Shown in pieces: positions 1 through 64,000 of a stretch of 64,000 nucleotides of DNA. The notes below the pieces were generated by a model. It was given only the letters and a program-made list of their open reading frames with translations. It made no database searches and was not told where the DNA came from. A program made the position numbers and the translations under genes. The first letter of the stretch is position 1, and each line of letters starts with the position of its first letter. Source of the stretch: an uncultured Hyphomicrobiales bacterium. Lineage in GTDB: Bacteria > Bacteroidota > Ignavibacteria > Kapaibacteriales > UBA2268. Location of the stretch: the NCBI GenBank assembly GCA_964509335.1, contig CAZDXB010000010.1, positions 3,977 to 67,976 of the forward strand. The letters are read 5' to 3'.

Positions 1-530
1 AAAGCGTCGGCTTGGGCAGAGCCTACGGAGCTGATTTGTCTTTCAGGAAAAATTTTTCGAACCATTATTATATAACGGCGACGGCATCTTATATGAGACA
101 GCAATACAAAGGTTCGGACGGCGTTTGGAGGTTCGGAGCTTTCGACAACGTTTTCGCCGTCAATCTGCTCGCCGGCTACGAGTGGGTAATCACCCCTACT
201 TTTACGATTGAATTTTCCGGTAGATATACAATAGTGGGCGGCGGACCTTACGTTCCGATAGATTTAGAAGAATCTCGCGCTCACGGCGAAACAAGAAGGG
301 AAGAAAGCGAAGCGTATTCCGTAAGGAGTCCAAATTATTCAAGAACCGATTTTAGGATAGATTTCCGAGAGAATTTCGACGGATTCGCAATCGTTAGCTA
401 TGTATCAGCCGAAAACGTATTTAACAAACAAAACGTTTACGATTATCAATACGATTCAAACGACGATAGGATTGAAGCTGTCAGTCAGCTGGGATTCTTT
501 TTCGTCGGCGGATTTAGAATAGAGTTTTAA
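1..530 (+). CDS. C-terminal fragment of an outer-membrane beta-barrel protein (TonB-dependent receptor-like); the 5-prime end lies outside the window
   Basis: Open frame from the window edge. It is Y/F/G/N-rich with alternating hydrophobic beta-strand residues and ends GGFRIEF (aromatic C-terminal residue typical of OM beta-barrels). Confidence 0.45.
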   Translation, partial: SVGLGRAYGADLSFRKNFSNHYYITATASYMRQQYKGSDGVWRFGAFDNVFAVNLLAGYEWVITPTFTIEFSGRYTIVGGGPYVPIDLEESRAHGETRREESEAYSVRSPNYSRTDFRIDFRENFDGFAIVSYVSAENVFNKQNVYDYQYDSNDDRIEAVSQLGFFFVGGFRIEF

Positions 531-539
531 CGTATCTCT

Positions 540-950
540 AACCCTCCCCAGCCCTCCCTTTAACAAAGGTAGGGATCGCATATATGTCTTAAGATGTGCC
601 ACACCTCGCAGGTGTGGCACATCTGCGAAGGAACGTAGAGACGCGAGATTTTGCGTCTCCACAGCCTCCATTTGTAGGGATTTGATTTATCAAATCTCCC
701 AGAACAAAGAATAGCCACGGCAATAACGGCATTCTACGATTTGATAAATCTACAGTTTTTGTTGTAGGAGCGCGGCAAGCCGCGTCCTAACCCAGACGCG
801 GAGCGTCTCCGTATCCGTTCGAAGGAGGAACGAAAAAAGACGCGGAGCGTCTTCGTATGCGTTTTGCCGCGGAGTGGGCGGAACGAGTTGTAATATTAAA
901 ACCCTCTCCGCTTGCGGAGAAGGTTAGGGTGAAGTAGAAGCCGCGGAGCG
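540..950. repeat. Repeat-dense non-coding region with several strong inverted repeats and hairpin-family copies
   Basis: Perfect IR gtgccacacct/aggtgtggcac. Hairpin gagacgcgagattttgcgtctc. gatttgat(t/a)aatcaaatc. A duplicated gacgcggagcgtct(c/t)cgtat. IR ccctctccgcttgcggagaagg. Confidence 0.6.
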
Positions 951-956
951 GACGTA

Positions 957-1442
957 TTACTCTCCCTTCTCCTTCAAATAATCCATCGCCAGACTGAAAA
1001 TTTCGAGCGGAACCGAATGCCCGAAATCCTCTTTTACTATTTGTGTGTTCTTGTAATCGTTTTCCTCTATAAACTTAATCGTTTTTTCCGGTATGATTTC
1101 GTCGTCGTCCTTCCCCAAAATCAAAGTCTTCTCGACGTCGGAAAAGACTTTCATCACGGGAACGGACACAGTTTTGAACGAAATCGCGGGGTTAAACAAT
1201 ACGGCGGGTATTTCGGAAAACTCCGAAAGATAGAATCCTATGTAACCGCCAAATGAACTGCCGACTATATTTGTAATTCTCTCTTTTCCGACAAATACGG
1301 TCAATTCCTCAAAGAGAGAGATATTGCTTTCGTATTCTCGATAATCAATTTTTGGAGCGACAACCTCGCTCCTAGATTCCAAAATCTCCACCTTGTCCTC
1401 TCGCGGATGACTATCCAATCCGTGCAAATACAGTATTTTCAT
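957..1442 (-). CDS. YqiA-like alpha/beta hydrolase (predicted esterase, UPF0227 family)
   Basis: N-terminus MKILYLHGLDS. GxSxG-type nucleophile motif GSSFGGY. Size about 160 aa, typical of YqiA-family esterases. Confidence 0.6.
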   Translation of the reverse strand: MKILYLHGLDSHPREDKVEILESRSEVVAPKIDYREYESNISLFEELTVFVGKERITNIVGSSFGGYIGFYLSEFSEIPAVLFNPAISFKTVSVPVMKVFSDVEKTLILGKDDDEIIPEKTIKFIEENDYKNTQIVKEDFGHSVPLEIFSLAMDYLKEKGE

Positions 1443-1571
1443 TTAATTTCCATTATTAATCTACGAAATATTTCAAGTTAACAAACAATAAAGACAAATC
1501 TAAACAAAATCCAAATTAAACGCCCTTTGATTGTTTCTCTCATTCCGCTCCTCCCTCGTTCCGCTCCTCTC

Positions 1572-1653
1572 CCTCGTTCCGAAATTACAATTTCGGAACG
1601 AGGACGGGGACGCTCTCCCAGACTCATTCCCAAATTACAATTTGGGAATGAGT
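1572..1653. repeat. Two adjacent perfect 32-bp palindromes of the dispersed family TTCC(C/G)AAATTnnnAATTT(G/C)GGAA
   Basis: cctcgttccgaaatt-aca-aatttcggaacgagg (1572..1603) and actcattcccaaatt-aca-aatttgggaatgagt (1622..1653). Arms are perfect and the flanks co-vary. Further copies at 39581..39661 and 47516..47650. Confidence 0.8.
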
Positions 1654-1810
1654 TGTAAAGAATTTGGGATGAGTTGGATAGTAATTCAATGAGAAAGACA
1701 TAAACAAATCAAAAACATCAAAAGAACGTATATTTTTAGGATAATTATCATAAATTCGCTAAATTTATCTTTTACTAAAATTAGTATTAAAATATAAGAA
1801 TAAGGGAAAT

Positions 1811-3178
1811 ATGATAGAAGAGTTTCCGAAAATCTTGTTGCCGGACAAACCCGACTTAAGAAAAATCGACGTATATATGGAAAACGGCGGCTACAACTCG
1901 TTAAGAAAAGCCGTTAGAATGAAAAAAGAAGAAATTATCGAAGAAATAAAAAAAGCCGGCTTGAGAGGCAGAGGCGGCGCGGCGTTTCCGACCGGTCTTA
2001 AATGGTCGTTTATGCCGAAGGACGATTCCATCGACAAGTACCTTTGCGTAAACTCCGACGAATCCGAACCCGGCTCCTTTAAAGACCGGCAGATTTTAGA
2101 GTTCAACCCTCATCAATTAATAGAAGGGATACTAATCTCCGGCTACGTTATGGGCATTAAAGCCGCCTATATTTACATTAGAGGCGAATACCACAAATGG
2201 CAGCGACTAATGCAGGAAGCATTAGACGAAGCCTACGCTAAAGGACTGGTCGGCGAAAAACTAAGAGCTAATTTAAAAAGCCAACTGGGTATCGATTTCA
2301 AAATCGATATTTATATACATAAAGGCGCCGGAGCTTATATTTGCGGCGAGGAAACCTCTCTAATGACTTCAATCGAAGGCGACAGAGGATACCCCAGATT
2401 CAGACCGCCCTTCCCCGCGCAAAAAGGCCTTTGGGGCAAGCCGACCACTGTAAACAACGTCGAGACTATAACTACCGTCCCCAAAATAATAGAAATGGGC
2501 GGCGAAGAATATTCTAAAATCGGCGCCGAAGGACATTCCGGCACTCTGCTTTTCGGCGTCAGCGGACACGTCAACAAACCCGGCGTTTACGAACTGCCCA
2601 CGGGAACTTTATTAACGGATATTATTTACGACGTCTGCGGAGGCGTTCCGGGCGATAAAAAAATCAAAGCCGTTATACCCGGCGGCTCCTCTATGCCGCC
2701 GCTACGAGGCGACGAAATAGAAGGCGTCCGAATGGACGAAAACTCATTGAGCAAACTCGGCACCCACATAGGAACGGGCGGAATAATGGTAATGGACGAA
2801 GACACCGACATCGTGAAAGTAACGCTCCGAATAGCGCATTTCTACCATCACGAGTCCTGCGGTCAATGCACCCCTTGCAGAGTCGGATGCGGCTGGATGG
2901 AAAAAATCTTGAAAAGAATAGCCGACGGCGAAGCTACCTCTGGCGACTTAGACCTGTTGCTCTCGGTAGCCGACCAAATAGAAGGAAATACGATTTGCGC
3001 TTTGGGAGAAGCCGCCGCTTGGCCCATAAAAGGCGACTTCTCGCCGGTAGCGGGCGGATTTATAAATAAATTTAGAGACGAATTTGAAAAAGCGGTCAAA
3101 GAGAAGCGAACTTTTCGCTCCCCGAACGTCGTTCACGGAAGAAAAAAAACCGCCGACTATTTGATTGAAACCGCTTGA
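1811..3178 (+). CDS. nuoF: NADH-quinone oxidoreductase subunit F-like flavoprotein (51-kDa subunit family; NAD(H)-binding, FMN and 4Fe-4S)
   Basis: GRGGAAFPTG(L)KW FMN/NADH motif. Conserved ESCGQCTPCR 4Fe-4S motif. Length 455 aa. Confidence 0.85.
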   Translation: MIEEFPKILLPDKPDLRKIDVYMENGGYNSLRKAVRMKKEEIIEEIKKAGLRGRGGAAFPTGLKWSFMPKDDSIDKYLCVNSDESEPGSFKDRQILEFNPHQLIEGILISGYVMGIKAAYIYIRGEYHKWQRLMQEALDEAYAKGLVGEKLRANLKSQLGIDFKIDIYIHKGAGAYICGEETSLMTSIEGDRGYPRFRPPFPAQKGLWGKPTTVNNVETITTVPKIIEMGGEEYSKIGAEGHSGTLLFGVSGHVNKPGVYELPTGTLLTDIIYDVCGGVPGDKKIKAVIPGGSSMPPLRGDEIEGVRMDENSLSKLGTHIGTGGIMVMDEDTDIVKVTLRIAHFYHHESCGQCTPCRVGCGWMEKILKRIADGEATSGDLDLLLSVADQIEGNTICALGEAAAWPIKGDFSPVAGGFINKFRDEFEKAVKEKRTFRSPNVVHGRKKTADYLIETA

Positions 3179-3276
3179 TATAGCGACTGACTGCTTTGCC
3201 GACATATTATTTGTTTAACGCGTTCTTTAATATTACGAGGAAACGAGACGTTTTAAATTTGTAAGTTTAATACATT

Positions 3277-4605
3277 ATGGTTACTATGAAAAAAATAATC
3301 GCTACCTTCATATTGTCGCTGTTTGTTTTCTCTTGCGCTGAAAAAAAGGAAGTCCAAGAATATAACTTAGACGCCTTAGCCGAAACATACGTCAAACTCG
3401 CTCTCAATCTCGGAGACTACGACGAAGACTATATCGACGCCTATTTTGGTCCGCCAAACATAAAAACCGAAGCGGAAAAAAACAAATTGCCGCTTGAGGA
3501 GATAATAACGCGCTCGGACTCGCTCTTATCTAAACTGAAAAAAATAAACCGACAAAATATCGACTCGTTAGAAAATCTTCGCGTTAATTACATAATCAGC
3601 CAATTAACCGCCCTAAACGCCAGAGCCGAGATTCTAAACGGAGAAACCTTCGACTTCGACAAGGAATCAAAGCTACTTTACGGCGTTGAAGCGCCTATGC
3701 ATTCCTTCGAATATTACGACAAAGCCTTGAAAAATCTCGATTCAATCTTAAAAGGCGAAGGAACGCTAAAAGAAAGAATCCAAAATATTAGAGACGAATT
3801 TCTCATAGACGACGAAAAAATCGAAGCGGTATTCGACGCCGCCGTCGAAGAAGCTCGCAAAAGAACGCTAAAACAAGTCGAAATGCCCAAAAGCGAAAAT
3901 TTCAAAGTAGAATACGTCAAAGACAAACCTTGGGGCGGTTACAACTGGTTCAAAGGCGACGCTACCAGCCTAATTCAAGTCAATCTTGATTTGCCAAAAA
4001 CCGTTGACGGTTTCCTCCATCTCGCCTGCCACGAAGGCTACCCCGGACACCACGTTTATCACGCCCTTATCGAAAAGCTATTCTACAAAGACAAAGGCTG
4101 GCTCGAATTTTCGGTATATCCGCTATTCACGCCGCAAGCGACGCTTTCCGAAGGACTGGCTAACTACGGAATTAAAGTAGCTTTCCCCGGCGACGAAAAA
4201 ATCGAATTCGAGAAAACAGTCTTGTGCGAAATCGCCGGACTCGACTGCGATAATTTAGAGCGCTACATCAACGCTTCTAAACTAATGAAAAAGCTAAACT
4301 ACTCGACTATCGACGTCTCGAGAAAATATTTGAACGGAGACATCGACCGAGAAGAAGCGGTTAAAACGATTATGAAATACAGATTTAGAACGAAAGAAAG
4401 AGCCGAGAAAAATCTCGATTTCGTCGATAGATACAGAACATACATCATAACCTATTACGTCGGCGAAGACCTATGCGAAAAGTGGGTAGAATCAAAGTTA
4501 AAATCCGAAAAACAACGCGAAAAACGCTGGAATCATTACAAAAAACTTTTAACTTCCCCGATAACGCCGGAATTTCTAATGAAAGACATAGGAGAAGAGC
4601 TATGA
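3277..4605 (+). CDS. DUF885-family lipoprotein (putative metallopeptidase-like)
   Basis: Lipoprotein signal MKKIIATFILSLFVFSC. HEGYPGHH motif characteristic of DUF885. Confidence 0.55.
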   Translation: MVTMKKIIATFILSLFVFSCAEKKEVQEYNLDALAETYVKLALNLGDYDEDYIDAYFGPPNIKTEAEKNKLPLEEIITRSDSLLSKLKKINRQNIDSLENLRVNYIISQLTALNARAEILNGETFDFDKESKLLYGVEAPMHSFEYYDKALKNLDSILKGEGTLKERIQNIRDEFLIDDEKIEAVFDAAVEEARKRTLKQVEMPKSENFKVEYVKDKPWGGYNWFKGDATSLIQVNLDLPKTVDGFLHLACHEGYPGHHVYHALIEKLFYKDKGWLEFSVYPLFTPQATLSEGLANYGIKVAFPGDEKIEFEKTVLCEIAGLDCDNLERYINASKLMKKLNYSTIDVSRKYLNGDIDREEAVKTIMKYRFRTKERAEKNLDFVDRYRTYIITYYVGEDLCEKWVESKLKSEKQREKRWNHYKKLLTSPITPEFLMKDIGEEL

Positions 4606-5138
4606 AGCTTTTAAAAATCCTAACTTTCGCTATTATTCTGATTCTCGCTTATTCCCCAACAATTTCGAAAGGAAAAAAAATGACTTTAGAAATTACAAGT
4701 TCATCTTTCGAGCAAGGACAAAACATTCCACAAAAACATACTTGCATTGGAAACGACGTATCGCCTCAAATTGCTTGGAACGGAGCTCCGGAAGGCGTCG
4801 AGAGCTACGCCATAATAGCCGACGACCCCGACGCGCCAATGGGAACTTGGGTGCATTGGGTCGTTTACAATATTCCAGCGGACGTTAACGAATTGCAAGA
4901 AAATTTCCCTAAAGACGAAAAACTAGACAACGGAATAATGCAAGGAATGTCGGATTTCGGAAAAACTGAATACGGAGGACCTTGTCCGCCGGGCGGAACC
5001 CATAGATACTATTTTAAAGTGTACGCTATAGACAAAAAATTAGACGCCGAACCCGGTTTGTCCAAAAAGAAACTTCTAAAGGCTATGGAAGGGCATATTC
5101 TCGCGGAAGGTCAGCTAATGGGTAAATTTAGTAAGTAG
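4602..5138 (+). CDS. YbhB/YbcL-family phosphatidylethanolamine-binding (PEBP) protein, secreted
   Basis: ATGA start/stop overlap with the upstream gene. GGAGA ribosome-binding site. Signal peptide. PEBP motifs [10 protein letters not shown] and [20 protein letters not shown]. Confidence 0.8.
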   Translation: [178 protein letters not shown]

Positions 5139-5158
5139 CAAACAAACAACGGATAAAG

Positions 5159-6088
5159 ATGAAAAAGCATATTTTGTTAGCCCTATTTCTACCGCTTTTT
5201 ATTACGACGGCGGCTTATTGCCAAACGGAGTTTTATAAGAAAGGAACTATCGACGTCAAAATGTTCGGCGGCAAAAACGCCGGCTCGAGCTATTTTAATT
5301 TAGAGGGCAAATTACGCACCGAGAAAAAATTGCCATACGACCCCGACAAGAAATATATTTTCAATCTTACCGAATACGTTTACGGAGCGCGCGCAGAATA
5401 CGCCGTAAACGATAATTTCGCTTTTTCTCTTAGCATTCCTTTGAAGTACTCCAAACTAATAAAAAAAGCCGACACAACTATTGTAACGGTTAACAACCAA
5501 GTCTCTCCTCCCGACACTTCGACGGAAAGCTACAGAAAAACCATCGGAGAATACTCGCTCTTTCAACCGGAATACTTCGCAATCGGCGCTAAATACAAAC
5601 TCTATTCAAAGAAAATACAAGCCGCTTGGCTGTTCGAAGCGAGAATTCCCCCCGGATTCCACAGAGGAATCCACGACGACCCCGACTACGAATTCCTTAG
5701 CGACGGAGCTTTCGAAGCGATTACGGGATTTTCTTTGAACGCAAAATTTCAAAAGAGCTGGCTAGAAACGGCGGTTTTATATAACTATCGCGACGAAGAA
5801 CTCGTGGACCAATTCATATTTCACACCCAATTCGGAGTTTCCACAGTCCCCGGCTCTAAACTACTCGGCTTCGTTAACTTTATTCGAAGCACGGGTTCCT
5901 TCGAAGACGCCGTCGAATTCGACCCGAAAGAAACCATACTGCAAAAGAATCTTTTCAACTTAGGTTTTATGTTTCAGCTCTTTTTTACCGAAAACTTATA
6001 CGGAGAGTTCTCTTACAAAGTAAATCTTCTCGGAAAAAACGCCTGGAATCTCGGAGGCTTCTTAATAGGAGCTGGAGCGAGACTATAA
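5159..6088 (+). CDS. Hypothetical secreted, probably outer-membrane beta-barrel protein
   Basis: Signal peptide MKKHILLALFLPLFITTAAYCQ. Alternating aromatic/hydrophobic beta-strand pattern. No recognisable catalytic motif. Confidence 0.4.
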   Translation: MKKHILLALFLPLFITTAAYCQTEFYKKGTIDVKMFGGKNAGSSYFNLEGKLRTEKKLPYDPDKKYIFNLTEYVYGARAEYAVNDNFAFSLSIPLKYSKLIKKADTTIVTVNNQVSPPDTSTESYRKTIGEYSLFQPEYFAIGAKYKLYSKKIQAAWLFEARIPPGFHRGIHDDPDYEFLSDGAFEAITGFSLNAKFQKSWLETAVLYNYRDEELVDQFIFHTQFGVSTVPGSKLLGFVNFIRSTGSFEDAVEFDPKETILQKNLFNLGFMFQLFFTENLYGEFSYKVNLLGKNAWNLGGFLIGAGARL

Positions 6089-6339
6089 GCCTTATGTGGA
6101 AATTTTTTCACACGCCGAAAAAATTTATATTAAAATATTTTAACTTTTCTTAAAACAGCATAATCACTTGACAAATATATTAGTAAGGGTGTTTTTGCTT
6201 TAAAAAAGCCGTGATTTTGAAAAAAATCATACAATTAAAATCAATAACATTCCGTCATCTCATTTTCGAAATGACGACGCTACTATTAGCGTTATTGATT
6301 AATTTTGTATGTAACATAAACTTAGGAGCATGAACAATC

Positions 6340-7119
6340 ATGCATCAGTTAACTCGCTTAGGCAATAAAACGCTAACGGGCAGCATATTCGGCAGAATAG
6401 CTTCGTTAGCCGCCGTAATAACATTGTTCTTCGTTGTAGTCTTCTTTCAGGCTAAAGCGATAACAACGGATATAGACGGCCAGTTCGCTACGGCGAGCGC
6501 GCCCGACTATCTGAGCGTAATAAACGCCAACAACGTCGGAGAAAACTTAATATACACCCAAGAAGGCATAGCGTCTTGGTACGGCAAACGCTTTCATAAC
6601 CGCTTGACCGCCAACGGCGAAAGATACAATATGCACGAGTTCTCCGCGGCGCATAAGAAATTGCCGTTCGGAACAATTCTCCGAGTAACGAATAAAAACA
6701 CGGGCAAAAATGGCTTGGTCAGAATAAACGACCGAGGTCCTTTCGTCCACAAAAGAATAATAGATTTATCTTACAAATCAGCTAAAACTATTAACGTTAC
6801 CGGCATCTCCGACGTAAAAATCGAAGGGTTCTTACCCGGGTCGGCGTCCAATTTGAAGGACGAGAAAGAAAACTACTATTTCGGCTACTCCTATGAGTAT
6901 CCGTTAGTATGCCTACCTGACAAGGTAGTTGAAATAGTCGATTCGACGGCGACATTCCACGACGCCGTGCAAACTTACAACGAGTATCTAAAAACCGACG
7001 CCGACAAAGTCTATTACTTAATGGCGCCGGTTGACGAAATGACGCGAAGAGAAAAAATCGACGAGTATAACTACTTCATCGGCGAAATAACAGACAAGCC
7101 GCAGAATTTAGCTAGTTAA
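6340..7119 (+). CDS. rlpA: Septal-ring lytic transglycosylase RlpA-family protein (double-psi beta-barrel)
   Basis: N-terminal transmembrane/signal segment. DPBB signature GIASWYG..FHNRLTANGERYNM....AAHKKLPFGT.LRVTN..NGK...RINDRGP. Confidence 0.8.
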   Translation: MHQLTRLGNKTLTGSIFGRIASLAAVITLFFVVVFFQAKAITTDIDGQFATASAPDYLSVINANNVGENLIYTQEGIASWYGKRFHNRLTANGERYNMHEFSAAHKKLPFGTILRVTNKNTGKNGLVRINDRGPFVHKRIIDLSYKSAKTINVTGISDVKIEGFLPGSASNLKDEKENYYFGYSYEYPLVCLPDKVVEIVDSTATFHDAVQTYNEYLKTDADKVYYLMAPVDEMTRREKIDEYNYFIGEITDKPQNLAS

Positions 7120-7141
7120 ATTCGTTTACAATAAACGCTTC

Positions 7142-7207
7142 GACCGCCCTAAGTTTCGTAACCTTAAGGATTAGCAAAACGAAAATTAGGGCGGTCTCTT
7201 TTTTTAT
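7142..7207 (+). terminator. Rho-independent terminator downstream of rlpA
   Basis: Stem gaccgccctaa / ttagggcggtc with a long loop, followed by tctttttttat. Confidence 0.6.
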
Positions 7208-7296
7208 TTGCTCATTAATCTTTATCTTTTTAACTTGCTTTTTCATTTTTCTTTATCTTGAAATAGTTATTGCATAAATAAATTAAGGAGATAAAA

Positions 7297-8832
7297 GTGA
7301 AAAAGCGTGTATTTTCCGTAGTTGTTTTAATCGTAGGAGCGATTCTATTCCAGAATTTCCAGTGCGCCTCGCCGGAAATGACGTCGGGAAAACTGGCTAT
7401 TAGACAAAAAGAATACGCAAAAGCCGAAAAATACTTCAACAAGGAAGTTTCTAAGAACCCTAAAAACAGTCAAGCCTATTTCTTTTTAGCTAAAGCGCAA
7501 TTAGAATTAGAAAAATACGCAAAAGCCGCAGACAATATAGAGATAGCCGAAAAGAAAATAACGGACCCTCAGTTCAAAAGACAAATCATTATAACTAAAT
7601 ATAAACTGTGGGCGGATTGCTTCAACACAGCCGTTCCCGCTTTGAATAAATACTACACAACCGAAGATAAAGCGCACTTGGATACCGCTATAAAATATTT
7701 TGATATAGCGATTCGCGTCAGACCGCAAATGTCGGAATTCTACAGACTAAAAGGAAGCGCTTACGAGTCGGCTGGCAACAAAGAAAAAGCGATAGAAACA
7801 TACAAAGAATACCAAAATCAAATCAAAACGGAAATTGAATTCGCTAAAAGCGCCAATATCTTTATAGATTTACCAAGAGAAAAAGCTTTGGAAAAATTTG
7901 GCGAACCCGCAAAAACCAAAGGCGGCAACTTTTACGGCGACTCTTCGCTTATCGACCATTTCAGCGTATTAGGGCAGCAAATATATCTTTTCTCAGGCAA
8001 AGATAAAGATTCCGAGCAATTTTTAGTTAAAGGCTGGAGAGTCAACCCGCCTAATAATTGGATGCCCGGCGAAAGAGAATACTGGACTAAAATCGACATA
8101 GGTCCTTTGGCTTACTTAACCGACGTTTACTACACAAAAAAAGAATACGAAAAAGCTATAGAATACGCTAAACTCATTACTAAAATAGACCCGACAAACG
8201 TTCAAGCGAACAGATTTTTAGTAAACTTATACATTGAAAGCGGCAAAGAAAAATTCGCAGTCGAAGAAATGAAGAGACTGGTCGAAAGAAATCCCGACAA
8301 TAAATACTATCTATCCCAATACGGCGACATCCTCTTCGCTTTAGAAAAATACGACAAAGCGATTGATAAATACAAAAAAGCTTTGGAAATCGACCCGGAT
8401 TTCTGCGACGCGCAAAGGAACTTAGCCGCGACGTACAAAAACAAAGCTGTCCAAGTTATTCAAAAGGAACAAGACAAAGCCGACGCCAACGAAGATTACG
8501 AAGAAAACCCCGACAAATATTTGTCAATACTCGAAACTTCGGCAAAATACTTTCAAAAAGCGCGTTCCTGCGAGAAGTATAAAAACGATTTGACCGTTTT
8601 GGGCGAGCTAGCCAATATTTACATCGGAACAAAACAACAAGAAAAGTTAAATCAAGTTCTCGACGACTTGGAAAGACTTGAACCAATCATTCCCGAAGAG
8701 CAAAAAGAGAAATATTGGCTGCAGCTTTGCAAAATATACGGCGCTTTGAAAATTAAGGACAAACAAAAGGCTTTGAAAATCAGGGACAAGCAAAAGAAAG
8801 CTTGCAACAAAGCTAAGAGTTTAATGAAGTAA
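7297..8832 (+). CDS. Tetratricopeptide-repeat protein with N-terminal signal peptide
   Basis: Signal peptide. Multiple TPR-like AxxAxxYF/KYxKA repeats throughout. Confidence 0.7.
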   Translation: MKKRVFSVVVLIVGAILFQNFQCASPEMTSGKLAIRQKEYAKAEKYFNKEVSKNPKNSQAYFFLAKAQLELEKYAKAADNIEIAEKKITDPQFKRQIIITKYKLWADCFNTAVPALNKYYTTEDKAHLDTAIKYFDIAIRVRPQMSEFYRLKGSAYESAGNKEKAIETYKEYQNQIKTEIEFAKSANIFIDLPREKALEKFGEPAKTKGGNFYGDSSLIDHFSVLGQQIYLFSGKDKDSEQFLVKGWRVNPPNNWMPGEREYWTKIDIGPLAYLTDVYYTKKEYEKAIEYAKLITKIDPTNVQANRFLVNLYIESGKEKFAVEEMKRLVERNPDNKYYLSQYGDILFALEKYDKAIDKYKKALEIDPDFCDAQRNLAATYKNKAVQVIQKEQDKADANEDYEENPDKYLSILETSAKYFQKARSCEKYKNDLTVLGELANIYIGTKQQEKLNQVLDDLERLEPIIPEEQKEKYWLQLCKIYGALKIKDKQKALKIRDKQKKACNKAKSLMK

Positions 8833-8862
8833 TTTTATAACATAAAAAAACGAGAAGATACT

Positions 8863-9189
8863 ATGAACAAAGAAGAAAAGAACAATCCCAAAAAGCCGCA
8901 AAAATTGAATATCGAACTCGGCGAAAAAGAAGCTCAGGGAACTTACTCCAACTTAGCAATTATATCGCATTCGAAAGCCGAATTCGTTATAGATTTCACC
9001 AGAGTCGTCCCCGGCGCGCCAAAGGCTAAAGTGCATTCTCGGATAATTATGACTCCGCAGCACGCTAAGTTGCTTTTAAAAGCCTTGGGCGAAAACATTT
9101 CCCGTTTCGAAAAGCAATATGGCACGATAGACTCCGACCAAGACAAAAATATGTTTCCGGGCTTAAGCGGACCTCCTAAAGTAAATTAA
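8863..9189 (+). CDS. DUF3467-domain protein
   Basis: Conserved YSNLAIISHSKAEFVIDF..V.PG....KV..RIIMTPQHAKLLLKAL motif typical of DUF3467. Confidence 0.65.
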   Translation: MNKEEKNNPKKPQKLNIELGEKEAQGTYSNLAIISHSKAEFVIDFTRVVPGAPKAKVHSRIIMTPQHAKLLLKALGENISRFEKQYGTIDSDQDKNMFPGLSGPPKVN

Positions 9190-9212
9190 CAGCGAACTCC
9201 ATAAACAACAAA

Positions 9213-9247
9213 GCGGGATTCGTCTTTCTGACGGATTCCGCTTTTTT
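9213..9247 (+). terminator. Rho-independent terminator
   Basis: 12-bp RNA stem gcgggauucguc / gacggauuccgc (two G-U pairs), loop uuucu, then UUUUUU. Confidence 0.7.
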
Positions 9248-9316
9248 GCGGTTTATCTAAATAATCTTTGTATTTTTGTTATTTAATGGATATTTATTAT
9301 TAATAAGGAAAGCGAT

Positions 9317-11041
9317 ATGCGCTCGGGAAATTTTCTGTTTGTTCTGCACGCTCATCTCCCTTGGGTTCTGCATCACGGCTACGCCCCGCACGGAACCGAT
9401 TGGCTCTGCGAAGCTGTCGCCGAATGCTACATCCCAATAGTCAACCATCTGAACGAACTAAAAAACGAAAAAAACCAAGCGAAGATAACAATGGACATCT
9501 CCCCCGTCTTATGCGAGCAACTGGAACACAAAGATTTTTCCAAAGTCTTCAAAGAATATTGCGACGAAAAAATAAAATGGGCGGAGAAAGACGAAAAACG
9601 ATTCAAAGAACTTGGCTACGACCCTGCGCAAATCTATATGGCTCAATACTGGCGCGAATGGTATAACGACAGAAAGAACAACTACTTATTTAATTACGGC
9701 GAATCGGTAATCGGAGCTTTAAAAGAACTGCAAGACGACGGGATTTTAGAGATAGCGACCTGCGGCGCCACCCACGGCTATTTGCCGCTTTTGCCGACCG
9801 ACGAAAGCGTAAACCTGCAAATCGAAGCCGCCGTCAATAATTACGAAAAACACTTCCAACGCTCTCCCAGAGGAATTTGGCTACCCGAATGCGCCTACAG
9901 ACCAAGCTACGAATGGAAGTCTTATCTACCAATCGAACCTTTCCATAAACCAAAACTCAGACCCGGAATCGAGCAAATTCTCGCCGCTCACGGTTTGGAG
10001 TATTTTTTCACGGACCAAAACCTAACTGAAAGAACAGCGCCTATCGGAGTTTTCATCGACAATCAAAAAGAGAAATTCATCCCTAAGGACTCGCCCGATT
10101 ACAAAGCGTTTCCGCGAAATTTCGAGGATTTAATATATAAACCGTATATCGCCAGTTCGAGCGAGAAAGTCGAATACGGAACGGCGGCTGTATTCACGCG
10201 ACACAGAGATATTTCAATGCAAGTTTGGAGCGGGGACATCGGCTATCCAGCCGAACCGAATTATTTGGACTTCCACAAAAAACAGTTCGGCTCTAATCTC
10301 AGATACTGGCGCGTTACCGACAGCAAAGCGGATATGATGTATAAAACGCTATACCATCCGGATTGGACTAAAGATAAAATCGATTTGCAAGCGAACCATT
10401 TTATCCATCACATAGAAAACGCCCTTAACTATTATCACAATAACACCGGACAAATCGGAACGCTCTGCGCGCCCTTCGACGCTGAATTATTCGGGCATTG
10501 GTGGTTCGAAGGACCGGATTTTATCAAGTCGGTTTTGAGAGGATTGAGCAATTCGCCTTGGGTGGACGCCTCGACCGCTTCGGAACAATTAAATAGAATC
10601 AACCCGAAAGAAACTCTACGGCTCCCGGAAGGCTCCTGGGGAGTCAACAACAATCACGACGTTTGGTTTAACAAAGACAACAAATGGACTTGGGAAGCGA
10701 TTTACAACAGCGAAAACAGAATTAGGGAAATAATCTCCGAAAACGATACCGGTAATTTAAGCGAAGCGCGCGAACGAACTTTAAAACAAGCCTTAAGAGA
10801 GCTAACTTTGATGGAAGCCTCCGATTGGCAATTTTTGATTCACGCCCGCACAGCGGAAGACTACGCCCAACAGAGATTGTATTTCCATCATTCCGACTTC
10901 AATAAACTTTGCGATTTATTCGAAAAGCGCGACGACAAAGACAACTTTAAAGAAAATGAAATAAAATACTTAGAGCAAGTTGAGCAAAGAAACTCGATAT
11001 TCCCTGAAATTGAAATTGAATGTTACAGGAAGATAATTTAG
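9317..11041 (+). CDS. Glycoside hydrolase family 57 enzyme, 1,4-alpha-glucan branching enzyme-like
   Basis: N-terminal GH57 signature FVLHAHLPWVLHHGY..G.DWL.EA.AECYIP. Length 574 aa, consistent with GH57 branching enzymes that carry a C-terminal DUF1957-like region. Confidence 0.75.
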   Translation: MRSGNFLFVLHAHLPWVLHHGYAPHGTDWLCEAVAECYIPIVNHLNELKNEKNQAKITMDISPVLCEQLEHKDFSKVFKEYCDEKIKWAEKDEKRFKELGYDPAQIYMAQYWREWYNDRKNNYLFNYGESVIGALKELQDDGILEIATCGATHGYLPLLPTDESVNLQIEAAVNNYEKHFQRSPRGIWLPECAYRPSYEWKSYLPIEPFHKPKLRPGIEQILAAHGLEYFFTDQNLTERTAPIGVFIDNQKEKFIPKDSPDYKAFPRNFEDLIYKPYIASSSEKVEYGTAAVFTRHRDISMQVWSGDIGYPAEPNYLDFHKKQFGSNLRYWRVTDSKADMMYKTLYHPDWTKDKIDLQANHFIHHIENALNYYHNNTGQIGTLCAPFDAELFGHWWFEGPDFIKSVLRGLSNSPWVDASTASEQLNRINPKETLRLPEGSWGVNNNHDVWFNKDNKWTWEAIYNSENRIREIISENDTGNLSEARERTLKQALRELTLMEASDWQFLIHARTAEDYAQQRLYFHHSDFNKLCDLFEKRDDKDNFKENEIKYLEQVEQRNSIFPEIEIECYRKII

Positions 11042-11050
11042 CCGACGGAT

Positions 11051-12469
11051 ATGTCCAAAGCTAGAAGAATACTAAAAAATATGCTCTCGCTCTCGGCGGC
11101 TGAAATCGCCAACAAGGGCATCGCTTTGGTAACAATGGCGTATCTCGCCCGAGTGTTGCTACCCGACGGCTTCGGAATAATCGGCTGGGCGAATTCCTTT
11201 ACTATTTACTTCATCGCCGCCGTCAACTTAGGCTTCGAAATCGTAGGCTCTCGCGAAGTAGCTAAAAATCCCGGCGAAATTAGAAAATACGTCAACAACA
11301 TCTTGTCCATCAAAATCTCGACAGCTCTCGCGCTTTACGCCCTTTTAGGCTTAATAGTGTTTCTATTCGTCGATAAACCGCTTTTTGTCAAATGGGTCGT
11401 AATGATTTCCGGGTTGAATCTTTTCGCTCACGCCGTTCTGCTTAATTGGGCGTTCAAGGGGATAGAAAAGATGGAAATCATCGCTCTCCGACAAGCCGCT
11501 ACTAGCGTTCTTAATCTGGTCGGCATTCTTATATTAGTTCACAGTCCTTCCGACATAGCTATCGCTATGTCCGTAACCGTCGGCTCGATGATTTTAAACT
11601 CCTTGTGGATGCTTCTATACTACGTCAAACTTTTCGGACGCGTCCGCTTCGAATATAACTACGACTTCTGGAAAAAACTGTTAAGCTCGTCAATACCGAT
11701 TTCTTTAAACTTTTTTATTATTTCAATAAACAACTACCTCAATATGTTTCTATTGGGATTGATGCGCTCCGACTACGAAACCGGCATTTACAACGCCGGC
11801 TTCAAAGTTCTGGCATTCTCGCTAGCGCCTTCGGGAATTTTGCAAAACGCGTTTTTCCCGCAACTATCGCGTTCGACAACTACCGAAGAACGTCGCAAAG
11901 TAACGGAGAAATACGCCCTGTTAACTTTTTTGGCGGGAACGATTATTTCTTGCGGCATATTCGTTTTTTCCGATTACGTAATAGACGTAGGCTTCGGAGA
12001 TAACTACGGCGATTCGGTTATTGTTCTACAATTACTTATGGTTGGAGCTTTAGTAACTTATTTGAACGTTACGTATTCGGCGCCGCTTCTTAGCTGGAAC
12101 TTAGAAAAATACGTCGTTTGGGCTATGGGCGCGGGCTGCGTAATTAATCTGATTTTTAATTTAATACTAATTCCGAAATACGGAGCAATGGGAGCGGCTA
12201 TAGCCACCGTCCTAACCGAAACCGCCGTGCTTATCGGTCTTGCCGTTATAATGTGGAAAACCATTAAAAAAGTTTATGTCGCGAAATTTTTGGTCGTTTT
12301 TCTCTACGCCGCTTTCTCCTGCGCCGCCGGTTACTTTATTATGCAAGCGAACGTTCATCCGCTAATTGCCGGTTCAATTAGCTTAGTAATCTTTATTTTT
12401 CTTAACTTTATATTCAAGACAATTACAATTGCGGAAATAAAAATGTATTTGAATAAACAAAACAAATAG
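11051..12469 (+). CDS. Wzx-like oligosaccharide/polysaccharide flippase (MOP superfamily)
   Basis: About 12 predicted TM helices. N-terminal S(A)AEIANKG...ARVL.P..FG motif typical of polysaccharide biosynthesis (Wzx) proteins. Length 472 aa. Confidence 0.7.
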   Translation: MSKARRILKNMLSLSAAEIANKGIALVTMAYLARVLLPDGFGIIGWANSFTIYFIAAVNLGFEIVGSREVAKNPGEIRKYVNNILSIKISTALALYALLGLIVFLFVDKPLFVKWVVMISGLNLFAHAVLLNWAFKGIEKMEIIALRQAATSVLNLVGILILVHSPSDIAIAMSVTVGSMILNSLWMLLYYVKLFGRVRFEYNYDFWKKLLSSSIPISLNFFIISINNYLNMFLLGLMRSDYETGIYNAGFKVLAFSLAPSGILQNAFFPQLSRSTTTEERRKVTEKYALLTFLAGTIISCGIFVFSDYVIDVGFGDNYGDSVIVLQLLMVGALVTYLNVTYSAPLLSWNLEKYVVWAMGAGCVINLIFNLILIPKYGAMGAAIATVLTETAVLIGLAVIMWKTIKKVYVAKFLVVFLYAAFSCAAGYFIMQANVHPLIAGSISLVIFIFLNFIFKTITIAEIKMYLNKQNK

Positions 12470-12475
12470 TTAACT

Positions 12476-13600
12476 ATGAAATACGACTATCTTATTGTGG
12501 GAGCGGGATTCGCCGGTTGCGTCTTGGCGGAAAGAATAGCCGAAGAGCTAGACAAGAAAGTATTAATCGTCGAAAAGCGCAACAGCGTCGGCGGCAATTG
12601 CTACGACTTCCCAAACGAAAAGGGCATAATCGTCCACAAATACGGTCCCCACGCATTCCACACAAACAATGAAGAAGTTTGGAATTATTTATCTAGATTC
12701 ACCGACTGGCACGACTATCAGCATAAAGTTTTAGCTTTCGTTCAAGGCAAAAAAATTCCAATCCCTTTCAATCTTAATTCGATAGACCAATTCTTCGCCG
12801 AAAGCAAAGCCGAAGAGTATAAAAAAGCTCTCGTCGATACTTACGGCGAGGACAAAAGAATACCGATTTTGAAGCTAAAAGAGACGGAAAACGACACTTT
12901 GAAAGAGCTAGCCGACTTTGTCTATAAAAACGTTTTTTACGGCTATACAATCAAGCAATGGGGAATGCCGCCCGAAGAACTCGACTTTTCAGTTACGGCG
13001 AGAGTTCCCGTGTTCACCGGAAGAGACGACCGTTACTTCCACGATAAATACCAAGGAATCCCCGCTAAGGGCTACACAAACCTTTTTAAAAAAATAATCG
13101 ACCATAAAAACATAAAACTGGCTCTAAACACGACTTATAGAAAAGTACTCGGAGAAGTGGAATTCGACAAACTCATATACACCGGTCCTATCGATTACTT
13201 CTTCGACTATATGCACGGCAAATTGCCTTACAGAAGCCTAAGATTTCAATTCAATACTCTAAATAAGGAATACTTCCAGGAAACCGCGCAAATCAACTTC
13301 CCAAGCTTTTATCACTATACTAGAATAACCGAGTTCAAGCATTTTTTAAAAAAGTCAAATCGTTTCACTACTATAGCCTACGAATATCCGATGGAGTTCG
13401 AACCCAATATAAACGAGCCTTACTACCCAATACCAAAAGAAGAGAACCGAAAAATCTACGAGAAATATAAAGAAGAAGCGGCGAAAATTGAAAAGAACGT
13501 TACTTTCATCGGAAGATTAGCCGAATACAGATATTATAATATGGACGAAATTGTCGCGGCGAGTTTGCTTGCTTTTAAAAACAAAATAGCGAACAAATAG
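12476..13600 (+). CDS. glf: UDP-galactopyranose mutase
   Basis: YDYLIVGAGFAGCVLAERIA FAD fold. IVHKYGPHAFHTNNEEVW, FNLNS and YYNMDE motifs conserved in Glf. Length 374 aa. Confidence 0.9.
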   Translation: MKYDYLIVGAGFAGCVLAERIAEELDKKVLIVEKRNSVGGNCYDFPNEKGIIVHKYGPHAFHTNNEEVWNYLSRFTDWHDYQHKVLAFVQGKKIPIPFNLNSIDQFFAESKAEEYKKALVDTYGEDKRIPILKLKETENDTLKELADFVYKNVFYGYTIKQWGMPPEELDFSVTARVPVFTGRDDRYFHDKYQGIPAKGYTNLFKKIIDHKNIKLALNTTYRKVLGEVEFDKLIYTGPIDYFFDYMHGKLPYRSLRFQFNTLNKEYFQETAQINFPSFYHYTRITEFKHFLKKSNRFTTIAYEYPMEFEPNINEPYYPIPKEENRKIYEKYKEEAAKIEKNVTFIGRLAEYRYYNMDEIVAASLLAFKNKIANK

Positions 13601-13682
13601 CAAAGGGATTCTGAGCTATATTTCATAAATTTGATTTTTTGATTTTTCAACTAAAGCGGATTTTGAAATAAGCTAATAGGGA

Positions 13683-15122
13683 ATGGAAAACGACAAACAA
13701 CAAAACGAAACGCCTCTTTGCGTCGATTTAGACGGAGCTTTAATACATACCGACTCCCTAGCGGAAAACTTCCTTTTAGCTCTGAAGAAATCGCCGTTCG
13801 TTATATTTCTCTCGCTTTTTTGGATAACTCGAGGCAGAGCTTACTTGAAAAAACGCTTAGCCGAAATCGCTATCCCCGACCCCGAAATATTGCCTTACAA
13901 CAAAGACGTATTAGAATACGTTAAAGCGGAAAAAAATAAGGGCAGAAAAATAATTTTGGCGACCGCGACCGTAAAACCAATAGCCGAATCAGTCGCAAAA
14001 TACCTAGGCGTATTCGACCGAACGCTTTCCACCGTTGGCGACGTAAACCTTCGTTGCAAAAACAAACGAGACGCTTTAATTGAGTTATTCGGCAAAAAAG
14101 GATTCGATTATCTCGGCGACAGCAAAGCCGATTTGCCCGTCTGGGAGGCGGCGAATAAAGCTATACTTGTCGAGCCTACAAAGAAAGTTGAAAAGAAAGC
14201 TCGTAAGAAATCCAAAGTAGAAAAAGTCTTTATAAAACAAAGAAAGCCGATTAAAGTTCTTATAAAACAGATTCGCGTCTATCAATGGGTAAAAAATATA
14301 CTCGTCTTTTTGCCGTTTCTGTTGGCGCACGAACTTCACTTTACGCATCTTTACAAAGGTATAGCGGCGTTTTTCGCTTTTAGCTTTACCGCTTCGTTCG
14401 TTTACGTCCTAAACGATTTGCTAGATTTAGAAGCGGACAGAAGACATCCGAGAAAAAAATTTAGACCGCTTGCTTCAGGCTTTTTAACTCTCAAATCCGG
14501 AGCTACGGCGGGATTATTCTCAATTATTATCGGACTCGCCGTTTCAATTTTCTTTCTGCCGATTGAATTTCTATATATTTTACTCATTTATTTATTTTTA
14601 ACGACTTCTTATTCCTTTTTCTTAAAGCGGATAATTATAGTGGACGTAATCACTCTCGCCTGCCTTTACACCTTAAGACTGCTGGCGGGAGCGGCGGCTG
14701 TGCAAGTCGAGGCTTCGCCTTGGCTCCTCGGTTTTTCCATCTTCTTGTTCCTCAGCTTGGGAATCATTAAAAGATATACCGAGCTTTCGGGAGTCAAAGA
14801 ACAAAATAAATCAAAAATAAAAGAACGCGGATATAGAATAAGCGATTTAGCTTTTTTAAGCTCGGCTGGACCGGCTAGCGGATATATTTCAGTTTTGGTT
14901 CTGGCGTTGTACGTAAACGGCGAAAAAGTAGCCTCGTTATACAGCGTCCCGCAAGCGCTATGGGTAGTAGTTTTGAGTTGCCTATTCTGGATTTCTAGAA
15001 TGTGGCTAAAAGCTTTTAGAGGCGAAATGCACGACGACCCAATAGTATTCACCGCGAAAGACCCCGCTAGTTATATAGTCGGACTAATTGTAGCTGGAAT
15101 AGCGATAGGAGCGAGTTTATGA
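13683..15122 (+). CDS. Fusion of an N-terminal HAD-like hydrolase domain to a UbiA-family prenyl-phosphate phosphoribosyltransferase (decaprenyl-phosphate 5-phosphoribosyltransferase-like, Rv3806c type)
   Basis: HAD motif I DLDGAL and motif IV GDSKADLP in the first 160 aa or so. Then 8-9 TM helices with UbiA motif NDLLDLEADRRHPRKKFRPLASG and a conserved C-terminal region. Confidence 0.7.
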   Translation: MENDKQQNETPLCVDLDGALIHTDSLAENFLLALKKSPFVIFLSLFWITRGRAYLKKRLAEIAIPDPEILPYNKDVLEYVKAEKNKGRKIILATATVKPIAESVAKYLGVFDRTLSTVGDVNLRCKNKRDALIELFGKKGFDYLGDSKADLPVWEAANKAILVEPTKKVEKKARKKSKVEKVFIKQRKPIKVLIKQIRVYQWVKNILVFLPFLLAHELHFTHLYKGIAAFFAFSFTASFVYVLNDLLDLEADRRHPRKKFRPLASGFLTLKSGATAGLFSIIIGLAVSIFFLPIEFLYILLIYLFLTTSYSFFLKRIIIVDVITLACLYTLRLLAGAAAVQVEASPWLLGFSIFLFLSLGIIKRYTELSGVKEQNKSKIKERGYRISDLAFLSSAGPASGYISVLVLALYVNGEKVASLYSVPQALWVVVLSCLFWISRMWLKAFRGEMHDDPIVFTAKDPASYIVGLIVAGIAIGASL

Positions 15123-16447
15123 ATATAACGGCTTATGAATCTTGGGGCAGATATCCGAAATTATACCCCTCGGAAGTAGAAAGAATATTTTGGCGGGACG
15201 AATTGCCCGACTTATCAAAATACAACAAGCCGGTTTTGCCATACGCATACGGCAAAAGCTACGGCGACAGTTGCTTAAACGAAAACGGAATTTTACTAGA
15301 CGTTAAAGGATTGAATAAATTAATATCCTTCGACCAGAAAAACGGAATAATAAAATGCGAAGCCGGCGTTACGCTCGCGGAAGTTTTAGACTTTGCAATT
15401 CCTAGAGAATGGTTTCCCGCTTCGACGCCCGGAACAAAGCATATTTCCGTCGGCGGCGCTTTGGCGAACGACGTTCACGGCAAAAACCATCACAAAAGCG
15501 GAACTTTCGGGCGCCACGTTGTCAGCTTCGAATTAGTCCGCTCTTCTGGAGAAAGATTGATTTGCTCCCGCGAACAAAACGAAGAACTATTCAAAGCGAC
15601 AATTGGCGGACTTGGATTGACCGGCTTGATTACTTGGGTAGAATTCAAATTACAGTCCTGCCCCAGCGCGTTTCTCGAAATGGAGAGCGAAAAATTCGAT
15701 TCTCTGGAGGAATTTTTCGAAATAAACGAATATTCGGAAAAACGATTCGATTATACGGTTGCATGGGTTGACACTACCGCTTCGTCTTCGAGGCTTGGTC
15801 GCGGAATTTACAACAGAGGCAACCATGCTTCGCCGGAAAAGCATAACTTGCCAAAGCCGCCAAAACCGAAGCAAATACCAATGCCTATAGAAGCGCCGTT
15901 CATAAACCATTGCTCGACGCTAGCTTTTAATACCATGTATTTTAACATACAAATGTATAAAACAATCGACCAGATTATACATTACGACCCGTTTTTCTAT
16001 CCGCTCGACGCCGTCGCGAACTGGAATTTAGCTTACGGCAAAAACGGATTCATCCAATATCAATTCGTCGTCCCATTCGAGAAAGGCGCCGAAGCGATAA
16101 AATTAATTTTAGAAAAAATCGCCGCCTCCGGCATGTCTTCTTTTTTGACCGTGCTTAAGACGTTCGGAGACGTTAAATCTCCCGGCACGATGTCGTTCCC
16201 TCGCCCGGGAATAACATTAGCGGTGGATTTCCGTTACGACGGCGAAAAAACGCTAAAAAAGCTCTTAGAATTAGACGAAGTAGTTAGAGGAGCGGGCGGA
16301 GTCATATATCCGGCAAAAGACGCGCGAATGCTCGCCGAGGATTTCAAAATATTTTACCCGCAATGGAAAGAATTTTCAGATTACATAGACCCTAAATTCT
16401 CCTCGAGTTTTTGGCGGAGAGTAACAAAAAACGACAATAATTATTAA
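15119..16447 (+). CDS. FAD-binding (PCMH-type) oxidoreductase, DprE1-like (decaprenylphosphoryl-beta-D-ribose 2-prime oxidase family)
   Basis: ATGA overlap with the upstream gene. FAD-binding domain with GGALANDVHG. 442 aa with a C-terminal ALO-like region. Genomic context with UbiA PRTase and SDR. Confidence 0.65.
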   Translation: MNITAYESWGRYPKLYPSEVERIFWRDELPDLSKYNKPVLPYAYGKSYGDSCLNENGILLDVKGLNKLISFDQKNGIIKCEAGVTLAEVLDFAIPREWFPASTPGTKHISVGGALANDVHGKNHHKSGTFGRHVVSFELVRSSGERLICSREQNEELFKATIGGLGLTGLITWVEFKLQSCPSAFLEMESEKFDSLEEFFEINEYSEKRFDYTVAWVDTTASSSRLGRGIYNRGNHASPEKHNLPKPPKPKQIPMPIEAPFINHCSTLAFNTMYFNIQMYKTIDQIIHYDPFFYPLDAVANWNLAYGKNGFIQYQFVVPFEKGAEAIKLILEKIAASGMSSFLTVLKTFGDVKSPGTMSFPRPGITLAVDFRYDGEKTLKKLLELDEVVRGAGGVIYPAKDARMLAEDFKIFYPQWKEFSDYIDPKFSSSFWRRVTKNDNNY

Positions 16448-16459
16448 TAATAAAACAAC

Positions 16460-17206
16460 ATGAAAGCTATGAAAAAAATATTGATTTTTGGAGCCGCTTC
16501 GGCAATCGCGAGCGAAACGGCGAAACGATTCGCCGCCGAAAAAGCCGATTTATTCCTCGTAGATTTAAATTTATCGCGATTAGAAGCGACGAAAGACGAC
16601 ATTCTCGCTAGATTTGAAACTAACATTCATTTAAAAGAAATGAACGCTCTCGAATATGAAAATCACGATAAATTATTCGAAGAGGCGGCTGAAACACTCG
16701 GCGGGCTCGACGACGTTTTAATCGCCCACGGAACCCTGCCCGACCAAGACAAAGCGCTTTACGAGCCGAAAACAATGGAAAAAGAACTGAATATAAATTA
16801 CGTCAGCGTAGTTTCTTTAGCGCAAGCCGCGGCGAATTTCTTTGAAAAGCAAAAACGGGGTTGCGTCGCCGTAATATCTTCCGTCGCCGGCGACAGAGGA
16901 CGCCAAAGCAACTATCTATACGGCTCGGCTAAAGGGGGCGTAACGGCTTTCCTGCAAGGACTGAGAAATAGAATGGACCAATTCGGAATAAAAGTAATTA
17001 CTATTAAGCCCGGCTTGGTTGATACACCAATGACCGCCCATCTACCGAAAAATCCTTTATACTCAAAACCGGAAGACATCGGCAAAATAATATACAACGC
17101 AATGAAAAAGGGCAAAGAAATAGTTTACGCCCCAAGCTTCTGGCGATTCGTAATGCTCGGAATAATCCACACGCCCGAAGCCATTTTTAAGAAATTAAAA
17201 TTGTAA
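16460..17206 (+). CDS. Short-chain dehydrogenase/reductase, DprE2-like
   Basis: Rossmann motif IFGAASAIA. Catalytic YxxxK (YGSAK). 248 aa. Context immediately downstream of the DprE1-like gene. Confidence 0.6.
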   Translation: MKAMKKILIFGAASAIASETAKRFAAEKADLFLVDLNLSRLEATKDDILARFETNIHLKEMNALEYENHDKLFEEAAETLGGLDDVLIAHGTLPDQDKALYEPKTMEKELNINYVSVVSLAQAAANFFEKQKRGCVAVISSVAGDRGRQSNYLYGSAKGGVTAFLQGLRNRMDQFGIKVITIKPGLVDTPMTAHLPKNPLYSKPEDIGKIIYNAMKKGKEIVYAPSFWRFVMLGIIHTPEAIFKKLKL

Positions 17207-17585
17207 AGAATACCGCCACAGAACTCGTAAAGACGCAATATCTTGCGTCTCTTAAACGGAACGTAGAGCGGACGCCCTCGTCTGCTCTAAAATAGTAATT
17301 CTTAATTAGTCTGCTCTAAACTAGTGATTCTTAATTAGTAATTATTTTACGAAGACGGGGGCGTCTTCGCTACTATAGCGATAACCGACAGCTTCAGCTG
17401 TCGGCTGGCAATAAAAGGCGTCCTGAACATAGGCAGATAGCTAAAGAGACTGTCTAAAAAGCTATCTGTTACCCTTTGATTATCATTCTTCTTTTAAAAT
17501 TCCAATTTCGGAAGGCGCCAAAAAAAAAGAGACGCAATATCTTGCGTCTCTACTTCTGAACTAAATCTTTTTCGTTCTGAGAATT
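17207..17585. repeat. Repeat-dense intergenic region
   Basis: Two copies of hairpin gagacgcaatatcttgcgtctc (17222.., 17529..). Tandem repeat of about 30 bp tctgctctaaa(a/c)tagt(a/g)attcttaattagt x2. Hairpins gaagacgggggcgtcttc, cgacagcttcagctgtcg and cagatagc...gctatctg. A half-copy of the TTCCAATTTCGGAA element. Confidence 0.6.
17520..17551 (-). terminator. Rho-independent terminator of pnp
   Basis: Perfect 10-bp stem agagacgcaa/ttgcgtctct, followed on the minus strand by a run of nine T. Confidence 0.7.
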
Positions 17586-19796
17586 TTACCTTCTCGGCGA
17601 TCTTCTGGAGCCTCCGCCTCTTGGCGGTCCGCCTTTTCCTCTCGGTTTTCTCGGCGGCCTATCCTCCCAACCTTCCGGCTTGGGCAAAAGGGCTTTTCTG
17701 CTCAGCCTGAACTTGCCGTCGCGGGTGGCTTCCAAAAGTTTCACTTTTACTTCGTCGCCGACGTTCACTACGTCGGTAACTTTATCTATTCTCTCGTAAG
17801 CTATATTTGAAATATGAAGCAAGCCCGACTTCTTGGGTAAAAACTCCACAATAGCTCCGACGCCTTCTTTTATCTCGCGAACGACTCCTTCGTAAATGGC
17901 GCCCTCCTCGGGCTTCTTGGTTATCTCTTTTATTTGTTTTATCGCCTCGTTCGCCGCTTCCTCCGACTGCGAAGCTATAACGATTTTGCCGTCTTCCTGA
18001 ATGTCGATATCGGTGTCGGTCTCCATCGTTAGTTGCCTAATCGTCTCGCCGCCCGAGCCTATTAACGCTCCTATAGTGTCCTGAGGAATTTGAATTATAG
18101 TAAATCTGGGAGCGTGCTCGGAAAGCTTCTCGCGCGGTTGGTCGATTACTTCGTTCATTTTATCCAAGATATGAAATCTTCCCTCTTTCGCTTGCGCTAA
18201 AGCTTTTTTCATTATATCTATCGGCAAGCCGTCTATCTTAATATCCATTTGATACGCCGTGATTCCGTCCTTCGTGCCGGCTACTTTAAAATCCATATCG
18301 CCGAGGAAATCCTCGTCGCCTAGTATGTCGCTCAATACCGCCACGCGGTCGCCCTCTTTTATCAAGCCCATAGCTATTCCGGCTACGGCTTTTTTAATTG
18401 GAACGCCGCAATCATACATAGCCAGACTACCGGAACATACCGTCGCCATAGACGAAGAACCGTTCGATTGTAAAATCTCTGAAGTTACTCTTATAGTATA
18501 AGGAAAATTGTCTTCGTCGGGTAGCACGCATTGAAAAGCTCTTTCCGCCAAATTTCCGTGTCCGACCTCGCGCCTTCCTACTCCAAGTCGTTTAACTTCC
18601 CCCGTGCAATACGGCGGGAAATTATAATGCAGATAAAACCGCCTTTCATACGACGGCAACAAGCCGTCAACCATTTGATTGTCGCGAGACGTTCCTAACG
18701 TAACCATACCCATACTTTGGGTCTCGCCGCGAGTAAATAGAGCGGAACCGTGGGAGCGAGGCAACACTCCGACTTCGCAATCTATATCGCGGATATCGGT
18801 CAATCCGCGTCCGTCAAGTCTCTTGGATTCGTCGAGAATTTTCGCCCGCATAGCGTCCTTTTCAAGTCGCGAGAAAATCTCATCGACTATGCCGTCTAAC
18901 TCTTCTTTATCCTTTTCCTCGTCTTCCTCGTATTCTTCTCCGTAAACTTCCTCTACTTTTTCCATAGCGAGATTTTTCAATTTATCGCGCCACTCTTTTC
19001 TTTCGTTTTTTTCGGTTTCCGAATGTACGTATTCGTCTAATCCTTCGGATACTGTCTCCTTTACGGTACTTGCTATATCTTCGGGCGGTTCGGGTTCTTC
19101 GAATTCCCTTTTCTCCGTTTGTATTTTGTCCGCCAACTCATTCTGCAAATCGTTCAGTATCTTAATATACTCGTGAGCGAACTGAAGCGCTTCTAAAAAC
19201 TCGTCCTCGGAAATCTCCTTGCTCTCTCCCTCGACCATAGCAATCGAAGTATTTGTTCCGGCGACAGTCATATCTATATCGGAAGATTCCATTTGTTCAA
19301 AAGAAGGATTAATTATAAATTCACCGTCAATCCTTCCAACTTTTACTTCCGAAACCGGACCTTCAAACGGAATATCGGAAATCATTAAAGCCGCCGACGC
19401 TCCGACCATAGCTAAAGTTTCAGGATCCACATCAGGATCGAACGAAAAAACCGTCGGTAAAATCTGCGTTTCGTAACGCCAAGATTTAGGCAACATCGGT
19501 CTAATAGGACGGTCGATTAAACGAGAACAAAGAACCTCGTGGTCGCTGGGACGTCCTTCCCTTTTTATAAATCCTCCCGGAAATTTACCGGCGGCGGAAG
19601 TTTTCTCTCTATATTCCACCTGCAAAGGCAAAAAATTAATACCGGGTCTTATCTCGTCGCTGGCGACTACGGTTACTAATGCCATCGTGTCTCCACAACG
19701 AACCATTACCGCTCCGTCGGCAAACTTCGCTAATTTGCCTGTTTCTATTGAATATGTTTTCCCGTTAAGTTCTGTTGATACAATTACTTGAGACAT
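17586..19796 (-). CDS. pnp: Polyribonucleotide nucleotidyltransferase (PNPase), with an acidic internal insertion and an RGG/PR-rich C-terminal tail
   Basis: Conserved N-terminus MSQVIVSTELNGKTYSIETGKLAK. Two RNase PH domains, KH and S1 domains. C-terminal PPRKPRGKGGPPRGGGSRRSPRR. Confidence 0.95.
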   Translation of the reverse strand: MSQVIVSTELNGKTYSIETGKLAKFADGAVMVRCGDTMALVTVVASDEIRPGINFLPLQVEYREKTSAAGKFPGGFIKREGRPSDHEVLCSRLIDRPIRPMLPKSWRYETQILPTVFSFDPDVDPETLAMVGASAALMISDIPFEGPVSEVKVGRIDGEFIINPSFEQMESSDIDMTVAGTNTSIAMVEGESKEISEDEFLEALQFAHEYIKILNDLQNELADKIQTEKREFEEPEPPEDIASTVKETVSEGLDEYVHSETEKNERKEWRDKLKNLAMEKVEEVYGEEYEEDEEKDKEELDGIVDEIFSRLEKDAMRAKILDESKRLDGRGLTDIRDIDCEVGVLPRSHGSALFTRGETQSMGMVTLGTSRDNQMVDGLLPSYERRFYLHYNFPPYCTGEVKRLGVGRREVGHGNLAERAFQCVLPDEDNFPYTIRVTSEILQSNGSSSMATVCSGSLAMYDCGVPIKKAVAGIAMGLIKEGDRVAVLSDILGDEDFLGDMDFKVAGTKDGITAYQMDIKIDGLPIDIMKKALAQAKEGRFHILDKMNEVIDQPREKLSEHAPRFTIIQIPQDTIGALIGSGGETIRQLTMETDTDIDIQEDGKIVIASQSEEAANEAIKQIKEITKKPEEGAIYEGVVREIKEGVGAIVEFLPKKSGLLHISNIAYERIDKVTDVVNVGDEVKVKLLEATRDGKFRLSRKALLPKPEGWEDRPPRKPRGKGGPPRGGGSRRSPRR

Positions 19797-19893
19797 AATT
19801 TTCTTTCTTTTATTGATTGAATTTTAATTTGATTATTAATCTATTGAAGGCAAAGCCAAACAAAAAACGGCGTTTTTATTACGCCGCCTTCTT

Positions 19894-20160
19894 TTATTTT
19901 CTCAAAGACAATTTTCCGATTATTTCCCTATAGCGATTAATATCGTTCTTCTTCAGATAATTTAACAGCTTTCTTCTTTTACTCACCATTTTTATCAATC
20001 CGCGCCTGCTGTGATGGTCGTTCTTATGCTCCGAAAGATGACGCGTCAAATCGTTAACCCTGTCGGTTAACATCGCTACTTGCACTTCGGATTTGCCCGA
20101 ATCTTGCGGATTCTCTCCGTGTTTGCTTATTACTTCAGCTTTTTGCTCTTTAGTTATCAT
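19894..20160 (-). CDS. rpsO: 30S ribosomal protein S15 (start placed at the internal Met, 89 aa, preceded by GGAG)
   Basis: [15 protein letters not shown]....[32 protein letters not shown] conserved S15 sequence. The upstream Met in the ORF track would add a non-conserved 15-aa extension. Confidence 0.9.
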
Positions 20161-20228
20161 TAAATACTCCAATTTATATTTATTATCAATTTTTGCAAGT
20201 TTCAAAGATAATAATTTTTTGCGTTAAT

Positions 20229-21167
20229 CTAAAATCTTTTTATCTTTTTTAAACACTCCTTTTTATCCTCGTCTAATTGCTTCTTCAAGGCTTCGGCTCC
20301 GGAAAATTTCCTTTCGAATCTTAAAAACGCCATAAAACTGACGTCTAGTATTTCCCCGTATATATCGCCGTCGAAATCAAAAAAATGAACTTCCAAAATC
20401 GGTTCTGAATCGCCGGCGAAAGTTGGTCGAGTTCCGATATTCGCCATACCGTAGCGTTTTTTGCCTCTAATCACTGAATTTACCAAATAAACCCCGTTAG
20501 CCGGAATGAGCTTTACCGATGGAATATCGCCAACGTTAGCGGTCGGGTAACCCAAAGTCGCGCCGCGTTTGTCGCCTTTTACGACAGTTCCTTTCGCGTA
20601 ATAATAGTATCCGAGCATTTTATTCGCTTCTTCTATCCTCCCCCGACTAATAGCCTCTCTTATCTTTGTGCTGGAAATCGTTACGCCGTTATTTTTTCGC
20701 GGCTCTATTTTTTCCGTTTCAAAACCCAAATCATTAGATAGCCTCTTTAGCAAATCGACGTTGCCCTTGCGATTCTTCCCAAACATATGGTCGTAACCGA
20801 TTAAAATCTTTTTCATCCCGACCTTATTGAACAAATATTCCTTAATAAAAACTTCTGGGGGAATTCTAGAAAACTCGACGCTAAACGGAATTATCAAAAC
20901 ATCGTTCACGCCCAAATATTCGAACAGCTTCAATCGCTCGTCAACTACCGTCAGCAACCTTATCGGGTCTTTGTGCTTGTTAAATAAAACCGACTGCGGA
21001 TGAGGGTCGAATGTAATTATTACGCTTCTTAAATCGTTTTTTTTCGCCAACTCGGTTAATCTCTCAATTATTATCCTATGCCCCAAATGCACGCCGTCGA
21101 ACGTCCCCACCGTCAAAATCGAGCTGGAATTACAGTTAAATTCCTCAAATGATTTATAGATTCTCAT
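20229..21167 (-). CDS. ribF: Bifunctional riboflavin kinase / FMN adenylyltransferase
   Basis: N-terminal nucleotidyltransferase motif GTFDGVHLGHR. C-terminal riboflavin kinase domain. 312 aa. Conserved position after truB. Confidence 0.9.
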   Translation of the reverse strand: MRIYKSFEEFNCNSSSILTVGTFDGVHLGHRIIIERLTELAKKNDLRSVIITFDPHPQSVLFNKHKDPIRLLTVVDERLKLFEYLGVNDVLIIPFSVEFSRIPPEVFIKEYLFNKVGMKKILIGYDHMFGKNRKGNVDLLKRLSNDLGFETEKIEPRKNNGVTISSTKIREAISRGRIEEANKMLGYYYYAKGTVVKGDKRGATLGYPTANVGDIPSVKLIPANGVYLVNSVIRGKKRYGMANIGTRPTFAGDSEPILEVHFFDFDGDIYGEILDVSFMAFLRFERKFSGAEALKKQLDEDKKECLKKIKRF

Positions 21168-21192
21168 TTTTCGTTACATAGAGTTAAATTAA

Positions 21193-21927
21193 TTAAGACT
21201 CCGCTTCGCTAACTTTATTTATTAAATTCTCAAATTCTTTTATCTTAAACGCATTGTCAACTGTAAAATCTCCGATAGCCGTTCTTCTTAATCCGGATAA
21301 ATACGCTCCGCAATCTAAATCCGCTCCAATATCTCTCGCTAAAGACCTAATATAAGTTCCTTTAGAACATTCTATATCCAATTTCGCAAAAGGCGGATTG
21401 TAATCGATTAAATCTATCGAGTAAACTTCGACGGTCGCCGGTTTCAATTCGACGTTTTGGTTCTTCCTGGCGTATTTATAAGCTCTCCTGCCCTTAATCT
21501 TCTTAGCCGAATACAAAGGCGGTATCTGCTCGATTTTCCCGATATATTTCTTCGTCGCTTCAGCTATACAATCTTTCGTAATCCCGTCAATTGGCTTGCG
21601 GTTTTCTTCGGAAGTTTCAGAATCGTCGGAAACCGTTACCGCGCCTAACTTGACAGTCGCTTTGTATTTCTTCCTCATCCGTTGGAAATATGTCATCTGT
21701 TTAGTGGCTTTTCTGCCGACGCAAACAATTAATAAACCCATCGCCAGAGGATCCAAAGCCCCGGCGTGCCCAATTTTTTTAATATCGGTCAACGACCTGA
21801 TTTTTGCTACAACATCGAAAGAAGTCCAATCGCGCTCCTTATCAATTAAAATCGCTACCCCGTCGTTCGCGGCGTTTTCGGAAAATTTATCGAAAGAAGC
21901 TTTGGAGTCTTTGCGGTAATAAATCAT
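21193..21927 (-). CDS. truB: tRNA pseudouridine(55) synthase
   Basis: Catalytic GHAGALDP motif. 244 aa. Sits between rbfA and ribF. Confidence 0.9.
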   Translation of the reverse strand: MIYYRKDSKASFDKFSENAANDGVAILIDKERDWTSFDVVAKIRSLTDIKKIGHAGALDPLAMGLLIVCVGRKATKQMTYFQRMRKKYKATVKLGAVTVSDDSETSEENRKPIDGITKDCIAEATKKYIGKIEQIPPLYSAKKIKGRRAYKYARKNQNVELKPATVEVYSIDLIDYNPPFAKLDIECSKGTYIRSLARDIGADLDCGAYLSGLRRTAIGDFTVDNAFKIKEFENLINKVSEAES

Positions 21928-22337
21928 TTATCTTTTTTTTTCTTTTTCTCCAACTCCTTGGGATCGTAATCGTCCAAATTAACGTCAACGTCCTTTGAAT
22001 CCTTCTTTACAGTGTCGATTAAAGATTGAATTTCCTCCATCTTTTCCAGAGTGTCGTCCAAATAAAACTTCAAATCGGGAGCTTTCCTTAACCTCATTTG
22101 GGAAGTTATCATACCTCTCAAGGCTCCCTTTTCTCTTTCTAAAATAGAAATGAACTTGCCGGGAGAAATATCTTCGCCGTACAAACTTATATATACTTTT
22201 GCGGAACTCAAATCGTCCGAAACGCGAACGCTTGTTACCGTCGTTAATCCAACTTCGTTTTCGTTTCCCAAACTCTCAATCGGATTAGCCAACAACTTCT
22301 TTATCTCGGCTCCGACTCTTTCGGCTCTTATAGACAT
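21924..22337 (-). CDS. rbfA: Ribosome-binding factor A
   Basis: R.ERV...I...LA and (L)TTVTSVRVS.DLS.AKVYIS motifs. Overlaps the truB start. Has a C-terminal K/D-rich extension. Confidence 0.85.
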   Translation of the reverse strand: MSIRAERVGAEIKKLLANPIESLGNENEVGLTTVTSVRVSDDLSSAKVYISLYGEDISPGKFISILEREKGALRGMITSQMRLRKAPDLKFYLDDTLEKMEEIQSLIDTVKKDSKDVDVNLDDYDPKELEKKKKKDK

Positions 22338-22363
22338 AATAAATCTGGAATTTTATGGAAAAT

Positions 22364-25315
22364 CTACGTTAAGGTTCTCTTTATCTCTTTCAACCTGAAG
22401 GCTTCAATTACGTCGCCTTCTTGGATTTCTGTGAATCCGTCGAGCAAAATTCCGCATTCATAACCGGAATCGACTTCCTTTACGTCTTCTTTTTCTCTTT
22501 TAAGAGACTGAATTTTACCTTTAAAAATCGGCAAGCCGTCTCTCAGGACTTTCACTCTGTCGTTTCTGTGAACTTTGCCGTCGGTAACGTAACAACCGGC
22601 GACGTTGCCCAATTTGCTGATTTTAAATACTTTGCGAACTTCTATTGACGCCATCCTGTCTTCATGTATTTCCGGCGAGAGCAAGCCCTCAATAGCCAAA
22701 CGAATATCGTTGATGGCGTCGTAAATAATGCTGTATTGCCTAATATCTATAGCTTCCTGATTAGCTAATTTTCTCGCTTGAGGCGAAACCGAAACTTGAA
22801 AACCGATAATTACGGCTTTAGAAGCCATAGCCAACATTACGTCCGACTCGGATATAGCGCCCACGCCTTTATGCAGCACTACTACTTTTACCTCGTCGGT
22901 CGATTGCTTTTGTAAAGCGTCGCTCAAAGCTTCGATTGAACCGGCTACGTCGCCTTTGATTACAAGATAAAGTTCTTTTACCCCGCCCATTTGTATCTGT
23001 TGCGAAATATCGTCCAAAGTCATATGTCGAGTTTGACGTATTTCCTGTTCGCGTTTCAACTGTTTCCTTTCGTTGGCAATTGTTCGCGCTTTTGAATCAG
23101 TATCCATAGTAATTAATATATCGCCCGCTTCGGGCAATCCGTCAAAGCCAATTACTCTAACGGGAATTGTCGGTTCGGCGGATTTAATTTTATTACCGCG
23201 CTCGTCAAACATCGCCCTCACTCTTCCGGCGTTGACTCCCGCGACAAACGGTTGTCCGAGCTTTAACGTGCCTTGTTGGATAATTATCGTTGAAACCGGT
23301 CCCAAACCTCTATCCATATTGGCTTCGATTACCGCTCCGCGAGCCATCTTGTTGGGATTAGCTTTCAAATCCAACATTTCGGCTTCCAAAAGAATTCTAT
23401 CCAATAAATTATCCACGTTCTTGCCGGTTTTAGCCGATATTTCAACGCTCTGGACTTTTCCGCCCCAATCCTCGACCAGAATGTTCTGCTCGGAAAGCTG
23501 CTGCCTAATCCTTTCGGGATTAGCTTCCGGTTTATCAGTTTTATTTATGGCTACTATAATAGGCACGTTGGCGGCTCTAGCGTGGCTTATAGCTTCCAAA
23601 GTCTGCGGCATAACGCTATCGTCGGCGGCTGCCACCAAAACGACAATATCTGTAATTTGCGCGCCGCGAGCCCTCATAGCCGTAAACGCTTCGTGTCCCG
23701 GAGTGTCTAGAAACGTTATGAACTTATCTTCGGGCAATTCAACCCTGTAAGCGCCTATATGCTGTGTTATCCCGCCCGCTTCGCCGGCTACCACTCTAGT
23801 TTTCCTAACATAATCCAATAACGACGTCTTACCGTGGTCAACGTGTCCCATTACAGTTACTATAGGCGAGCGAAACTCTAAGTTCTCCTCGTCGTCTTCT
23901 TCATCGTCAACGATAGCTAACTGCGCCGTCTTCTCGTCCATAAATTCTACGTCGTAACCGTAATCGTCGGCTATCAAAGTAATTGTATCTTTATCTAATC
24001 GCTGATTTAACGTTACCATCAACCCCAACTCCATACATTTGACGATAATGTCGTTTGGATTAATGTCCATTAAATCCGCTAAATCAGCCGTAGTAACGAA
24101 TTCGGTAATTCTTAATGTCTTGGATTCTTGTTGCTCCTCTTCTTTCTTCTTCAGCTCTTTTTCCTCGCGTTCGGCTTTCTTCTTTTGTCTTAATTTTTGA
24201 CGCTGATTTAAAGCTTTAGAACCGCTCATATTCGAAAGCGTCTTCTTCAAAGCCTTATCGACGTCTTCTTCTTTAACCAATTCCCTAACGGATAACTTTT
24301 TCTTTCTTCTTTCCTTCTTCTTCTTCCTTGAGCGCATTTTTTTACGCTCTTTGACGGATAAATCTTTTCCGGGTTCTTTTGTCTCTTTCTTCTTCTTGTC
24401 TTTTTCGGGTTCTTTCGGCGGTTTCTTTCGCGCCTCTTTTTCCCTTTTCTTCTCGGCTTCCTTTATCTCTTTTTCTCTTCTCTTTTCTTTATCTAAATCT
24501 ATCTTGCCGACAATCTTCAATCCTTTCTTAGGACTGATTTCTGATTCCTCGATATCTACTTCGGCTATTGTCTTCCTTTGTTTTTTCTTCGGTTTCCGCT
24601 TGGCGGCGACCTTTTCCTTCTCAGCTTCCTCTTTCTCTGCTTTCTTCTCTTTTTCCTTTGCCGCTTGTTCTTTTGCCTTTTCGGCTTCTTCTTTCTTAAC
24701 CTTCTCTATTTCTTTCGCTTCTTTTTCTTTATCGGCTTCTTCTTTCTTTGCCTCGGCTTTTTCAGCGGTTTCAAGTTCTTTAGCTTTTTCTTCTTCTTTA
24801 GCTTTTTTAGTCTTTTTCTTCTTAGCTTCTTCTTTAGCCGCCTCTTCTGTCTTCTTTTTCCTTGGTTTGGCTTTGCGTTCTTTCTTTTCTGGTTCCTCTT
24901 TCTTTTCAGCCGCTTTCTTTTTCTTTGTCTTTGGTTTCTTTTCGGCTTTTTCTTCTTCTTCTTTTGCTTCCGGTTCCTTTTGTTCTTTTTTGGTTTCTTT
25001 TGCTTTTTGTTCCTCTTCTCCGGCTTTTTCGGCTTCCGCCTCTTCCTTTTCGGGTTCCCCTTTTTCTTCGATTTCTTTTTGGAGAGCTTCCTTGCGTATT
25101 TTTCTGTGCTTTTCTAATTTATCGCGCTGTATTTCCGCCGCTTTTCTTTCCCTTTTAAATTTATCGTCTATCGCTTCTAACATTTCAGGCGATAAAGTAG
25201 CGGTGGCTTTGTTTGTTATATCAAAACCTTTGCTTTGTAGGAACTCTACTATTGCGTTCCTACCGATATTTATCTCGGCCGCTACCTTGAAAAGCCGTTT
25301 CTTTTTTTTTGCCAT
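22364..25315 (-). CDS. infB: Translation initiation factor IF-2 with a 370-aa or so K/E/A-rich low-complexity N-terminal region
   Basis: G domain GHVDHGKTSLLD, DTPGHEAF, NKTD. IF2 N-terminal domain MAKKKKRLFKVAAEINIG..IVEFL. 983 aa. Confidence 0.95.
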   Translation of the reverse strand: MAKKKKRLFKVAAEINIGRNAIVEFLQSKGFDITNKATATLSPEMLEAIDDKFKRERKAAEIQRDKLEKHRKIRKEALQKEIEEKGEPEKEEAEAEKAGEEEQKAKETKKEQKEPEAKEEEEKAEKKPKTKKKKAAEKKEEPEKKERKAKPRKKKTEEAAKEEAKKKKTKKAKEEEKAKELETAEKAEAKKEEADKEKEAKEIEKVKKEEAEKAKEQAAKEKEKKAEKEEAEKEKVAAKRKPKKKQRKTIAEVDIEESEISPKKGLKIVGKIDLDKEKRREKEIKEAEKKREKEARKKPPKEPEKDKKKKETKEPGKDLSVKERKKMRSRKKKKERRKKKLSVRELVKEEDVDKALKKTLSNMSGSKALNQRQKLRQKKKAEREEKELKKKEEEQQESKTLRITEFVTTADLADLMDINPNDIIVKCMELGLMVTLNQRLDKDTITLIADDYGYDVEFMDEKTAQLAIVDDEEDDEENLEFRSPIVTVMGHVDHGKTSLLDYVRKTRVVAGEAGGITQHIGAYRVELPEDKFITFLDTPGHEAFTAMRARGAQITDIVVLVAAADDSVMPQTLEAISHARAANVPIIVAINKTDKPEANPERIRQQLSEQNILVEDWGGKVQSVEISAKTGKNVDNLLDRILLEAEMLDLKANPNKMARGAVIEANMDRGLGPVSTIIIQQGTLKLGQPFVAGVNAGRVRAMFDERGNKIKSAEPTIPVRVIGFDGLPEAGDILITMDTDSKARTIANERKQLKREQEIRQTRHMTLDDISQQIQMGGVKELYLVIKGDVAGSIEALSDALQKQSTDEVKVVVLHKGVGAISESDVMLAMASKAVIIGFQVSVSPQARKLANQEAIDIRQYSIIYDAINDIRLAIEGLLSPEIHEDRMASIEVRKVFKISKLGNVAGCYVTDGKVHRNDRVKVLRDGLPIFKGKIQSLKREKEDVKEVDSGYECGILLDGFTEIQEGDVIEAFRLKEIKRTLT

Positions 25316-25371
25316 ATGTGTTTTGGAACTATTTTAATTTATTTCTCGTTTAATTATTACGACGTAGTTTC

Positions 25372-26778
25372 CTAGTCTTTATCTTCTTTTTTTTCTTGAT
25401 TAGCTTCTTCTTCTAAATCTTCTGCTTCCTCGTTTTCCTCGTCTTTTTCTTGTTCGTTGAACTCAAAATTTCGAATTTCCTCTACGATATCTTCCGACTC
25501 TTTTTCCTCAAACTCGCTCAAGATTATGCCTCGAAGCTCGACTAAGAAATCTTTAGTCATACCTTCGACATTTAACAATCGTCCAATGTCGGCTTCGAGT
25601 AATTCTCGGGCGGTTTCGATATCGGAGTCCAACAATCTCTCGTATAAATCCGTTCCTAATTCGTCCTTGAACTCCGACAATTCGATATCCTCGCCGCCTT
25701 CTTTAACCAGCGTTATCGAATAACCGACTAATTTCGAAGCGAGTCTAACGTTTTGTCCGTTCTTGCCGATTGCCAAAGAAACTTGGTCGTCGGGAACAAT
25801 TACCGTAGCGCTTCTGATTTCCGGCTCCGCAATTATTTCTTTTACGCGCGCCGGCAAAAGAGCCCTGCTAATAAAAGTTTTTACGTCCTCGGAATATTCT
25901 ACTAAATCTATATTCTCGTTATTCAATTCGCGAACGATAGAATGTATTCTAATCCCTTTCATACCGACGCAAGCGCCCACTGGGTCAACTCTGTCGTCGT
26001 AAGAGAGAACAGCGACTTTCGAGCGTTCTCCCGGGTCCCTAGCTATCGATTTCAACTGAATAATTCCGTCGTAAATCTCAGGTATTTCTATCTCGAACAG
26101 ACGAGCCAAGAAATCGTTGGAAGCCCGAGACAAAACAATCTCCGGCTGCCCAGACGAACCCGAACGCCTAACTTCCTTAATTATCGCTTTAATCGATTGG
26201 TTCTTCTTAAACTTATAAGGCTCGTTCGGAATCTGTTCTTCTCGCGGCAAAAGCATCTCGACTTTGTTGTGCATTATCAGAATATAGTTTCTTCTAATTT
26301 GATAAATCTCGCCGATTATGATTTCGCCGACTTTGTCGTTGTATTCGTTATATATATTATCTTTTTCTACTTCGCGAATTTTTTGATTCAAATTTTGAGA
26401 AGCCATCGCGACCAGCCTTCTGCCAAAATTATCGGCTATATTGTCAAGAGTTATCTCTTCTATAAACTCGTCGCCAACTTCGAATTCTTCGTTAGGATTT
26501 ATATCTTCGGCGTCTTCAAGAGAAATTTCCGTTTCAGGGTCCTCTACTTCCTCGACTATCTCTCGCATCAAATAGATTTCTATATCGCCTTTGTCCAAAT
26601 TGACTATTATCTCAAAATCAGCTTCCAGTCCGTACTTTTTCTTAACTAGCAAAGATAAAGTCTCTTCCACTATACCCTGTAACAAGTCGCGATCGATATT
26701 CTTCTGCTTCGCCATCTCGGCGAAGGCGTCGATTATCATCTTTTTATCTACTACTCTCTTTTTCTTCTTTCTAGCCAT
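25372..26778 (-). CDS. nusA: Transcription termination/antitermination factor NusA with an acidic C-terminal tail (true start may be the internal Met at 26739)
   Basis: N-terminal domain, S1 and tandem KH domains (GxxG: AIGKNGQNVRLASKL). Directly upstream of infB. Confidence 0.9.
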   Translation of the reverse strand: MARKKKKRVVDKKMIIDAFAEMAKQKNIDRDLLQGIVEETLSLLVKKKYGLEADFEIIVNLDKGDIEIYLMREIVEEVEDPETEISLEDAEDINPNEEFEVGDEFIEEITLDNIADNFGRRLVAMASQNLNQKIREVEKDNIYNEYNDKVGEIIIGEIYQIRRNYILIMHNKVEMLLPREEQIPNEPYKFKKNQSIKAIIKEVRRSGSSGQPEIVLSRASNDFLARLFEIEIPEIYDGIIQLKSIARDPGERSKVAVLSYDDRVDPVGACVGMKGIRIHSIVRELNNENIDLVEYSEDVKTFISRALLPARVKEIIAEPEIRSATVIVPDDQVSLAIGKNGQNVRLASKLVGYSITLVKEGGEDIELSEFKDELGTDLYERLLDSDIETARELLEADIGRLLNVEGMTKDFLVELRGIILSEFEEKESEDIVEEIRNFEFNEQEKDEENEEAEDLEEEANQEKKEDKD

Positions 26779-26810
26779 TTTTACTTTGCTTTATAAATAA
26801 AACTTAATTG

Positions 26811-26841
26811 CCAATAAAAAATGGGCTAAATTAGCCCATTT
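26811..26841 (-). terminator. Rho-independent terminator after the carboxyltransferase gene (minus strand)
   Basis: Perfect 11-bp palindrome aaatgggctaa-a-ttagcccattt, followed on the minus strand by a T-run. Confidence 0.65.
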
Positions 26842-26931
26842 CACAGTCACAAAATTACGAACTTTAAATAGATAAGACAAACTGTTTTTTATTTTATTTT
26901 ATAGATTTAATCTAATTTGAACGAAAATTTA

Positions 26932-28539
26932 TTACATTCTGAACACTCCGTATTTCTGGTCTGGAATAGATGAATTCAAGGAAGCAGCTATGCCCAAAGC
27001 CAATGTCTCCCTTGTGTCTAGCGGGTCGATAATTCCGTCGTCCCAAAGTCTGGCGGAACTATAATACGGCGAGGCTTCTTGCTCGTATTTTTCAATAATA
27101 GGCTTTTTGATGGCTTCAATGTCCTTTTCGGACAGCTTCTCTCCCGCTCTTTCCAATTGCTTGATTTTAACCGTCGCCAGAACGTTAGCGGCTTGTTCGC
27201 CGCCCATAACGCATATCTTGCCGTGGGGCCACATCCATAACAGACGCGGATTGTATCCCCTGCCGCACATAGCGTAGTTGCCCGCTCCGTAAGAACCGCC
27301 GACTATTACGGTAAACTTCGGAACGTCGGCGTTGGCAACCGCGTGAACCATCTTCGCTCCGTCGCTCGCGATACCGCCGTGCTCATATTGCTTACCGACT
27401 ATGAATCCCGTAATATTCTGCAAAAACAAAAGCGGTATTTTCCTCTCGGTGCATAATTCTATAAAGTGCGCCCCTTTTTTGCTCGACTCGGAAAATAAAA
27501 CGCCGTTGTTAGCCAAAATTCCAACCGGATACCCCATTACGCGAGCGAAACAAGTAACTAAACTCGTCCCGTAAAGCTCCTTAAACTCCTGAAATCTGCT
27601 TCCGTCCACAATTCGCGCTATTATCTCCCTAATATCGAAGGGCATTCTAATATTTTGCGGCATAATGCCGTACATTTCCTCGGGGTCGTAATAAGGCTCT
27701 TCGGATTCCTCGCGCTTAAGCTGGAATTTTGTTTCCAAACCGAAGTTCTCGACTATGTTTCTCACGATTTTCAAAGCGTGCTCGTCGTTTTGCGCGTAAT
27801 GGTCGGAAACGCCCGAAATTTTACAGTGAACGTCCGCTCCGCCAAGTTCTTCGTCCGTAACTTTCTCGCCTGTCGCGGCTTTAACCAAAGGAGGACCGCC
27901 GATGAATATAGTCGCCTGATTGCGAACCATAACCGTCTCGTCGCTCATAGCGGGAACGTAGGCGCCGCCGGCGGTGCAAGAACCCATAACGCAAGCGATT
28001 TGCGGGATATTCAACGCCGACATCCTAGCCTGATTATAAAATATCCTGCCGAAATGGTCTTTATCGGGGAAAGTGCCTGACTGATACGGCAGAAAAATAC
28101 CGCCGGAATCCACTAAATAAATACAAGGAAGCCTGTTCTCCAAAGCTACTTCTTGCGCCCGAACGTGCTTCTTAATTGTCGTAGGAAAGTAAGTGCCGCC
28201 CTTAACCGTAGCGTCGTTCGCGACTATCATACACTCCCTTCCGTTAATAACGCCGACGCCCGTTACCATTCCCCCGCTCGGAGCGGCGTTATCGTACATA
28301 TCGTAAGCGGCGAACGGCGACAGCTCCAAAAAAGGCGTATCCTTGTCGCACAATAGCTTTATTCTATCTCTGACCAAAATTTTATCTCTGTCGAGATGCC
28401 GTTTTCTCGCCTTCTCGGACCCTCCCTTCTTTAATTCTTCGTATCTCTCTTTTAGCTGTTTTACTAACTTCAAAGAATTTTCTTTGTTCGCCTTAAAATC
28501 GGGGGATTGAGTTGAAATCTTCGACTTAAATCGATTCAT
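26932..28539 (-). CDS. Acyl-CoA carboxylase carboxyltransferase (beta) subunit, methylcrotonoyl-CoA carboxylase beta / glutaconyl-CoA decarboxylase alpha family
   Basis: Tandem crotonase-fold carboxyltransferase domains. 535 aa. High similarity pattern to MCCC2-type N-terminus ([18 protein letters not shown]). No biotin carboxylase/BCCP partner in the window. Confidence 0.75.
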
Positions 28540-28659
28540 AAGCCTAAAACCTAGTTTATGTTATACAATTGTTTTTCAATATCATAAATTCATTGTAGTG
28601 GCTGAAAATTTTCAGCCGCTACTAGCGCGACCAAAAACATTTTGAAAACTCATTAGAAT

Positions 28660-29178
28660 CTACTTCTTTAACCTAAACTCCCAAATACAAGCGTAATCTT
28701 CGTCCGTAATTTCCGGCGGGCAGGAAATACACTCCGTCTCGAACCTCTCGTCAATCGTTTTGGCGAAATAGCCGTATTCTACTATTCCGACCGACTTACA
28801 AGGAAAGTCGGGCAAATTCTTCCTCCTTCTCGCGCTCTGCACCCTGCAAGTCTTTACGTAATATCTGACTGTATTATCATCGATAATTTCCACTCTGTCT
28901 TCGTTCAAAGTAGAGTAAAGCCTGTAAAGCAGAGCTTCGCCCAAGCCAGGAACGCCCGAGTTTTCGCCCAAATCCAAAAACTTCTTCAATCTGTTCGCTT
29001 CGACGACGGTGAATTTCCGCCACGCCTCTCTGTCCATATCAATTGCCGCGTCCATCCCGTATTTTTCTTCAATCGACAAGAACCAACAACCGTCGTGAGC
29101 GAGCCAATTCTTCGCGTAGATATTCGCCAACTCAAAAAGCTTTTCCTTAGGTAAATTATTGATTTTTTCTGAACCCAT
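28660..29178 (-). CDS. Hypothetical Cys-rich protein (172 aa) directly downstream of the DNA methyltransferase
   Basis: ORF with cysteines CW, CRVQ, CKSV, CISCP, YAC. No confident family assignment. Confidence 0.4.
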   Translation of the reverse strand: MGSEKINNLPKEKLFELANIYAKNWLAHDGCWFLSIEEKYGMDAAIDMDREAWRKFTVVEANRLKKFLDLGENSGVPGLGEALLYRLYSTLNEDRVEIIDDNTVRYYVKTCRVQSARRRKNLPDFPCKSVGIVEYGYFAKTIDERFETECISCPPEITDEDYACIWEFRLKK

Positions 29179-29210
29179 AAATAACTCGGAAATTAATTAA
29201 ACTAAATGAT

Positions 29211-30164
29211 TTATGCCTCTTTGCTAATCTTAGAGCCGAAATTCATTTCCTTCGGGTCAACCAATCGCTCCAAAGCGCCGTCCGCCCTATAAAAATACGG
29301 CAGCGACTTAATCCGTTCGTCAAAATCAGCCTCGACGCTTTCTTCTCTTTCAAAAGCTATTTCCTCGCCAAAAATTGAACCGTCGCGAACGCCGAGATTT
29401 TCTTTGACTAATTCCAAATAATCGTCGTTTATTTCGTAACCTATAGAGCTTCTCCCAAGATTTTTAGCCGCCAATGAAGTAACGCCGCTACCCAAAAAAG
29501 GGTCTAATACCGTCTCGCCGACGAATGAATACATTTTGATAAATCGTCGCGGCAACTCCTCGGGAAACGCGGCTAAATGCTTGCCCTGCTTAGCTCCGGC
29601 AAAATTCCAATGCCCCGAAAAATAATTCTTCCATTCCTCTTTAGTCATTTCCGACGCTTCCTTTTGCTCTTTCGTCGGTTTTGGAGCCTTGCCCGGCTTC
29701 TTAAAAATCAAATTAAACTCGTAGTCAATCTCCACTATCCCGTTTCTCGGATACGGATACGAACCCATAATTACCGCGCCGCCCGTCGTGTTCATTGTGG
29801 TTCTCTTTTGCCAAATGATAGCTCCCATATAATCGAAGCCGATTGTCTCGGCGAACTTAATAATCTCCGTCCTAATGGGAATAATCTTATACCTACCGTA
29901 ATAAACCGAGCGAGCGAATTGGTCGCCTACGTTGACAATCATTTTACATCCGGGATGCAAAACCTCGAAGCAACGCGCCCAAACTAGATTCAGATGATTT
30001 ATATACTCTTCGTATGTTTGGTCGTAGCCTATTTGTTCTTCTTTTCCGTAATCCTTCAGTTGCCAGTAAGGCGGTGAAGTTACTATTAAATGAACGCTCC
30101 CGTCTTCGAACGATTTCATCAATCGAGAGTCGCCGATTATTATTTTATGAGACGTATTATGCAT
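29211..30164 (-). CDS. DNA methyltransferase, beta-class amino-MTase (PF01555 type). The SPPY motif suggests N4-cytosine, or N6-adenine.
   Basis: Motif IV SPPY at residues about 30-33. Motif I DPFLGSGVT near the C-terminus (the circular permutation typical of the beta class). Confidence 0.8.
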   Translation of the reverse strand: MHNTSHKIIIGDSRLMKSFEDGSVHLIVTSPPYWQLKDYGKEEQIGYDQTYEEYINHLNLVWARCFEVLHPGCKMIVNVGDQFARSVYYGRYKIIPIRTEIIKFAETIGFDYMGAIIWQKRTTMNTTGGAVIMGSYPYPRNGIVEIDYEFNLIFKKPGKAPKPTKEQKEASEMTKEEWKNYFSGHWNFAGAKQGKHLAAFPEELPRRFIKMYSFVGETVLDPFLGSGVTSLAAKNLGRSSIGYEINDDYLELVKENLGVRDGSIFGEEIAFEREESVEADFDERIKSLPYFYRADGALERLVDPKEMNFGSKISKEA

Positions 30165-30185
30165 AAACGCTATACCGCCGCAAAA

Positions 30186-33100
30186 TTACATTCCTCTCCT
30201 GTACTGACCGCCAATCTCGTAAAGCAACTGAGTTATCTGCCCCATAGAACAATGCTCGACTGTATTCAGAAGCTCCTCGAAAACGTTGCCGCCGGTCAGG
30301 GCGACCTCTCGCAATTTTTTAAGAGCTTCCTCTGAATCGCCGCTATGCTCGGCTTGGAAGTCTCGCAACTGCTCCAATCTCTTGCGTTTTTCTTCGTCGG
30401 TGGCTCTGGTTATATTCATATTGTCGTAAGGATTTTCCGCGTCTTCGTCAACGAAAGTATTGACGCCGACAATAGGATACTCGCCCGTTTCTTTCAGAGC
30501 CTCGTATTTCATCGACTCTTCCTGTATCTTCGAGCGCTGATACTGCGTCTCCATAGCGCCCATAACGCCGCCTCTTCTCGACAATCGCTCGAATTCCTTT
30601 AAAACGGCTTCTTCGACTAAATCGGTCAACTCCTCTATAATAAAAGCTCCCTGATTGGGGTTCTCGTTCTTAAGCATTCCGAACTCTTTAGCCAATATCA
30701 TTTGTATAGCCATAGCCCGGCGCACCGATTCTTCCGTTGGCGTCGTAACCGCCTCGTCGTAAGAATTAGTATGCAGCGAATTGCAATTGTCGTAATAAGC
30801 CAAAAGCCCCTGTAAGGTCGTTCTTATGTCGTTAAACGCAATTTCCTGAGCGTGAAGCGACCTGCCGGAAGTTTGAATATGATACTTCAGCTTTTGCGCC
30901 CTTTCGTTCGCTCCGTATTTGTCTCTCAAAGCTATAGCCCAAATCCTGCGAGCCACTCTGCCGATTACGGAATACTCCGCGTCCATACCGTTGGAAAAGA
31001 AATAAGACAGATTCGGCGCGAAGTCGTCCACGTCTATTCCGCGATTAATAAAATACTCGACGTAAGTAAATCCGTTCGCTAAAGTGAAAGCCAACTGCGT
31101 GATTGGATTAGCGCCCGCCTCGGCTATATGATAACCGCTTATGCTCAGCGAATAATACTTCTTGATTTCATTTCTCGACAAATACTCTTGCAAATCGCCG
31201 ATTAATTTCATAGCGAAATTGATTGAGAAAATGCAAGTATTCTGTCCTTGGTCCTCTTTCAACATATCCGCCTGAACGGTTCCTCGCAATTGCCTGAAAG
31301 TGTCTATCTTTAATCTCTCTTTTTCTTCGGCGTCCAACTCGCCCCTTTCTTTTCTAGCTTTCTCCAACTCTCTTCTATATGCCATAATGAAATAGAAAGC
31401 CACCATAATTGGCGCAGGCGCGTTTATCGTCATCGAAACCGACGTGAACGGGTCGGTTTGGTCGAACCCCTTCAAAAGAACGTCCATATCTCTTAATGTG
31501 CAAATAGAAACGCCGCTCTCGCCGATTTTGCCGTATATGTCGGGGTCTTCGTCGGGGTCTTCGCCGTAAAGCGTTATCCCGTCAAAAGCCACCGAAAGTC
31601 TCTTGGCTTTGTCGCCTTCGCATAAATAATGGAAGCGCTTGTTAGTTCGCTCCGGTCCGCCCTCGCCTGCAAATTGCCGCTTCGGGTCTTCGGTAGTTCT
31701 CTTAAACGGAAAAACTCCGGCGGTAAATGGAAACTCCCCGGGCAGATTCTCTTTATAAAAGAATTTTACGAGTTCGTACCAAGACTTATATTTCGGCAAA
31801 GCGACTTTCGGAATTTTACTGCCGGATAGGCTTTCAATCACCAAAGGAATAGAGTATTCCTTACCGGATATAGTATAATTAAGCGTGTCTTTTTGCAATT
31901 CCTTTTTCGTTTCGTCCCAATTGGATAGAAAATCCTTCGCCTCGTCGGAAAGCTCTTCCCACTTTTCCTTAAACGCTTCCTTCAGCGTCTTCATAGCGTC
32001 GGAATCTTCTATCTGCTTAGTCGCTTCTCTAATAGAGAATATATCCGAAGCCAACTGGGCTTGCTCTTCCGCGCTCTCTTTATATTTCCTGACCGATTCC
32101 GCAATTTCCGCCAGATAATTAATATTTTTGCTGTCGATTAAGCCGAAATCATCGGTTAGCTTAGTCGGCAGCTTTTCAATCATATCTGTATGCTCGCCGT
32201 AGCCGTCGCCCTTCTCTTTTTTGAGCAAGCCGAGTAAATCCTTGAACAATCTATTTACGCCGGAATTGTTGAATTGATTGCTCATCGTGGCGTAAACCGG
32301 CAACTCAAGCTCGTCGAGCGGAATCGACTTATCGACTTTACCCGGATTGTTCCTAAGCCAATTGATTTTTACTTCTCTGAAAGCGTCTTCTGAGCCTTGC
32401 TTTTCGAATTTGTTTATCACGACGAAATCCGCCAAATCCAGCATCTCGATTTTCTCCAATTGAGAGGGACCACCAAACTCCGCCGTCATAACATAAATCG
32501 AGTAATCGCAAATATCTACAACCGAGCTGTCGCCCTGTCCTATTCCGCTAGTCTCGACTATTATTAAATCGAAGCCGCAACTCTTCATAGCGCGAATAGA
32601 ATCGTCAACCGCCGCGCCGAGTTCGTTCAGGCTTCCTCTCGTAGCGAAACTTCTCAAAAACACACGATTGTTATATATCTGATTGAATCGAATTCTATCG
32701 CCCAACAAGGCGCCGCCAGTTCTTTGCTTAGATGGGTCGAAAGTTAAAACGCCTATATTAGCATTGTCGGTAAAAGACAGAAATCTGCCTATAATTTCAT
32801 CGACTAAAGAGCTTTTGCCGCAACCGCCTGTTCCGGTAACGCCCAAAACTAAGGACTTGCCTTTGTCGTATTTATCGTAAAGTTTCCTGATTTTCTCAAT
32901 ATCGCCGTTCTTGCTGGAATAATCCTCGAGATAAGTTAACTGCTTCGCTATTTCTCCGTGGCGCTCGACGTCGTTTTTCTTTATGTACTCCTCGTCGAAC
33001 TTAGGAAATCGCGAAACGTCCAGCTTTTCTCTGCGCTCTTTAATTCGATTTACGATATCCTCGGTTATACCGCCGATGCCGATTCTTTGACCGTCAACCG

Positions 33101-33443
33101 CGTGATATAGCTTAGTTACGCCGCATTCTTCCAACGCCTTAATTTCGGAAGGCAGGATAACGCCGCCGCCGCCGCCAAAAATCAATTTATCTTCGGCGCC
33201 CTTATTTTTAAGCTCGTCCGCGAGAAAGCGGAAATACTCGTTGTGTCCGCCTTGATACGAACTAACCAAAACGGCGTCCACGTCCTCTTGCAAGGCGACC
33301 GTTACGACTTCGCGGACTGAACGGTTATGCCCTAAATGAACTACCTCGACGCCTTTCTTTTGCAGCAATCTTCTATATAAATTTACAGAAACGTCGTGCC
33401 CGTCAAACAATGACGTCGCCGTCAACGCTTTCATCGAACTCAT
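30186..33443 (-). CDS. icmF: Fused isobutyryl-CoA mutase IcmF (B12-binding domain + MeaB-like G-protein + mutase catalytic domain)
   Basis: N-terminal B12-binding Rossmann fold (DGHD..V). P-loop GVTGTGGCGKSSL (MeaB-like). C-terminal methylmalonyl-CoA mutase-type TIM barrel. 1085 aa, matching the IcmF architecture. Confidence 0.85.
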   Translation of the reverse strand: MSSMKALTATSLFDGHDVSVNLYRRLLQKKGVEVVHLGHNRSVREVVTVALQEDVDAVLVSSYQGGHNEYFRFLADELKNKGAEDKLIFGGGGGVILPSEIKALEECGVTKLYHAVDGQRIGIGGITEDIVNRIKERREKLDVSRFPKFDEEYIKKNDVERHGEIAKQLTYLEDYSSKNGDIEKIRKLYDKYDKGKSLVLGVTGTGGCGKSSLVDEIIGRFLSFTDNANIGVLTFDPSKQRTGGALLGDRIRFNQIYNNRVFLRSFATRGSLNELGAAVDDSIRAMKSCGFDLIIVETSGIGQGDSSVVDICDYSIYVMTAEFGGPSQLEKIEMLDLADFVVINKFEKQGSEDAFREVKINWLRNNPGKVDKSIPLDELELPVYATMSNQFNNSGVNRLFKDLLGLLKKEKGDGYGEHTDMIEKLPTKLTDDFGLIDSKNINYLAEIAESVRKYKESAEEQAQLASDIFSIREATKQIEDSDAMKTLKEAFKEKWEELSDEAKDFLSNWDETKKELQKDTLNYTISGKEYSIPLVIESLSGSKIPKVALPKYKSWYELVKFFYKENLPGEFPFTAGVFPFKRTTEDPKRQFAGEGGPERTNKRFHYLCEGDKAKRLSVAFDGITLYGEDPDEDPDIYGKIGESGVSICTLRDMDVLLKGFDQTDPFTSVSMTINAPAPIMVAFYFIMAYRRELEKARKERGELDAEEKERLKIDTFRQLRGTVQADMLKEDQGQNTCIFSINFAMKLIGDLQEYLSRNEIKKYYSLSISGYHIAEAGANPITQLAFTLANGFTYVEYFINRGIDVDDFAPNLSYFFSNGMDAEYSVIGRVARRIWAIALRDKYGANERAQKLKYHIQTSGRSLHAQEIAFNDIRTTLQGLLAYYDNCNSLHTNSYDEAVTTPTEESVRRAMAIQMILAKEFGMLKNENPNQGAFIIEELTDLVEEAVLKEFERLSRRGGVMGAMETQYQRSKIQEESMKYEALKETGEYPIVGVNTFVDEDAENPYDNMNITRATDEEKRKRLEQLRDFQAEHSGDSEEALKKLREVALTGGNVFEELLNTVEHCSMGQITQLLYEIGGQYRRGM

Positions 33444-33488
33444 ACTTTCCTCGAAATTTTTAAAACATTAAAGCGAATAATCAGATAA

Positions 33489-34628
33489 TTACATCAGCAT
33501 AGAACGCGCGATCACCAATCTTTGTATCTCGCTCGTCCCTTCGTATAGCTCGGTAATTTTTGCGTCTCTTAGATATCTTTCGGCGGCGAAATCCTCGGTG
33601 TAACCGTAACCGCCGTGAATCTGGATACATTTATTAGCGCAGAACGAAGCTACCTCCGAAGCTTTCAATTTAGCTTCAGCCGCTTCTTTAGAATATCTCA
33701 TACCTTTGTCTTTCATCATAGAAGCTTTCCAGTTTAGCAGCCAAGCGGCGTCGTATTCGGTCTCCATATTCGCCAGCATCCACTGAATCGCTTGGAAGTT
33801 AGCTATCGGCTGACCGAACTGCTTTCTTTCTTTAGCGTAATTTGTAGCGTCTTCTATTGAAGCCCTCGCTATGCCGAGCGCTTGAGCCGCAATGCCCAAC
33901 CTGCCGCCGTCGAGCGTAACCATTGACAATTTAAAACCTTTGTTCAATTCGCCCAACAAGTTTTCTTTGGGAATTTCGGCGTTGTCCAAGATTATTTCCG
34001 CAGTAGAAGAGCCTCTGATTCCAAGTTTCTTTTCAAGTTTGCCTATGCTAACTCCGGGCGTTCCTTTTTCTATAATAAAAGCCGAAATGCCTTTAGTTTT
34101 AGCGCCGGGGTCGGTTGAAGCTATTAAAACGTAAACTTCCGCTTCGCCGCCGTTAGTGCAAAACAGCTTCGAGCCGTTCAAAACCCACTTATCTCCTTCA
34201 AGCTTAGCGGTAGTTTTGGTGTTGCCCGCGTCGGAGCCGGCTTCGGACTCGGTTAACGAAAAACTGCCGATTTTTTTGCCGCTTAACAAATCGGGAAGAT
34301 ACTTCTGCTTTTGTTCTTCCGTGCCGAATCTAAAAATCGGGTCGCATACGAGCGACGAATGAGCCGATACTATTACGCCGGTAGAAGCGCACCAGCGCGA
34401 AATCTCCTCGAGAGCTAAAAAGTAGGATACGTGATCCATACCCGCTCCGCCGTAATCGACCGGATAAGCTATTCCCATAAGACCAAGCTCGGAGGCTTCG
34501 TCGATTACTTCTTTCGGGAACATATGTTCTTTGTCAACTTTGTCGGCGATTGGAGCGATTTTTTCTTTCGCAAACTTCGTTACCATCTCCTTCAGCATCT
34601 TCTGTTCTTCGGTGAGCAAAAATTCCAT
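33489..34628 (-). CDS. Acyl-CoA dehydrogenase (short/branched-chain type)
   Basis: ACAD N-terminal, middle and C-terminal domains. Catalytic-base region YEGTSEIQRLVIAR. 379 aa. Confidence 0.9.
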   Translation of the reverse strand: MEFLLTEEQKMLKEMVTKFAKEKIAPIADKVDKEHMFPKEVIDEASELGLMGIAYPVDYGGAGMDHVSYFLALEEISRWCASTGVIVSAHSSLVCDPIFRFGTEEQKQKYLPDLLSGKKIGSFSLTESEAGSDAGNTKTTAKLEGDKWVLNGSKLFCTNGGEAEVYVLIASTDPGAKTKGISAFIIEKGTPGVSIGKLEKKLGIRGSSTAEIILDNAEIPKENLLGELNKGFKLSMVTLDGGRLGIAAQALGIARASIEDATNYAKERKQFGQPIANFQAIQWMLANMETEYDAAWLLNWKASMMKDKGMRYSKEAAEAKLKASEVASFCANKCIQIHGGYGYTEDFAAERYLRDAKITELYEGTSEIQRLVIARSMLM

Positions 34629-34888
34629 AGCGGAACCTCCATTATTAAAAAAACGTATTTAAGACAAAAATAAAAAATTCAACTAAAATCTTTTTAAGTT
34701 AAATCTTTTTTCATTATAATATAATAGCTAAATATATGAAAATAATCAATTGAATGAAACAGAAATTGAAGATATTATTAACTCTGTATCGCGCGAAGAA
34801 AAAATTCGTCAAAAAACCTCCTTCAATGAAATTAAAAACGCCTTCCATAAACAACTATTATAACTACAACTTATAACGAGGTCTGGAT

Positions 34889-36046
34889 ATGCCAATCAAC
34901 AGAAATTTAAATCAAGAGCAGATATTGTTACGCGACACGGTCAGAAAATTCGCCGAAGAAGAAATCAAAGAAAAAGCGAAGGAACTCGACGAAAAAGAAG
35001 AATTCTCTTACGAAATAACTCAAAAAATGGCGGAAATGGGCTTTCTCGGAGCCTTTCTGCCGGACGAATACGGAGGCTCGGCTTTAGACTACGTTTCTTA
35101 CATTATCTTAGTCGAAGAGCTTTCTAGAATCGACGGCTCGCAAGGAGCGACGATAGCCGCGCACAATTCGCTCGGCGTAGGTCCGCTCCTGTATTTCGGA
35201 AACGATGAGCAAAAAAAGAAATATCTGCCTAAATTAGCGGAAGGTTCCCTCTGGGGCTTCGGACTCACCGAACCGGAAGCAGGCTCCGACGCCGGCAACA
35301 CCCAAACAACCGCCGTTAAAGACGGAAACGAATGGATCTTAAACGGCTCGAAAATATTTATTACAAACGCTTCGACCGACGTTACTCTAGGCTCGACAAT
35401 ACTTGCTTGCACAGGAAAAAACAACAAAAGAAAAGAACTTACTTGCTTTATCGTCGAAAACGACGCTCCCGGATACACGGCTCGCCCTATGAAAAAGAAA
35501 ATGATGTGGCGCTCCTCGAACACAAGCGAGATTTACCTCGAAGATTGCCGCGTCCCCGAAAAAAATATACTAGGCAAGCGCGGAGACGGTTTTAAGCAAA
35601 TGCTATCGACCTTAGACAACGGACGCCTTTCAATCGCTTCAATGGGACTGGGACTAGCGCAAGGAGCTTTGGACGCCGCTTTAAAATACGCCAAAGAAAG
35701 AAAGCAATTCGGCAAACATATTTCCACTTTTCAAGCTAACGCCTTTAAACTCGCCGATATCGATATGGGAGTTGAACTAGCGAGAAATTATCTTTACGAC
35801 GTATGTCGTATGCTCGACGAAGGCAAACGAATAACCAAAGAAGGAGCCATTTGCAAGCTATACTGTTCCGAACTAGCCAGAGCGGCGGCGAACCATTGCG
35901 TTCAAATTCACGGCGGTTACGGGCTAATGAAAGAATACGACGCCGAGAAATACTACAGAGACCAAAAACTGCTTGAAATCGGCGAAGGAACCTCCGAAAT
36001 CCAAAGATTGGTTATATCGAGAAGTATAGGTTGCTACGACGTTTAG
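34889..36046 (+). CDS. Acyl-CoA dehydrogenase (second paralog, divergently transcribed)
   Basis: ACAD fold with GEGTSEIQRLVISR. 385 aa. Confidence 0.9.
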   Translation: MPINRNLNQEQILLRDTVRKFAEEEIKEKAKELDEKEEFSYEITQKMAEMGFLGAFLPDEYGGSALDYVSYIILVEELSRIDGSQGATIAAHNSLGVGPLLYFGNDEQKKKYLPKLAEGSLWGFGLTEPEAGSDAGNTQTTAVKDGNEWILNGSKIFITNASTDVTLGSTILACTGKNNKRKELTCFIVENDAPGYTARPMKKKMMWRSSNTSEIYLEDCRVPEKNILGKRGDGFKQMLSTLDNGRLSIASMGLGLAQGALDAALKYAKERKQFGKHISTFQANAFKLADIDMGVELARNYLYDVCRMLDEGKRITKEGAICKLYCSELARAAANHCVQIHGGYGLMKEYDAEKYYRDQKLLEIGEGTSEIQRLVISRSIGCYDV

Positions 36047-36127
36047 TTTTTTCTTATAAACTAATTATTTCTTATCTTGTCATTCTAAAAAAAGAAAAAG
36101 GAATAACGGCTAGGAGAAAATAAAGAA

Positions 36128-36859
36128 ATGGCGATAGATAGAAACTTTATAAATAAGCTCCCAAACAATATACTCTTAGCGGAACAGAGGATAGTCGACG
36201 CGTTTTATCAGACTATGGAAATCCATACAATGGCGCAAGACAAAACCGAGTTCTACAACGACTTCTTAGACCTATTCAGTTTCTATCAAGTTTACGCCGA
36301 GAAACACGCCCTCGACGTTTCTTTTCCAAAATTAACGGCAAACCCCGAAGGCAATCTAGAAATCATCATTAGCTTTTTCCGAAACAGATACAGAATTATC
36401 TCCAAAAAAGTTAAAAAATACGCCAGCGAAAAAATAGTAGAAGAAAAAAAGAGCAAATTCGAGGCTATGCTTCACGGAGAAGATTATTACAAATTCACAA
36501 CCGAAGAGCTAAAAGAACTGAAAATCAACCTTCAATTCTTAAAAAATACTCTCAAAACAAGCGAGTATTTGGACCACAAATACGTTAAAAGACTTATAAA
36601 GCGGGTTGACGGAATTTTAAAAGAATTAAGAGCGGAAATGCCCAATTTAGACCAGCTTTGGGGCTTAACTGGAGAAGCCGGCATCTTAGTCGGAAGAGGA
36701 AAGGAAAAAGCCGACCTCTTAGTTATAAAAATTAAAGAGATACTAAAGATAGTTTGGGAAGCTCAAGCCAGAGCCGAGGAATTATCCGACGACACGCCGA
36801 CTATTGATTTGAGATACAAAAAAAAAGAGAAAAAAGATAAAGACAAATTAGATTATTAA
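36128..36859 (+). CDS. Hypothetical protein with a K/D-rich C-terminus
   Basis: ORF only. No recognisable motif. Confidence 0.35.
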   Translation: MAIDRNFINKLPNNILLAEQRIVDAFYQTMEIHTMAQDKTEFYNDFLDLFSFYQVYAEKHALDVSFPKLTANPEGNLEIIISFFRNRYRIISKKVKKYASEKIVEEKKSKFEAMLHGEDYYKFTTEELKELKINLQFLKNTLKTSEYLDHKYVKRLIKRVDGILKELRAEMPNLDQLWGLTGEAGILVGRGKEKADLLVIKIKEILKIVWEAQARAEELSDDTPTIDLRYKKKEKKDKDKLDY

Positions 36860-36919
36860 TAACAATAAATTTATCAAACAAAATCACACAACGCTTGTAC
36901 AATTTAACGGAGAATTTTT

Positions 36920-37963
36920 ATGGTAGGAATAGTGGGTTACGGTTCTTACGTTCCTAGTTACAGGATAAGAACGCGTACTATAGCCGAACAATGGGGCGCC
37001 GACCCGTCCACAATCGAAAACGGATTACTAATCAAAGAAAAATCCGTTCCCGGCTGGGACGAAGACACGATAACGATATCGGTCGCCGCCGCCAAAAACG
37101 CCGTAGCAAGAGCGGGAATATCCCCCGACAAAATCGGAGCCGTTTATATCGGCTCGGAATCGCATCCATACGCGGTCAAGCCTTCCGGCACAATATTAAT
37201 AGACGCGCTCGGCATCGGACCGAACGTTCACGTAGCCGATTATGAATTCGCCTGCAAAGCCGGCTCCGAAGCGATGTTCGTCTCTTACAGCCACGTTAAA
37301 GCCGGCAATATGGACTACGCTATGGGAATCGGATCGGACACTTCGCAAGGCGCCCCGGGCGACGCTTTAGAATATTCAGCCGCCGCCGGAGGTTCCGCTT
37401 TTATTTTTGGCAAGGAAAATATTTTAGCGAACGTGTTAGAAACGCACTCGTTCACATCCGACACGCCCGACTTCTGGAGACGCGAATACCAACATTACCC
37501 GAGACACGGCGGAAGATTCACGGGCGAGCCCGCGTACTTCAAACACCTCTTAGGATGCGGCAAAGCGCTTCTTGAAAAATCCGGCATTAAACCCGAAGAA
37601 TTCAAATACGCCGTCTTTCATATGCCCAACGGCAAATTCCCGCTGAAAGCGGGAAAAAAGCTCGGATTCACAAATAAACAAATAGAGCAAGGCTGGGTTG
37701 TCAATTTAATGGGCAACACCTACTCCGGCTCTTCGCCGACCGGTTTAGCGTCGATATTGGACGTAGCCAAGCCGGGAGACAAAATCTTTATGGTCTCCTT
37801 CGGTTCCGGCGCCGGAAGCGACGGATTTGTTTTCGAGGCAACGGACAAAATCACGGCGGCTCAACCCAAAGCGCCGACGGTTAAGGATTACCTCGACGAC
37901 AAAATCTATCTCGACTACGGAAAATACGTCGCTTACAGAAAGAAGATTAGATACAACGTCTAG
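36920..37963 (+). CDS. Archaeal-type hydroxymethylglutaryl-CoA synthase
   Basis: MVGIVGYGSYVPSYRI....IAEQWG, 347 aa, thiolase-fold condensing enzyme. Matches the short archaeal HMGCS type that works with the thiolase/DUF35 partners. Confidence 0.8.
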   Translation: MVGIVGYGSYVPSYRIRTRTIAEQWGADPSTIENGLLIKEKSVPGWDEDTITISVAAAKNAVARAGISPDKIGAVYIGSESHPYAVKPSGTILIDALGIGPNVHVADYEFACKAGSEAMFVSYSHVKAGNMDYAMGIGSDTSQGAPGDALEYSAAAGGSAFIFGKENILANVLETHSFTSDTPDFWRREYQHYPRHGGRFTGEPAYFKHLLGCGKALLEKSGIKPEEFKYAVFHMPNGKFPLKAGKKLGFTNKQIEQGWVVNLMGNTYSGSSPTGLASILDVAKPGDKIFMVSFGSGAGSDGFVFEATDKITAAQPKAPTVKDYLDDKIYLDYGKYVAYRKKIRYNV

Positions 37964-38007
37964 TCTAAATTGAAAACAAATGTTATAATAAATTTTGGAG
38001 GTTAATT

Positions 38008-39156
38008 ATGCGCGATGTCGCTATTATCGGCGTCGGAATTACAAAATTCGGAGAGCTATGGGACCAAAGCTATAGAGACGTTTTCGCCGAAGCCGCTCTT
38101 AAAGCTCTCGACAACGCCGGCGTCGAAAAGTTAGACTCAATGTATATCGGAGCTATGTCTTCCGGTCTATACGTTCATCAGGAACACACTTCGTCTTTAA
38201 TGGCGGATTATATCGGTCAAGCGGGCGTTCCGGCTCTTAGAGTCGAATCGGCTTGCTCTTCCGGCGGAATGGCGGTTAAAACAGGCTTTATGGAAGTCGC
38301 CTCGGGAATGAGCGATTTCGTCCTCGCCGGCGGAGTCGAAAAAATGTGGGACGCCGACGACGGCTCTTTTGTGCTTGCCACAGCCGCCGACCAAGAATTT
38401 GAAGCGTTTCACGGAGTTACTTTCCCCGGACTATACGCTATGATAGCTAACGCCTATATGAATCAATACGGCTTAACGAGGGAAGAACTGGCGCAAATTC
38501 CAATAAAAAGTCATAAACACTCGGTCGGCAATCCTTACGCCCAATATCCATTCGCGATTAACTTGGACGCCGTAATGAAATCGCCGATGGTAGCCGAGCC
38601 TTTAAGACTAATGGATTGTTCGCCAATCACCGACGGCGCCGCCGCGGTTATTCTTTGCCCCTTGGAAAAAGCCAAAGAATTCACTGACAAAGCGGTCAAA
38701 ATACTAGGCGTCGGAGCCGCGACCGGTCCGATTGCTTTGCACGACCACAAAGACTTAACTAAACTCGACGCTGTCAGATTATCCGGCGAGCGAGCTTACA
38801 AAATGGCGGGCGCGACCAAAGACGACATTTCGTTCGTCGAGGTTCACGATTGCTTCTCGATAGCCGAAGTAATCGTCGCCGAAGAGCTCGGATTTTTCGA
38901 TTACGGCAAAGCCGGCAAAGCCATCGCAGAAGGCGCGGGAACTTACGGCGACAAAATCGTAATCAACCCCAGCGGCGGCTTAAAAGCGAAAGGACATCCG
39001 GTCGGCGCGACCGGCATCGCTCAATTAGTCGAAGCTACGATTCAGCTCAGAGGCGAAGCGGGAGACCGACAAATTAAGGACATTAAACTCGGTATGACCC
39101 AAAATATGGGCGGCTCCGGAGGCAGTTCTGTTACACATATTTTGGAGGCTGTATAA
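38008..39156 (+). CDS. Archaeal-type acetoacetyl-CoA thiolase (thiolase superfamily, SCP-x-like)
   Basis: MRDVAIIGVG.TKFGE N-terminus. Active-site Cys in ESACSSG. C-terminal GHPVGATG. 382 aa. Confidence 0.85.
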   Translation: MRDVAIIGVGITKFGELWDQSYRDVFAEAALKALDNAGVEKLDSMYIGAMSSGLYVHQEHTSSLMADYIGQAGVPALRVESACSSGGMAVKTGFMEVASGMSDFVLAGGVEKMWDADDGSFVLATAADQEFEAFHGVTFPGLYAMIANAYMNQYGLTREELAQIPIKSHKHSVGNPYAQYPFAINLDAVMKSPMVAEPLRLMDCSPITDGAAAVILCPLEKAKEFTDKAVKILGVGAATGPIALHDHKDLTKLDAVRLSGERAYKMAGATKDDISFVEVHDCFSIAEVIVAEELGFFDYGKAGKAIAEGAGTYGDKIVINPSGGLKAKGHPVGATGIAQLVEATIQLRGEAGDRQIKDIKLGMTQNMGGSGGSSVTHILEAV

Positions 39157-39554
39157 TGGCTAATAGTCAACGTTCAACCAGAGAAATTCCAATTAGATAC
39201 AGATTAGAAGCGCGAAAATTCGCTTGCGGAACGGTTTCGCTGGCGAGAAGATATATATGCCCTGATTGTTCGCATTCGAATTGCAAAGACTACGAGCGGA
39301 TTACGCTAAAAGGAACCGGCAAAATACTTACTTACACGGTAATCCACATACCCGCCGACCAATTCGCCAAGGAAGCGCCCTTCCCCGTCGCGGTTATCGA
39401 AACCGACGAGGGAGCGCGGCTCACGGCGCAAATTGTCGATTGCGAGCCGGAAAACGTAAAAATCGGCGCGAAAGTCGAACTCGTCTTCCGAAAAATCGGC
39501 GAAGAAGGCGAATCGGGCATCATCAACTACGCCTATAAAGCAAAACTAGCGTAA
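39156..39554 (+). CDS. DUF35 Zn-ribbon/OB-fold protein (scaffold of the thiolase/HMG-CoA synthase complex)
   Basis: Start overlaps the thiolase stop. C-x2-C...C-x2-C zinc ribbon CPDCSHSNC. OB-fold segment. 132 aa. Confidence 0.8.
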   Translation: MANSQRSTREIPIRYRLEARKFACGTVSLARRYICPDCSHSNCKDYERITLKGTGKILTYTVIHIPADQFAKEAPFPVAVIETDEGARLTAQIVDCEPENVKIGAKVELVFRKIGEEGESGIINYAYKAKLA

Positions 39555-39580
39555 GCGATGAATACATAAAGTACTATACT

Positions 39581-39661
39581 CTCCTTCCCAAATTCCAATT
39601 TGGGAAGGAGCTGTAACTATTTGTAAATAAACTAATTCCCAAATTGAAATTTGGGAATTAG
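39581..39661. repeat. Two perfect palindromes of the dispersed TTCCCAAATT..AATTTGGGAA family
   Basis: ctccttcccaaatt-cc-aatttgggaaggag (39581..39610) and ctaattcccaaatt-ga-aatttgggaattag (39632..39661). Confidence 0.8.
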
Positions 39662-39759
39662 GCGTTATAACTGTTCTATATTTTATCTTTTGGAAAAATA
39701 AAAATAAATTAGTAAGTTTTATTTTTAATAAAACGCTTAACAAATAGTCGGGTAAATCA

Positions 39760-40542
39760 GTGAATAAATGGACAAAACTAAGTATTGAATACGCTAACCA
39801 AAGGTCGTATCTTGACGACTTATTTCAAGTTTATCCCACAATTCCCGAAGGCGTTAGAGAAATCGACCAAGAAATTTGGACCGAAGTAGAGAAAGCCTTC
39901 AATCGCAAGGACAATAAATCGCTAATTAAAAAATTGTTGACGCTAGACTTATTCCCCATTAAAGACAGCTATGTCGCTTATTTGAAAAGAGACAAAACGG
40001 CAATTGAAAGAAATCCTAGAACGATTAACCGTATTAGCGGTAGGCTTTACGAAATGGGACTGGATAAAATATTTGAAAGATGCAGCGAACCGAAAGAAAC
40101 AAATCGTCAAATTGGACCGATGTTCAGAAATTGGATTAGTAAAAAATCGTTGGGAATTGAACCGGTCAATTTGAAAATTTTTTCCGCTAACGAAAAAGAC
40201 GGCGTTTTGGAAGCTGGCGATAAAGCAATGATGGATTTCGCTAAGGAACGTCTGGGATACAAGTTAAATAAAGGCTTAGACTTTATCGGCAGATTCAACG
40301 GCAAATATGTAATCGGCGAAGCAAAGTTCCTAACCGATTTCGGCGGGCATCAAAACGCCCAATTCAACGATGCAATTAATACGCTCAAAGCGAAAGGCGT
40401 TAAAGCTGAAAAAATCGCTATACTAGACGGAGTCCTATATATCAAAGGTCAAAACAAAATGTATAAAGCGATAACCGAGAAGTACAAGAACGTCAACATT
40501 ATGAGCGCCCTTGTTTTAAGAGAATTTTTATATCAATTATAA
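39760..40542 (+). CDS. Putative type II restriction endonuclease (PD-(D/E)xK-like)
   Basis: Immediately upstream (4-bp gap) of a DNA MTase. Candidate catalytic signature D(FIGRFNGKYV)IGEAKF. No other family match. 260 aa. Confidence 0.5.
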   Translation: MNKWTKLSIEYANQRSYLDDLFQVYPTIPEGVREIDQEIWTEVEKAFNRKDNKSLIKKLLTLDLFPIKDSYVAYLKRDKTAIERNPRTINRISGRLYEMGLDKIFERCSEPKETNRQIGPMFRNWISKKSLGIEPVNLKIFSANEKDGVLEAGDKAMMDFAKERLGYKLNKGLDFIGRFNGKYVIGEAKFLTDFGGHQNAQFNDAINTLKAKGVKAEKIAILDGVLYIKGQNKMYKAITEKYKNVNIMSALVLREFLYQL

Positions 40543-40546
40543 CGCT

Positions 40547-41608
40547 ATGGAAAATTTACTTATAAAAAGCGATAATATTAAAGGATTAAATTACCTTCTT
40601 GATGAAAGGCGTTTAGAAGGCAAAATTGACTTAGTCTATATTGACCCCCCTTTTGCAATTAGCCGAAATTTTACCATAACAGACAGTAGAGCTTCGACAA
40701 TAAGTAACGCGAGAAACGGTAACATCGCCTACGCCGACAAATTATTGGGAAACGAATTTATAGAATTTCTGCGACAAAGATTAATTCTACTTAAAAAACT
40801 ATTATCGGTAAAAGGCTCAATTTACCTACATACTAATTATAAAATCGGCCATTACGTAAAAGTAATGATGGACGAAGTTTTCGGTCCTAAAAATTTTAGG
40901 AACGACATAACAAGAATAAAATGTAATCCAAAAAATTTCAATCGAGTCGGTTACGGGAATATGAAAGACTTAATTCTGTTTTATTCAAAATCCTCGAGCC
41001 CAATTTGGAACGAACCTAAAGAAAAATATTCACAAAGAGACCTTGAAAAGCTCTTTCCTAAAAAAGACAAACACGGAAGAAGATATACAACCGTGCCAAT
41101 CCATGCTCCGGGAGAAACCGAAAACGGAAAATCAAATCAGCCGTTCAAAGGGATAATGCCGCCCGAGGGAAGACATTGGAGAACCGACGTGGAAACCTTA
41201 GAGCGTTGGGATAAGAAAGGTCTTATCGAGTGGTCGTCATCAGGCAATCCAAGAAAGAAAATCTACGCCGACGAGAGAGAAGGAAAAAGAGTGCAAGATA
41301 TATGGGAATACAAAGACCCTCAATACCCATCATATCCAACTGAAAAAAACGAAAAGATGCTCGATTTAATTATTAGAACATCGTCAAATAAAAACAGTAT
41401 AGTTATAGATTGTTTTTCCGGCTCCGGCGTTACGCTTAAATTAGCACAGATTAACGGTAGAAAATGGATAGGTATAGATGATTCAGAACACGCTATTAAA
41501 GCGTCGATAGAAAAAATTGAGAAAATCGAAGACAATCTATTTGACGAGAAACCTAATTTCAATTACATTGACTTAGAAAAAAAGCGAAGAAGAGAGAAAC
41601 GCGTATAA
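40547..41608 (+). CDS. DNA methyltransferase, beta-class amino-MTase (N6-adenine or N4-cytosine)
   Basis: Motif IV DPPF near the N-terminus (LVYIDPPFA). Motif I DCFSGSGVT near the C-terminus. 353 aa. Confidence 0.8.
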   Translation: MENLLIKSDNIKGLNYLLDERRLEGKIDLVYIDPPFAISRNFTITDSRASTISNARNGNIAYADKLLGNEFIEFLRQRLILLKKLLSVKGSIYLHTNYKIGHYVKVMMDEVFGPKNFRNDITRIKCNPKNFNRVGYGNMKDLILFYSKSSSPIWNEPKEKYSQRDLEKLFPKKDKHGRRYTTVPIHAPGETENGKSNQPFKGIMPPEGRHWRTDVETLERWDKKGLIEWSSSGNPRKKIYADEREGKRVQDIWEYKDPQYPSYPTEKNEKMLDLIIRTSSNKNSIVIDCFSGSGVTLKLAQINGRKWIGIDDSEHAIKASIEKIEKIEDNLFDEKPNFNYIDLEKKRRREKRV

Positions 41609-41707
41609 ATCAAAACCGCTAGAATTTTAAAAAACAACCGCACCTTTGGAAATATCTCAAACTTTCTATAACTTAAGTAAAAAGTTTAAACTAAAAGAGG
41701 CGAAATT

Positions 41708-42898
41708 ATGACTTTCAAAATAAGCGACTCGGTATATTGGACGGGAAAGATAGATTGGCAGTTGCGCAAATTCCACGGCGACGAGCTTTCCACCCACCGC
41801 GGAACTTCCTTTAACTCTTACTTGATTAAAGACGAGAAGAACGTATTAATCGACACAGTTTGGAAACCGTTCACGGCGGAATTTCTCGACAATCTGAGAA
41901 GTCTTATCAAACTGGAAGACATCGACTATATAGTAGTCAACCACGGCGAACCCGACCACAGCGGAGCGCTACCGCATCTAATGGCTTATCTGCCGGACGG
42001 CGTCCCTATATACTGCTCGAAAAGCGGCGTCGCCTCGCTAAAAGGACACTACCATAAGGACTGGAATTTCAAGCCCGTCAAAACCGGCGACAAGCTAAAC
42101 ATAGGTTCTCGCGAATTAACTTTTATCGAAGCGCCGATGTTGCATTGGCCCGACACTATGACGACATACCTTTCGGGCGAAAATATACTGTTTTCTAACG
42201 ACATCTTCGGTCAGCATTACGCCTCCGAGTTTATGTTCGACGACAAAGTCAATCAATACGAGCTATACTACGAAGCGATGAAATACTACGCCAACATAAT
42301 CGCGCCGTTCGCGAAAAAAGCTCTCAAAAAAGTAGAGGAACTCGAATCGCTCGACCTGCCGATTAATCTAATAGCGCCCGCCCACGGCGTTATCTGGCGA
42401 AAAGGCATCAAAAACATAATCGAAACTTACAAGAAATGGTCGGACGCTTACAAAGAAAATCAAATAACAATAATCTACGACACGATGTATAATAGCACGA
42501 GGTTAATGGCTGAATCAATCGCCGACGGAATCAAACAAGCCGACGACGAAGCGGAAATAAAAATATACAACAGCTCGAAAACCGACAAGAACGACTTGAT
42601 TACGGAAATATTCAAATCGAAAGGGATATGCGTCGGCTCGCCTACTCTGAACGGCGGCGTCCTATCGTCGGTCGCGTCCATAATAGAGGAAGCGGCGGGC
42701 TTGAACTTGAGAGACAAAAAAGCCGCCGTTTTCGGCTCTTACGGCTGGTCGCCCGCCAATATTAAAGTCCTGACCAAAGCCTTGGAATCGGCTAAATTCG
42801 AAGTCGTCGGCGACGGCGTAAAAGCCCAATGGAAACCCGAACAAAAGAACTTGGAAGAATGCGTCGAATTCGGCGAGGAATTCGCCCAATCTCTATAA
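41708..42898 (+). CDS. fprA: FprA-family flavodiiron protein (metallo-beta-lactamase-like di-iron domain + flavodoxin domain)
   Basis: Di-iron ligand motif HGEPDHSG. C-terminal flavodoxin-like domain (ITIIYDTMYNSTRLMAE). 396 aa. Confidence 0.85.
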   Translation: MTFKISDSVYWTGKIDWQLRKFHGDELSTHRGTSFNSYLIKDEKNVLIDTVWKPFTAEFLDNLRSLIKLEDIDYIVVNHGEPDHSGALPHLMAYLPDGVPIYCSKSGVASLKGHYHKDWNFKPVKTGDKLNIGSRELTFIEAPMLHWPDTMTTYLSGENILFSNDIFGQHYASEFMFDDKVNQYELYYEAMKYYANIIAPFAKKALKKVEELESLDLPINLIAPAHGVIWRKGIKNIIETYKKWSDAYKENQITIIYDTMYNSTRLMAESIADGIKQADDEAEIKIYNSSKTDKNDLITEIFKSKGICVGSPTLNGGVLSSVASIIEEAAGLNLRDKKAAVFGSYGWSPANIKVLTKALESAKFEVVGDGVKAQWKPEQKNLEECVEFGEEFAQSL

Positions 42899-42968
42899 TA
42901 TTAAAAAGAAACTATCCATGTAAATATGCAATATTATTTAATAAATAATTAAATCTTTAAAAATAAAC

Positions 42969-44444
42969 CTACCTCCCCATAATCAAATTCGCGGAAATCT
43001 TGCCGGATTCAAATATTGTCGGCAAGCCGCTTCCTGGGTGCGTGCCGCCGCCTACCAAATAGCAATTCTTGAACTCCTCGAATTCGTTGTGCGGGCGGAA
43101 GTATAGCATTTGCCCAATATTATGCCCGAGATTGAAAGTCGCTCCGTTGTAAACGTCCATGCTCTCATCCCAATCCTTCGGGGTTAGGATTTTCATCTCC
43201 TCGATATGCTCCCTCAAATCCTTCATATTGGCTTTCGATTCCATCATATCCAAAATCTTCTCGGCGAATTCATCCTTCTTCTCGTCCCAGTAAACCGGAC
43301 CGGTCGTATTGCCTATCGGTACCAAAACGTAAACCGCCGATTTCCCCTCCGGAGCGAGCGTCTTGTCGGTCAACGACGCGTTCTGAATATAAAACGAGGG
43401 GTCTTCCGGCAATATCTTAGAATGCGTTATCTCGTAAACGTTCTTCTCGTAATTGTCGGCGAATATTATATTATGATGCTCCAAGTGGTCGTATAATTTA
43501 TCGACGCCCAAATAAAGCATAAACGTCGAGCATGAATATTTCATCCGCTTCAGTTTATGGTCGGTGTATTTCTGCCTGTGTTTTTGCTCCACGAGCTTGC
43601 TCATAGAGTTCGCGAAGTCGGCGTTAATAACGACGCAATCGGCTTTCTCGATTTCGCCGTTCTCCAGTTCTATTCCTTTCGCCTCGCCGTCCTCGACGAT
43701 TATCCGCTTAACCGGCGCGTTTAAATTAATTTTACCGCCGTCCTCTTCTATCGATTTAGCCATAGCTTGCGACAGTTGATTCAAGCCGCCGGCGACATGA
43801 TATATCCCCCCGCCATGCTCTATGTAAGATATTATGCTAAACGTCCCCGGCGCTTCCCAAGGCGACATCCCAATATATTTCGCCTGAAAAGTAAACGATA
43901 TTTTCAAGTCTTCGCCTTCGAAATACCTGCCCAAAACGTCGTATAAACTAACATGAGCGTCCAAATACGGCAGCGCTTGAATCAATTGCTTGCTAAAATA
44001 GTCGCTAATTTTGCCGTAAGGAACCTGAAGACAAGGGGTAAGCTTCTCGTATTTCTTTTTCTCTTTCTTCCTATATTTCATATACGAAGACGAACTGCCC
44101 GGAAAAACTCGCTCCATCTCCTCCTTCATCTTCTCTTCGTCGGTCGAAGGAAAAAACGTCTTATCTTTGAATTGCAATCTATACATTGGGTCGAGCTTGG
44201 TCAACTCGACGTAATCTTCCAGCTTTCTGCCAGCCATCTCGAATATATCGTCGAGCGCTTCCCGCATCATAAAAAACGTCGGACCAATATCGAAAACGTA
44301 GCCGTTCATTTCAATAGAGCCGTTCCTGCCGCCCACTCTATCTTTCTTTTCATAAATATGAACGTCGTAACCGTTTTTAGTTAAAGGCATTCCGCACGCA
44401 AGACCGCCGGGACCCGCTCCCAGTATAATTACTTTCTCTTTCAT
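42969..44444 (-). CDS. Phytoene desaturase-family FAD-dependent oxidoreductase (CrtI-like)
   Basis: N-terminal dinucleotide-binding motif ILGAGPGGL. E..DRVGGR. 491 aa. Confidence 0.65.
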   Translation of the reverse strand: MKEKVIILGAGPGGLACGMPLTKNGYDVHIYEKKDRVGGRNGSIEMNGYVFDIGPTFFMMREALDDIFEMAGRKLEDYVELTKLDPMYRLQFKDKTFFPSTDEEKMKEEMERVFPGSSSSYMKYRKKEKKKYEKLTPCLQVPYGKISDYFSKQLIQALPYLDAHVSLYDVLGRYFEGEDLKISFTFQAKYIGMSPWEAPGTFSIISYIEHGGGIYHVAGGLNQLSQAMAKSIEEDGGKINLNAPVKRIIVEDGEAKGIELENGEIEKADCVVINADFANSMSKLVEQKHRQKYTDHKLKRMKYSCSTFMLYLGVDKLYDHLEHHNIIFADNYEKNVYEITHSKILPEDPSFYIQNASLTDKTLAPEGKSAVYVLVPIGNTTGPVYWDEKKDEFAEKILDMMESKANMKDLREHIEEMKILTPKDWDESMDVYNGATFNLGHNIGQMLYFRPHNEFEEFKNCYLVGGGTHPGSGLPTIFESGKISANLIMGR

Positions 44445-44530
44445 AACCAGCTCTAATATTTTTCAAACTCATACTTACCATAAAAATAACAAAAAAATCG
44501 CTTAGATGAAACTTTTAAATCAAAACTTCT

Positions 44531-46459
44531 CTATTGCCCGCCGTCCAAGCCAATATTCGCCTCGACGCCAGCCCGTATCCACCTGCCGGGCATCCAAACG
44601 TTCGCTATATCGTTATACTTTACGTCGAAAAGATTAGACGCCTCTAGGTAAAAACTGAGAACATTCCAACTAGCGAACAAACGCAAACTCGTCAAAAAAA
44701 CGGGCTTATACTCGGCTTCCTCGCCCTTGTCGTAATCGTAAAACTCGCCCGCTCGGTCTTGGAAGCTAACCTTTACAACGGCGCCGAAATCGTCCCTATA
44801 GGACAATCGACCGCCGAAATTCAACTTATGCCGCAGAAAATCCAAGGCGTAGAGCGACGAATAACCCGCGACGCTCTTCTCCAAATTTACGTAAGTATAA
44901 TTCAAACTAAGGCTCTTCAAAAAGAGATAATCGAGCGGCGGTATATTAATATCCGGCAATATCCTAACCGACGCTTCAAAACCATTCCCAATTATTTCCG
45001 TAATGTTTTCCGCTCGCCATACGGCTTCCTCGTCGGCGCCTTTCGGCTTCACCCAATCAATTATTCGCTCCCCTTCGCGTCTAAAAACGGAAACGTCGAA
45101 CGCCGCGACGGAACCAAAATATTTCGCTCCCACTTCATACGACAAAGACTCCTCCGGCTCCAAATCCGTATTGCCAACGTTCGTCGGACTGTCGTAATAA
45201 AGCTCCGTGAAGGTCGGCAGGCGCAGAGAGCGGTTAACCGTTCCGAAAAACTTAAAGCCCTCGAAAGCCTCGTAGCTAATATCCACTCCCGGATAAAACG
45301 CTATGTCAAAATCCGTATTCCAATTAACGAGAGCGCCCGCCGAAACAGCCAATCCCCGCCACAATATCGAATGCTCGGCGAATGCGGCTATGTTCTCACG
45401 CGAAGCCCGCTTATCGTATATGCCGTCTGCTTCTTCGGTTTCCTCGCCCAAGACGTTGCTCTTAATATTTTCCGAGCGGAACTCGAAGCCGGCGGAAGAA
45501 ACGCCCCCAAACCACACATAACCGAGATTCGCCGAGCCGCCGAAAACGTCCGTAATATGCCGGTTATGCCCCGAATACCAATCGGGCGGATTATCGCGAA
45601 ACAGCTGAAACACGTCCCGATTGCGCCGCCAATAAGCCGACGACCGGAACCTCAACGTGGCGCCCGCGCTATACTTTGCGCTCGCGAAATACGTTTTCAA
45701 GCGCTCGTATTGATTAGGATACTTCGCCGTGTAAAAGCTATTCGCGCCGAAGCTCTTGTCTCTCCAGCCGCCCTGCAACTCGAACTCGCCGAACGAAGCC
45801 TCGTAACCGCCGCGATAAAATACGTTCGCAGATTGAAAGTCCGTGTTCTCGATATACGGTCCCGAGCCTTTCTTCACGACTGAAACGTAATTGTCGAAAT
45901 TATCGAAATTATAAGATACGGCGGCGGCTGTCTTGTAATACTCATGCTGACCGCCGGCGAGCGAGAGCTTCGCGTTCTTCTCCTTATTCGAGCCGGTAAT
46001 AATATTAATCGCTCCGGCGAAGGCGTTCGGTCCCAAAGCTCGCGAGCCGGGTCCCTCCAAAATCTCGATTTCGAGTATATCGTCGATTTCCACCGGAATA
46101 TTCAAATTATGATGCCCCGTCTGCGGGTCGTTTACGGGGACGCCGTTCAGCAAAATCAAAGTTTGCTCGAACGAGCCGCCGCGAAGGCTAATGTCCGCTT
46201 GCGCGTCTATTCCGCCTCTCCTTCTAATATCCAAACCGCAAGCGTATTCCAATATATCGTCCAAAGACTGAGCCGGCGCGCTTTTTATCTCCTCGCGGGA
46301 AATCGTCCGCGCTATCCGCGAAGTCTCCGAGTAAAGCCGCGGCGCTCTTTTGCCGGTAACGACCACCTCGCTCGTAACGACCGAATCCGTCGCCGCGAGA
46401 GCCGTCGCCGCCGCTACCGCCAAAACAATCGCCGCCGCCAATAAAGTCCCCAATTTCAT
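44531..46459 (-). CDS. TonB-dependent outer-membrane receptor (BtuB/CirA-like size)
   Basis: Signal peptide. Plug domain with TonB-box region (DSVVTSEVVVTG). Conserved LRGG.....LLNGVP and beta-barrel. Visibly higher GC than its neighbours. Confidence 0.85.
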   Translation of the reverse strand: MKLGTLLAAAIVLAVAAATALAATDSVVTSEVVVTGKRAPRLYSETSRIARTISREEIKSAPAQSLDDILEYACGLDIRRRGGIDAQADISLRGGSFEQTLILLNGVPVNDPQTGHHNLNIPVEIDDILEIEILEGPGSRALGPNAFAGAINIITGSNKEKNAKLSLAGGQHEYYKTAAAVSYNFDNFDNYVSVVKKGSGPYIENTDFQSANVFYRGGYEASFGEFELQGGWRDKSFGANSFYTAKYPNQYERLKTYFASAKYSAGATLRFRSSAYWRRNRDVFQLFRDNPPDWYSGHNRHITDVFGGSANLGYVWFGGVSSAGFEFRSENIKSNVLGEETEEADGIYDKRASRENIAAFAEHSILWRGLAVSAGALVNWNTDFDIAFYPGVDISYEAFEGFKFFGTVNRSLRLPTFTELYYDSPTNVGNTDLEPEESLSYEVGAKYFGSVAAFDVSVFRREGERIIDWVKPKGADEEAVWRAENITEIIGNGFEASVRILPDINIPPLDYLFLKSLSLNYTYVNLEKSVAGYSSLYALDFLRHKLNFGGRLSYRDDFGAVVKVSFQDRAGEFYDYDKGEEAEYKPVFLTSLRLFASWNVLSFYLEASNLFDVKYNDIANVWMPGRWIRAGVEANIGLDGGQ

Positions 46460-46607
46460 ATTCTCTCAATTTTCTCTTTCGTCCAAAATAAGTTTGTAAA
46501 GATAAAGGATTAGAGCTAGAAAGAAAAGTTAGTTTGTTAAACTACCGTCAGTTATAGAAATTTCTGATTAGCTATTTATAAATTCGCTCATTCCTTATAT
46601 TTGTATT

Positions 46608-47387
46608 TTGGCAACGACAAATTACGAGCAAATGAAAACAAAAAAGAAATACGAAATAGGAATAGCTTTAGGCGGCGGCGGGCAAAGAGGATTCGCCCAC
46701 TTCGGCATACTGAAAGCGCTGAACGAAAAAGGCATATATCCCGATATGATATCCGGCGTCAGCGCCGGAGCCATAGCCGGCGCGTTCATAGCCGACGGCA
46801 AAGAACCGGAAGAAGCTTTCAACTTGTTAAAAAAGAACAAATTCGCCGATTTCACCAGAATAATATTCCCTATCGACGGCTTCTTCAGCCTCGACAAATT
46901 AAACGACAACCTGAAAAACTTGATTGAAGCCGACGACGTAAAGGACTTGAAACTGCCTTTCTACGCCGCGGCGACTAATTTAACCGACGGAACGGTGGAA
47001 TATTTTGACGAAGGTCCCCTTCATACTATAATCCAAGCGTCGTCTTCGATACCGGTTGTTTTCTCCCCCGTTGAAATCGACGGTAAATTATACGTTGACG
47101 GCGGCATATTCGACAACGTGCCCGTTACCCCGCTCTTGGGAAAATGTAAAAAGATAATCGCCGTCAACGTAAACCCAATGAAGAAAGCCAAAAGCATCAA
47201 AAACTTTTTGCAAGTAGCCGATAGAGTAACGCACCTTGTCGTTAACCAAACCATCAAAGACATAAAAGACAAATGCGATATATTCATCGAACCTAAAAGA
47301 ACGATAGAATATGAAATACTATCTTCCGACCATCCCGACAAACTTTTCGAAATCGGCTACGAATATTGTAAGAGTTTGGATATATAG
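46608..47387 (+). CDS. Patatin-like phospholipase
   Basis: GGG.RG oxyanion motif (LGGGGQRG). Nucleophile GVSAG (GxSxG). Catalytic DGG. Confidence 0.8.
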   Translation: MATTNYEQMKTKKKYEIGIALGGGGQRGFAHFGILKALNEKGIYPDMISGVSAGAIAGAFIADGKEPEEAFNLLKKNKFADFTRIIFPIDGFFSLDKLNDNLKNLIEADDVKDLKLPFYAAATNLTDGTVEYFDEGPLHTIIQASSSIPVVFSPVEIDGKLYVDGGIFDNVPVTPLLGKCKKIIAVNVNPMKKAKSIKNFLQVADRVTHLVVNQTIKDIKDKCDIFIEPKRTIEYEILSSDHPDKLFEIGYEYCKSLDI

Positions 47388-47515
47388 ACGAAGCGATAAA
47401 GACTACCGGACGTCATTCCCAGCTCGACTGGGAATCCAGAGAAAACGATTGTCTTGAAATCATACTTTTATCTCATTACCTAAATCCCGAGGCTAAACTA
47501 AAATCCAGAAACTAA

Positions 47516-47650
47516 TCTAATTCCCAATTTGGAATTTGGAAATTAGGATAAAAAAAATGAAATTTGGATAAACTTTAGAGCGCCGCCTATTTCCCAAATT
47601 GAAATTTGGGAAATAGGATAAATTAGGATAAAATTGAAATTTGGGAAATA
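47516..47650. repeat. Cluster of three copies (one imperfect, one perfect, one half) of the dispersed palindrome family in a 370-bp non-coding region
   Basis: ctaattcccaatttggaatttggaaattag (imperfect). ctatttcccaaattgaaatttgggaaatag (perfect, 47587..47616). aaattgaaatttgggaaatag (half). Additional hairpin attcccagctcgactgggaat at about 47425. Confidence 0.75.
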
Positions 47651-47761
47651 GAACGGATAAAAAGCCGCAAGACTAGGTATAGAAATAAATGAAAACTTGG
47701 ATGATAGGGCAAATATAACTAAATTTTGAAAAATGATTATTAGGAATTATATAAAAGTCTG

Positions 47762-48826
47762 ATGCTACTTTTACTTATATATCTGTTTTTAGCCTTGTTC
47801 GTTTCCTTCCTTTGCTCGGTAATGGAAGCGGTTCTGCTATCTACCACCATTCCTTTTTTGAAAGTGAAAGAAAAGGAAGGCTTCGGCTCGGCGAGAAAGA
47901 TAATGAAGCTAAAGCGTTTTATAAATAAACCGCTCTCCGCCATTCTATCGCTGAATACAATAGCCCACACCGTCGGCGCGGCGGGCGTCGGCGCGCAAGC
48001 TACGCTGGTTTTCGGCAAGGCGTATTTCGGCGTCGTGTCAGCGGTTCTGACGTTTTTAATCCTCGTTATATCCGAAATAATCCCAAAAACCATAGGAGCC
48101 AGATATTGGAAAAAACTAACTATTCCCGCGGGCAACATAATAAGATTCACAATTTTTATAACTTATCCCTTAGTAATTATCTCGGCGCTGGTAACCAAAC
48201 TCGTATCGAGCAAAAAAAGCGGCAAGACAACCAGCAGAGAAGAAATCTCCGCTCTGGCGGACATTGGAGCAGAAGAAGGAATTGTCGGCGCCACCGAAAA
48301 CAAAATCATACAAAATCTTATTCGCTTAAAAAATATAAAAGTCCACGAAATAATGACGCCGAGAACCGTAGTTTCAGCCGCCAACGAAGAGATGGACCTG
48401 CCGGATTTCCAAAAAGACAAAAAATTCCTTTACTTTTCGAGAATACCGGTTTACGCCGAAGAACAGGATAGAATCACGGGATACGTCTTACGCCAGACCG
48501 TTCTCGAAGAATTGACCGAAGGCAGAACCTCTCTAAAACTAAAGGACATTAAACGCGAAATCGCGGTCGTCCCCGATATAACGCCCACTTTCAACGCGTT
48601 TGAAACGCTAATAGATAAAAAAGATCACATCGCTATGGTAGTCGATGAATACGGCGGAATGTCAGGCATAGTAACGATGGAAGATATTATCGAAACGTTA
48701 ATCGGCTTCGAAATCATCGACGAAAGAGACGCCATAAAAGATATGCAACGCTACGCCCGAGAAAGATGGAAAAAACGACAGGCAAAATACAATCTTCTGC
48801 AAAAATTCAGAAACGAGGAAAAATAA
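47762..48826 (+). CDS. CNNM/hemolysin-family transporter-like protein (DUF21 membrane domain + tandem CBS domains)
   Basis: N-terminal 4-TM DUF21. CBS pair (HEIMTPR...). 354 aa. Confidence 0.75.
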   Translation: MLLLLIYLFLALFVSFLCSVMEAVLLSTTIPFLKVKEKEGFGSARKIMKLKRFINKPLSAILSLNTIAHTVGAAGVGAQATLVFGKAYFGVVSAVLTFLILVISEIIPKTIGARYWKKLTIPAGNIIRFTIFITYPLVIISALVTKLVSSKKSGKTTSREEISALADIGAEEGIVGATENKIIQNLIRLKNIKVHEIMTPRTVVSAANEEMDLPDFQKDKKFLYFSRIPVYAEEQDRITGYVLRQTVLEELTEGRTSLKLKDIKREIAVVPDITPTFNAFETLIDKKDHIAMVVDEYGGMSGIVTMEDIIETLIGFEIIDERDAIKDMQRYARERWKKRQAKYNLLQKFRNEEK

Positions 48827-48922
48827 AACGCCGACTTTTCATAAATCACAGTCAGAATATTTTTTTCTTTCGATAAATTTTTCGGAAATTGAAACAAAAT
48901 TAACGCGTAAACAAAATAATAT

Positions 48923-51208
48923 TTGATGGAGAGAAGCGGGGAAGAGCAAAATACGACGTTCGCCCGAGACTTAGGGCTGTTCGACGCTACGATGATAGGC
49001 GTCGGGGCGATGATAGGCGCGGGAATATTTGTGCTTACCGGCATAGCCGCCGGAGAAGCCGGCCCCGCCTCCATTGTAGCCTTCGCTTTAAACGGAGTAG
49101 TTACTTTATTAACCGCATTCTCATACGCCGAACTCGCCTCGGCAATCCCTCGCGCCGGCGGCGGATACTCCTTCGTCCGTATGGCTTTCCCCCGGGCGGT
49201 CGGTTTCGTCGCCGGATGGATGCTATGGTTCGCTTACACAGTAGCTTGTAGCCTCTACGCGCTCGGTTTCGCCGGTTACTTTTGGGAATTTTTCCTTAAA
49301 TATACTCCGAATCTTTCCGGCGGTATATTTAGCGTAATCGGGCATTCGCCTTCAATACTAATCGTAACGCTGATTATCGGAATCGCTTTCGTTTGGCTAA
49401 ACGTCCGAGGCGCCGACGTTACCGGAAGAACGGAAAATATACTGACTATGTCCAAAATCACCATTCTCGCCGTCTTCCTCTTCTTCGGAATCCTGCAAAT
49501 AACCGAAGAGCCGGCGAGAGCGGCGGAGAGCTTCGAACCCTTCTTCCCAAAAGGATTCAACGGCGTCTTAATCGCGATGGGGCTGACATTCATTGCCTTC
49601 GAAGGCTACGACTTAATAGCCACCGTAGCCGAGGAAATCAAAAATCCCGAGAAAAATATACCCAAAGCCACCTTTATTTCCTTAGCCGTTACAATCACTA
49701 TATATTTGCTGATCCTTTTCGTATCGCTCGGAGCGGTCAATCCCGGCGATTTAACTTCTTGGGAATTTCTCGGCAAATACAAAGAAACCGCCATAGTGCG
49801 AGCCGCGGAAGATTTTATGCCCTCGATTGGCGTCGTAGTTATCGTTTTCGGCGGCTTGCTATCGACAATGTCCGCCCTGAACGCCACCGTTATGTCCGCC
49901 TCACGCGTGGCTTTCTCTATGGGCAGAGACAACTGGCTACCTAAAAAAATGGCGTATATCCACCCAAAAAGGCGCACACCCCACGTCGCAATTATTGCGA
50001 CCGGATTCGTTTTATTGGCGATGGCGCTCGCTTTGCCGATTGAGACGGTCGGCTCGGCGGCGAGCTTGATATTTCTGCTGACCTTCGCTTTCGTTAACTT
50101 ATCCGTTATCGTGCTAAGAAGAAAATATCCCGAAGTCCCGCGCAAATACAGAGTCCCTTTTTATCCAATAGCTCCGATTTTGGGCTTTCTGCTCAATATT
50201 TTCCTCGCCGTCTATCAATTCAACTTCCAACCGATAGCGTGGTATATCACAATCGGATGGATTGTGCTTGGGCTGTTATTGTATTACTCCGTCTTCGAAA
50301 AGATAGCTTCCGGCTTCGAACCGAAAGTGTTGATGTCAACCCCCAAAGTAACGCTGTCCGAAAAAACTCCCGCTATAGTGGTCGCCCTTTACAACCCGAA
50401 CAACGCCCGAACCTTATTAAAACTCGCACGCTCCATCGCGAGACAAAAAAATATGCCGATAATAGCGATTAGCGTAATAGTAGTTCCGAGGCAAATGCCG
50501 ATTCACGAGGGGATGCGCTACGCCGAACAAAAGGACGAGCTATTCAACGCCGCTAAAAAATACGCCGAGGAAAACGGCTTCTCAATCGAAACCGACCTCG
50601 TAATAGCGCACGCCGCCTCCGACGGACTGCTCGAAGCAGTCGAAAGACACAACGCCGACACGCTCGTTATGGGCTGGAAGGGCTACACAAGAGCCAAAGA
50701 TAGAATGTTCGGCGAAATAGCGGACAAAATTATAAGATACGTCCCCTGCGATTTAGCGCTTCTGAAAATCGGCGAAGACGCAAGCATTGAAAACTGCCTC
50801 TTCCCCACATCCGGCGGACCAAACGCCAAACTAGCCTCGAAAATTATCGACGGATTGGCCGAAGACAGCGATATGAACATCACCGCAACTTACGTAGCGC
50901 CGGAAAATCCCGATAGCGAGCAAATCGAGTTCGGCGAGAGCAAAATCGACGAGACGCTAAATACGATGAAGAATCGCTCGAAAATAAACAAAAAGCTAAT
51001 CGAAGCGAACTTAATACCCGAAGGCATAACCGAAGCGAGCAAAAACTACGACCTCGTCGTAATCGGCGCGGCTAAAGAATCATTCTTCAGAAAAATGCTC
51101 TTCGGCGAAATACCGGAAAAAGTCGCCCGCAACTCGCCCGCCTCCGTCCTCGTCGTCAAACAATACGAAGGACTCGTAAAAACAGCGATAAAAAGGGTTA
51201 TGGGGTGA
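48923..51208 (+). CDS. APC-superfamily amino-acid permease fused to two C-terminal universal stress protein (UspA) domains
   Basis: 12-TM APC core (GAGIFVLTG, FAY.E...A.P.AGG.Y.F), about 440 aa. Then two UspA-like alpha/beta modules (TLVMGWKG, VLVVKQY). Confidence 0.8.
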   Translation: MMERSGEEQNTTFARDLGLFDATMIGVGAMIGAGIFVLTGIAAGEAGPASIVAFALNGVVTLLTAFSYAELASAIPRAGGGYSFVRMAFPRAVGFVAGWMLWFAYTVACSLYALGFAGYFWEFFLKYTPNLSGGIFSVIGHSPSILIVTLIIGIAFVWLNVRGADVTGRTENILTMSKITILAVFLFFGILQITEEPARAAESFEPFFPKGFNGVLIAMGLTFIAFEGYDLIATVAEEIKNPEKNIPKATFISLAVTITIYLLILFVSLGAVNPGDLTSWEFLGKYKETAIVRAAEDFMPSIGVVVIVFGGLLSTMSALNATVMSASRVAFSMGRDNWLPKKMAYIHPKRRTPHVAIIATGFVLLAMALALPIETVGSAASLIFLLTFAFVNLSVIVLRRKYPEVPRKYRVPFYPIAPILGFLLNIFLAVYQFNFQPIAWYITIGWIVLGLLLYYSVFEKIASGFEPKVLMSTPKVTLSEKTPAIVVALYNPNNARTLLKLARSIARQKNMPIIAISVIVVPRQMPIHEGMRYAEQKDELFNAAKKYAEENGFSIETDLVIAHAASDGLLEAVERHNADTLVMGWKGYTRAKDRMFGEIADKIIRYVPCDLALLKIGEDASIENCLFPTSGGPNAKLASKIIDGLAEDSDMNITATYVAPENPDSEQIEFGESKIDETLNTMKNRSKINKKLIEANLIPEGITEASKNYDLVVIGAAKESFFRKMLFGEIPEKVARNSPASVLVVKQYEGLVKTAIKRVMG
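51128..51208 (+). repeat. Direct repeat copy 1 (the 3-prime end of the permease-Usp gene). Partner copy at 53643..53723.
   Basis: 76/81 nt identical to 53643..53723. Both copies keep the reading frame and end at TGA. Confidence 0.85.
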
Positions 51209-51230
51209 GGTATTGTCCGTTTAAAAAAGT

Positions 51231-51265
51231 ATAAAAAAAGGGAACGCGAAAAACGCGATCCCTTT
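51231..51265 (-). terminator. Rho-independent terminator (minus strand) after the 51288..51872 gene
   Basis: Stem aaagggaacgcg / cgcgatcccttt with loop aaaaa, followed on the minus strand by TTTTTTT. Confidence 0.65.
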
Positions 51266-51287
51266 CTTGTCCGTTAGAGAAAATTAT

Positions 51288-51872
51288 TTAATTCATGATT
51301 CTATCGATTGCAAAGAGAAGCAAATCAGCGCCGCAAAGATTTGTGGAAATGTCAATGACACCTAAATCAACGCCTACACACCAACAAGCGGCATTTGCCT
51401 CGCATCTATGCCCGCAACCGCCAGTGCAACCGGAAAAATCGCCGCCGCTGTTATCGGTCGAAAAACATCTGTCGTATGATTCGGTGAAGGCTTCCAGCGG
51501 AGCGCTTTCAAACTTCTTAATTAAACCGACGACGTTTTTCTCAGCCTTTTTCATCATTTTTCCAATCTTCTCTTCGAATTCTCTCTTGCTTGCGTTCTCC
51601 ATAAAAGCGTAAACCTTCTTGCCTCGATAATTTTCAAAAGAAACGTAATATACCTTTTCCTTTTTATCGAATTTGATATCCCTCTTCAAATCTTCGGTTA
51701 CTTTTCTAAAAGCCTTGCTGATTTTATTCGCGTCAAAATTTTCAGCTAAGTACTTAACGGCTAAATACTGAGCTGGATACACCTTTTGACTTTGAATAGC
51801 GTCGCCTTTCGCGCTAGCTAAGATGGGCGTGAACATAATCGCCGCGAGCGTTAAAATAATTAGTTTTTTCAT
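51288..51872 (-). CDS. Hypothetical secreted protein with a Cys-rich C-terminal segment (start placed at MKKLIIL)
   Basis: Signal peptide MKKLIILTLAAIMFTPILASA. C-terminus C-x12-C-x3-C-x3-C-x5-C-x-C-x15-C. Confidence 0.45.
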   Translation of the reverse strand: MKKLIILTLAAIMFTPILASAKGDAIQSQKVYPAQYLAVKYLAENFDANKISKAFRKVTEDLKRDIKFDKKEKVYYVSFENYRGKKVYAFMENASKREFEEKIGKMMKKAEKNVVGLIKKFESAPLEAFTESYDRCFSTDNSGGDFSGCTGGCGHRCEANAACWCVGVDLGVIDISTNLCGADLLLFAIDRIMN

Positions 51873-51907
51873 AAAACTTCTCCTTTTGGTGTTAAACATT
51901 AAACAAA

Positions 51908-52786
51908 TTATATATCAAAACTCAACGAAAAACATAACGATTGCTCGAGCTGTCTTGTCGCCGAATAATACTTGTCGTATAAAAGACGCATTGAATAATC
52001 TATCTCAAATATATCGTAACGGAGCGAAGAGGAGCCTAAAACGCTAACTCTCGAGTTCTTCAAACTAGTAAACTGGTCTTTTTTGCCTAACGCGTTCGCG
52101 CTAAACGACAGAGAATAAGTTAAATCCTCCACTATTTCTCTATCGTACTCTAGTTCAAACGTCGCGCTATATCCTAATTCCTTAGCCGAATTGACCCTTA
52201 TTTCTTCTCCCTTTTTTAAAGTAAAATCGTCGGTATAAGTCTCCTGATAAGAATAACCGACGCCGTATGTCAAGGATAATCTATTAGAACCGTTTTCCGA
52301 AACGGAGTAATGCTTCTGTCCAATGAATAATGTATTGTAAACAAATAGCGGGTCCATAAAACCTGTCTTCCTATCCCCTATTTTGCCTTCCCCCATTTCG
52401 GTCTCCGCCGTGGTTTCGAAAAAGAGTCTTACTTTAGGAACGTTCCAAATTGTCATAGACGGACATATACTTAATATAAAATCGTCTTGCGTTTTGATCG
52501 GCAACTCCTTTTTATAATGGCTTTGCCCGTAATTCATATACAAATCGACTTTAAAACCAAAGGTCTCGCCTTCCAAATCCAACTTTGATTCCAGCTTAGA
52601 ATTCCACTGCAAACTCTCGTTTTCGTTGCCGGCAGAACTTTCTCCGGAAAAAATCAAACCGGCGGAAGGATTAAATCGAAAATAAACGTCTAATCCTTTT
52701 TCTTCTTCCTCTTCGGCTTTCGCAAAACCGCTAAGCAAGAAGCAAAGCATTAAAGCAAACGTTGTATTTATTTTTGACAACCTCAT
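51908..52786 (-). CDS. Hypothetical outer-membrane beta-barrel protein
   Basis: Signal peptide MRLSKINTTFALMLCFLLSGFAKA. Alternating amphipathic beta-strand pattern. Confidence 0.45.
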   Translation of the reverse strand: MRLSKINTTFALMLCFLLSGFAKAEEEEEKGLDVYFRFNPSAGLIFSGESSAGNENESLQWNSKLESKLDLEGETFGFKVDLYMNYGQSHYKKELPIKTQDDFILSICPSMTIWNVPKVRLFFETTAETEMGEGKIGDRKTGFMDPLFVYNTLFIGQKHYSVSENGSNRLSLTYGVGYSYQETYTDDFTLKKGEEIRVNSAKELGYSATFELEYDREIVEDLTYSLSFSANALGKKDQFTSLKNSRVSVLGSSSLRYDIFEIDYSMRLLYDKYYSATRQLEQSLCFSLSFDI

Positions 52787-52987
52787 AATACAAATATTAA
52801 CAATTATTCATTTTGAAACAAATTTTTATTTAAAAATGAACAGAGTATTAATGTTTTGTAATCAAAACGTTTGCGCAAAAGTATCCTTGCCTTTTAATTG
52901 TCGTAAAAATTTGGACGTTCTATTAAAAAAAACGGAACCCCCAAATAAAATTGAGAGTTCCGCTTAAAAACCATCGCGCGTCGAAAA

Positions 52988-53554
52988 TTACATCTTCACG
53001 AACCTCTTTCCGATTTTCTCGTCGCCGGAATCCAACATTATATAATAAACCCCCGGCGCTAAATCCGAAACGTCCATTCGATAGACGTTCTTTCCTCTTT
53101 GCAAAGATACGCCGAGTTTTTGGCGAACAGTCTCGCCCAAAGAATTATATATATTAACGGCGGTTTCCGTATAAACTTCGCCCGATTTAATTTCCAAATT
53201 TACAATGTCGCTTACGGGATTGGGATTGACGCTCAAAGACAAACCGGAGACAACTCCGCTTTCAACTTTCGCCGGAACGCCCTCGCCCTGAGTTAAAGTA
53301 ATTGTCTTGTTTATTTCGGCAACCTCGAACTTCTCGTAATCGGGAATCTCGCCCGTCCAAGTTACCACAATCGAATCGACGCTCGCGCAATCGCCGAGCC
53401 CGTAATACAGCCTAGCCGGTCTTTGCGACCTGACTCCGTTGCCGGCGGTTACCTCTTGAGTAAACTTTTTATCGCCGTTCCAATACTTCAACGTTTCCGC
53501 TTGGGAAACAACCGTTAACGCAAGAAACGCCAATAAAATCTTCTTTATCATCAT
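52988..53554 (-). CDS. Secreted protein with a T9SS C-terminal sorting domain (type A CTD)
   Basis: Signal peptide. C-terminal about 80 aa carrying the Por-secretion CTD signature (...NIYNSLGETV...GKNVYRMDVSDLAPGVYYIMLDSGDEKIGKRFVKM). Confidence 0.7.
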   Translation of the reverse strand: MMIKKILLAFLALTVVSQAETLKYWNGDKKFTQEVTAGNGVRSQRPARLYYGLGDCASVDSIVVTWTGEIPDYEKFEVAEINKTITLTQGEGVPAKVESGVVSGLSLSVNPNPVSDIVNLEIKSGEVYTETAVNIYNSLGETVRQKLGVSLQRGKNVYRMDVSDLAPGVYYIMLDSGDEKIGKRFVKM

Positions 53555-53642
53555 CCAATATCTCCTAAGATAAACTAAAACTTAACAATGAAATTAATCA
53601 GTTTTGAAAATAAAACTTTTCTATGAAATAGCAAAAAGGCTA

Positions 53643-53723
53643 CGCAACTCGCCTACCTCCGTCCTCGTCGTCAAACAATACGAAGGACTCGTAAAATCAG
53701 CAACAAAAAGGGTTATGGGGTGA
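53643..53723 (+). repeat. Direct repeat copy 2: an orphan in-frame 3-prime gene fragment homologous to the end of the permease-Usp gene
   Basis: Encodes RNSPTSVLVVKQYEGLVKSATKRVMG*, versus RNSPASVLVVKQYEGLVKTAIKRVMG* at the end of the intact gene. Confidence 0.85.
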
Positions 53724-53766
53724 TTTTTATCATAAGGGTTGTAAGACTAGAAAATAAAGTTTATAA

Positions 53767-54885
53767 TTATGCGTGTGAAACAGTTATTTTGTATCGTTTA
53801 TGTAATATTTCGGATAAAGAAATCGCATTCGACCAATTCTCATTATTTTTTATCCAATAATATGATTGAGGCGGTTTTAATTCAGAACCGATTAAATGGT
53901 TGAGCTGAGTTAATGGAATAGGCGCGGTATATCTATTAAAATTCTTAAAAAATATCGAATAAATCTCCTTAGTATCCTTTGTATATTGAAAATATTCTTT
54001 CTCCGAACAAGCAATTTTTTCTTTGTACTTATCCCAAATTAATGTAGGGGGATTTTTCTCTATAGCGTCGATTGTAACATATCCATGTATCTCTTGACTC
54101 GGCTTAGATGAATATAATACCACTTTACAGCCCTTTAGATTTGCATTAAAATATTTGCGAATTTCTACGGTCTTTTCGCCAGACTTAATTTTATCAAAAT
54201 AATCGGGCTTAATACTCATTACTATCCCATTTTGTATATCGTCGTGATACTTAATAAAACGAGAGTTTAATTTAGGCAATTTATTGATAATATTATTCCA
54301 AACAGTATTAAAAGACGCTCTATTAATTAATTCTCGGTCGCCGTTACGATATTCTTTTGTATATTTCGATACATTGTCAAAACCGAAAGATTGGAAAAAA
54401 TCTCTTTTTTCGCTCCAAAGACTTTCAGGAAACGTAAAGAAGATTTGCTTAGCATGTCTCTTTGCGTTGTTAGCCATTAAAGTAAAGAATAATTCGCCTA
54501 AATTATAATTTTGATAATCCTTGTCGATATGCAAATGACAAAATTTAGATAACTCGCCTAGTTTAAGAACGGCAGTGGCAATCGGCAAATTGTCAATATA
54601 ACCAACATAGGCAATTCTTTCGCCGTTTTTAATACCCGGTTTTACTTTATCTTTAAACCAAGTCTTAATATTGGGATAATCAACCTCGTGTCTTTCAATT
54701 AACGCCGCCATATTCAATAATGAATCGTGCTTGAAGTCGATATTATCTTTATCAATAGACTCAATAGTCAAGGTCAACTCTTCTGAAAATAATTCGTAGT
54801 TATTTATTGTTTTCATTTTCTTTCTATTCATCATTCTTTCTCCAATCTTTAAAATATTTAGATAATTGAAGTTCTTGTTCTCCAT
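53767..54885 (-). CDS. GNAT-like acetyltransferase domain fused to a C-terminal ASCH (PUA-like) domain. True start probably the internal Met at about 54816.
   Basis: ASCH signature MSIKPDYFDKIKSGEKTVEIRK (GxKxxExR). N-terminal region with a GNAT-like core (IAYVGYID...LGELFF). Lies in an AT-rich island. Confidence 0.55.
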   Translation of the reverse strand: MENKNFNYLNILKIGERMMNRKKMKTINNYELFSEELTLTIESIDKDNIDFKHDSLLNMAALIERHEVDYPNIKTWFKDKVKPGIKNGERIAYVGYIDNLPIATAVLKLGELSKFCHLHIDKDYQNYNLGELFFTLMANNAKRHAKQIFFTFPESLWSEKRDFFQSFGFDNVSKYTKEYRNGDRELINRASFNTVWNNIINKLPKLNSRFIKYHDDIQNGIVMSIKPDYFDKIKSGEKTVEIRKYFNANLKGCKVVLYSSKPSQEIHGYVTIDAIEKNPPTLIWDKYKEKIACSEKEYFQYTKDTKEIYSIFFKNFNRYTAPIPLTQLNHLIGSELKPPQSYYWIKNNENWSNAISLSEILHKRYKITVSHA

Positions 54886-56116
54886 AACTTGGTTTTTTAT
54901 CTTCGTTCCATTCGTCGAATTTAGACATACGATAAAATTTTAATTTTGCCAATCTCTCTCCGTCCGCTAAAGTTACGTCAACATTATGTCCTCTAACTTC
55001 GAAAATTAAAGGTGTGCCATTTTTCCCGTCATCTCTATGTAAACCAAAATACGGATGCACAAAGCCGGCGTAATGAATTCTCATTTCGCCTAGAGATTCG
55101 TCGATTGCCCTACAATAAACCGCTACTCCTTCAGGCATCGCTATTCTTTCTTTTGACCTTATAATATAAAATTTATCTTTTACTATTTTTAATCTATTGT
55201 TTTTATCAGATTCTACAATATCCCAAAAATCTTCAGGTTTATGTTCTTTTCCAATTAAATCAATAAATTTATCCTCATTATCCTCATTATCGTCTTTCTT
55301 TGAAATAAACGCAGTTGCTTTTTTCCCAACAATGTCAGTTTTAGTTGTATCTACAGATAAATATCCAAGACCATCCTTGCTTCCAATTAAAACATTATTA
55401 AGGAAATCTTCGTCTTTTATTTCAGAATCTTCTGGTTTCCCATAGAAAAATCTTAATTGCGATAATGTCTGATCAGATCTTACTTTTATATTAAAACTTA
55501 TGGGGATAACTTCAAGATACAACTCGCCGGTTGAATCCTTTAAATTCTCCGACTCAAATTCTTCATACTGAGATTCGCCGTCAACTATTAATCGAGCTAG
55601 TACGTCTAATCTTCCAGTTGAGCTTTTCGCTGTCGCTTGACCGTATATATTTTTTAATTTCGCAGTAAGTCTTTCCTTTAATTTAAAAACATAGCATTCC
55701 CCTGCGTATAATTGATAATGTTCATCTTCATTATTCTCATATCTGTCAGAAAGTTCACGATTATTAAGGATTCTTCTATAAGCCTCTTTCCCAAACGGCT
55801 TTATTGACCCTTTTTTCATTTTCCAACATTCATCAGACAATCTCAAATCTACCGATGACTCGTGCCAATCATCCGCCCATTCCTTTTTATCCTCATATTT
55901 TTTTTGGTCGCTTTCTTTTGTAGTAATATCAAAATTGCTTATATAACCGTCGTTATGAAGTTCCTCAAGTTGGGTATGCGATAAAATACCCGGTAACCAA
56001 TGGTTTTCCTCCCAAGGATGTTTTGCCATCTTCTTCCTAAAAAATATTTTTTTTAAACTTTTAACAAAAGATACGAATTTCATAGCAATAAACCAACTTT
56101 TTTCACGATATTTCAA
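54824..56116 (-). CDS. 2-prime-deoxycytidine 5-prime-triphosphate deaminase family protein (DCD, PF06559-like; tandem dUTPase-fold domains). True start probably the internal Met at about 56029.
   Basis: VDLRL... and GRLDVLARLI (compare E. coli Dcd VDLRLG.. and GRSSLARLGL). dUTPase-fold motifs AGFVHPYFG and TPLIFEVRG in the C-terminal half. AT-rich codon usage unlike the neighbours. Confidence 0.55.
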   Translation of the reverse strand: MKYREKSWFIAMKFVSFVKSLKKIFFRKKMAKHPWEENHWLPGILSHTQLEELHNDGYISNFDITTKESDQKKYEDKKEWADDWHESSVDLRLSDECWKMKKGSIKPFGKEAYRRILNNRELSDRYENNEDEHYQLYAGECYVFKLKERLTAKLKNIYGQATAKSSTGRLDVLARLIVDGESQYEEFESENLKDSTGELYLEVIPISFNIKVRSDQTLSQLRFFYGKPEDSEIKDEDFLNNVLIGSKDGLGYLSVDTTKTDIVGKKATAFISKKDDNEDNEDKFIDLIGKEHKPEDFWDIVESDKNNRLKIVKDKFYIIRSKERIAMPEGVAVYCRAIDESLGEMRIHYAGFVHPYFGLHRDDGKNGTPLIFEVRGHNVDVTLADGERLAKLKFYRMSKFDEWNEDKKPSYGEQELQLSKYFKDWRKNDE

Positions 56117-56200
56117 CTCAATAGTAACTCGCTGACATACAACTAATTACTATTCTCAAATTTAGAATTGCGAAAATGCATAGTAATTCGTAATTGAATA

Positions 56201-57742
56201 TCACTCCCACTCAATCGTTCCCGGCGGCTTGCTCGTTACGTCGTAAACGACGCGGTTGATTCCGGATATTTCGTTGACGATTCTGTCGCTCGCCTTCGCC
56301 AAAACGTCGTAGGGCATATTGAACCAATCGGCGGTCATCCCGTCCACGCTCGTAACCGCCCGCAAGGCGCAGACGCATTCGTATGTGCGCTCGTCGCCCA
56401 TAACGCCGACGCTCTTCACCGGCAACAACACCGCGAACGCCTGCCATATATCGTTATAAAGCCCCGCCGAGCGTATTTCTTCTATAAATATATCGTCGGC
56501 GCGACGCAAAATATCCAGCCGCTCCTTCGTTACCTCGCCGAGTATCCTAATAGCCAAGCCGGGACCGGGAAAAGGATGCCGCTCGATAAACCACTTCGGA
56601 ACGCCAAGCTCAGCGCCCACGGCTCTCACCTCGTCCTTGAACAGCTCTCTGAACGGTTCCAAGAGCTTCAGATTCATTCGCTCCGGCAAACCGCCGACGT
56701 TGTGATGCGACTTTATCGTAGCCGAAGGTCCCTTGACCGACACCGATTCGATTACGTCGGGATACAGCGTCCCCTGCGCCAGCCATTGAACGTCCGCGAG
56801 CGATTCGGCTTCCTTCTCGAACGCCTCTATAAATTTCGCCCCGATTATTTTGCGCTTCTTCTCTGGGTCGGCGACGCCCGATAGCTCGCTCAAAAACAAA
56901 TCCGACGCGTCCACGAAATCGACGGGAATATCGAACGACTCGCGAAATAGCTTTACAATCATTTCGCTCTCCTTCAAACGCATAACGCCCGTATCGACGT
57001 GAACGCAATGAAGCCTGTCGCCGATAGCCTCGTGAAGCAATACCGCCGCGACGGTTGAATCTACGCCGCCGCTCAAAGCTAAAATAACTTTTTCGTCGCC
57101 GACTTTCTCCCTGATTTCCTCTTTTTTGCTCTCGGCGAAGGAAGCCGCGTTCCAAGTCCCCTTGCAATCGCAAATGTTTCTGACGAAGTTATTTAATATC
57201 TTCCGCCCCTCGACCGTGTGATGCACTTCGGGATGAAACTGCACGCCGAAATTCATTTTATCGCTCGACCTGACGGCGCAAACGGGCGAATTTGCGGAAT
57301 AAGCGATAATCTCAAAGCCGTCCGGCGGCTCCACTAGCGCGTCGCCGTGGCTCATCCATACGATTGAATTAGGCTTTACGCCGGAAAACAAATCATCGTC
57401 GGAATCTATATATAATTCCGCCCTGCCGTATTCCCTGCGCGCCGCTTTATCCACTTTTCCGCCGAGCTGATAAGCGAGAAGTTGCAAACCGTAGCAAATC
57501 CCCAAAACGGGAACGCCCAAATCGAAAACGTCGAACGAAGGCAACGGAGCATCCTCGGCGTAAACGCTCGAAGGACCGCCCGAAAGGATAAGCCCGTTCG
57601 GCTCTAAACTTAACAATTCCTCTTTTGAAATATTATACGGATAAATTTCGCCGTAAACTCCGCTCTCTCGGACTTTTCGGGCTATCAATTGGGTGTATTG
57701 AGAGCCGAAGTCCAATACGATAATTTTCTCGGTAAGTTCCAT
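56201..57742 (-). CDS. guaA: GMP synthase (glutamine-hydrolysing)
   Basis: N-terminal GATase (ILSGGPSSV, catalytic Cys in GICYG). ATP-pyrophosphatase SGGVDS. Conserved C-terminal KPPGTIEWE. 513 aa. Confidence 0.95.
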   Translation of the reverse strand: MELTEKIIVLDFGSQYTQLIARKVRESGVYGEIYPYNISKEELLSLEPNGLILSGGPSSVYAEDAPLPSFDVFDLGVPVLGICYGLQLLAYQLGGKVDKAARREYGRAELYIDSDDDLFSGVKPNSIVWMSHGDALVEPPDGFEIIAYSANSPVCAVRSSDKMNFGVQFHPEVHHTVEGRKILNNFVRNICDCKGTWNAASFAESKKEEIREKVGDEKVILALSGGVDSTVAAVLLHEAIGDRLHCVHVDTGVMRLKESEMIVKLFRESFDIPVDFVDASDLFLSELSGVADPEKKRKIIGAKFIEAFEKEAESLADVQWLAQGTLYPDVIESVSVKGPSATIKSHHNVGGLPERMNLKLLEPFRELFKDEVRAVGAELGVPKWFIERHPFPGPGLAIRILGEVTKERLDILRRADDIFIEEIRSAGLYNDIWQAFAVLLPVKSVGVMGDERTYECVCALRAVTSVDGMTADWFNMPYDVLAKASDRIVNEISGINRVVYDVTSKPPGTIEWE

Positions 57743-57750
57743 TAGCTCTA

Positions 57751-58632
57751 TTATTCAATATTCTGAATTTGCTCTCTAATCCGCTCCACTTCTTCTTTCA
57801 TATAAACGACTTGTTTCTGTATTTCGGCGTCGTTGCATTTGGAACCGATAGTGTTTACTTCGCGGTGCATTTCCTGAAGCAGAAAATTCATCTTTTTGCC
57901 GACGGGTTCTTGTTTTCTCGACTTCAACATTTCGTTGAAAAACTTAACGTGCGAGAGCATTCTGACGCACTCCTCGGAAATGTCCAGCTTGTCGGCGAGT
58001 AGCGCTATTTCCATTTGCAAGCGCTGTTCGTCGATTTCCTCCGTTTCGAAAAGTTGCGCTATCTTCATTCTTAACTTTTCTCGCTCTTCAGGTATTTTAT
58101 TAACGCCTAAAGCGTCCACTTCTTCAACCTTATTTTTTATTTTCCTAACTCTCGCCGTCAAATCCTTGGCTATTCTTCTGCCTTCGTTCTTTCGCATATT
58201 ATCCAAAGAAGTCAAGGCTTTGTTCAAAGCGGACTTCACGGGCCTCCACTCAATTTCCGACGCTTCGTCGTCTTTTCTCTCGTAAAAATCGCCTGAAAAC
58301 TCAAGCAGATGATCGATTTTAACGGCTTCTCTAAGTTTTAATTTACTCTTAAGATTTTTCAAATCTTCAAAGCATCTCTTCGCCGCTGCGTAATTCAACT
58401 TTAACGGGAAAGCGCCTTCTTCGTAATCTATCGTCGCGCTAATAAAAACCGAACCTCTTTCCAGCTTATTGCCAATCATATCCCTGATGTCAAATTCCCG
58501 ATGCGATAAAGATCTAGGAATCTTGCAATTGATATCTAGGTATCTTCCGTTAAGGCTTTTCAATTCTACCGTCGCCGAGACTCCTTTTTCCTTAGTTTGG
58601 ACTCTGCTATATCCTGTCATACTTTTAATCAT
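57751..58632 (-). CDS. yicC: YicC-family stress-induced protein (start placed at MIKSMTGY)
   Basis: Canonical YicC N-terminus M(I)KSMTGY. C-terminal DUF1732 with EMHREVNTIGSK. Confidence 0.85.
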   Translation of the reverse strand: MIKSMTGYSRVQTKEKGVSATVELKSLNGRYLDINCKIPRSLSHREFDIRDMIGNKLERGSVFISATIDYEEGAFPLKLNYAAAKRCFEDLKNLKSKLKLREAVKIDHLLEFSGDFYERKDDEASEIEWRPVKSALNKALTSLDNMRKNEGRRIAKDLTARVRKIKNKVEEVDALGVNKIPEEREKLRMKIAQLFETEEIDEQRLQMEIALLADKLDISEECVRMLSHVKFFNEMLKSRKQEPVGKKMNFLLQEMHREVNTIGSKCNDAEIQKQVVYMKEEVERIREQIQNIE

Positions 58633-58693
58633 AACGCTTCGTCTTTTTGTTAGTAAATAAAAACGCAAAGATAGCTAATTTTTAACTTTTAAC

Positions 58694-59236
58694 CTATAGC
58701 TCTTGATTTCTATATTGGGAGCTATAATTCACGTAATTAACCGAATGACGCGTAATTGCCTGCAATTCCTCGTTTGTTAAATCGCGGACGACTTTCGCGG
58801 GAATTCCCGCTACCAACTTGCCGTTGGGAACGGTAAATCCTTCCTTAACGACCGCCCCCGCGGCTACAATAGAGTAGGAGCGAACTTGGGCGCCGTCTAT
58901 AATTGTCGCGCTCGCGCCTATCAAGCAATTGTCGGCTATCGTCGCCCCGTGCAGGGTCGCCGAATGCCCAACAGTTACTTTCTTACCTATCGTCAGAGGG
59001 AATTTCTTCCGCGTTACGTGAAGCATACACAAATCCTGAATATTCGTCTGCTTCCCGATTCTAATATAATTGACGTCGCCGCGAATAACCGAGTTGAACC
59101 AAACCGAGCAATCCTCGTCAATCTCGACGTCGCCGATTATTCTAACGCCTTCGGCTAAAAACGCCGACGGATGAATTTTAGGCTCTTTGCCCTTAAAAGC
59201 TATTAAACTGCCGCTCTTTCCGGTTTCTATTTTCAT
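58694..59236 (-). CDS. Gamma-class carbonic anhydrase / hexapeptide-repeat (LbH) family protein
   Basis: Left-handed beta-helix hexapeptide repeats. Conserved IHP.AF....V..IGDV.I...CS.W and H.........IG. 180 aa. Confidence 0.8.
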   Translation of the reverse strand: MKIETGKSGSLIAFKGKEPKIHPSAFLAEGVRIIGDVEIDEDCSVWFNSVIRGDVNYIRIGKQTNIQDLCMLHVTRKKFPLTIGKKVTVGHSATLHGATIADNCLIGASATIIDGAQVRSYSIVAAGAVVKEGFTVPNGKLVAGIPAKVVRDLTNEELQAITRHSVNYVNYSSQYRNQEL

Positions 59237-59261
59237 ATCTAAAAAATGATTTATTTAACAT

Positions 59262-60512
59262 CTACCAAGGGATTACTTTATTCATTGGCGTTTCGTCCAA
59301 CCTTAAAACTCCAAATCTTTCGGTTAGAGGAAAAAGAATATTCGGTCCCGGAGACGCTGCCGGTCGCAACCGCAAAGGCGGAGCTTCCGACAAAGACATC
59401 ATCCTTCTTACGTCGCCCCTTTTGCTTAAAAAAAACAATCCGTAAGCGGCGTCGCTCGCTCCGCAAAACGAAATTTCATTTTCGCCTATCATCACGGGCG
59501 AAGGAACGGCGGCTTCAAAACTTTTGTCCCAAATCTTCTCGCCCTTTTTGTTCAGCTTTATTATCTGACTGATAGGCGTTCCAAAACCAGAGTTATAAGC
59601 GACAACGTATAAATCCCCGTTCTCGGCGGCGGAAATAAATCTAGGCATTTGAGCGAAACCTTTCTTCCAAATAAGTTCTCCCGACAAATCCAAAGCGTAT
59701 AAAGCCGGGAACTTTTCGCCGCCTTTATACTCGACGCCCGAAAAATATATCCGCTTGGAGTTTATTATCGGCGGTTTGACTATTCGCGCGCCCTCAAAAC
59801 TTTTCCTCCAAATCTCTTCGCCTTTGGAGTTGATATAAAGCAAAGTATCCGTTTCGCCGTATAAATTGTGCGTCAGCGGAAGAACGACATTCTCGCCGTT
59901 ATAAGAAGGAAAATAAGAAAGAATCGACATATCTTTATTCATCCCCCAAAGTCGCTCGCCTTCGAACGAATACATAGCGATTACTCCGTCGGTTGAAGCC
60001 GCTATAATTCCGTCGTTCAAAGCCAGCAAATCGGAAAAGACTGTAATGTTCTCGCCGACCTTCGTATGTCGCTTCTTCCACCTCAAATCGCCGTTTTTAG
60101 AGAAAGAGTAAAGCTTGCCGTCGTTATCTATCGCGTATATATTCTGCTTTTTATCCGCCGCCATCCCAGCCGCTACGACGAAGCTCGAATCCAGTTGGGC
60201 GGTCCACTTCAAAATCTCTTCGTCGATAAGCGAAATGGAACCGTCGGCGCAAGGATAGACGGTTTTAAAGCTGGAAAGCGAAAGTAGCGGAGCTATAACT
60301 CCTTTGTCCTTTTTTGATTCAACGGTATCTATAACGTATAATTCGCGGTAAAAATCGCCGAATCGCTCAAAGGAATTATCCCTCGCGCCTCCGCCGTATA
60401 AATTAACTAGTTCGCCCTCCAAACTCTTCTCAAAATTGCAAGAAGTTATCAGAGTCAGAGCCAAAATAACCTTACCGACTATAAGGAGCGACTTTCTTCT
60501 TTCGCTAAACAT
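59262..60512 (-). CDS. PQQ-like beta-propeller repeat lipoprotein (BamB-like)
   Basis: Lipoprotein signal ...LTLITSC. Repeated WK/W-containing beta-propeller blades (GELIWKK, GERLWG, GEEIWRK, GEKIWDK). Confidence 0.65.
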   Translation of the reverse strand: MFSERRKSLLIVGKVILALTLITSCNFEKSLEGELVNLYGGGARDNSFERFGDFYRELYVIDTVESKKDKGVIAPLLSLSSFKTVYPCADGSISLIDEEILKWTAQLDSSFVVAAGMAADKKQNIYAIDNDGKLYSFSKNGDLRWKKRHTKVGENITVFSDLLALNDGIIAASTDGVIAMYSFEGERLWGMNKDMSILSYFPSYNGENVVLPLTHNLYGETDTLLYINSKGEEIWRKSFEGARIVKPPIINSKRIYFSGVEYKGGEKFPALYALDLSGELIWKKGFAQMPRFISAAENGDLYVVAYNSGFGTPISQIIKLNKKGEKIWDKSFEAAVPSPVMIGENEISFCGASDAAYGLFFLSKRGDVRRMMSLSEAPPLRLRPAASPGPNILFPLTERFGVLRLDETPMNKVIPW

Positions 60513-60634
60513 AAACTCTCCGAATATTTTCTCGTTAAGATAACAAATTAATATATACAAAAATATCGTTAAGAAAAATAAATTCTAAATTAATAAACGA
60601 TTTAAAAACAGATGATATATTCAAGATTAAATAA

Positions 60635-62395
60635 ATGAATAAAAAATTAAAAAGAGCTATGCCAAAAATTAATTTAGAAAAAGTTATAACGGAAAAGTTC
60701 GATTTGAAGAGCCGAATAGGTTCTTTGGCGCTAGCGAATGCATTGTTGAAAGCGATAATCAAAACAACTCGCGTAAACGAAATAAATTATGTATTGAATA
60801 AATATTCCGATAAAAAGAATTTTGACTTTATAGACGAAATCTTTGAATACCTTGACTTTAGCTATTCAGTTTCGCGCAAGCACAAGTTGCGAATACCTTC
60901 GGAAGGCAAACTGATTCTCGTATCGAATCATCCAATAGGCGGGCTCGACGCTTTAGCTATACTAAACGTCGTTGGCGAAGTTAGAAACGACATAAAGTTC
61001 ATAGCGAACGACTTACTGCTGAATTTGCATAACTTATCGGACTTGTTCTTGCCCTTCGACATCTTCACCAAAAAAAATTATCTCAAGAACTTAAAAGGAA
61101 TAAACGAACACTTAAACAAAGAAGGCGTTCTGGCAATATGCCCAGCGGCGAAAGTTTCAAGATTATCTTTTAAGGGAATCAAAGATTCAAAATGGCTCAA
61201 CGGAGCCGTCAAACTAGCCAAAAGGCACAAAGCCCCCATTTTGCCCGTTTACGTAAAAACCAGAAATTCTTTATCGTTCTACGTAGCGTCGATGATTTAC
61301 AAAAATCTTTCGACCGCTATGTTGCCGAGAGAGATTTTCAACCAAAAATCAAAAACAATCGGCATAAAAATCGGACGCCAAATTCCGGCGGAAATTCTCA
61401 AAAAAAAGTCGAATGTTTCCGACGACGAGCTAAGCAAAATGCTCAGAAAACACGTTTACAGATTAGGCAAAGGAAAAAAAGTCGTTTTCAAAACCGATAG
61501 CAACATAATTCATCCGGTAAATCCCAAGATCCTAAAGAGCGATTTACTTAATTCCGAAATCTTAGGCGAAACCAAGGACGGCAAAAAAATCTTCCTAGCG
61601 GATTTTGAACGCTCTCCAAACGCTATCAAGGAAATATCCAGATTAAGAGAAATAACTTTCCGCAAGGTAGGCGAAGGAACTGGCAAAAAAGCCGACTTGG
61701 ACGAGTATGACAGATATTTCAAACACATAGTTTTATGGGATAACAAAGACTTAGAAATCGTCGGTTCCTACAGAATCGGAGTCGGCAAAGATATTGTAAA
61801 GAATAAAGGATTACAGGGCTTTTACAATGCTTCCCTATTTTTATTAGACGAAAGATTTAAGGAAAAAGCCGAAAAAGGTATAGAACTCGGTAGAAGCTTT
61901 ATACAGCAAAAATATTGGAAAACCGCCGCTCTTGATTATCTCTGGCAAGGTATCGGAGCTTATTTATCAAATCGCTCCGGAGCGAGATACTTGTTTGGAG
62001 CGGTCAGCATTAGCGCCGCTTATTCTAAATTCGCCACCCAGCTGATTGTCTATTATTATAAAAAGTGGTATAACTTCGGCGCCAAATTCGCAAAAGCAAA
62101 AACGCCCTATAAAATCAACGAACGAACCGAGAACGAACTCTCTAATATCTTCGTAGAAAATTCGCCGGAAAAAGACTTCCGCATCCTAAAATCCTCTCTT
62201 AGGAACCTTGGGTTTACAACGCCGGTTCTCTTTAGAAAGTACGTGGACATTTGCGCGCTAGGCGGCGCCGAATTCGTCGATTTCAACGTCGATGAAAATT
62301 TCAACAATTGCGTTGACGGCTTTATCATTCTCGACCTCAAAATGATTAAAAAAGAAAAAAGAAAAAGATACTACGCCGCGCCAGACGCCGTATAA
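60635..62395 (+). CDS. Bifunctional OlsF-like acyltransferase: N-terminal lysophospholipid (PlsC-type) O-acyltransferase + C-terminal OlsB/hemolysin-like N-acyltransferase (ornithine/glycine lipid synthase type)
   Basis: H(x4)D motif VSNHPIGGLDA. C-terminal GNAT-like OlsB-type domain (LWDNKDLEIVGSYRIG...GRSFIQQKYW). 586 aa. Confidence 0.7.
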   Translation: MNKKLKRAMPKINLEKVITEKFDLKSRIGSLALANALLKAIIKTTRVNEINYVLNKYSDKKNFDFIDEIFEYLDFSYSVSRKHKLRIPSEGKLILVSNHPIGGLDALAILNVVGEVRNDIKFIANDLLLNLHNLSDLFLPFDIFTKKNYLKNLKGINEHLNKEGVLAICPAAKVSRLSFKGIKDSKWLNGAVKLAKRHKAPILPVYVKTRNSLSFYVASMIYKNLSTAMLPREIFNQKSKTIGIKIGRQIPAEILKKKSNVSDDELSKMLRKHVYRLGKGKKVVFKTDSNIIHPVNPKILKSDLLNSEILGETKDGKKIFLADFERSPNAIKEISRLREITFRKVGEGTGKKADLDEYDRYFKHIVLWDNKDLEIVGSYRIGVGKDIVKNKGLQGFYNASLFLLDERFKEKAEKGIELGRSFIQQKYWKTAALDYLWQGIGAYLSNRSGARYLFGAVSISAAYSKFATQLIVYYYKKWYNFGAKFAKAKTPYKINERTENELSNIFVENSPEKDFRILKSSLRNLGFTTPVLFRKYVDICALGGAEFVDFNVDENFNNCVDGFIILDLKMIKKEKRKRYYAAPDAV

Positions 62396-62635
62396 ACGGA
62401 ACATATAAATTGTTTGAATCGTCCAACCCTTAACGCTAATATATCTTTGGAAGCGATAAAAATTATCTTTTTAATCAAAAACTTATTAGCATAATTTTAA
62501 CTTGTCGCAAAAATCAATTAAGTTTATAAAAGAAAGGCTATGAATAATTAACATTAAATTAACAAATGCTTTGCAATCAAATAACATTTGTTTCGTAAGT
62601 TTGTTATTGAGTTTTTTCATTAATAGGATACGCTT

Positions 62636-64000
62636 ATGCCTAATATAGATTTGAACAAAGTTCTAACAGAAAAGTTCGATTTAAAAAGCAAAATAGGCTC
62701 CGAGTTTTGGGCTAACCTCCTTCTAAAAATCATAAAAAAAGTAACCCGCATAAACGAAATAAACTACGTTCTAAATAAATATCCCGACAAAAAGAACTTC
62801 GACTTCATAGACGAAGTCTTTGAATATCTTGATTTTAGCTACTCAGTTTCGCGAAAGCACAAGTTGCGAATACCTTCGGAAGGCAAACTGATTCTCGTAT
62901 CGAATCATCCGATGGGCGGGCTCGACGCTTTAGCTATACTAAACGTAATCAGCGAAGTGAGAAGCGACGTTAAATTCATAGCAAACGACTTACTGCTCCA
63001 TTTGCATAACTTGTCGGGCTTGTTCTTGCCCTTCGACATTTTCACCAAAAAAAATTATCTAGCTAACTTCAAAAAAATAGAAAAACATCTGCAGAAAGAA
63101 GGCGTTCTCGCTATCTTTCCCGCCGCTAAAGTCTCGCGATTATCGCTTAAAGGAATAAAAGACTCTAAATGGCTCAACGGCGCCGTAAAATTAGCTAAAA
63201 AACACGACGCCCCTATACTCCCTGTTTTCGTCGACGCGAGAAACTCCATAACTTTTTACATAGCCTCGATGCTATACAAAAAGCTTTCAACCGCTTTATT
63301 GCCAAGAGAGATTTTCAAACAGAAATCAAAAACCATCAACATAAAGATTGGGCACCAAATTCCGGCGGAAATTTTAGACAATTCAGCTCTCGCCTCGGAC
63401 GACGTCTTAAGCAAATTACTTAAAAAGCACGTCTATAAGATGGGCGGCGGCAAAAAAGTCGTTTTCAAAACCAAAAACAATATAATTCATCCCGTAAACG
63501 TAAAATCCATTAAGAATGACTTACTGAATTCCGAACTCTTAGGCAAAACAAAAGACGGAAAGAAAATCTTCTTAACCGACCATAAGAATTCACCGAACGC
63601 TATAAAAGAAATATCTAGATTGAGGGAAATAACTTTCCGCAAGGTAGGCGAAGGAACCGGCAAAAAAGCGGATTTGGACAGATACGATAAATACTTTAAA
63701 CAAATTGTCCTTTGGGACGAAAAAGATTTAGAAATAGTCGGCTCTTATAGAATTGGAATCGGCAAAGATATAATAGCAAACCAAGGATTAAAAGGTTTTT
63801 ACAACTCTTCCCTTTTTGAGTTAGACGACAGCTTTAAAGAAAAAGCCGTTAAAGGCATAGAACTCGGAAGAAGTTTTATACAACAGAAATACTGGAAAAC
63901 TACCGCTCTCGATTACCTTTGGCAAGGAATCGGAGCTTATCTTTCAAAAAATCCCGATACGAGATACCTTTTCGGAGCGGTCAGCATTAGCGCCGCTTAT
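62636..64000 (+). CDS. Second OlsF-like bifunctional acyltransferase paralog (tandem duplicate); 3-prime end outside the window
   Basis: Open frame from the ATG at 62636 to the window edge (455 codons, no stop, so absent from the ORF track). About 80% aa identity to 60635..62395, including VSNHPMGGLDA and LWDEKDLEIVGSYRIG. Confidence 0.75.
   Translation, partial: MPNIDLNKVLTEKFDLKSKIGSEFWANLLLKIIKKVTRINEINYVLNKYPDKKNFDFIDEVFEYLDFSYSVSRKHKLRIPSEGKLILVSNHPMGGLDALAILNVISEVRSDVKFIANDLLLHLHNLSGLFLPFDIFTKKNYLANFKKIEKHLQKEGVLAIFPAAKVSRLSLKGIKDSKWLNGAVKLAKKHDAPILPVFVDARNSITFYIASMLYKKLSTALLPREIFKQKSKTINIKIGHQIPAEILDNSALASDDVLSKLLKKHVYKMGGGKKVVFKTKNNIIHPVNVKSIKNDLLNSELLGKTKDGKKIFLTDHKNSPNAIKEISRLREITFRKVGEGTGKKADLDRYDKYFKQIVLWDEKDLEIVGSYRIGIGKDIIANQGLKGFYNSSLFELDDSFKEKAVKGIELGRSFIQQKYWKTTALDYLWQGIGAYLSKNPDTRYLFGAVSISAAY

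Follow-up and report, generated by a model that had tools for sequence, protein, structure and literature searches.

Background

Several integrative elements restore the 3' end of the gene into which they insert: SGI1 at trmE, ICESt1/3 at fda, elements at guaA, and SCCmec at rlmH/orfX. Passengers without an integrase, mobilised in trans, are known as well, among them pseudo-SCC elements and composite SCC arrays. The locus described here lies in a stretch of 64 kb, the whole of which we call the window, and indeed it shares several features with such elements. Direct repeats that include the end of the target gene flank an insert, the gene itself is intact, and a further foreign block follows immediately behind the second repeat. 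Unlike those elements, the block here has no recombinase, either within it or among the 48 large ORFs scanned, and there is no third repeat; the block is native in composition and not found elsewhere, its site is unused in 86 relatives, and neither an empty site nor a circle junction is known.

A different route, displacement, has been proposed for rhs 'orphan' C-termini and for the T6SS effector-immunity arrays of Vibrio cholerae (PMC5361080, which cites de Vries & Wackernagel 2002, Prudhomme 2002 and Meier & Wackernagel 2003). The likeness to our locus would be close: an incoming block of which one side is anchored through homology to a conserved gene and the opposite side is joined illegitimately, an old 3' piece that now lies downstream as an orphan with its orientation unchanged, no involvement of an integrase, and a donor that is a related strain (here by our reconstruction). 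There are also differences. In the rhs/T6SS systems variation affects the 3' coding region of a toxin gene together with an immunity gene, whose retention is selected, whereas here the displaced piece is the near-identical end of a housekeeping-type transporter gene and what varies is the downstream intergenic neighbourhood. Further, those systems form arrays, while here there would be a single displacement with reconstructed parental arrangements.

Results

A repeat search of the window returned exactly two copies of an 81-nt sequence, in the same orientation, spaced by 2515 nt and identical at 76/81 positions, with mismatches at repeat positions 12, 13, 55, 60 and 62 (Table 1). This is the duplication of the 3' end of the permease-Usp gene that the first-pass annotation had reported, and the coordinates agree. 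Copy 1, the end of the gene, reads RNSPASVLVVKQYEGLVKTAIKRVMG and then the stop; copy 2 reads RNSPTSVLVVKQYEGLVKSATKRVMG and then the stop. The reported changes in copy 2 (A>T, T>S and I>T, with frame and TGA kept) are all there, plus two synonymous ones. The homology ends on the right exactly at TGA, past which the sequences are unrelated (P=0.6-1.0), and on the left at a codon boundary.

Table 1. Features of the permease-guaA interval (positions are those of the window)
Feature	Position	Strand	Details
Amino-acid permease with two Usp domains, 760 aa	48926..51208	+	Gene with duplicated 3' end; Pfam AA_permease_2 1.6e-62, Usp 2.2e-28 (2 stretches)
Repeat copy 1	51128..51208	+	Functional last 26 codons and TGA of the permease-Usp gene
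Identical 41-nt stretch	51141-51181, partner 53656-53696	+	From mismatch positions and pattern search
Bidirectional intrinsic terminator	51233..51268	.	GGGAACGCG/CGCGATCCC hairpin, A-run on one side, T-run on the other
Enclosed gene 1, 194 aa (203 aa from upstream ATG)	51288..51872	-	Signal-like N-terminus, Cys-rich C-terminal part
Enclosed gene 2, 292 aa	51908..52786	-	Signal-like N-terminus; weak DUF3078 match 8e-4; GC 0.39
Terminator-like hairpin 3' of the 188-aa gene	52930..52965	-	15 pairs, then T-run
Enclosed gene 3, 188-aa secreted protein	52988..53554	-	Por_Secre_tail 1.9e-12, UnbV_ASPIC 6e-10 (Pfam), TIGR04183 6.6e-9
AT-rich spacer, 88 nt	53555..53642	.	From start of the 188-aa gene to the orphan
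Repeat copy 2	53643..53723	+	Orphaned permease 3' end, 26 codons and TGA, unattached to a gene
GNAT + ASCH protein, 354 aa	53767..54831	-	Pfam ASCH 1.6e-7; PADLOC PDC-M11B 2.4e-26, PDC-M11A 3e-6
DCD-type (dCTP-deaminase-like) protein, 401 aa	54824..56029	-	Pfam DCD 2.4e-31, DCD_C 3e-29, DCD_N 3.4e-25
guaA (GMP synthase)	56201..57742	-	Pfam GATase 3.7e-47, GMP_synt_C 7.4e-46

A 40-nt core pattern, allowing up to 3 mismatches, occurs 2 times in the window versus 0 in 100 shuffles. An identical run of 41 nt is expected in 15% of cases when five differences are placed at random (P=0.15), and it is therefore not evidence of a recombination core. Frame and stop likewise both survive five random substitutions in 70% of cases (P=0.70), so that it does not follow from their being intact, as had been argued earlier, that copy 2 is not a decayed remnant. 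Both copies carry Asn in ARNSP, Gln in VKQYEG and Ala after VK[TS], lineage-specific residues that occur singly but never all together among the homologues listed. Given these shared residues and 94% identity, copy 2 derives from this genome itself or from one very closely related to it, and not from a distant element.

The C-terminus of the permease-Usp protein is strongly conserved among 80+ homologues, and an NCBI record has an identical protein (P0001), encoded on a 94-kb contig. Behind copy 1 the gene shares its terminator with the convergent 203-aa gene. For the 79-nt interval 51209-51287 ViennaRNA gives -17.5 kcal/mol on the plus and -19.1 kcal/mol on the minus strand, the main stem being the terminator hairpin, while no comparable structure is predicted after copy 2 (0 to -2 kcal/mol). 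The arrangement of copy 1 and its terminator is that of an ordinary native gene junction; no terminator follows copy 2.

Copy 2 lies within a 39-codon, TTG-initiated ORF (53604-53723) for which no obvious ribosome-binding site can be read from the sequence. It has Thr where all the homologue C-termini listed have a hydrophobic residue, which suggests relaxed constraint, as for an unconstrained remnant, and this orphan presumably has no function of its own. Its left end, between 53642 and 53643, is an abrupt and presumably illegitimate junction. The DNA left of the orphan shows marginal colinear similarity to permease sequence further left (P about 0.01-0.04); a protein-profile test found no such similarity there (-0.7 bits, rank 592 of 1558).

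Two Logan contigs, assembled independently and from other sequencing runs, match the window at 100% identity: L087 (SRR7048219, seen in 2 samples) over 51152-53685 and L091 (SRR7048228) over 53667-60907. The inner junctions and the junction of copy 2 with the AT-rich DNA are therefore real DNA and not the product of a single assembly. On each side these k=31 contigs break off 30 nt into the 41-nt core, as expected for a repeat.

The enclosed block (51288-53554) answers to its earlier description: all three genes are on the minus strand, all three products have a hydrophobic, signal-like N-terminus as read from the sequence, and the 188-aa protein carries a T9SS C-terminal sorting domain next to its UnbV_ASPIC domain. 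The first protein, called at 194 aa in L087 too, has weak matches only (DUF6488 9e-4, TIGR04117 0.003). The second is a probable outer-membrane beta-barrel and is the one block protein that the homologue search covered. Among 5.8 billion proteins it has two homologues only, at ~40% identity and with unrelated neighbours; judged by these matches, it is not from a circulating element. With GC 0.39-0.46 and GC3 0.43-0.55 (0.41 and 0.46 for the first gene, 0.46 and 0.55 for the third), the enclosed genes are within the native range of the window.

The sole compositionally foreign segment is the one that abuts copy 2. As noted earlier, GC drops from 53724, the very next base after the repeat, and falls to 0.31-0.35 across 53724-56200; GC3 in this cassette is 0.26-0.31 versus 0.34-0.64 elsewhere in the window. 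The 354-aa gene has the lowest GC in the window (0.31, GC3 0.31), and the GNAT match of its product (Acetyltransf_10, 1e-4) scores 22.7 bits, just under the Pfam cut-off of 23.6 bits. The 401-aa gene overlaps its start (GC 0.34, GC3 0.26), and its product matches NCBIfam PRK07559 at 4.6e-54, below the cutoff of that model. The pair recurs in unrelated contexts (contigs L093-L097), in L093 beside a large serine recombinase, and L092 probably carries it too, with an upstream ORF that is cut by the contig end and unannotated. It is a conserved two-gene cassette that by its sequence matches corresponds to the candidate defence system PDC-M11, with a predicted role in defence. It is like the small defence cassettes between convergent core genes (PADLOC PDC-M11) in that the pair matches PDC-M11A/B and forms a compact two-gene unit; it is unlike them in that the DCD-like partner has no PADLOC model match and the cassette neighbours the orphan and does not lie between the repeats. 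The variable interval is closed by guaA, a core gene convergent with the permease gene. On the guaA side no third repeat copy was found, not even a degenerate one, and the proposal of a tandem island array at one att site fails on this point.

A domain scan bore out the statement that the enclosed interval has no integrase, and across the window none of the 48 ORFs of at least 120 aa was found to be a tyrosine or serine recombinase, a transposase or an integrase. When 86 related permease-Usp loci were compared, the gene end recurred within 10 kb at none of them, and no integrase family is among the 25 families most matched by 124 downstream ORFs. On these comparisons the permease 3' end is not a recurrent insertion target. 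Among viral and metagenome contigs the degenerate core pattern had no match. No collection offered a relative closer than 79% amino-acid identity, and this one shows no synteny; no related genome with either parental arrangement was found.

Discussion

Since the block sits between the working 3' end and an orphaned copy, an insertion or displacement at the 3' end of this gene did happen. To this extent the earlier reading is supported; its other part, that the repeats are attL and attR, finds no support, given that no recombinase was found in the ORFs scanned, the native composition of the cargo, the lack of a second gene end at 86 loci, and a core and frame within chance expectation.

Tentatively, and at slightly less than an even chance, we regard the 81-bp repeat as a recombination scar and not a recombination site. 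Two close relatives, about 6% diverged here, would have differed directly past the permease-Usp stop codon: in one, the terminator and then the three genes for secreted or outer-membrane proteins followed the permease gene; in the other, the AT-rich DCD/GNAT-ASCH cassette and then guaA. A linear DNA fragment of one lineage would have entered the other, with homologous recombination on one side and illegitimate joining on the other. By this process, known as homology-facilitated illegitimate recombination or 'displacement', one block would come to lie beside the other and not take its place. Of one permease allele, the last 26 codons would be left stranded as the orphan, while the gene keeps an intact end and its terminator. 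In one direction, the incoming fragment would have carried the permease gene and the three genes, with its anchor in the permease gene, and the resident gene end and the AT-rich cassette would have been displaced downstream. In the other, it would have carried the orphan and the cassette, with guaA as its anchor and the joint upstream of the 188-aa gene. Both directions would yield an identical structure. This reading builds on observed features, namely the repeat with its exact boundaries, junctions that are real DNA, a lack of mobility genes among the ORFs scanned and the pattern of composition; from these we infer the donor-recipient history and the enzymology (RecA-type exchange, end-joining).

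Several observations speak for displacement. The orphan begins abruptly on its left, at an arbitrary point within the coding sequence, and ends on its right at the stop, where the neighbourhoods diverge. The lineage-specific residues that the two copies share fit a close relative as the source. There is no recombinase or transposase in the 48 large ORFs, the enclosed genes are native, and none of the 86 loci has a second copy. The terminator follows copy 1 only, and the orphan has Thr at a hydrophobic position. An orphaned 3' fragment behind a new block matches the displacement model (PMC5361080; PMC3240628). On the other side, such recombination is rare (PMC5361080), and neither parental arrangement was found among relatives, so that the history is a reconstruction. 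The two lineages must also differ from the first base past TGA, which an element-borne gene end would explain equally well, and the marginal similarity on the left, if real, would mean an orphan of greater age and length than expected from a clean one-step junction.

That the block is a degenerate or in-trans-mobilised integrative module is, in our opinion, unlikely. Its attP would have borne the permease 3' end, and a tyrosine or serine recombinase encoded elsewhere would have crossed over in the shared core, giving copy 1 as attL and copy 2 as attR. Same-orientation repeats flanking a block, with the gene restored in frame through its stop, are what such an event leaves; homology that ends at the stop fits an element that keeps the coding part of the gene end alone, and the target shows the high conservation across phyla that is typical of att targets. 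A 2,515-bp circle is equally compatible with the k=31 assembly graph, and the L093 cassette beside its serine recombinase indicates that small cassettes can travel with such enzymes. However, the 64 kb hold no recombinase among the large ORFs scanned, the 292-aa protein, the only one of this native-like block that was searched, is essentially unique, the 86 relatives have neither a second gene end nor a recurrent integrase there, viral and metagenome contigs lack the core pattern, the claimed array has no third repeat, and the identical core and intact frame are within chance expectation.

An insertion of the Campbell type dispenses with a dedicated recombinase, which fits the scan, but we consider it improbable. 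A fragment from a close relative, made up of the 81-bp permease end, the terminator and the three genes, would have been circularised illegitimately and integrated by a single RecA-mediated crossover in the 81-bp homology, duplicating it on both sides. As in known integrations of this type, the homologous segment is doubled as direct repeats with allelic differences either side of an identical stretch, and both the native-like composition and the lineage-specific residues common to the two copies fit a close donor. Unlike in those, there is no sign of a circular intermediate, and at 81 bp, of which 41 form the identical stretch, the homology is very short; two rare steps are needed, illegitimate circle formation and a crossover within that homology, besides the uptake of a non-replicating 2.5-kb circle. 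The sequence does not tell it apart from one-step displacement. A local origin would suit the position of the orphan, exactly at the left border of the sole segment of foreign composition, as well as the lineage-specific residues in both copies and the lack of a known donor lineage. The 81 bp would have been copied within the genome, either as templated filler in a repair event that accompanied insertion of the AT-rich cassette or by tandem duplication with replacement of the second unit, and the copies would then have diverged by 6%. We find this distinctly improbable: it would be a coincidence for a copied segment to run from a codon boundary precisely to the stop, tandem duplication should have left another terminator and another 203-aa gene after copy 2, both of which are absent, and 6% divergence needs a useless fragment to persist for long without indels. 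Least credible to us, and very improbable, is a mis-resolved assembly in which the true molecules are the permease gene joined through the core to the AT-rich cassette and a separate 2,515-bp circle or tandem unit. The Logan k=31 contigs do end inside the core, and the pairing of left and right halves is not shown by them. Yet the distinguishing mismatches are only 41 nt apart, and ordinary reads, like any assembler k >41, should resolve the pairing. A circle of 2.5 kb that carries three genes for secreted proteins but none for replication is implausible, and the DNA at 4/4 half-junctions has been confirmed to be real.

All in all, the locus looks like a one-off recombination scar where the DNA between two core genes varies, rather than like a self-contained mobile island bounded by attachment sites, and an insertion scar is an ordinary kind of feature.

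Extent and sequence of the repeat

The 3' end of the permease-Usp gene occurs twice in the window, in the same orientation. A repeat search of the window returned the direct repeat that the first-pass annotation had described, 81 nt long with 76 of 81 positions identical and with the two starts 2,515 nt apart, and found only these two copies. The five differences fall at repeat positions 12, 13, 55, 60 and 62, and the longest identical run is 41 nt (51141-51181 and 53656-53696). Left of this core the copies are told apart by CCCGCC (51139-40) versus CCTACC (53654-55), right of it by ACAGCGATA (51182-51189) versus TCAGCAACA (53697-53704). A 40-nt pattern of the core, with up to three mismatches allowed, occurs twice in the window and not once in 100 shuffles. 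The left edge of the repeat is a codon boundary; on the right the homology stops exactly at the TGA, and the flanks beyond it are unrelated (P=0.6-1.0).

Copy 2, which we call the orphan, does keep the frame and the TGA as had been reported, its 26 residues differing from those of copy 1 by A>T, T>S and I>T. We disagree, however, that this can serve as an argument about its history, since frame and stop survive five random substitutions in 70% of simulations. In the same way we set aside an argument from selection on the orphan: frame and stop stay intact with a probability of 0.70, and about 46% of the intact outcomes have three or fewer amino-acid changes. Five randomly placed differences leave a run of 41 or more identical nt with a probability of 0.15. 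Where the orphan has Thr, each of the homologue C-termini listed has a hydrophobic residue, which looks like relaxed constraint. Both copies have the Asn in ARNSP, the Gln in VKQYEG and the Ala after VK[TS], a combination absent from the homologues listed. The orphan also lies inside a 39-codon ORF (53604-53723, plus strand) with a TTG start just after an in-frame TAA and no obvious ribosome-binding site, which is probably not a gene.

At 53642/53643 the identity drops from 94% to background. Further left, 53595-53642 resembles 51077-51127 over some 45 nt (identity about 67%, net gap 3 nt). Three DNA tests give P of about 0.01-0.04, while the translation of this stretch scores -0.7 bits against a profile of the 18 matching columns of the family and ranks 592 among 1,558 places in the window. 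With the DNA tests marginal and the family-profile test null, we do not count this similarity as homology and regard a longer, decayed orphan as unproven. Genuine homology here would imply an orphan of greater age and length, with gene conversion or repeated exchange required to account for the sharp step from 67% to 94%.

Coordinates of the locus, of matching Logan assembly contigs and of other features (window positions)
Feature	Positions	Strand	Remarks
Permease-Usp gene	48926-51208	+	760-aa protein; amino-acid-permease domain and two Usp domains
Repeat copy 1	51128-51208	+	in-frame end of the permease-Usp protein
194/203-aa protein	51288-51872 (194 aa); 51288-51899 (203 aa)	-	between the copies; signal-like N-terminus, Cys-rich tail
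292-aa protein	51908-52786	-	between the copies; weak DUF3078 match, probable outer-membrane protein
188-aa protein	52988-53554	-	between the copies; UnbV_ASPIC and T9SS sorting domain
Repeat copy 2, orphaned 3' fragment of the permease-Usp gene	53643-53723	+	26 codons plus stop, behind the three-gene block, same orientation
GNAT + ASCH protein, 354 aa	53767-54831	-	PADLOC candidate-defence models PDC-M11B (2.4e-26) and PDC-M11A (3e-6)
DCD-type dCTP-deaminase-like protein, 401 aa	54824-56029	-	genes of the pair (53767-56029) overlap
guaA	56201-57742	-	
Contig L087, run SRR7048219	51152-53685		2,534 bp, present in 2 samples; 100% identity
Contig L088, run SRR7048225	51307-52856		100% identity
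Contig L091, run SRR7048228	53667-60907		100% identity
Palindromic repeats, each about 31 nt	1573, 1623, 39581, 39632, 47517, 47587, 47622		intergenic; consensus approximately CTAATTCCCAAATTGAAATTTGGGAATTAGG
29-nt unit, two tandem copies	17280-17337		93% identical, intergenic
Separate methylase gene	29211-30164		
Type II restriction-modification pair	39760-41608		GC 0.36-0.38; Tsp45I-family endonuclease (9e-124) and N4/N6 DNA methylase
Tandem paralogous genes, Acyltransf_2 + GNAT Acetyltransf_5	60635-62395; about 62612-64000		76-88% DNA identity, offset 1,977 nt; the second runs past the window end

Junctions in independent assemblies

Every half-junction of the locus is confirmed as real DNA by the Logan contigs. 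An assembly artefact was rejected as the source of the junctions, because three other runs yielded L087, L088 and L091, which match the window over their ranges at full identity. The Logan contigs that end at the repeat break exactly 30 nt (k-1, k=31) inside the identical core; contig breaks inside a 41-nt repeat are usual for a de Bruijn graph. The length of L087 equals the repeat spacing plus 19 nt exactly, and its two ends therefore overlap. Taken alone, the k=31 graph fits an integrated block and a 2,515-bp circle equally. A literature search for the run accessions of these contigs gave no match.

The two blocks downstream of the permease gene

As the first-pass annotation had it, the content between the copies is all minus-strand, namely three genes. 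Directly 3' of copy 1 stands a strong bidirectional terminator hairpin, common to the permease gene and to the convergent gene for the 203-aa protein; the 79-nt interval that holds it folds to -17.5 / -19.1 kcal/mol, and there is no comparable structure after copy 2. The enclosed genes have a GC of 0.39-0.46 and a GC3 of 0.43-0.55, inside the window ranges of 0.36-0.53 and 0.34-0.64, and so do not have a composition distinct from that of the host. An exact-protein look-up of the 188-aa protein gave no match on record, and a search of 5.8 billion proteins gave only two homologues of the 292-aa protein, at about 40% identity and with unrelated neighbours. The 203-aa secreted protein has a Cys-rich end segment, GCTGGCGHRCEANAACWC, and weakly resembles the 'Cys-Xaa-Xaa-Xaa repeat radical SAM target' family (E=0.003); there was no radical SAM enzyme among the window ORFs scanned.

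Starting directly behind the orphan's TGA and reaching to the guaA stop codon, there is a block with a GC of about 0.31-0.35. The composition outliers are the two genes of this cassette only (GC about 0.31-0.34, GC3 0.26-0.31). The GNAT + ASCH protein matches both of its PADLOC models as if they were fused, and has about 130 homologues; the DCD-like protein has no PADLOC match, and PDC-M11 receives only a passing mention in the literature, in one unrelated paper. Judged by sequence, the pair is a candidate defence module. Its gene order is conserved in three other unrelated contexts (among L093-L095 and L096-L097) and probably in a fourth, L092, whose upstream ORF is cut by the contig end and is without annotation. 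In L093 the cassette adjoins a 618-aa large serine recombinase, and in L096 it sits between housekeeping-type genes with no mobility gene adjacent. Around the cassette in other genomes there are no flanking repeats of note.

Relatives of the locus

The closest relatives of the permease in a search of 5.8 billion proteins have 79% and 75% amino-acid identity, the latter labelled Kapabacteriales UBA2268; in genome contigs the identity is 70% at most. The contigs of the 79% and 75% relatives have no synteny with the window on either side and no neighbours in common with it. The search for an empty site was confined to relatives at this distance and yielded none. Exact-protein look-ups of the permease, with two start choices and with P0001 (the permease protein identical in an NCBI record), found nothing on record. 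None of 86 loci encoding permease relatives (61-79% identity) has the gene end a second time within 10 kb, in a test that recovered the window's own repeat as positive control.

Origin of the repeat

The repeat is the trace of an insertion or displacement that did take place where the permease gene ends. In our opinion it is best explained, still tentatively, as the scar of a one-sided homologous recombination. Work on rhs genes and on Vibrio T6SS effector-immunity arrays (PMC5361080; PMC3240628) describes a "displacement" route in which homology anchors one side of the DNA that enters from a related strain, the other side is joined illegitimately, and the old 3' piece is shifted downstream and not replaced. 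The apparently abrupt internal left boundary, the divergence beyond the stop and the lack of a mobility gene fit this route, and the orphan lies where such a scar is expected, behind the three-gene block and in the same orientation. Given that the copies are 94% identical and share a residue combination, the source of copy 2 would be this genome or a very close relative, and, indirectly, a donor would have been close enough to provide the homologous anchor. Two lineages would then have differed after the permease stop codon, one having the terminator and the three secreted-protein genes and the other the AT-rich cassette and guaA. Either could be the incomer: the three-gene block with its anchor in the permease gene, or the cassette with its anchor in guaA. 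The sequence alone is compatible with both. Purely local copying of the gene end, with this genome as its own source, seems to us improbable. We regard the Campbell type of event, a single crossover of a circularised fragment, as quite unlikely. It is very improbable that the repeat was simply mis-resolved in assembly: the pairing of left and right junctions does rest on the window's own assembly, and it should be readable by ordinary reads because the diagnostic mismatches are just 41 nt apart.

The first-pass annotation had preferred an integrative element with its attL and attR. Direct repeats containing the 3' end of the target gene do flank the block, as it claimed. We nevertheless consider site-specific integration by a recombinase acting in trans unlikely. 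No integrase, resolvase or transposase family was found by Pfam in the five genes between the permease gene and guaA, in agreement with the earlier claim, nor in the 43 other ORFs of the window (in total 48 ORFs, each at least 120 aa long); the scan covered these 64 kb of a 94-kb contig of a metagenome-assembled genome. The composition of the enclosed genes is native, the site is not reused at the 86 loci, and integrase families are absent among the 25 most-matched families of 124 ORFs just downstream in about 60 relatives. A wobble-degenerate 39-nt pattern of the core, which covers both copies in any arrangement, had no matches in viral and metagenome contigs. The window has no tRNA or tmRNA genes, and at the site Rfam gives nothing beyond a SurA match over the terminator, which is insignificant (E=0.1; 18.5 bits versus a cutoff of 100 bits). 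The suggestion of a tandem island array fares no better: two islands need at least three repeat copies, the window has just two, and neither copy finds a third where the AT-rich block meets guaA (local alignment with 56001-56260, P=0.31-0.34). None of the tests speaks for an integrative island, self-contained or tandem. It is also conceivable, and in our view decidedly doubtful, that the permease-Usp 3' end is a genuine attachment site to which integrase-less modules were added successively, the cassette and then the three-gene block, by a recombinase encoded elsewhere, each supplying a gene end and the outermost repeat having been lost.

Other features of the window

The palindromic repeats are often paired, 35-70 nt apart, and look like REP-type elements; two of them stand directly upstream of the restriction-modification genes. 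The low-GC restriction-modification pair is a second small compositionally foreign block. The 29-nt tandem repeat is flanked by the gene for a short-chain dehydrogenase (16460-17206) and by pnp (17586-19796), which is convergent with that gene.

Implications

The locus is best classed as a further instance of a recombination scar of known kind, at a place of variable content that two convergent core genes enclose. If site-specific integration were the correct explanation, the locus would instead provide a new protein-gene att site and an SCC-like, integrase-less accretion system in an uncultured lineage of the FCB group. If the displacement explanation is correct, a gene end that is duplicated and still readable does not on its own indicate an integrase-driven island, which calls for caution with islands predicted from repeats only. 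The interval between the permease gene and guaA is a variable spot in a poorly sampled lineage, and the practical value of this is modest. As a displacement scar, it would be a clean non-toxin example of one-sided homologous recombination that adds a gene block beside the neighbour's block and does not replace it.

What the first reader, a model, noticed from the sequence alone, without database searches (positions are those of the whole stretch)
53724..56200. AT-rich 2.5-kb island carrying a dCTP-deaminase-family gene and a GNAT-ASCH fusion: a candidate cytosine-N4-directed nucleotide modification or depletion module
The segment is about 33% GC against 45-52% for the flanking guaA and permease genes. 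It begins immediately after an att-like repeat and ends at a sharp compositional boundary before guaA, which points to horizontal acquisition. It holds exactly two tightly packed, co-oriented genes. The first is a 430-aa protein with two tandem dUTPase-fold halves; it has the VDLRL and GR(L)xxLARL motifs and the AGFVHPYFG / TPLIFEVRG motifs of the DCD (dCTP deaminase) family, but lacks the P-loop kinase domain of the known defensive dCTP deaminases. The second fuses a GNAT-like acyltransferase core to an ASCH domain with a textbook GxKxxExR signature. ASCH proteins of the E. coli YqfB type are N4-acylcytidine amidohydrolases. So the proteins would all converge on the exocyclic N4/C4 position of cytosine nucleotides: deamination, acylation and deacylation. 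That fits either a nucleotide-depletion anti-phage system of a new architecture or a (d)C N4-acyl modification/salvage module. As far as I know this DCD plus GNAT-ASCH pairing has not been described.
Basis: partly seen in the sequence, partly recalled or inferred. Interest (0 to 1): 0.78.

Follow-up and report, generated by a model that had tools for sequence, protein, structure and literature searches.

The report
Mobile dCTP-deaminase plus GNAT-ASCH gene pair
An AT-rich two-gene cassette, a double-domain dCTP-deaminase-like enzyme with an acetyltransferase-ASCH fusion protein, recurs as a fixed pair in many unrelated bacteria and looks like an uncatalogued toxin/regulator or anti-phage module, though nobody has tested it.

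Summary
Two overlapping minus-strand genes (54824-56029 and 53767-54831) at 32.7% GC sit between guaA (about 55% GC) and a displaced fragment of a permease gene.

- **Gene 2** is a GNAT domain fused to an ASCH domain of the ZmASCH type, not the YqfB type.

The pair is a self-contained cassette. It is present in 78 species genomes from many phyla. It is always lower in GC than its flanks, and no third gene is conserved next to it.

Coupling is essentially obligate:
- 60 of 60 intact DCD genes have an intact GNAT-ASCH gene downstream.
- GNAT-ASCH persists with a truncated or absent DCD in 9 of 69 loci.
- One single-chain DCD-GNAT-ASCH fusion exists.

The GNAT and ASCH halves match the two components of PADLOC candidate PDC-M11. 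A lambdoid phage record annotates these as the GevT toxin and GevA antitoxin. The DCD partner is in no defence library searched, and no paper found describes it.

The "att-like repeat" is real, but it brackets the neighbouring 2.5-kb segment, not this island.

My best reading is a conflict cassette in which DCD is the harmful effector (dCTP to dUTP) and GNAT-ASCH controls it. Function is inferred, not shown.

The parts
54824..56029 (-). Gene 1: bimodular dCTP-deaminase-like protein, 401 aa. ATG at 56029 with AGGAAG upstream. The listed 430-aa TTG ORF, which runs to 56116, is an over-extension.
55385..56029 (-). N-terminal half of gene 1 (residues 1-215). It holds a conserved PWxxxWxPG leader plus the first dUTPase-fold module, with S136, R140 and E173 as equivalents of E. 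coli Dcd S111, R115 and E138.
   Evidence: Alignment with E. coli Dcd fetched from NC_000913.3. In the last block I corrected the register by eye. R140 and E173 are invariant and S136 is at least 90% conserved in 55 homologues.
54827..55384 (-). C-terminal half of gene 1 (residues 216-401). This is the second dUTPase-fold module, with the invariant DExxGEMRIHYAGFxxPxFG and LxFEVR motifs. E344 is kept, but E311 and E315 stand in place of the Ser and Arg.
   Evidence: Pfam DCD_C covers residues 284-422 of the 430-aa ORF.
53767..54831 (-). Gene 2: GNAT-ASCH fusion protein ('GA'), 354 aa. ATG at 54831 with GGAG 8-9 nt upstream.
   Evidence: P0001 is 354 aa and 100% identical. AF2 model pLDDT 92.1. 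64 clusters at 90% identity and 93 clusters at 50% identity with E<=1e-30.
54256..54792 (-). GNAT-fold domain of gene 2 (residues about 14-192). Invariant residues are Y52, W58, R72, K96, C98, H99 (KFCHL on strand beta4), G112, P135, W139, Y161, R162 and E167. The beta4-alpha3 loop reads QNYNLG where GNATs usually have Q/RxxGxG/A.
53776..54234 (-). ASCH domain of gene 2 (residues about 200-352), ZmASCH type. The GxKxxExR octapeptide is conserved (K220, E223 and R225 invariant, G218 at least 90%). Y240 and S323 are equivalents of ZmASCH Tyr47 and Ser128.
54824..54831 (-). 8-nt overlap between the stop of gene 1 (TAG at 54826-54824) and the start of gene 2. This suggests translational coupling.
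   Evidence: Sequence read directly. In 59 of 69 related loci the projected start of GA lies within -46 to +31 nt of the DCD stop.
56030..56200 (-). 171-nt AT-rich spacer between the guaA stop and gene 1. It is the presumed promoter region of the cassette and contains a 12-nt inverted repeat at 56142-56153 / 56180-56191.
   Evidence: repeat I16. No minus-strand (coding-strand) sigma-70-type promoter match and no terminator were found in the spacer, so its function is not shown.
53643..53723 (+). Orphan 81-nt copy of the permease gene's 3' end, including its TGA. It lies 43 nt beyond the stop of gene 2. It is context, not part of the cassette.
   Evidence: 94% identical to 51128-51208. The independent Logan assembly contig L079 breaks inside it.

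Best explanation
This is a self-contained, horizontally mobile two-gene conflict cassette, of the toxin/regulator or anti-phage abortive type.

**Gene 1.** It encodes a bimodular dUTPase-fold dCTP deaminase. When active it would convert dCTP to dUTP, starving DNA replication of dCTP and flooding it with dUTP. I take this to be the harmful effector.

**Gene 2.** It encodes a single chain that joins the acetyltransferase domain of the GevT/PDC-M11A toxin type to the ASCH domain of the GevA/PDC-M11B antitoxin type. I take it to be the obligate controller of the deaminase. It is made by translational coupling, probably in a complex with the deaminase. It would hold the deaminase in check, by binding or acetylation, until its ASCH domain meets a foreign or abnormal single-stranded or modified nucleic acid.

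**Shown here**
- The folds, the conserved catalytic-type residues and the obligate pairing.
- The mobility signature.
- The homology of both halves of gene 2 to PDC-M11/GevAT components.
- The asymmetric pattern of loss.

**Inferred**
- That DCD really deaminates dCTP.
- That DCD is toxic.
- That GNAT-ASCH neutralises or regulates it.
- That phage infection is the trigger.
For: 1. **Obligate, reciprocal coupling.** With GA as anchor, DCD lies immediately upstream on the same strand in 60 of 69 genome loci that have room: 58 intact and 2 split. With DCD as anchor, 60 of 60 loci with room have an intact GA directly downstream. Three further DCD look-ups show a 349-359 aa gene with no Pfam hit directly downstream, presumably the same gene.
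2. **Tight physical link.** The genes overlap by 8 nt here. One 724-aa DCD-GNAT-ASCH single-chain protein, P0187, exists on a 21-kb contig.
3. **No third gene.** Only these two families are conserved across loci. The nearest neighbours fall into 148 Pfam families, none found in more than 3 loci.
4. **Mobility.** The pair has lower GC than its flanks in 62 of 62 loci, median -8.6 points. It occurs in about a dozen phyla. Neighbours include transposases, a resolvase, TA pairs, RM methylases, a DRT reverse transcriptase, a TIR-pAgo and CapP. One copy abuts the terminase/portal module of a prophage.
5. **Kinship with a conflict system.** The GA halves hit PDC-M11A and PDC-M11B. They also hit the same PHROGs as GevT and GevA. 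Those two genes are annotated toxin and antitoxin at the rexAB position of a lambdoid phage.
6. **Asymmetric loss.** DCD is truncated or absent next to an intact GA in 9 of 69 loci. GA is never missing next to an intact DCD (0 of 60). Fisher p = 0.0035 (examples). This is the pattern expected when DCD is the costly partner and GA its antidote.
Against: - There is no experimental datum for any member.
- To my knowledge the bimodular DCD family has only a structural-genomics structure and no published enzymology.
- PADLOC has no model that hits the DCD. The immediate neighbours are mostly ordinary genes, so defence-island enrichment was not demonstrated quantitatively.
- The asymmetry test compares two different collections (MAG genomes against metagenome contigs), and the DCD-anchored set is the 80 best matches. 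Assembly quality could contribute.
- The single fusion protein could be an assembly frameshift.
- The cassette is almost absent from phage and plasmid collections. It is on one viral contig, and there are no full-length GA hits in 50,697 phage or 72,556 plasmid records.
- How a GNAT-ASCH protein would restrain a deaminase is unknown.
Confidence: 0.45

Rival explanations
1. Cytosine-N4 writer/eraser module. The GNAT domain N4-acetylates cytosine in dCTP, DNA or RNA. The ASCH domain reads or removes that acetyl group. The DCD-fold enzyme handles the same C4 position of the nucleotide pool, for example by deaminating dCTP or clearing N4-acyl-dCTP. The purpose would be self/non-self marking or poisoning of invader nucleic acid.
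For: The characterised activities of relatives of all three modules meet at cytosine N4/C4.
- ASCH proteins, including ZmASCH, remove ac4C from tRNA in vitro (bioRxiv 10.64898/2026.02.27.708502). The catalytic octapeptide residues K, E and R are invariant in GA.
- From my own knowledge, the known nucleobase acetyltransferases TmcA and NAT10 use GNAT domains.
- Iyer et al. 2013, as cited in PMC7641849, proposed DNA-base acetylation for GNAT-EVE + ASCH operons.
- A toxin (GNAT) and antitoxin (ASCH) pair, as annotated for GevT/GevA, fits writer/eraser logic.
- The fusion and overlap would also fit enzymes that share a substrate.
Against: - ZmASCH, the nearest solved relative, is inactive on free ac4C and did not lower ac4C in vivo.
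- Writer and eraser on one chain would be a futile cycle unless regulated.
- Deamination and acetylation of the same amine compete rather than follow one another.
- The asymmetric loss of DCD is not predicted by a pathway model.
Confidence: 0.2
2. GA is the toxin: a GNAT toxin that acetylates aminoacyl-tRNA or another RNA, targeted by its ASCH domain. The DCD-fold protein is its antitoxin or sensor rather than an enzyme of consequence.
For: GNAT domains commonly act as toxins, and GA's GNAT is related to that of the annotated toxin GevT. The upstream gene of a two-gene TA operon is usually the antitoxin. ZmASCH-type ASCH domains bind single-stranded RNA (PMC5615036).
Against: An intact GA persists where DCD is truncated or absent (9 of 69 loci, including L021 and L032). 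That should be lethal if GA were an unopposed toxin. GA already carries the GevA-type antitoxin domain in cis. A 401-aa protein with conserved catalytic-site residues is an unlikely simple antitoxin.
Confidence: 0.12
3. Ordinary nucleotide metabolism. Gene 1 is simply this organism's dCTP deaminase for dTTP synthesis, and gene 2 is an unrelated or regulatory neighbour. The low GC is incidental.
For: Gene 1 carries all the motifs of the alphaproteobacterial bimodular DCD, which is assumed to be housekeeping. Here it sits next to guaA, a nucleotide-synthesis gene. In L083-L085 the flavin-dependent thymidylate synthase gene thyX (Pfam Thy1) lies 2 kb away.
Against: - The NCBIfam equivalog score is well below its cut-off: 183.6 against 283 bits.
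- The cassette was found in only 78 loci (78 contigs) in a collection of 185,579 species genomes, spread across phyla.
- It is always lower in GC than the host, with no conserved synteny.
- It decays often.
- It is strictly tied to a protein built from PDC-M11 components.
- guaA adjacency is unique to this window.
Confidence: 0.08

Closest known systems
PDC-M11 (PADLOC phage-defence candidate), annotated GevT toxin / GevA antitoxin in Escherichia phage PhiR47_2 (PV340567.1). It corresponds to the GNAT-EVE + ASCH operons of Bell, Wolf & Koonin 2020 (PMC7641849) and Iyer et al. 2013.
   Same: GA's ASCH half hits PDC-M11B (2.4e-26) and phrog_3136, exactly as GevA does. GA's GNAT half hits PDC-M11A (3.1e-6) and phrog_13728, as the GevT N-terminus does. 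The overall order, N-terminal helix, GNAT, linker, PUA-like barrel, is collinear with GevT. Both are mobile: GevAT sits at the rexAB position of a lambdoid prophage.
   Different: Here the two components are one polypeptide. The C-terminal domain of GevT (phrog_30943, the EVE-like part) is absent. An unrelated 401-aa DCD-fold enzyme is the obligate partner. Profile-profile similarity to full-length GevT is weak (E 0.018, probability 2.6%). No DCD gene is annotated in the 6.4-kb GevAT region of the phage. None of the plasmid or phage places matched by the ASCH half has a dCTP deaminase among the features annotated under the match.
Bimodular 2'-deoxycytidine 5'-triphosphate deaminase (Pfam PF06559 + PF22569; NCBIfam PRK07559; PDB 2r9q, Agrobacterium tumefaciens)
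   Different: It scores below the equivalog cut-off and has a conserved extra N-terminal leader. It is sporadic and AT-rich rather than lineage-wide, and it is always followed by GNAT-ASCH.
Defensive dCTP deaminases (Tal et al. 2022; DcdV of Vibrio cholerae, Hsueh et al. 2022). Cited from my own knowledge; not read here.
   Same: The proposed outcome is the same: depletion of deoxycytidine nucleotides to stop phage DNA synthesis, with a toxic enzyme kept in check by a partner.
   Different: From my own knowledge, those enzymes are zinc-dependent cytidine/dCMP-deaminase-fold proteins with a P-loop kinase-like domain. This one has the metal-independent trimeric dUTPase/Dcd fold. No PADLOC model, including those for dCTP deaminase, hits it.
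ZmASCH (ZMO0922, PDB 5guq), ASCH family 2
   Different: ZmASCH is a stand-alone 148-aa protein with weak Mg-dependent ssRNA nuclease activity. Here the domain is fused to a GNAT and tied to a DCD.
YqfB-type ASCH N4-acylcytidine amidohydrolases
   Same: Same superfamily fold. The Lys and Arg of the octapeptide are present.
   Different: YqfB-type proteins are about 103-aa stand-alone enzymes with Thr in the octapeptide (GxKxxTxR). This domain has Glu and groups with ZmASCH, which does not hydrolyse free ac4C.

Membership tests
Bimodular dCTP deaminase (PF06559 DCD_N + PF22569 DCD_C; PDB 2r9q) | Both Pfam domains score above their gathering scores, in order | tested here: met
   DCD_N 89.2 bits (cut-off 21.4); DCD_C 102.2 bits (cut-off 22)
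Bimodular dCTP deaminase (PF06559 DCD_N + PF22569 DCD_C; PDB 2r9q) | Two tandem dUTPase-fold modules superposable on 2r9q | tested here: met
Bimodular dCTP deaminase (PF06559 DCD_N + PF22569 DCD_C; PDB 2r9q) | Equivalents of the E. coli Dcd catalytic residues Ser111, Arg115 and Glu138 | tested here: met
   S136, R140 and E173 in the N-half are invariant or at least 90% conserved in 55 homologues. The C-half keeps only the Glu, E344.
Bimodular dCTP deaminase (PF06559 DCD_N + PF22569 DCD_C; PDB 2r9q) | Orthology to the NCBIfam equivalog PRK07559 (score at least 283 bits) | tested here: not met
   183.6 bits. It is a distinct clade of the family, not the equivalog group.
Bimodular dCTP deaminase (PF06559 DCD_N + PF22569 DCD_C; PDB 2r9q) | Catalyses dCTP to dUTP + NH3 | not testable with these tools
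   Needs an enzyme assay.
Defensive dCTP deaminase (nucleotide-depletion defence; PADLOC/DefenseFinder type) | Match to the system's HMMs; zinc cytidine-deaminase-fold domain with an N-terminal kinase-like domain | tested here: not met
   No PADLOC family hits at E<=1. Pfam shows only dUTPase-fold DCD domains.
Defensive dCTP deaminase (nucleotide-depletion defence; PADLOC/DefenseFinder type) | Protects against phage by depleting dCTP | not testable with these tools
   Needs phage challenge and dNTP measurement.
ASCH domain, family 2 (ZmASCH type) | Pfam ASCH above its gathering score, and the PUA-like beta-barrel fold | tested here: met
ASCH domain, family 2 (ZmASCH type) | GxKxxExR octapeptide and the cleft residues equivalent to ZmASCH Tyr47 and Ser128 | tested here: met
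   K220, E223, R225, Y240 and S323 are invariant and G218 is at least 90% conserved in 60 sequences. Residue roles come from PMC5615036.
YqfB-type N4-acylcytidine amidohydrolase | Thr in the octapeptide (GxKxxTxR); small stand-alone protein of about 103 aa | tested here: not met
   Glu at that position is invariant. The domain is part of a 354-aa fusion. Motif classes come from the bioRxiv preprint.
GNAT acyltransferase superfamily | Sequence-profile match at the curated threshold | tested here: inconclusive
   Pfam Acetyltransf_10 scores 22.7 bits, just under its 23.6-bit cut-off. PHROG acetyltransferase phrog_13728 scores 1.6e-9.
GNAT acyltransferase superfamily | GNAT fold (beta1-alpha1-alpha2-beta2-4-alpha3-beta5-alpha4-beta6-7) | tested here: met
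GNAT acyltransferase superfamily | Acyl-CoA pyrophosphate-binding motif Q/R-x-x-G-x-G/A after beta4 | tested here: inconclusive
   The loop reads Q-N-Y-N-L-G (family consensus R-x-x-N-L-G). The first and last positions are kept, and the middle Gly is replaced by Asn. Shorter GNAT-ASCH relatives P0306 and P0328 have the canonical RRKGYG / QRRGYG.
PDC-M11 / GevAT (GNAT-EVE toxin + ASCH antitoxin) | Component B (ASCH) HMM match | tested here: met
   PDLC04425 2.4e-26 over residues 221-349. GevA itself scores 6.8e-52.
PDC-M11 / GevAT (GNAT-EVE toxin + ASCH antitoxin) | Component A full-length HMM match (GNAT plus the C-terminal PUA/EVE-like domain) | tested here: not met
   Only the GNAT part matches: residues 61-176 to profile positions 170-290 of 486, at 3.1e-6. 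GevT matches end to end at 2e-133. hhalign of the two families is weak.
PDC-M11 / GevAT (GNAT-EVE toxin + ASCH antitoxin) | Two adjacent separate genes, A then B, with no other obligate partner | tested here: not met
   A-like and B-like parts are fused in one gene, and a DCD gene is the obligate partner.

The most novel reading that the evidence does not exclude
The cassette would be the first immune or addiction module built on the dUTPase-fold dCTP deaminase. Its GNAT-ASCH partner would be a fused writer/eraser of N4-acetylcytosine. The system would then act through acetylation, deacetylation and deamination of the same exocyclic amine of (deoxy)cytidine in the nucleotide pool or in invader nucleic acid. 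By extension, the widespread GevT/GevA (PDC-M11) pairs would be acetyl-base writer/eraser toxin-antitoxins, analogous to DarT/DarG.
Probability: 0.15. Interest if true: 0.9.

Novelty: new variant of a known kind. Interest (0 to 1): 0.64.

Why it matters
**Nucleotide depletion.** This is an established anti-phage strategy, but to my knowledge the known dCTP-directed enzymes all belong to the zinc deaminase fold. A strictly conserved, mobile pairing of the unrelated dUTPase-fold dCTP deaminase with a GNAT-ASCH protein would add an independent evolutionary route to that strategy.

**A handle on GNAT-PUA/ASCH modules.** These modules (PDC-M11, GevAT) are widespread in prophages, and I found no held paper characterising them biochemically. 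The cassette could give a first functional handle on them.

**Testability.** The system is small, at 2.3 kb and two genes. It has clear catalytic residues to mutate and a clear prediction: gene 1 is toxic alone and is rescued by gene 2. That makes it directly testable.

**ASCH function.** It also bears on what bacterial ASCH domains do, given recent evidence that they erase N4-acetylcytidine.

Tried and rejected
1. **The repeat as att site of the island.** Rejected. The 81-nt repeat pairs with 51128-51208 and brackets the neighbouring segment. No repeat flanks the guaA side, and there is no tRNA in the window.
2. **A third conserved gene.** All-against-all clustering of 4,044 ORFs from 78 loci found only DCD and GA, plus antisense ghosts of them.
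3. **Membership in known defence systems.** PADLOC gives nothing for DCD and only PDC-M11 parts for GA.
4. **YqfB-type amidohydrolase.** Rejected on the octapeptide and on the nearest structure.
5. **Carriage on phages or plasmids.** tblastn of GA finds only ASCH-domain matches in 31 phage and 39 plasmid records, none full length. One IMG/VR contig carries the cassette.
6. **Literature.** Ten full-text searches found no paper on a DCD-ASCH/GNAT pairing, on PF06559, or on GevAT. PDC-M11 appears only as a passing mention. Iyer et al. 2013 is not held.
7. **Regulatory RNA or clear signals.** No Rfam hit at E<=0.1 in 50500-57000, and no convincing sigma-70 promoter or terminator around the cassette. 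Bacteroidota-type promoters are not covered by that scan.
8. **Naming the organism.** Cluster look-ups return no names. A T9SS sorting domain next door suggests an FCB-group bacterium such as Ignavibacteria or Bacteroidota, and Ignavibacteria MAGs are among the closer cassette relatives (P0073; L075 at 46-52% identity). The closest GA locus, L001 at 55% identity, is labelled uncultured Hyphomicrobiales.
9. **Defence-island enrichment.** Only the nearest neighbours were scanned, in aggregate. The result is heterogeneous and gives no statistic, so I do not claim enrichment.


Full report
**What is in the window.**
- Region 53724-56200 contains two co-oriented minus-strand ORFs and nothing else of size.
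- The mechanical ORFs are 430 and 372 aa. Family N-termini and the database entries P0065 (401 aa) and P0001 (354 aa) place the real starts at ATG 56029 and ATG 54831.
- The second gene therefore starts 8 nt before the stop of the first.
- GC of the pair is 32.7%, against 43.3% for the rest of the window. The jump at guaA is abrupt, from 0.32 to 0.557 across position 56200.
- On the other side the contrast is weaker, because 51.6-53.0 kb is itself 34-40% GC.

**The repeat.**
Copy 53643-53723 is 94% identical to 51128-51208, the last 81 nt of the amino-acid-permease/Usp gene, stop codon included.
- It therefore brackets 51209-53642. That segment carries three minus-strand genes for secreted or outer-membrane-type proteins: one DUF6488-like, one DUF3078-like and one T9SS-tailed.
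- There is no copy on the guaA side, no tRNA and no integrase.
- The simplest reading is that the cassette once lay directly between the permease gene and guaA, and a 2.5-kb piece carrying its own copy of the permease 3' end was later inserted or duplicated.
- An independent assembly of the same sequence (Logan contig L079) ends inside the repeat.

**Gene 1.**
- Pfam finds DCD_N (3.4e-25) and DCD_C (3e-29).
- NCBIfam finds the bimodular dCTP deaminase model PRK07559 end to end, but at 183.6 bits, below its 283-bit equivalog cut-off.
- The only solved relative by sequence is 2r9q from Agrobacterium tumefaciens (4e-29).
- I aligned it to E. coli Dcd, taken from NC_000913.3. The N-terminal half keeps equivalents of Ser111, Arg115 and Glu138, namely S136, R140 and E173. 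The C-terminal half keeps the Glu (E344) but has Glu at the Ser and Arg positions.
- E173, R140 and E344 are invariant and S136 is at least 90% conserved across the 55 sequences.
- The protein is therefore a plausible active deaminase of a distinct clade of the bimodular family. Activity itself is inferred.

**Gene 2.**
- In the GxKxxExR octapeptide, K220, E223 and R225 are invariant in 60 homologues and G218 is at least 90% conserved. The equivalents of ZmASCH's nucleic-acid-cleft residues Tyr47 and Ser128 are also invariant.
- This is the Glu ('GKER') class, not the Thr class of YqfB.
  - ZmASCH binds single-stranded nucleic acid and has weak RNase activity (PMC5615036).
  - It does not hydrolyse free ac4C.
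  - A 2026 preprint nevertheless reports that every ASCH protein tested removes ac4C from tRNA in vitro.
- The CoA-pyrophosphate loop reads QNYNLG rather than Q/RxxGxG/A. An invariant K-F-C-H-L sits on strand beta4.

**The pair is a conserved cassette.**
- A scan of one genome per species, 185,579 species in all, found 78 loci encoding GA. The phyla include Acidobacteriota, Bacteroidota, Ignavibacteria, Planctomycetota, Myxococcota, Desulfobacterota, Verrucomicrobiota, Latescibacterota and others.
- In 60 of the 69 loci with room, a DCD homologue lies immediately upstream on the same strand.
- In the reverse direction, 80 metagenome loci and one viral contig were retrieved with the DCD profile. 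All 60 that had an intact DCD and room downstream carry an intact GA.
- Three DCD look-ups with gene calls show a 349-359 aa gene with no Pfam hit directly downstream, presumably the same gene.
- Clustering all ORFs of the 78 loci leaves only these two families conserved. The nearest neighbours fall into 148 Pfam families, none present in more than three loci.
- The cassette has lower GC than its flanks in 62 of 62 loci, with a median of -8.6 points and a range of -2.4 to -25.
- An exhaustive HMMER search counts 93 clusters at 50% identity with E<=1e-30. It also finds one 724-aa protein, P0187, that is DCD, GNAT and ASCH in a single chain on a 21-kb contig.

**Relationship to known systems.**
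- PADLOC has no model for the DCD. It assigns the ASCH half to PDC-M11B (2.4e-26) and the GNAT half weakly to PDC-M11A (3.1e-6).
- tblastn against phage genomes shows the ASCH half matching a gene of lambdoid coliphages. In PhiR47_2 (PV340567.1) that gene is annotated 'GevA antitoxin'. It sits next to 'GevT toxin', between cI and kil, which is the rexAB position.
- GevT and GevA are full-length PDC-M11A and PDC-M11B (2e-133 and 7e-52).
- GA's GNAT and the GevT N-terminus hit the same PHROG, phrog_13728. GA's ASCH and GevA hit the same two PHROGs.
- The two families are collinear but only weakly similar by profile-profile comparison (E 0.018).
- These are the GNAT-EVE + ASCH operons that Bell, Wolf and Koonin (PMC7641849) describe as predicted toxin-antitoxin or conflict systems of prophages. 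Iyer et al. 2013, a paper I could not read here, proposed DNA-base acetylation for them.
- I found no paper describing a DCD partner.

**Clues to roles.**
- Among loci anchored on an intact GA, DCD is truncated or absent in 9 of 69. Examples are L032, which keeps only the first ~45 codons, and L021, which has none.
- Among loci anchored on an intact DCD, GA is never missing (0 of 60). Fisher p = 0.0035.
- The two sets come from different collections, so this is suggestive rather than proof. It is nonetheless the pattern expected if DCD is the costly or toxic partner and GA its keeper. It argues against GA being an unopposed toxin.
- Neighbours include a resolvase with a second DCD/dUTPase-like gene (L080), transposases, PIN-Phd toxin-antitoxin pairs, RM methylases, a DRT reverse transcriptase, a TIR-pAgo and CapP-like proteins.
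- In the one viral contig the cassette abuts the lambda-type terminase, portal and protease genes at a prophage edge.
- Most neighbours are ordinary genes, however, and I did not obtain a defence-island statistic.

**Mechanism, and how sure I am.**
- I commit to a conflict cassette in which the DCD-fold enzyme is the effector (dCTP to dUTP, arresting DNA synthesis).
- The translationally coupled GNAT-ASCH protein restrains or licenses it. The ASCH domain would be the nucleic-acid-sensing or editing part, and the GNAT the acyl-transfer part.
- My confidence is about 0.45 for this overall picture and much lower for any detail of the control step.
The chemistry is coherent, and the GevT/GevA toxin/antitoxin annotation fits writer/eraser logic. 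However, the closest ASCH relative is the least active on ac4C, and a pathway model does not predict the loss asymmetry.
- GA as toxin (0.12) and plain housekeeping (0.08) fit the data less well.

**Novelty.**
- The GNAT-plus-ASCH association and the bimodular DCD fold are each known.
- The new element is their strict, mobile, phylum-crossing pairing, with GNAT and ASCH fused and the EVE-like domain gone. It is absent from PADLOC 2.0 and from every paper I could search.
- I therefore rate it a new variant of a known kind. It is of clear interest as a compact, testable candidate system.

Noticed in passing
window 51128-53723: An 81-nt direct repeat of the permease gene's 3' end (94% identical) brackets a 2.5-kb lower-GC segment. 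The segment holds three minus-strand genes: a DUF6488-like Cys-rich small protein, a DUF3078-like putative outer-membrane protein, and a UnbV/ASPIC protein with a T9SS sorting tail. It looks like an insertion or duplication that regenerated the permease 3' end. No integrase is present.
   Followed up: partly
L087 (PV340567.1, Escherichia phage PhiR47_2) 1944-3372: GevT toxin and GevA antitoxin sit between cI and kil, the rexAB position. They are exactly PADLOC PDC-M11A and PDC-M11B. GevT has no Pfam hit. Its family is large (at least 1,631 proteins at E<=1e-10, mostly Enterobacterales, Vibrio and Aeromonas) and is annotated only as 'N-acetyltransferase'. I found no paper on it.
   Followed up: partly
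L088 6001-8175 (Logan SRR22808038 contig, protein P0187): A single 724-aa ORF fuses DCD, GNAT and ASCH. It is either a genuine fusion or an assembly frameshift. Only one instance was seen.
   Followed up: partly
L089 7977-16820 (IMGVR_UViG_3300009873_002608): This is the only viral-collection contig with the cassette. The pair lies between host-like genes (BlaI/BlaR1, peptidase S51) and a lambda-type terminase large subunit, portal and S49 protease, so it sits at a prophage edge.
   Followed up: partly
L080 3483-5740 (ENA ctg94835l): Divergently transcribed from the cassette is a 238-aa single-module DCD/dUTPase-like gene, then small unknown genes and a resolvase. A faint nucleoside deoxyribosyltransferase hit lies downstream. 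This may be a nucleotide-metabolism conflict islet.
   Followed up: no
L106 5601-6620: A second, distant bimodular DCD paralogue (28% identical to the window protein) lies about 500 nt downstream of the DCD-GA cassette.
   Followed up: no
L032 9562-10014 and L021 8581-11062: These are decayed cassettes. L032 keeps only the first ~45 codons of DCD, fused to unrelated sequence, ahead of an intact GA. L021 has an intact GA with no DCD and a kinase-like gene on the opposite strand upstream.
   Followed up: yes
proteins P0305, P0306, P0328: Other GNAT-ASCH architectures exist. Two are short fusions of 272-294 aa with a canonical RRKGYG / QRRGYG CoA motif. One is a 566-aa ASCH-GNAT-...-ASCH protein. 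PHROG phrog_11553 (278 aa) may be a phage-borne GNAT-ASCH fusion.
   Followed up: no
window 46384-46783 and 51418-51448: A GC-rich 31-nt repeat family (CCGCCGC...CGCCGCCGC) has three copies at 46.4-46.8 kb and a weaker fourth copy inside the 51288-51899 ORF. They are probably Gly/Cys-rich coding repeats.
   Followed up: no
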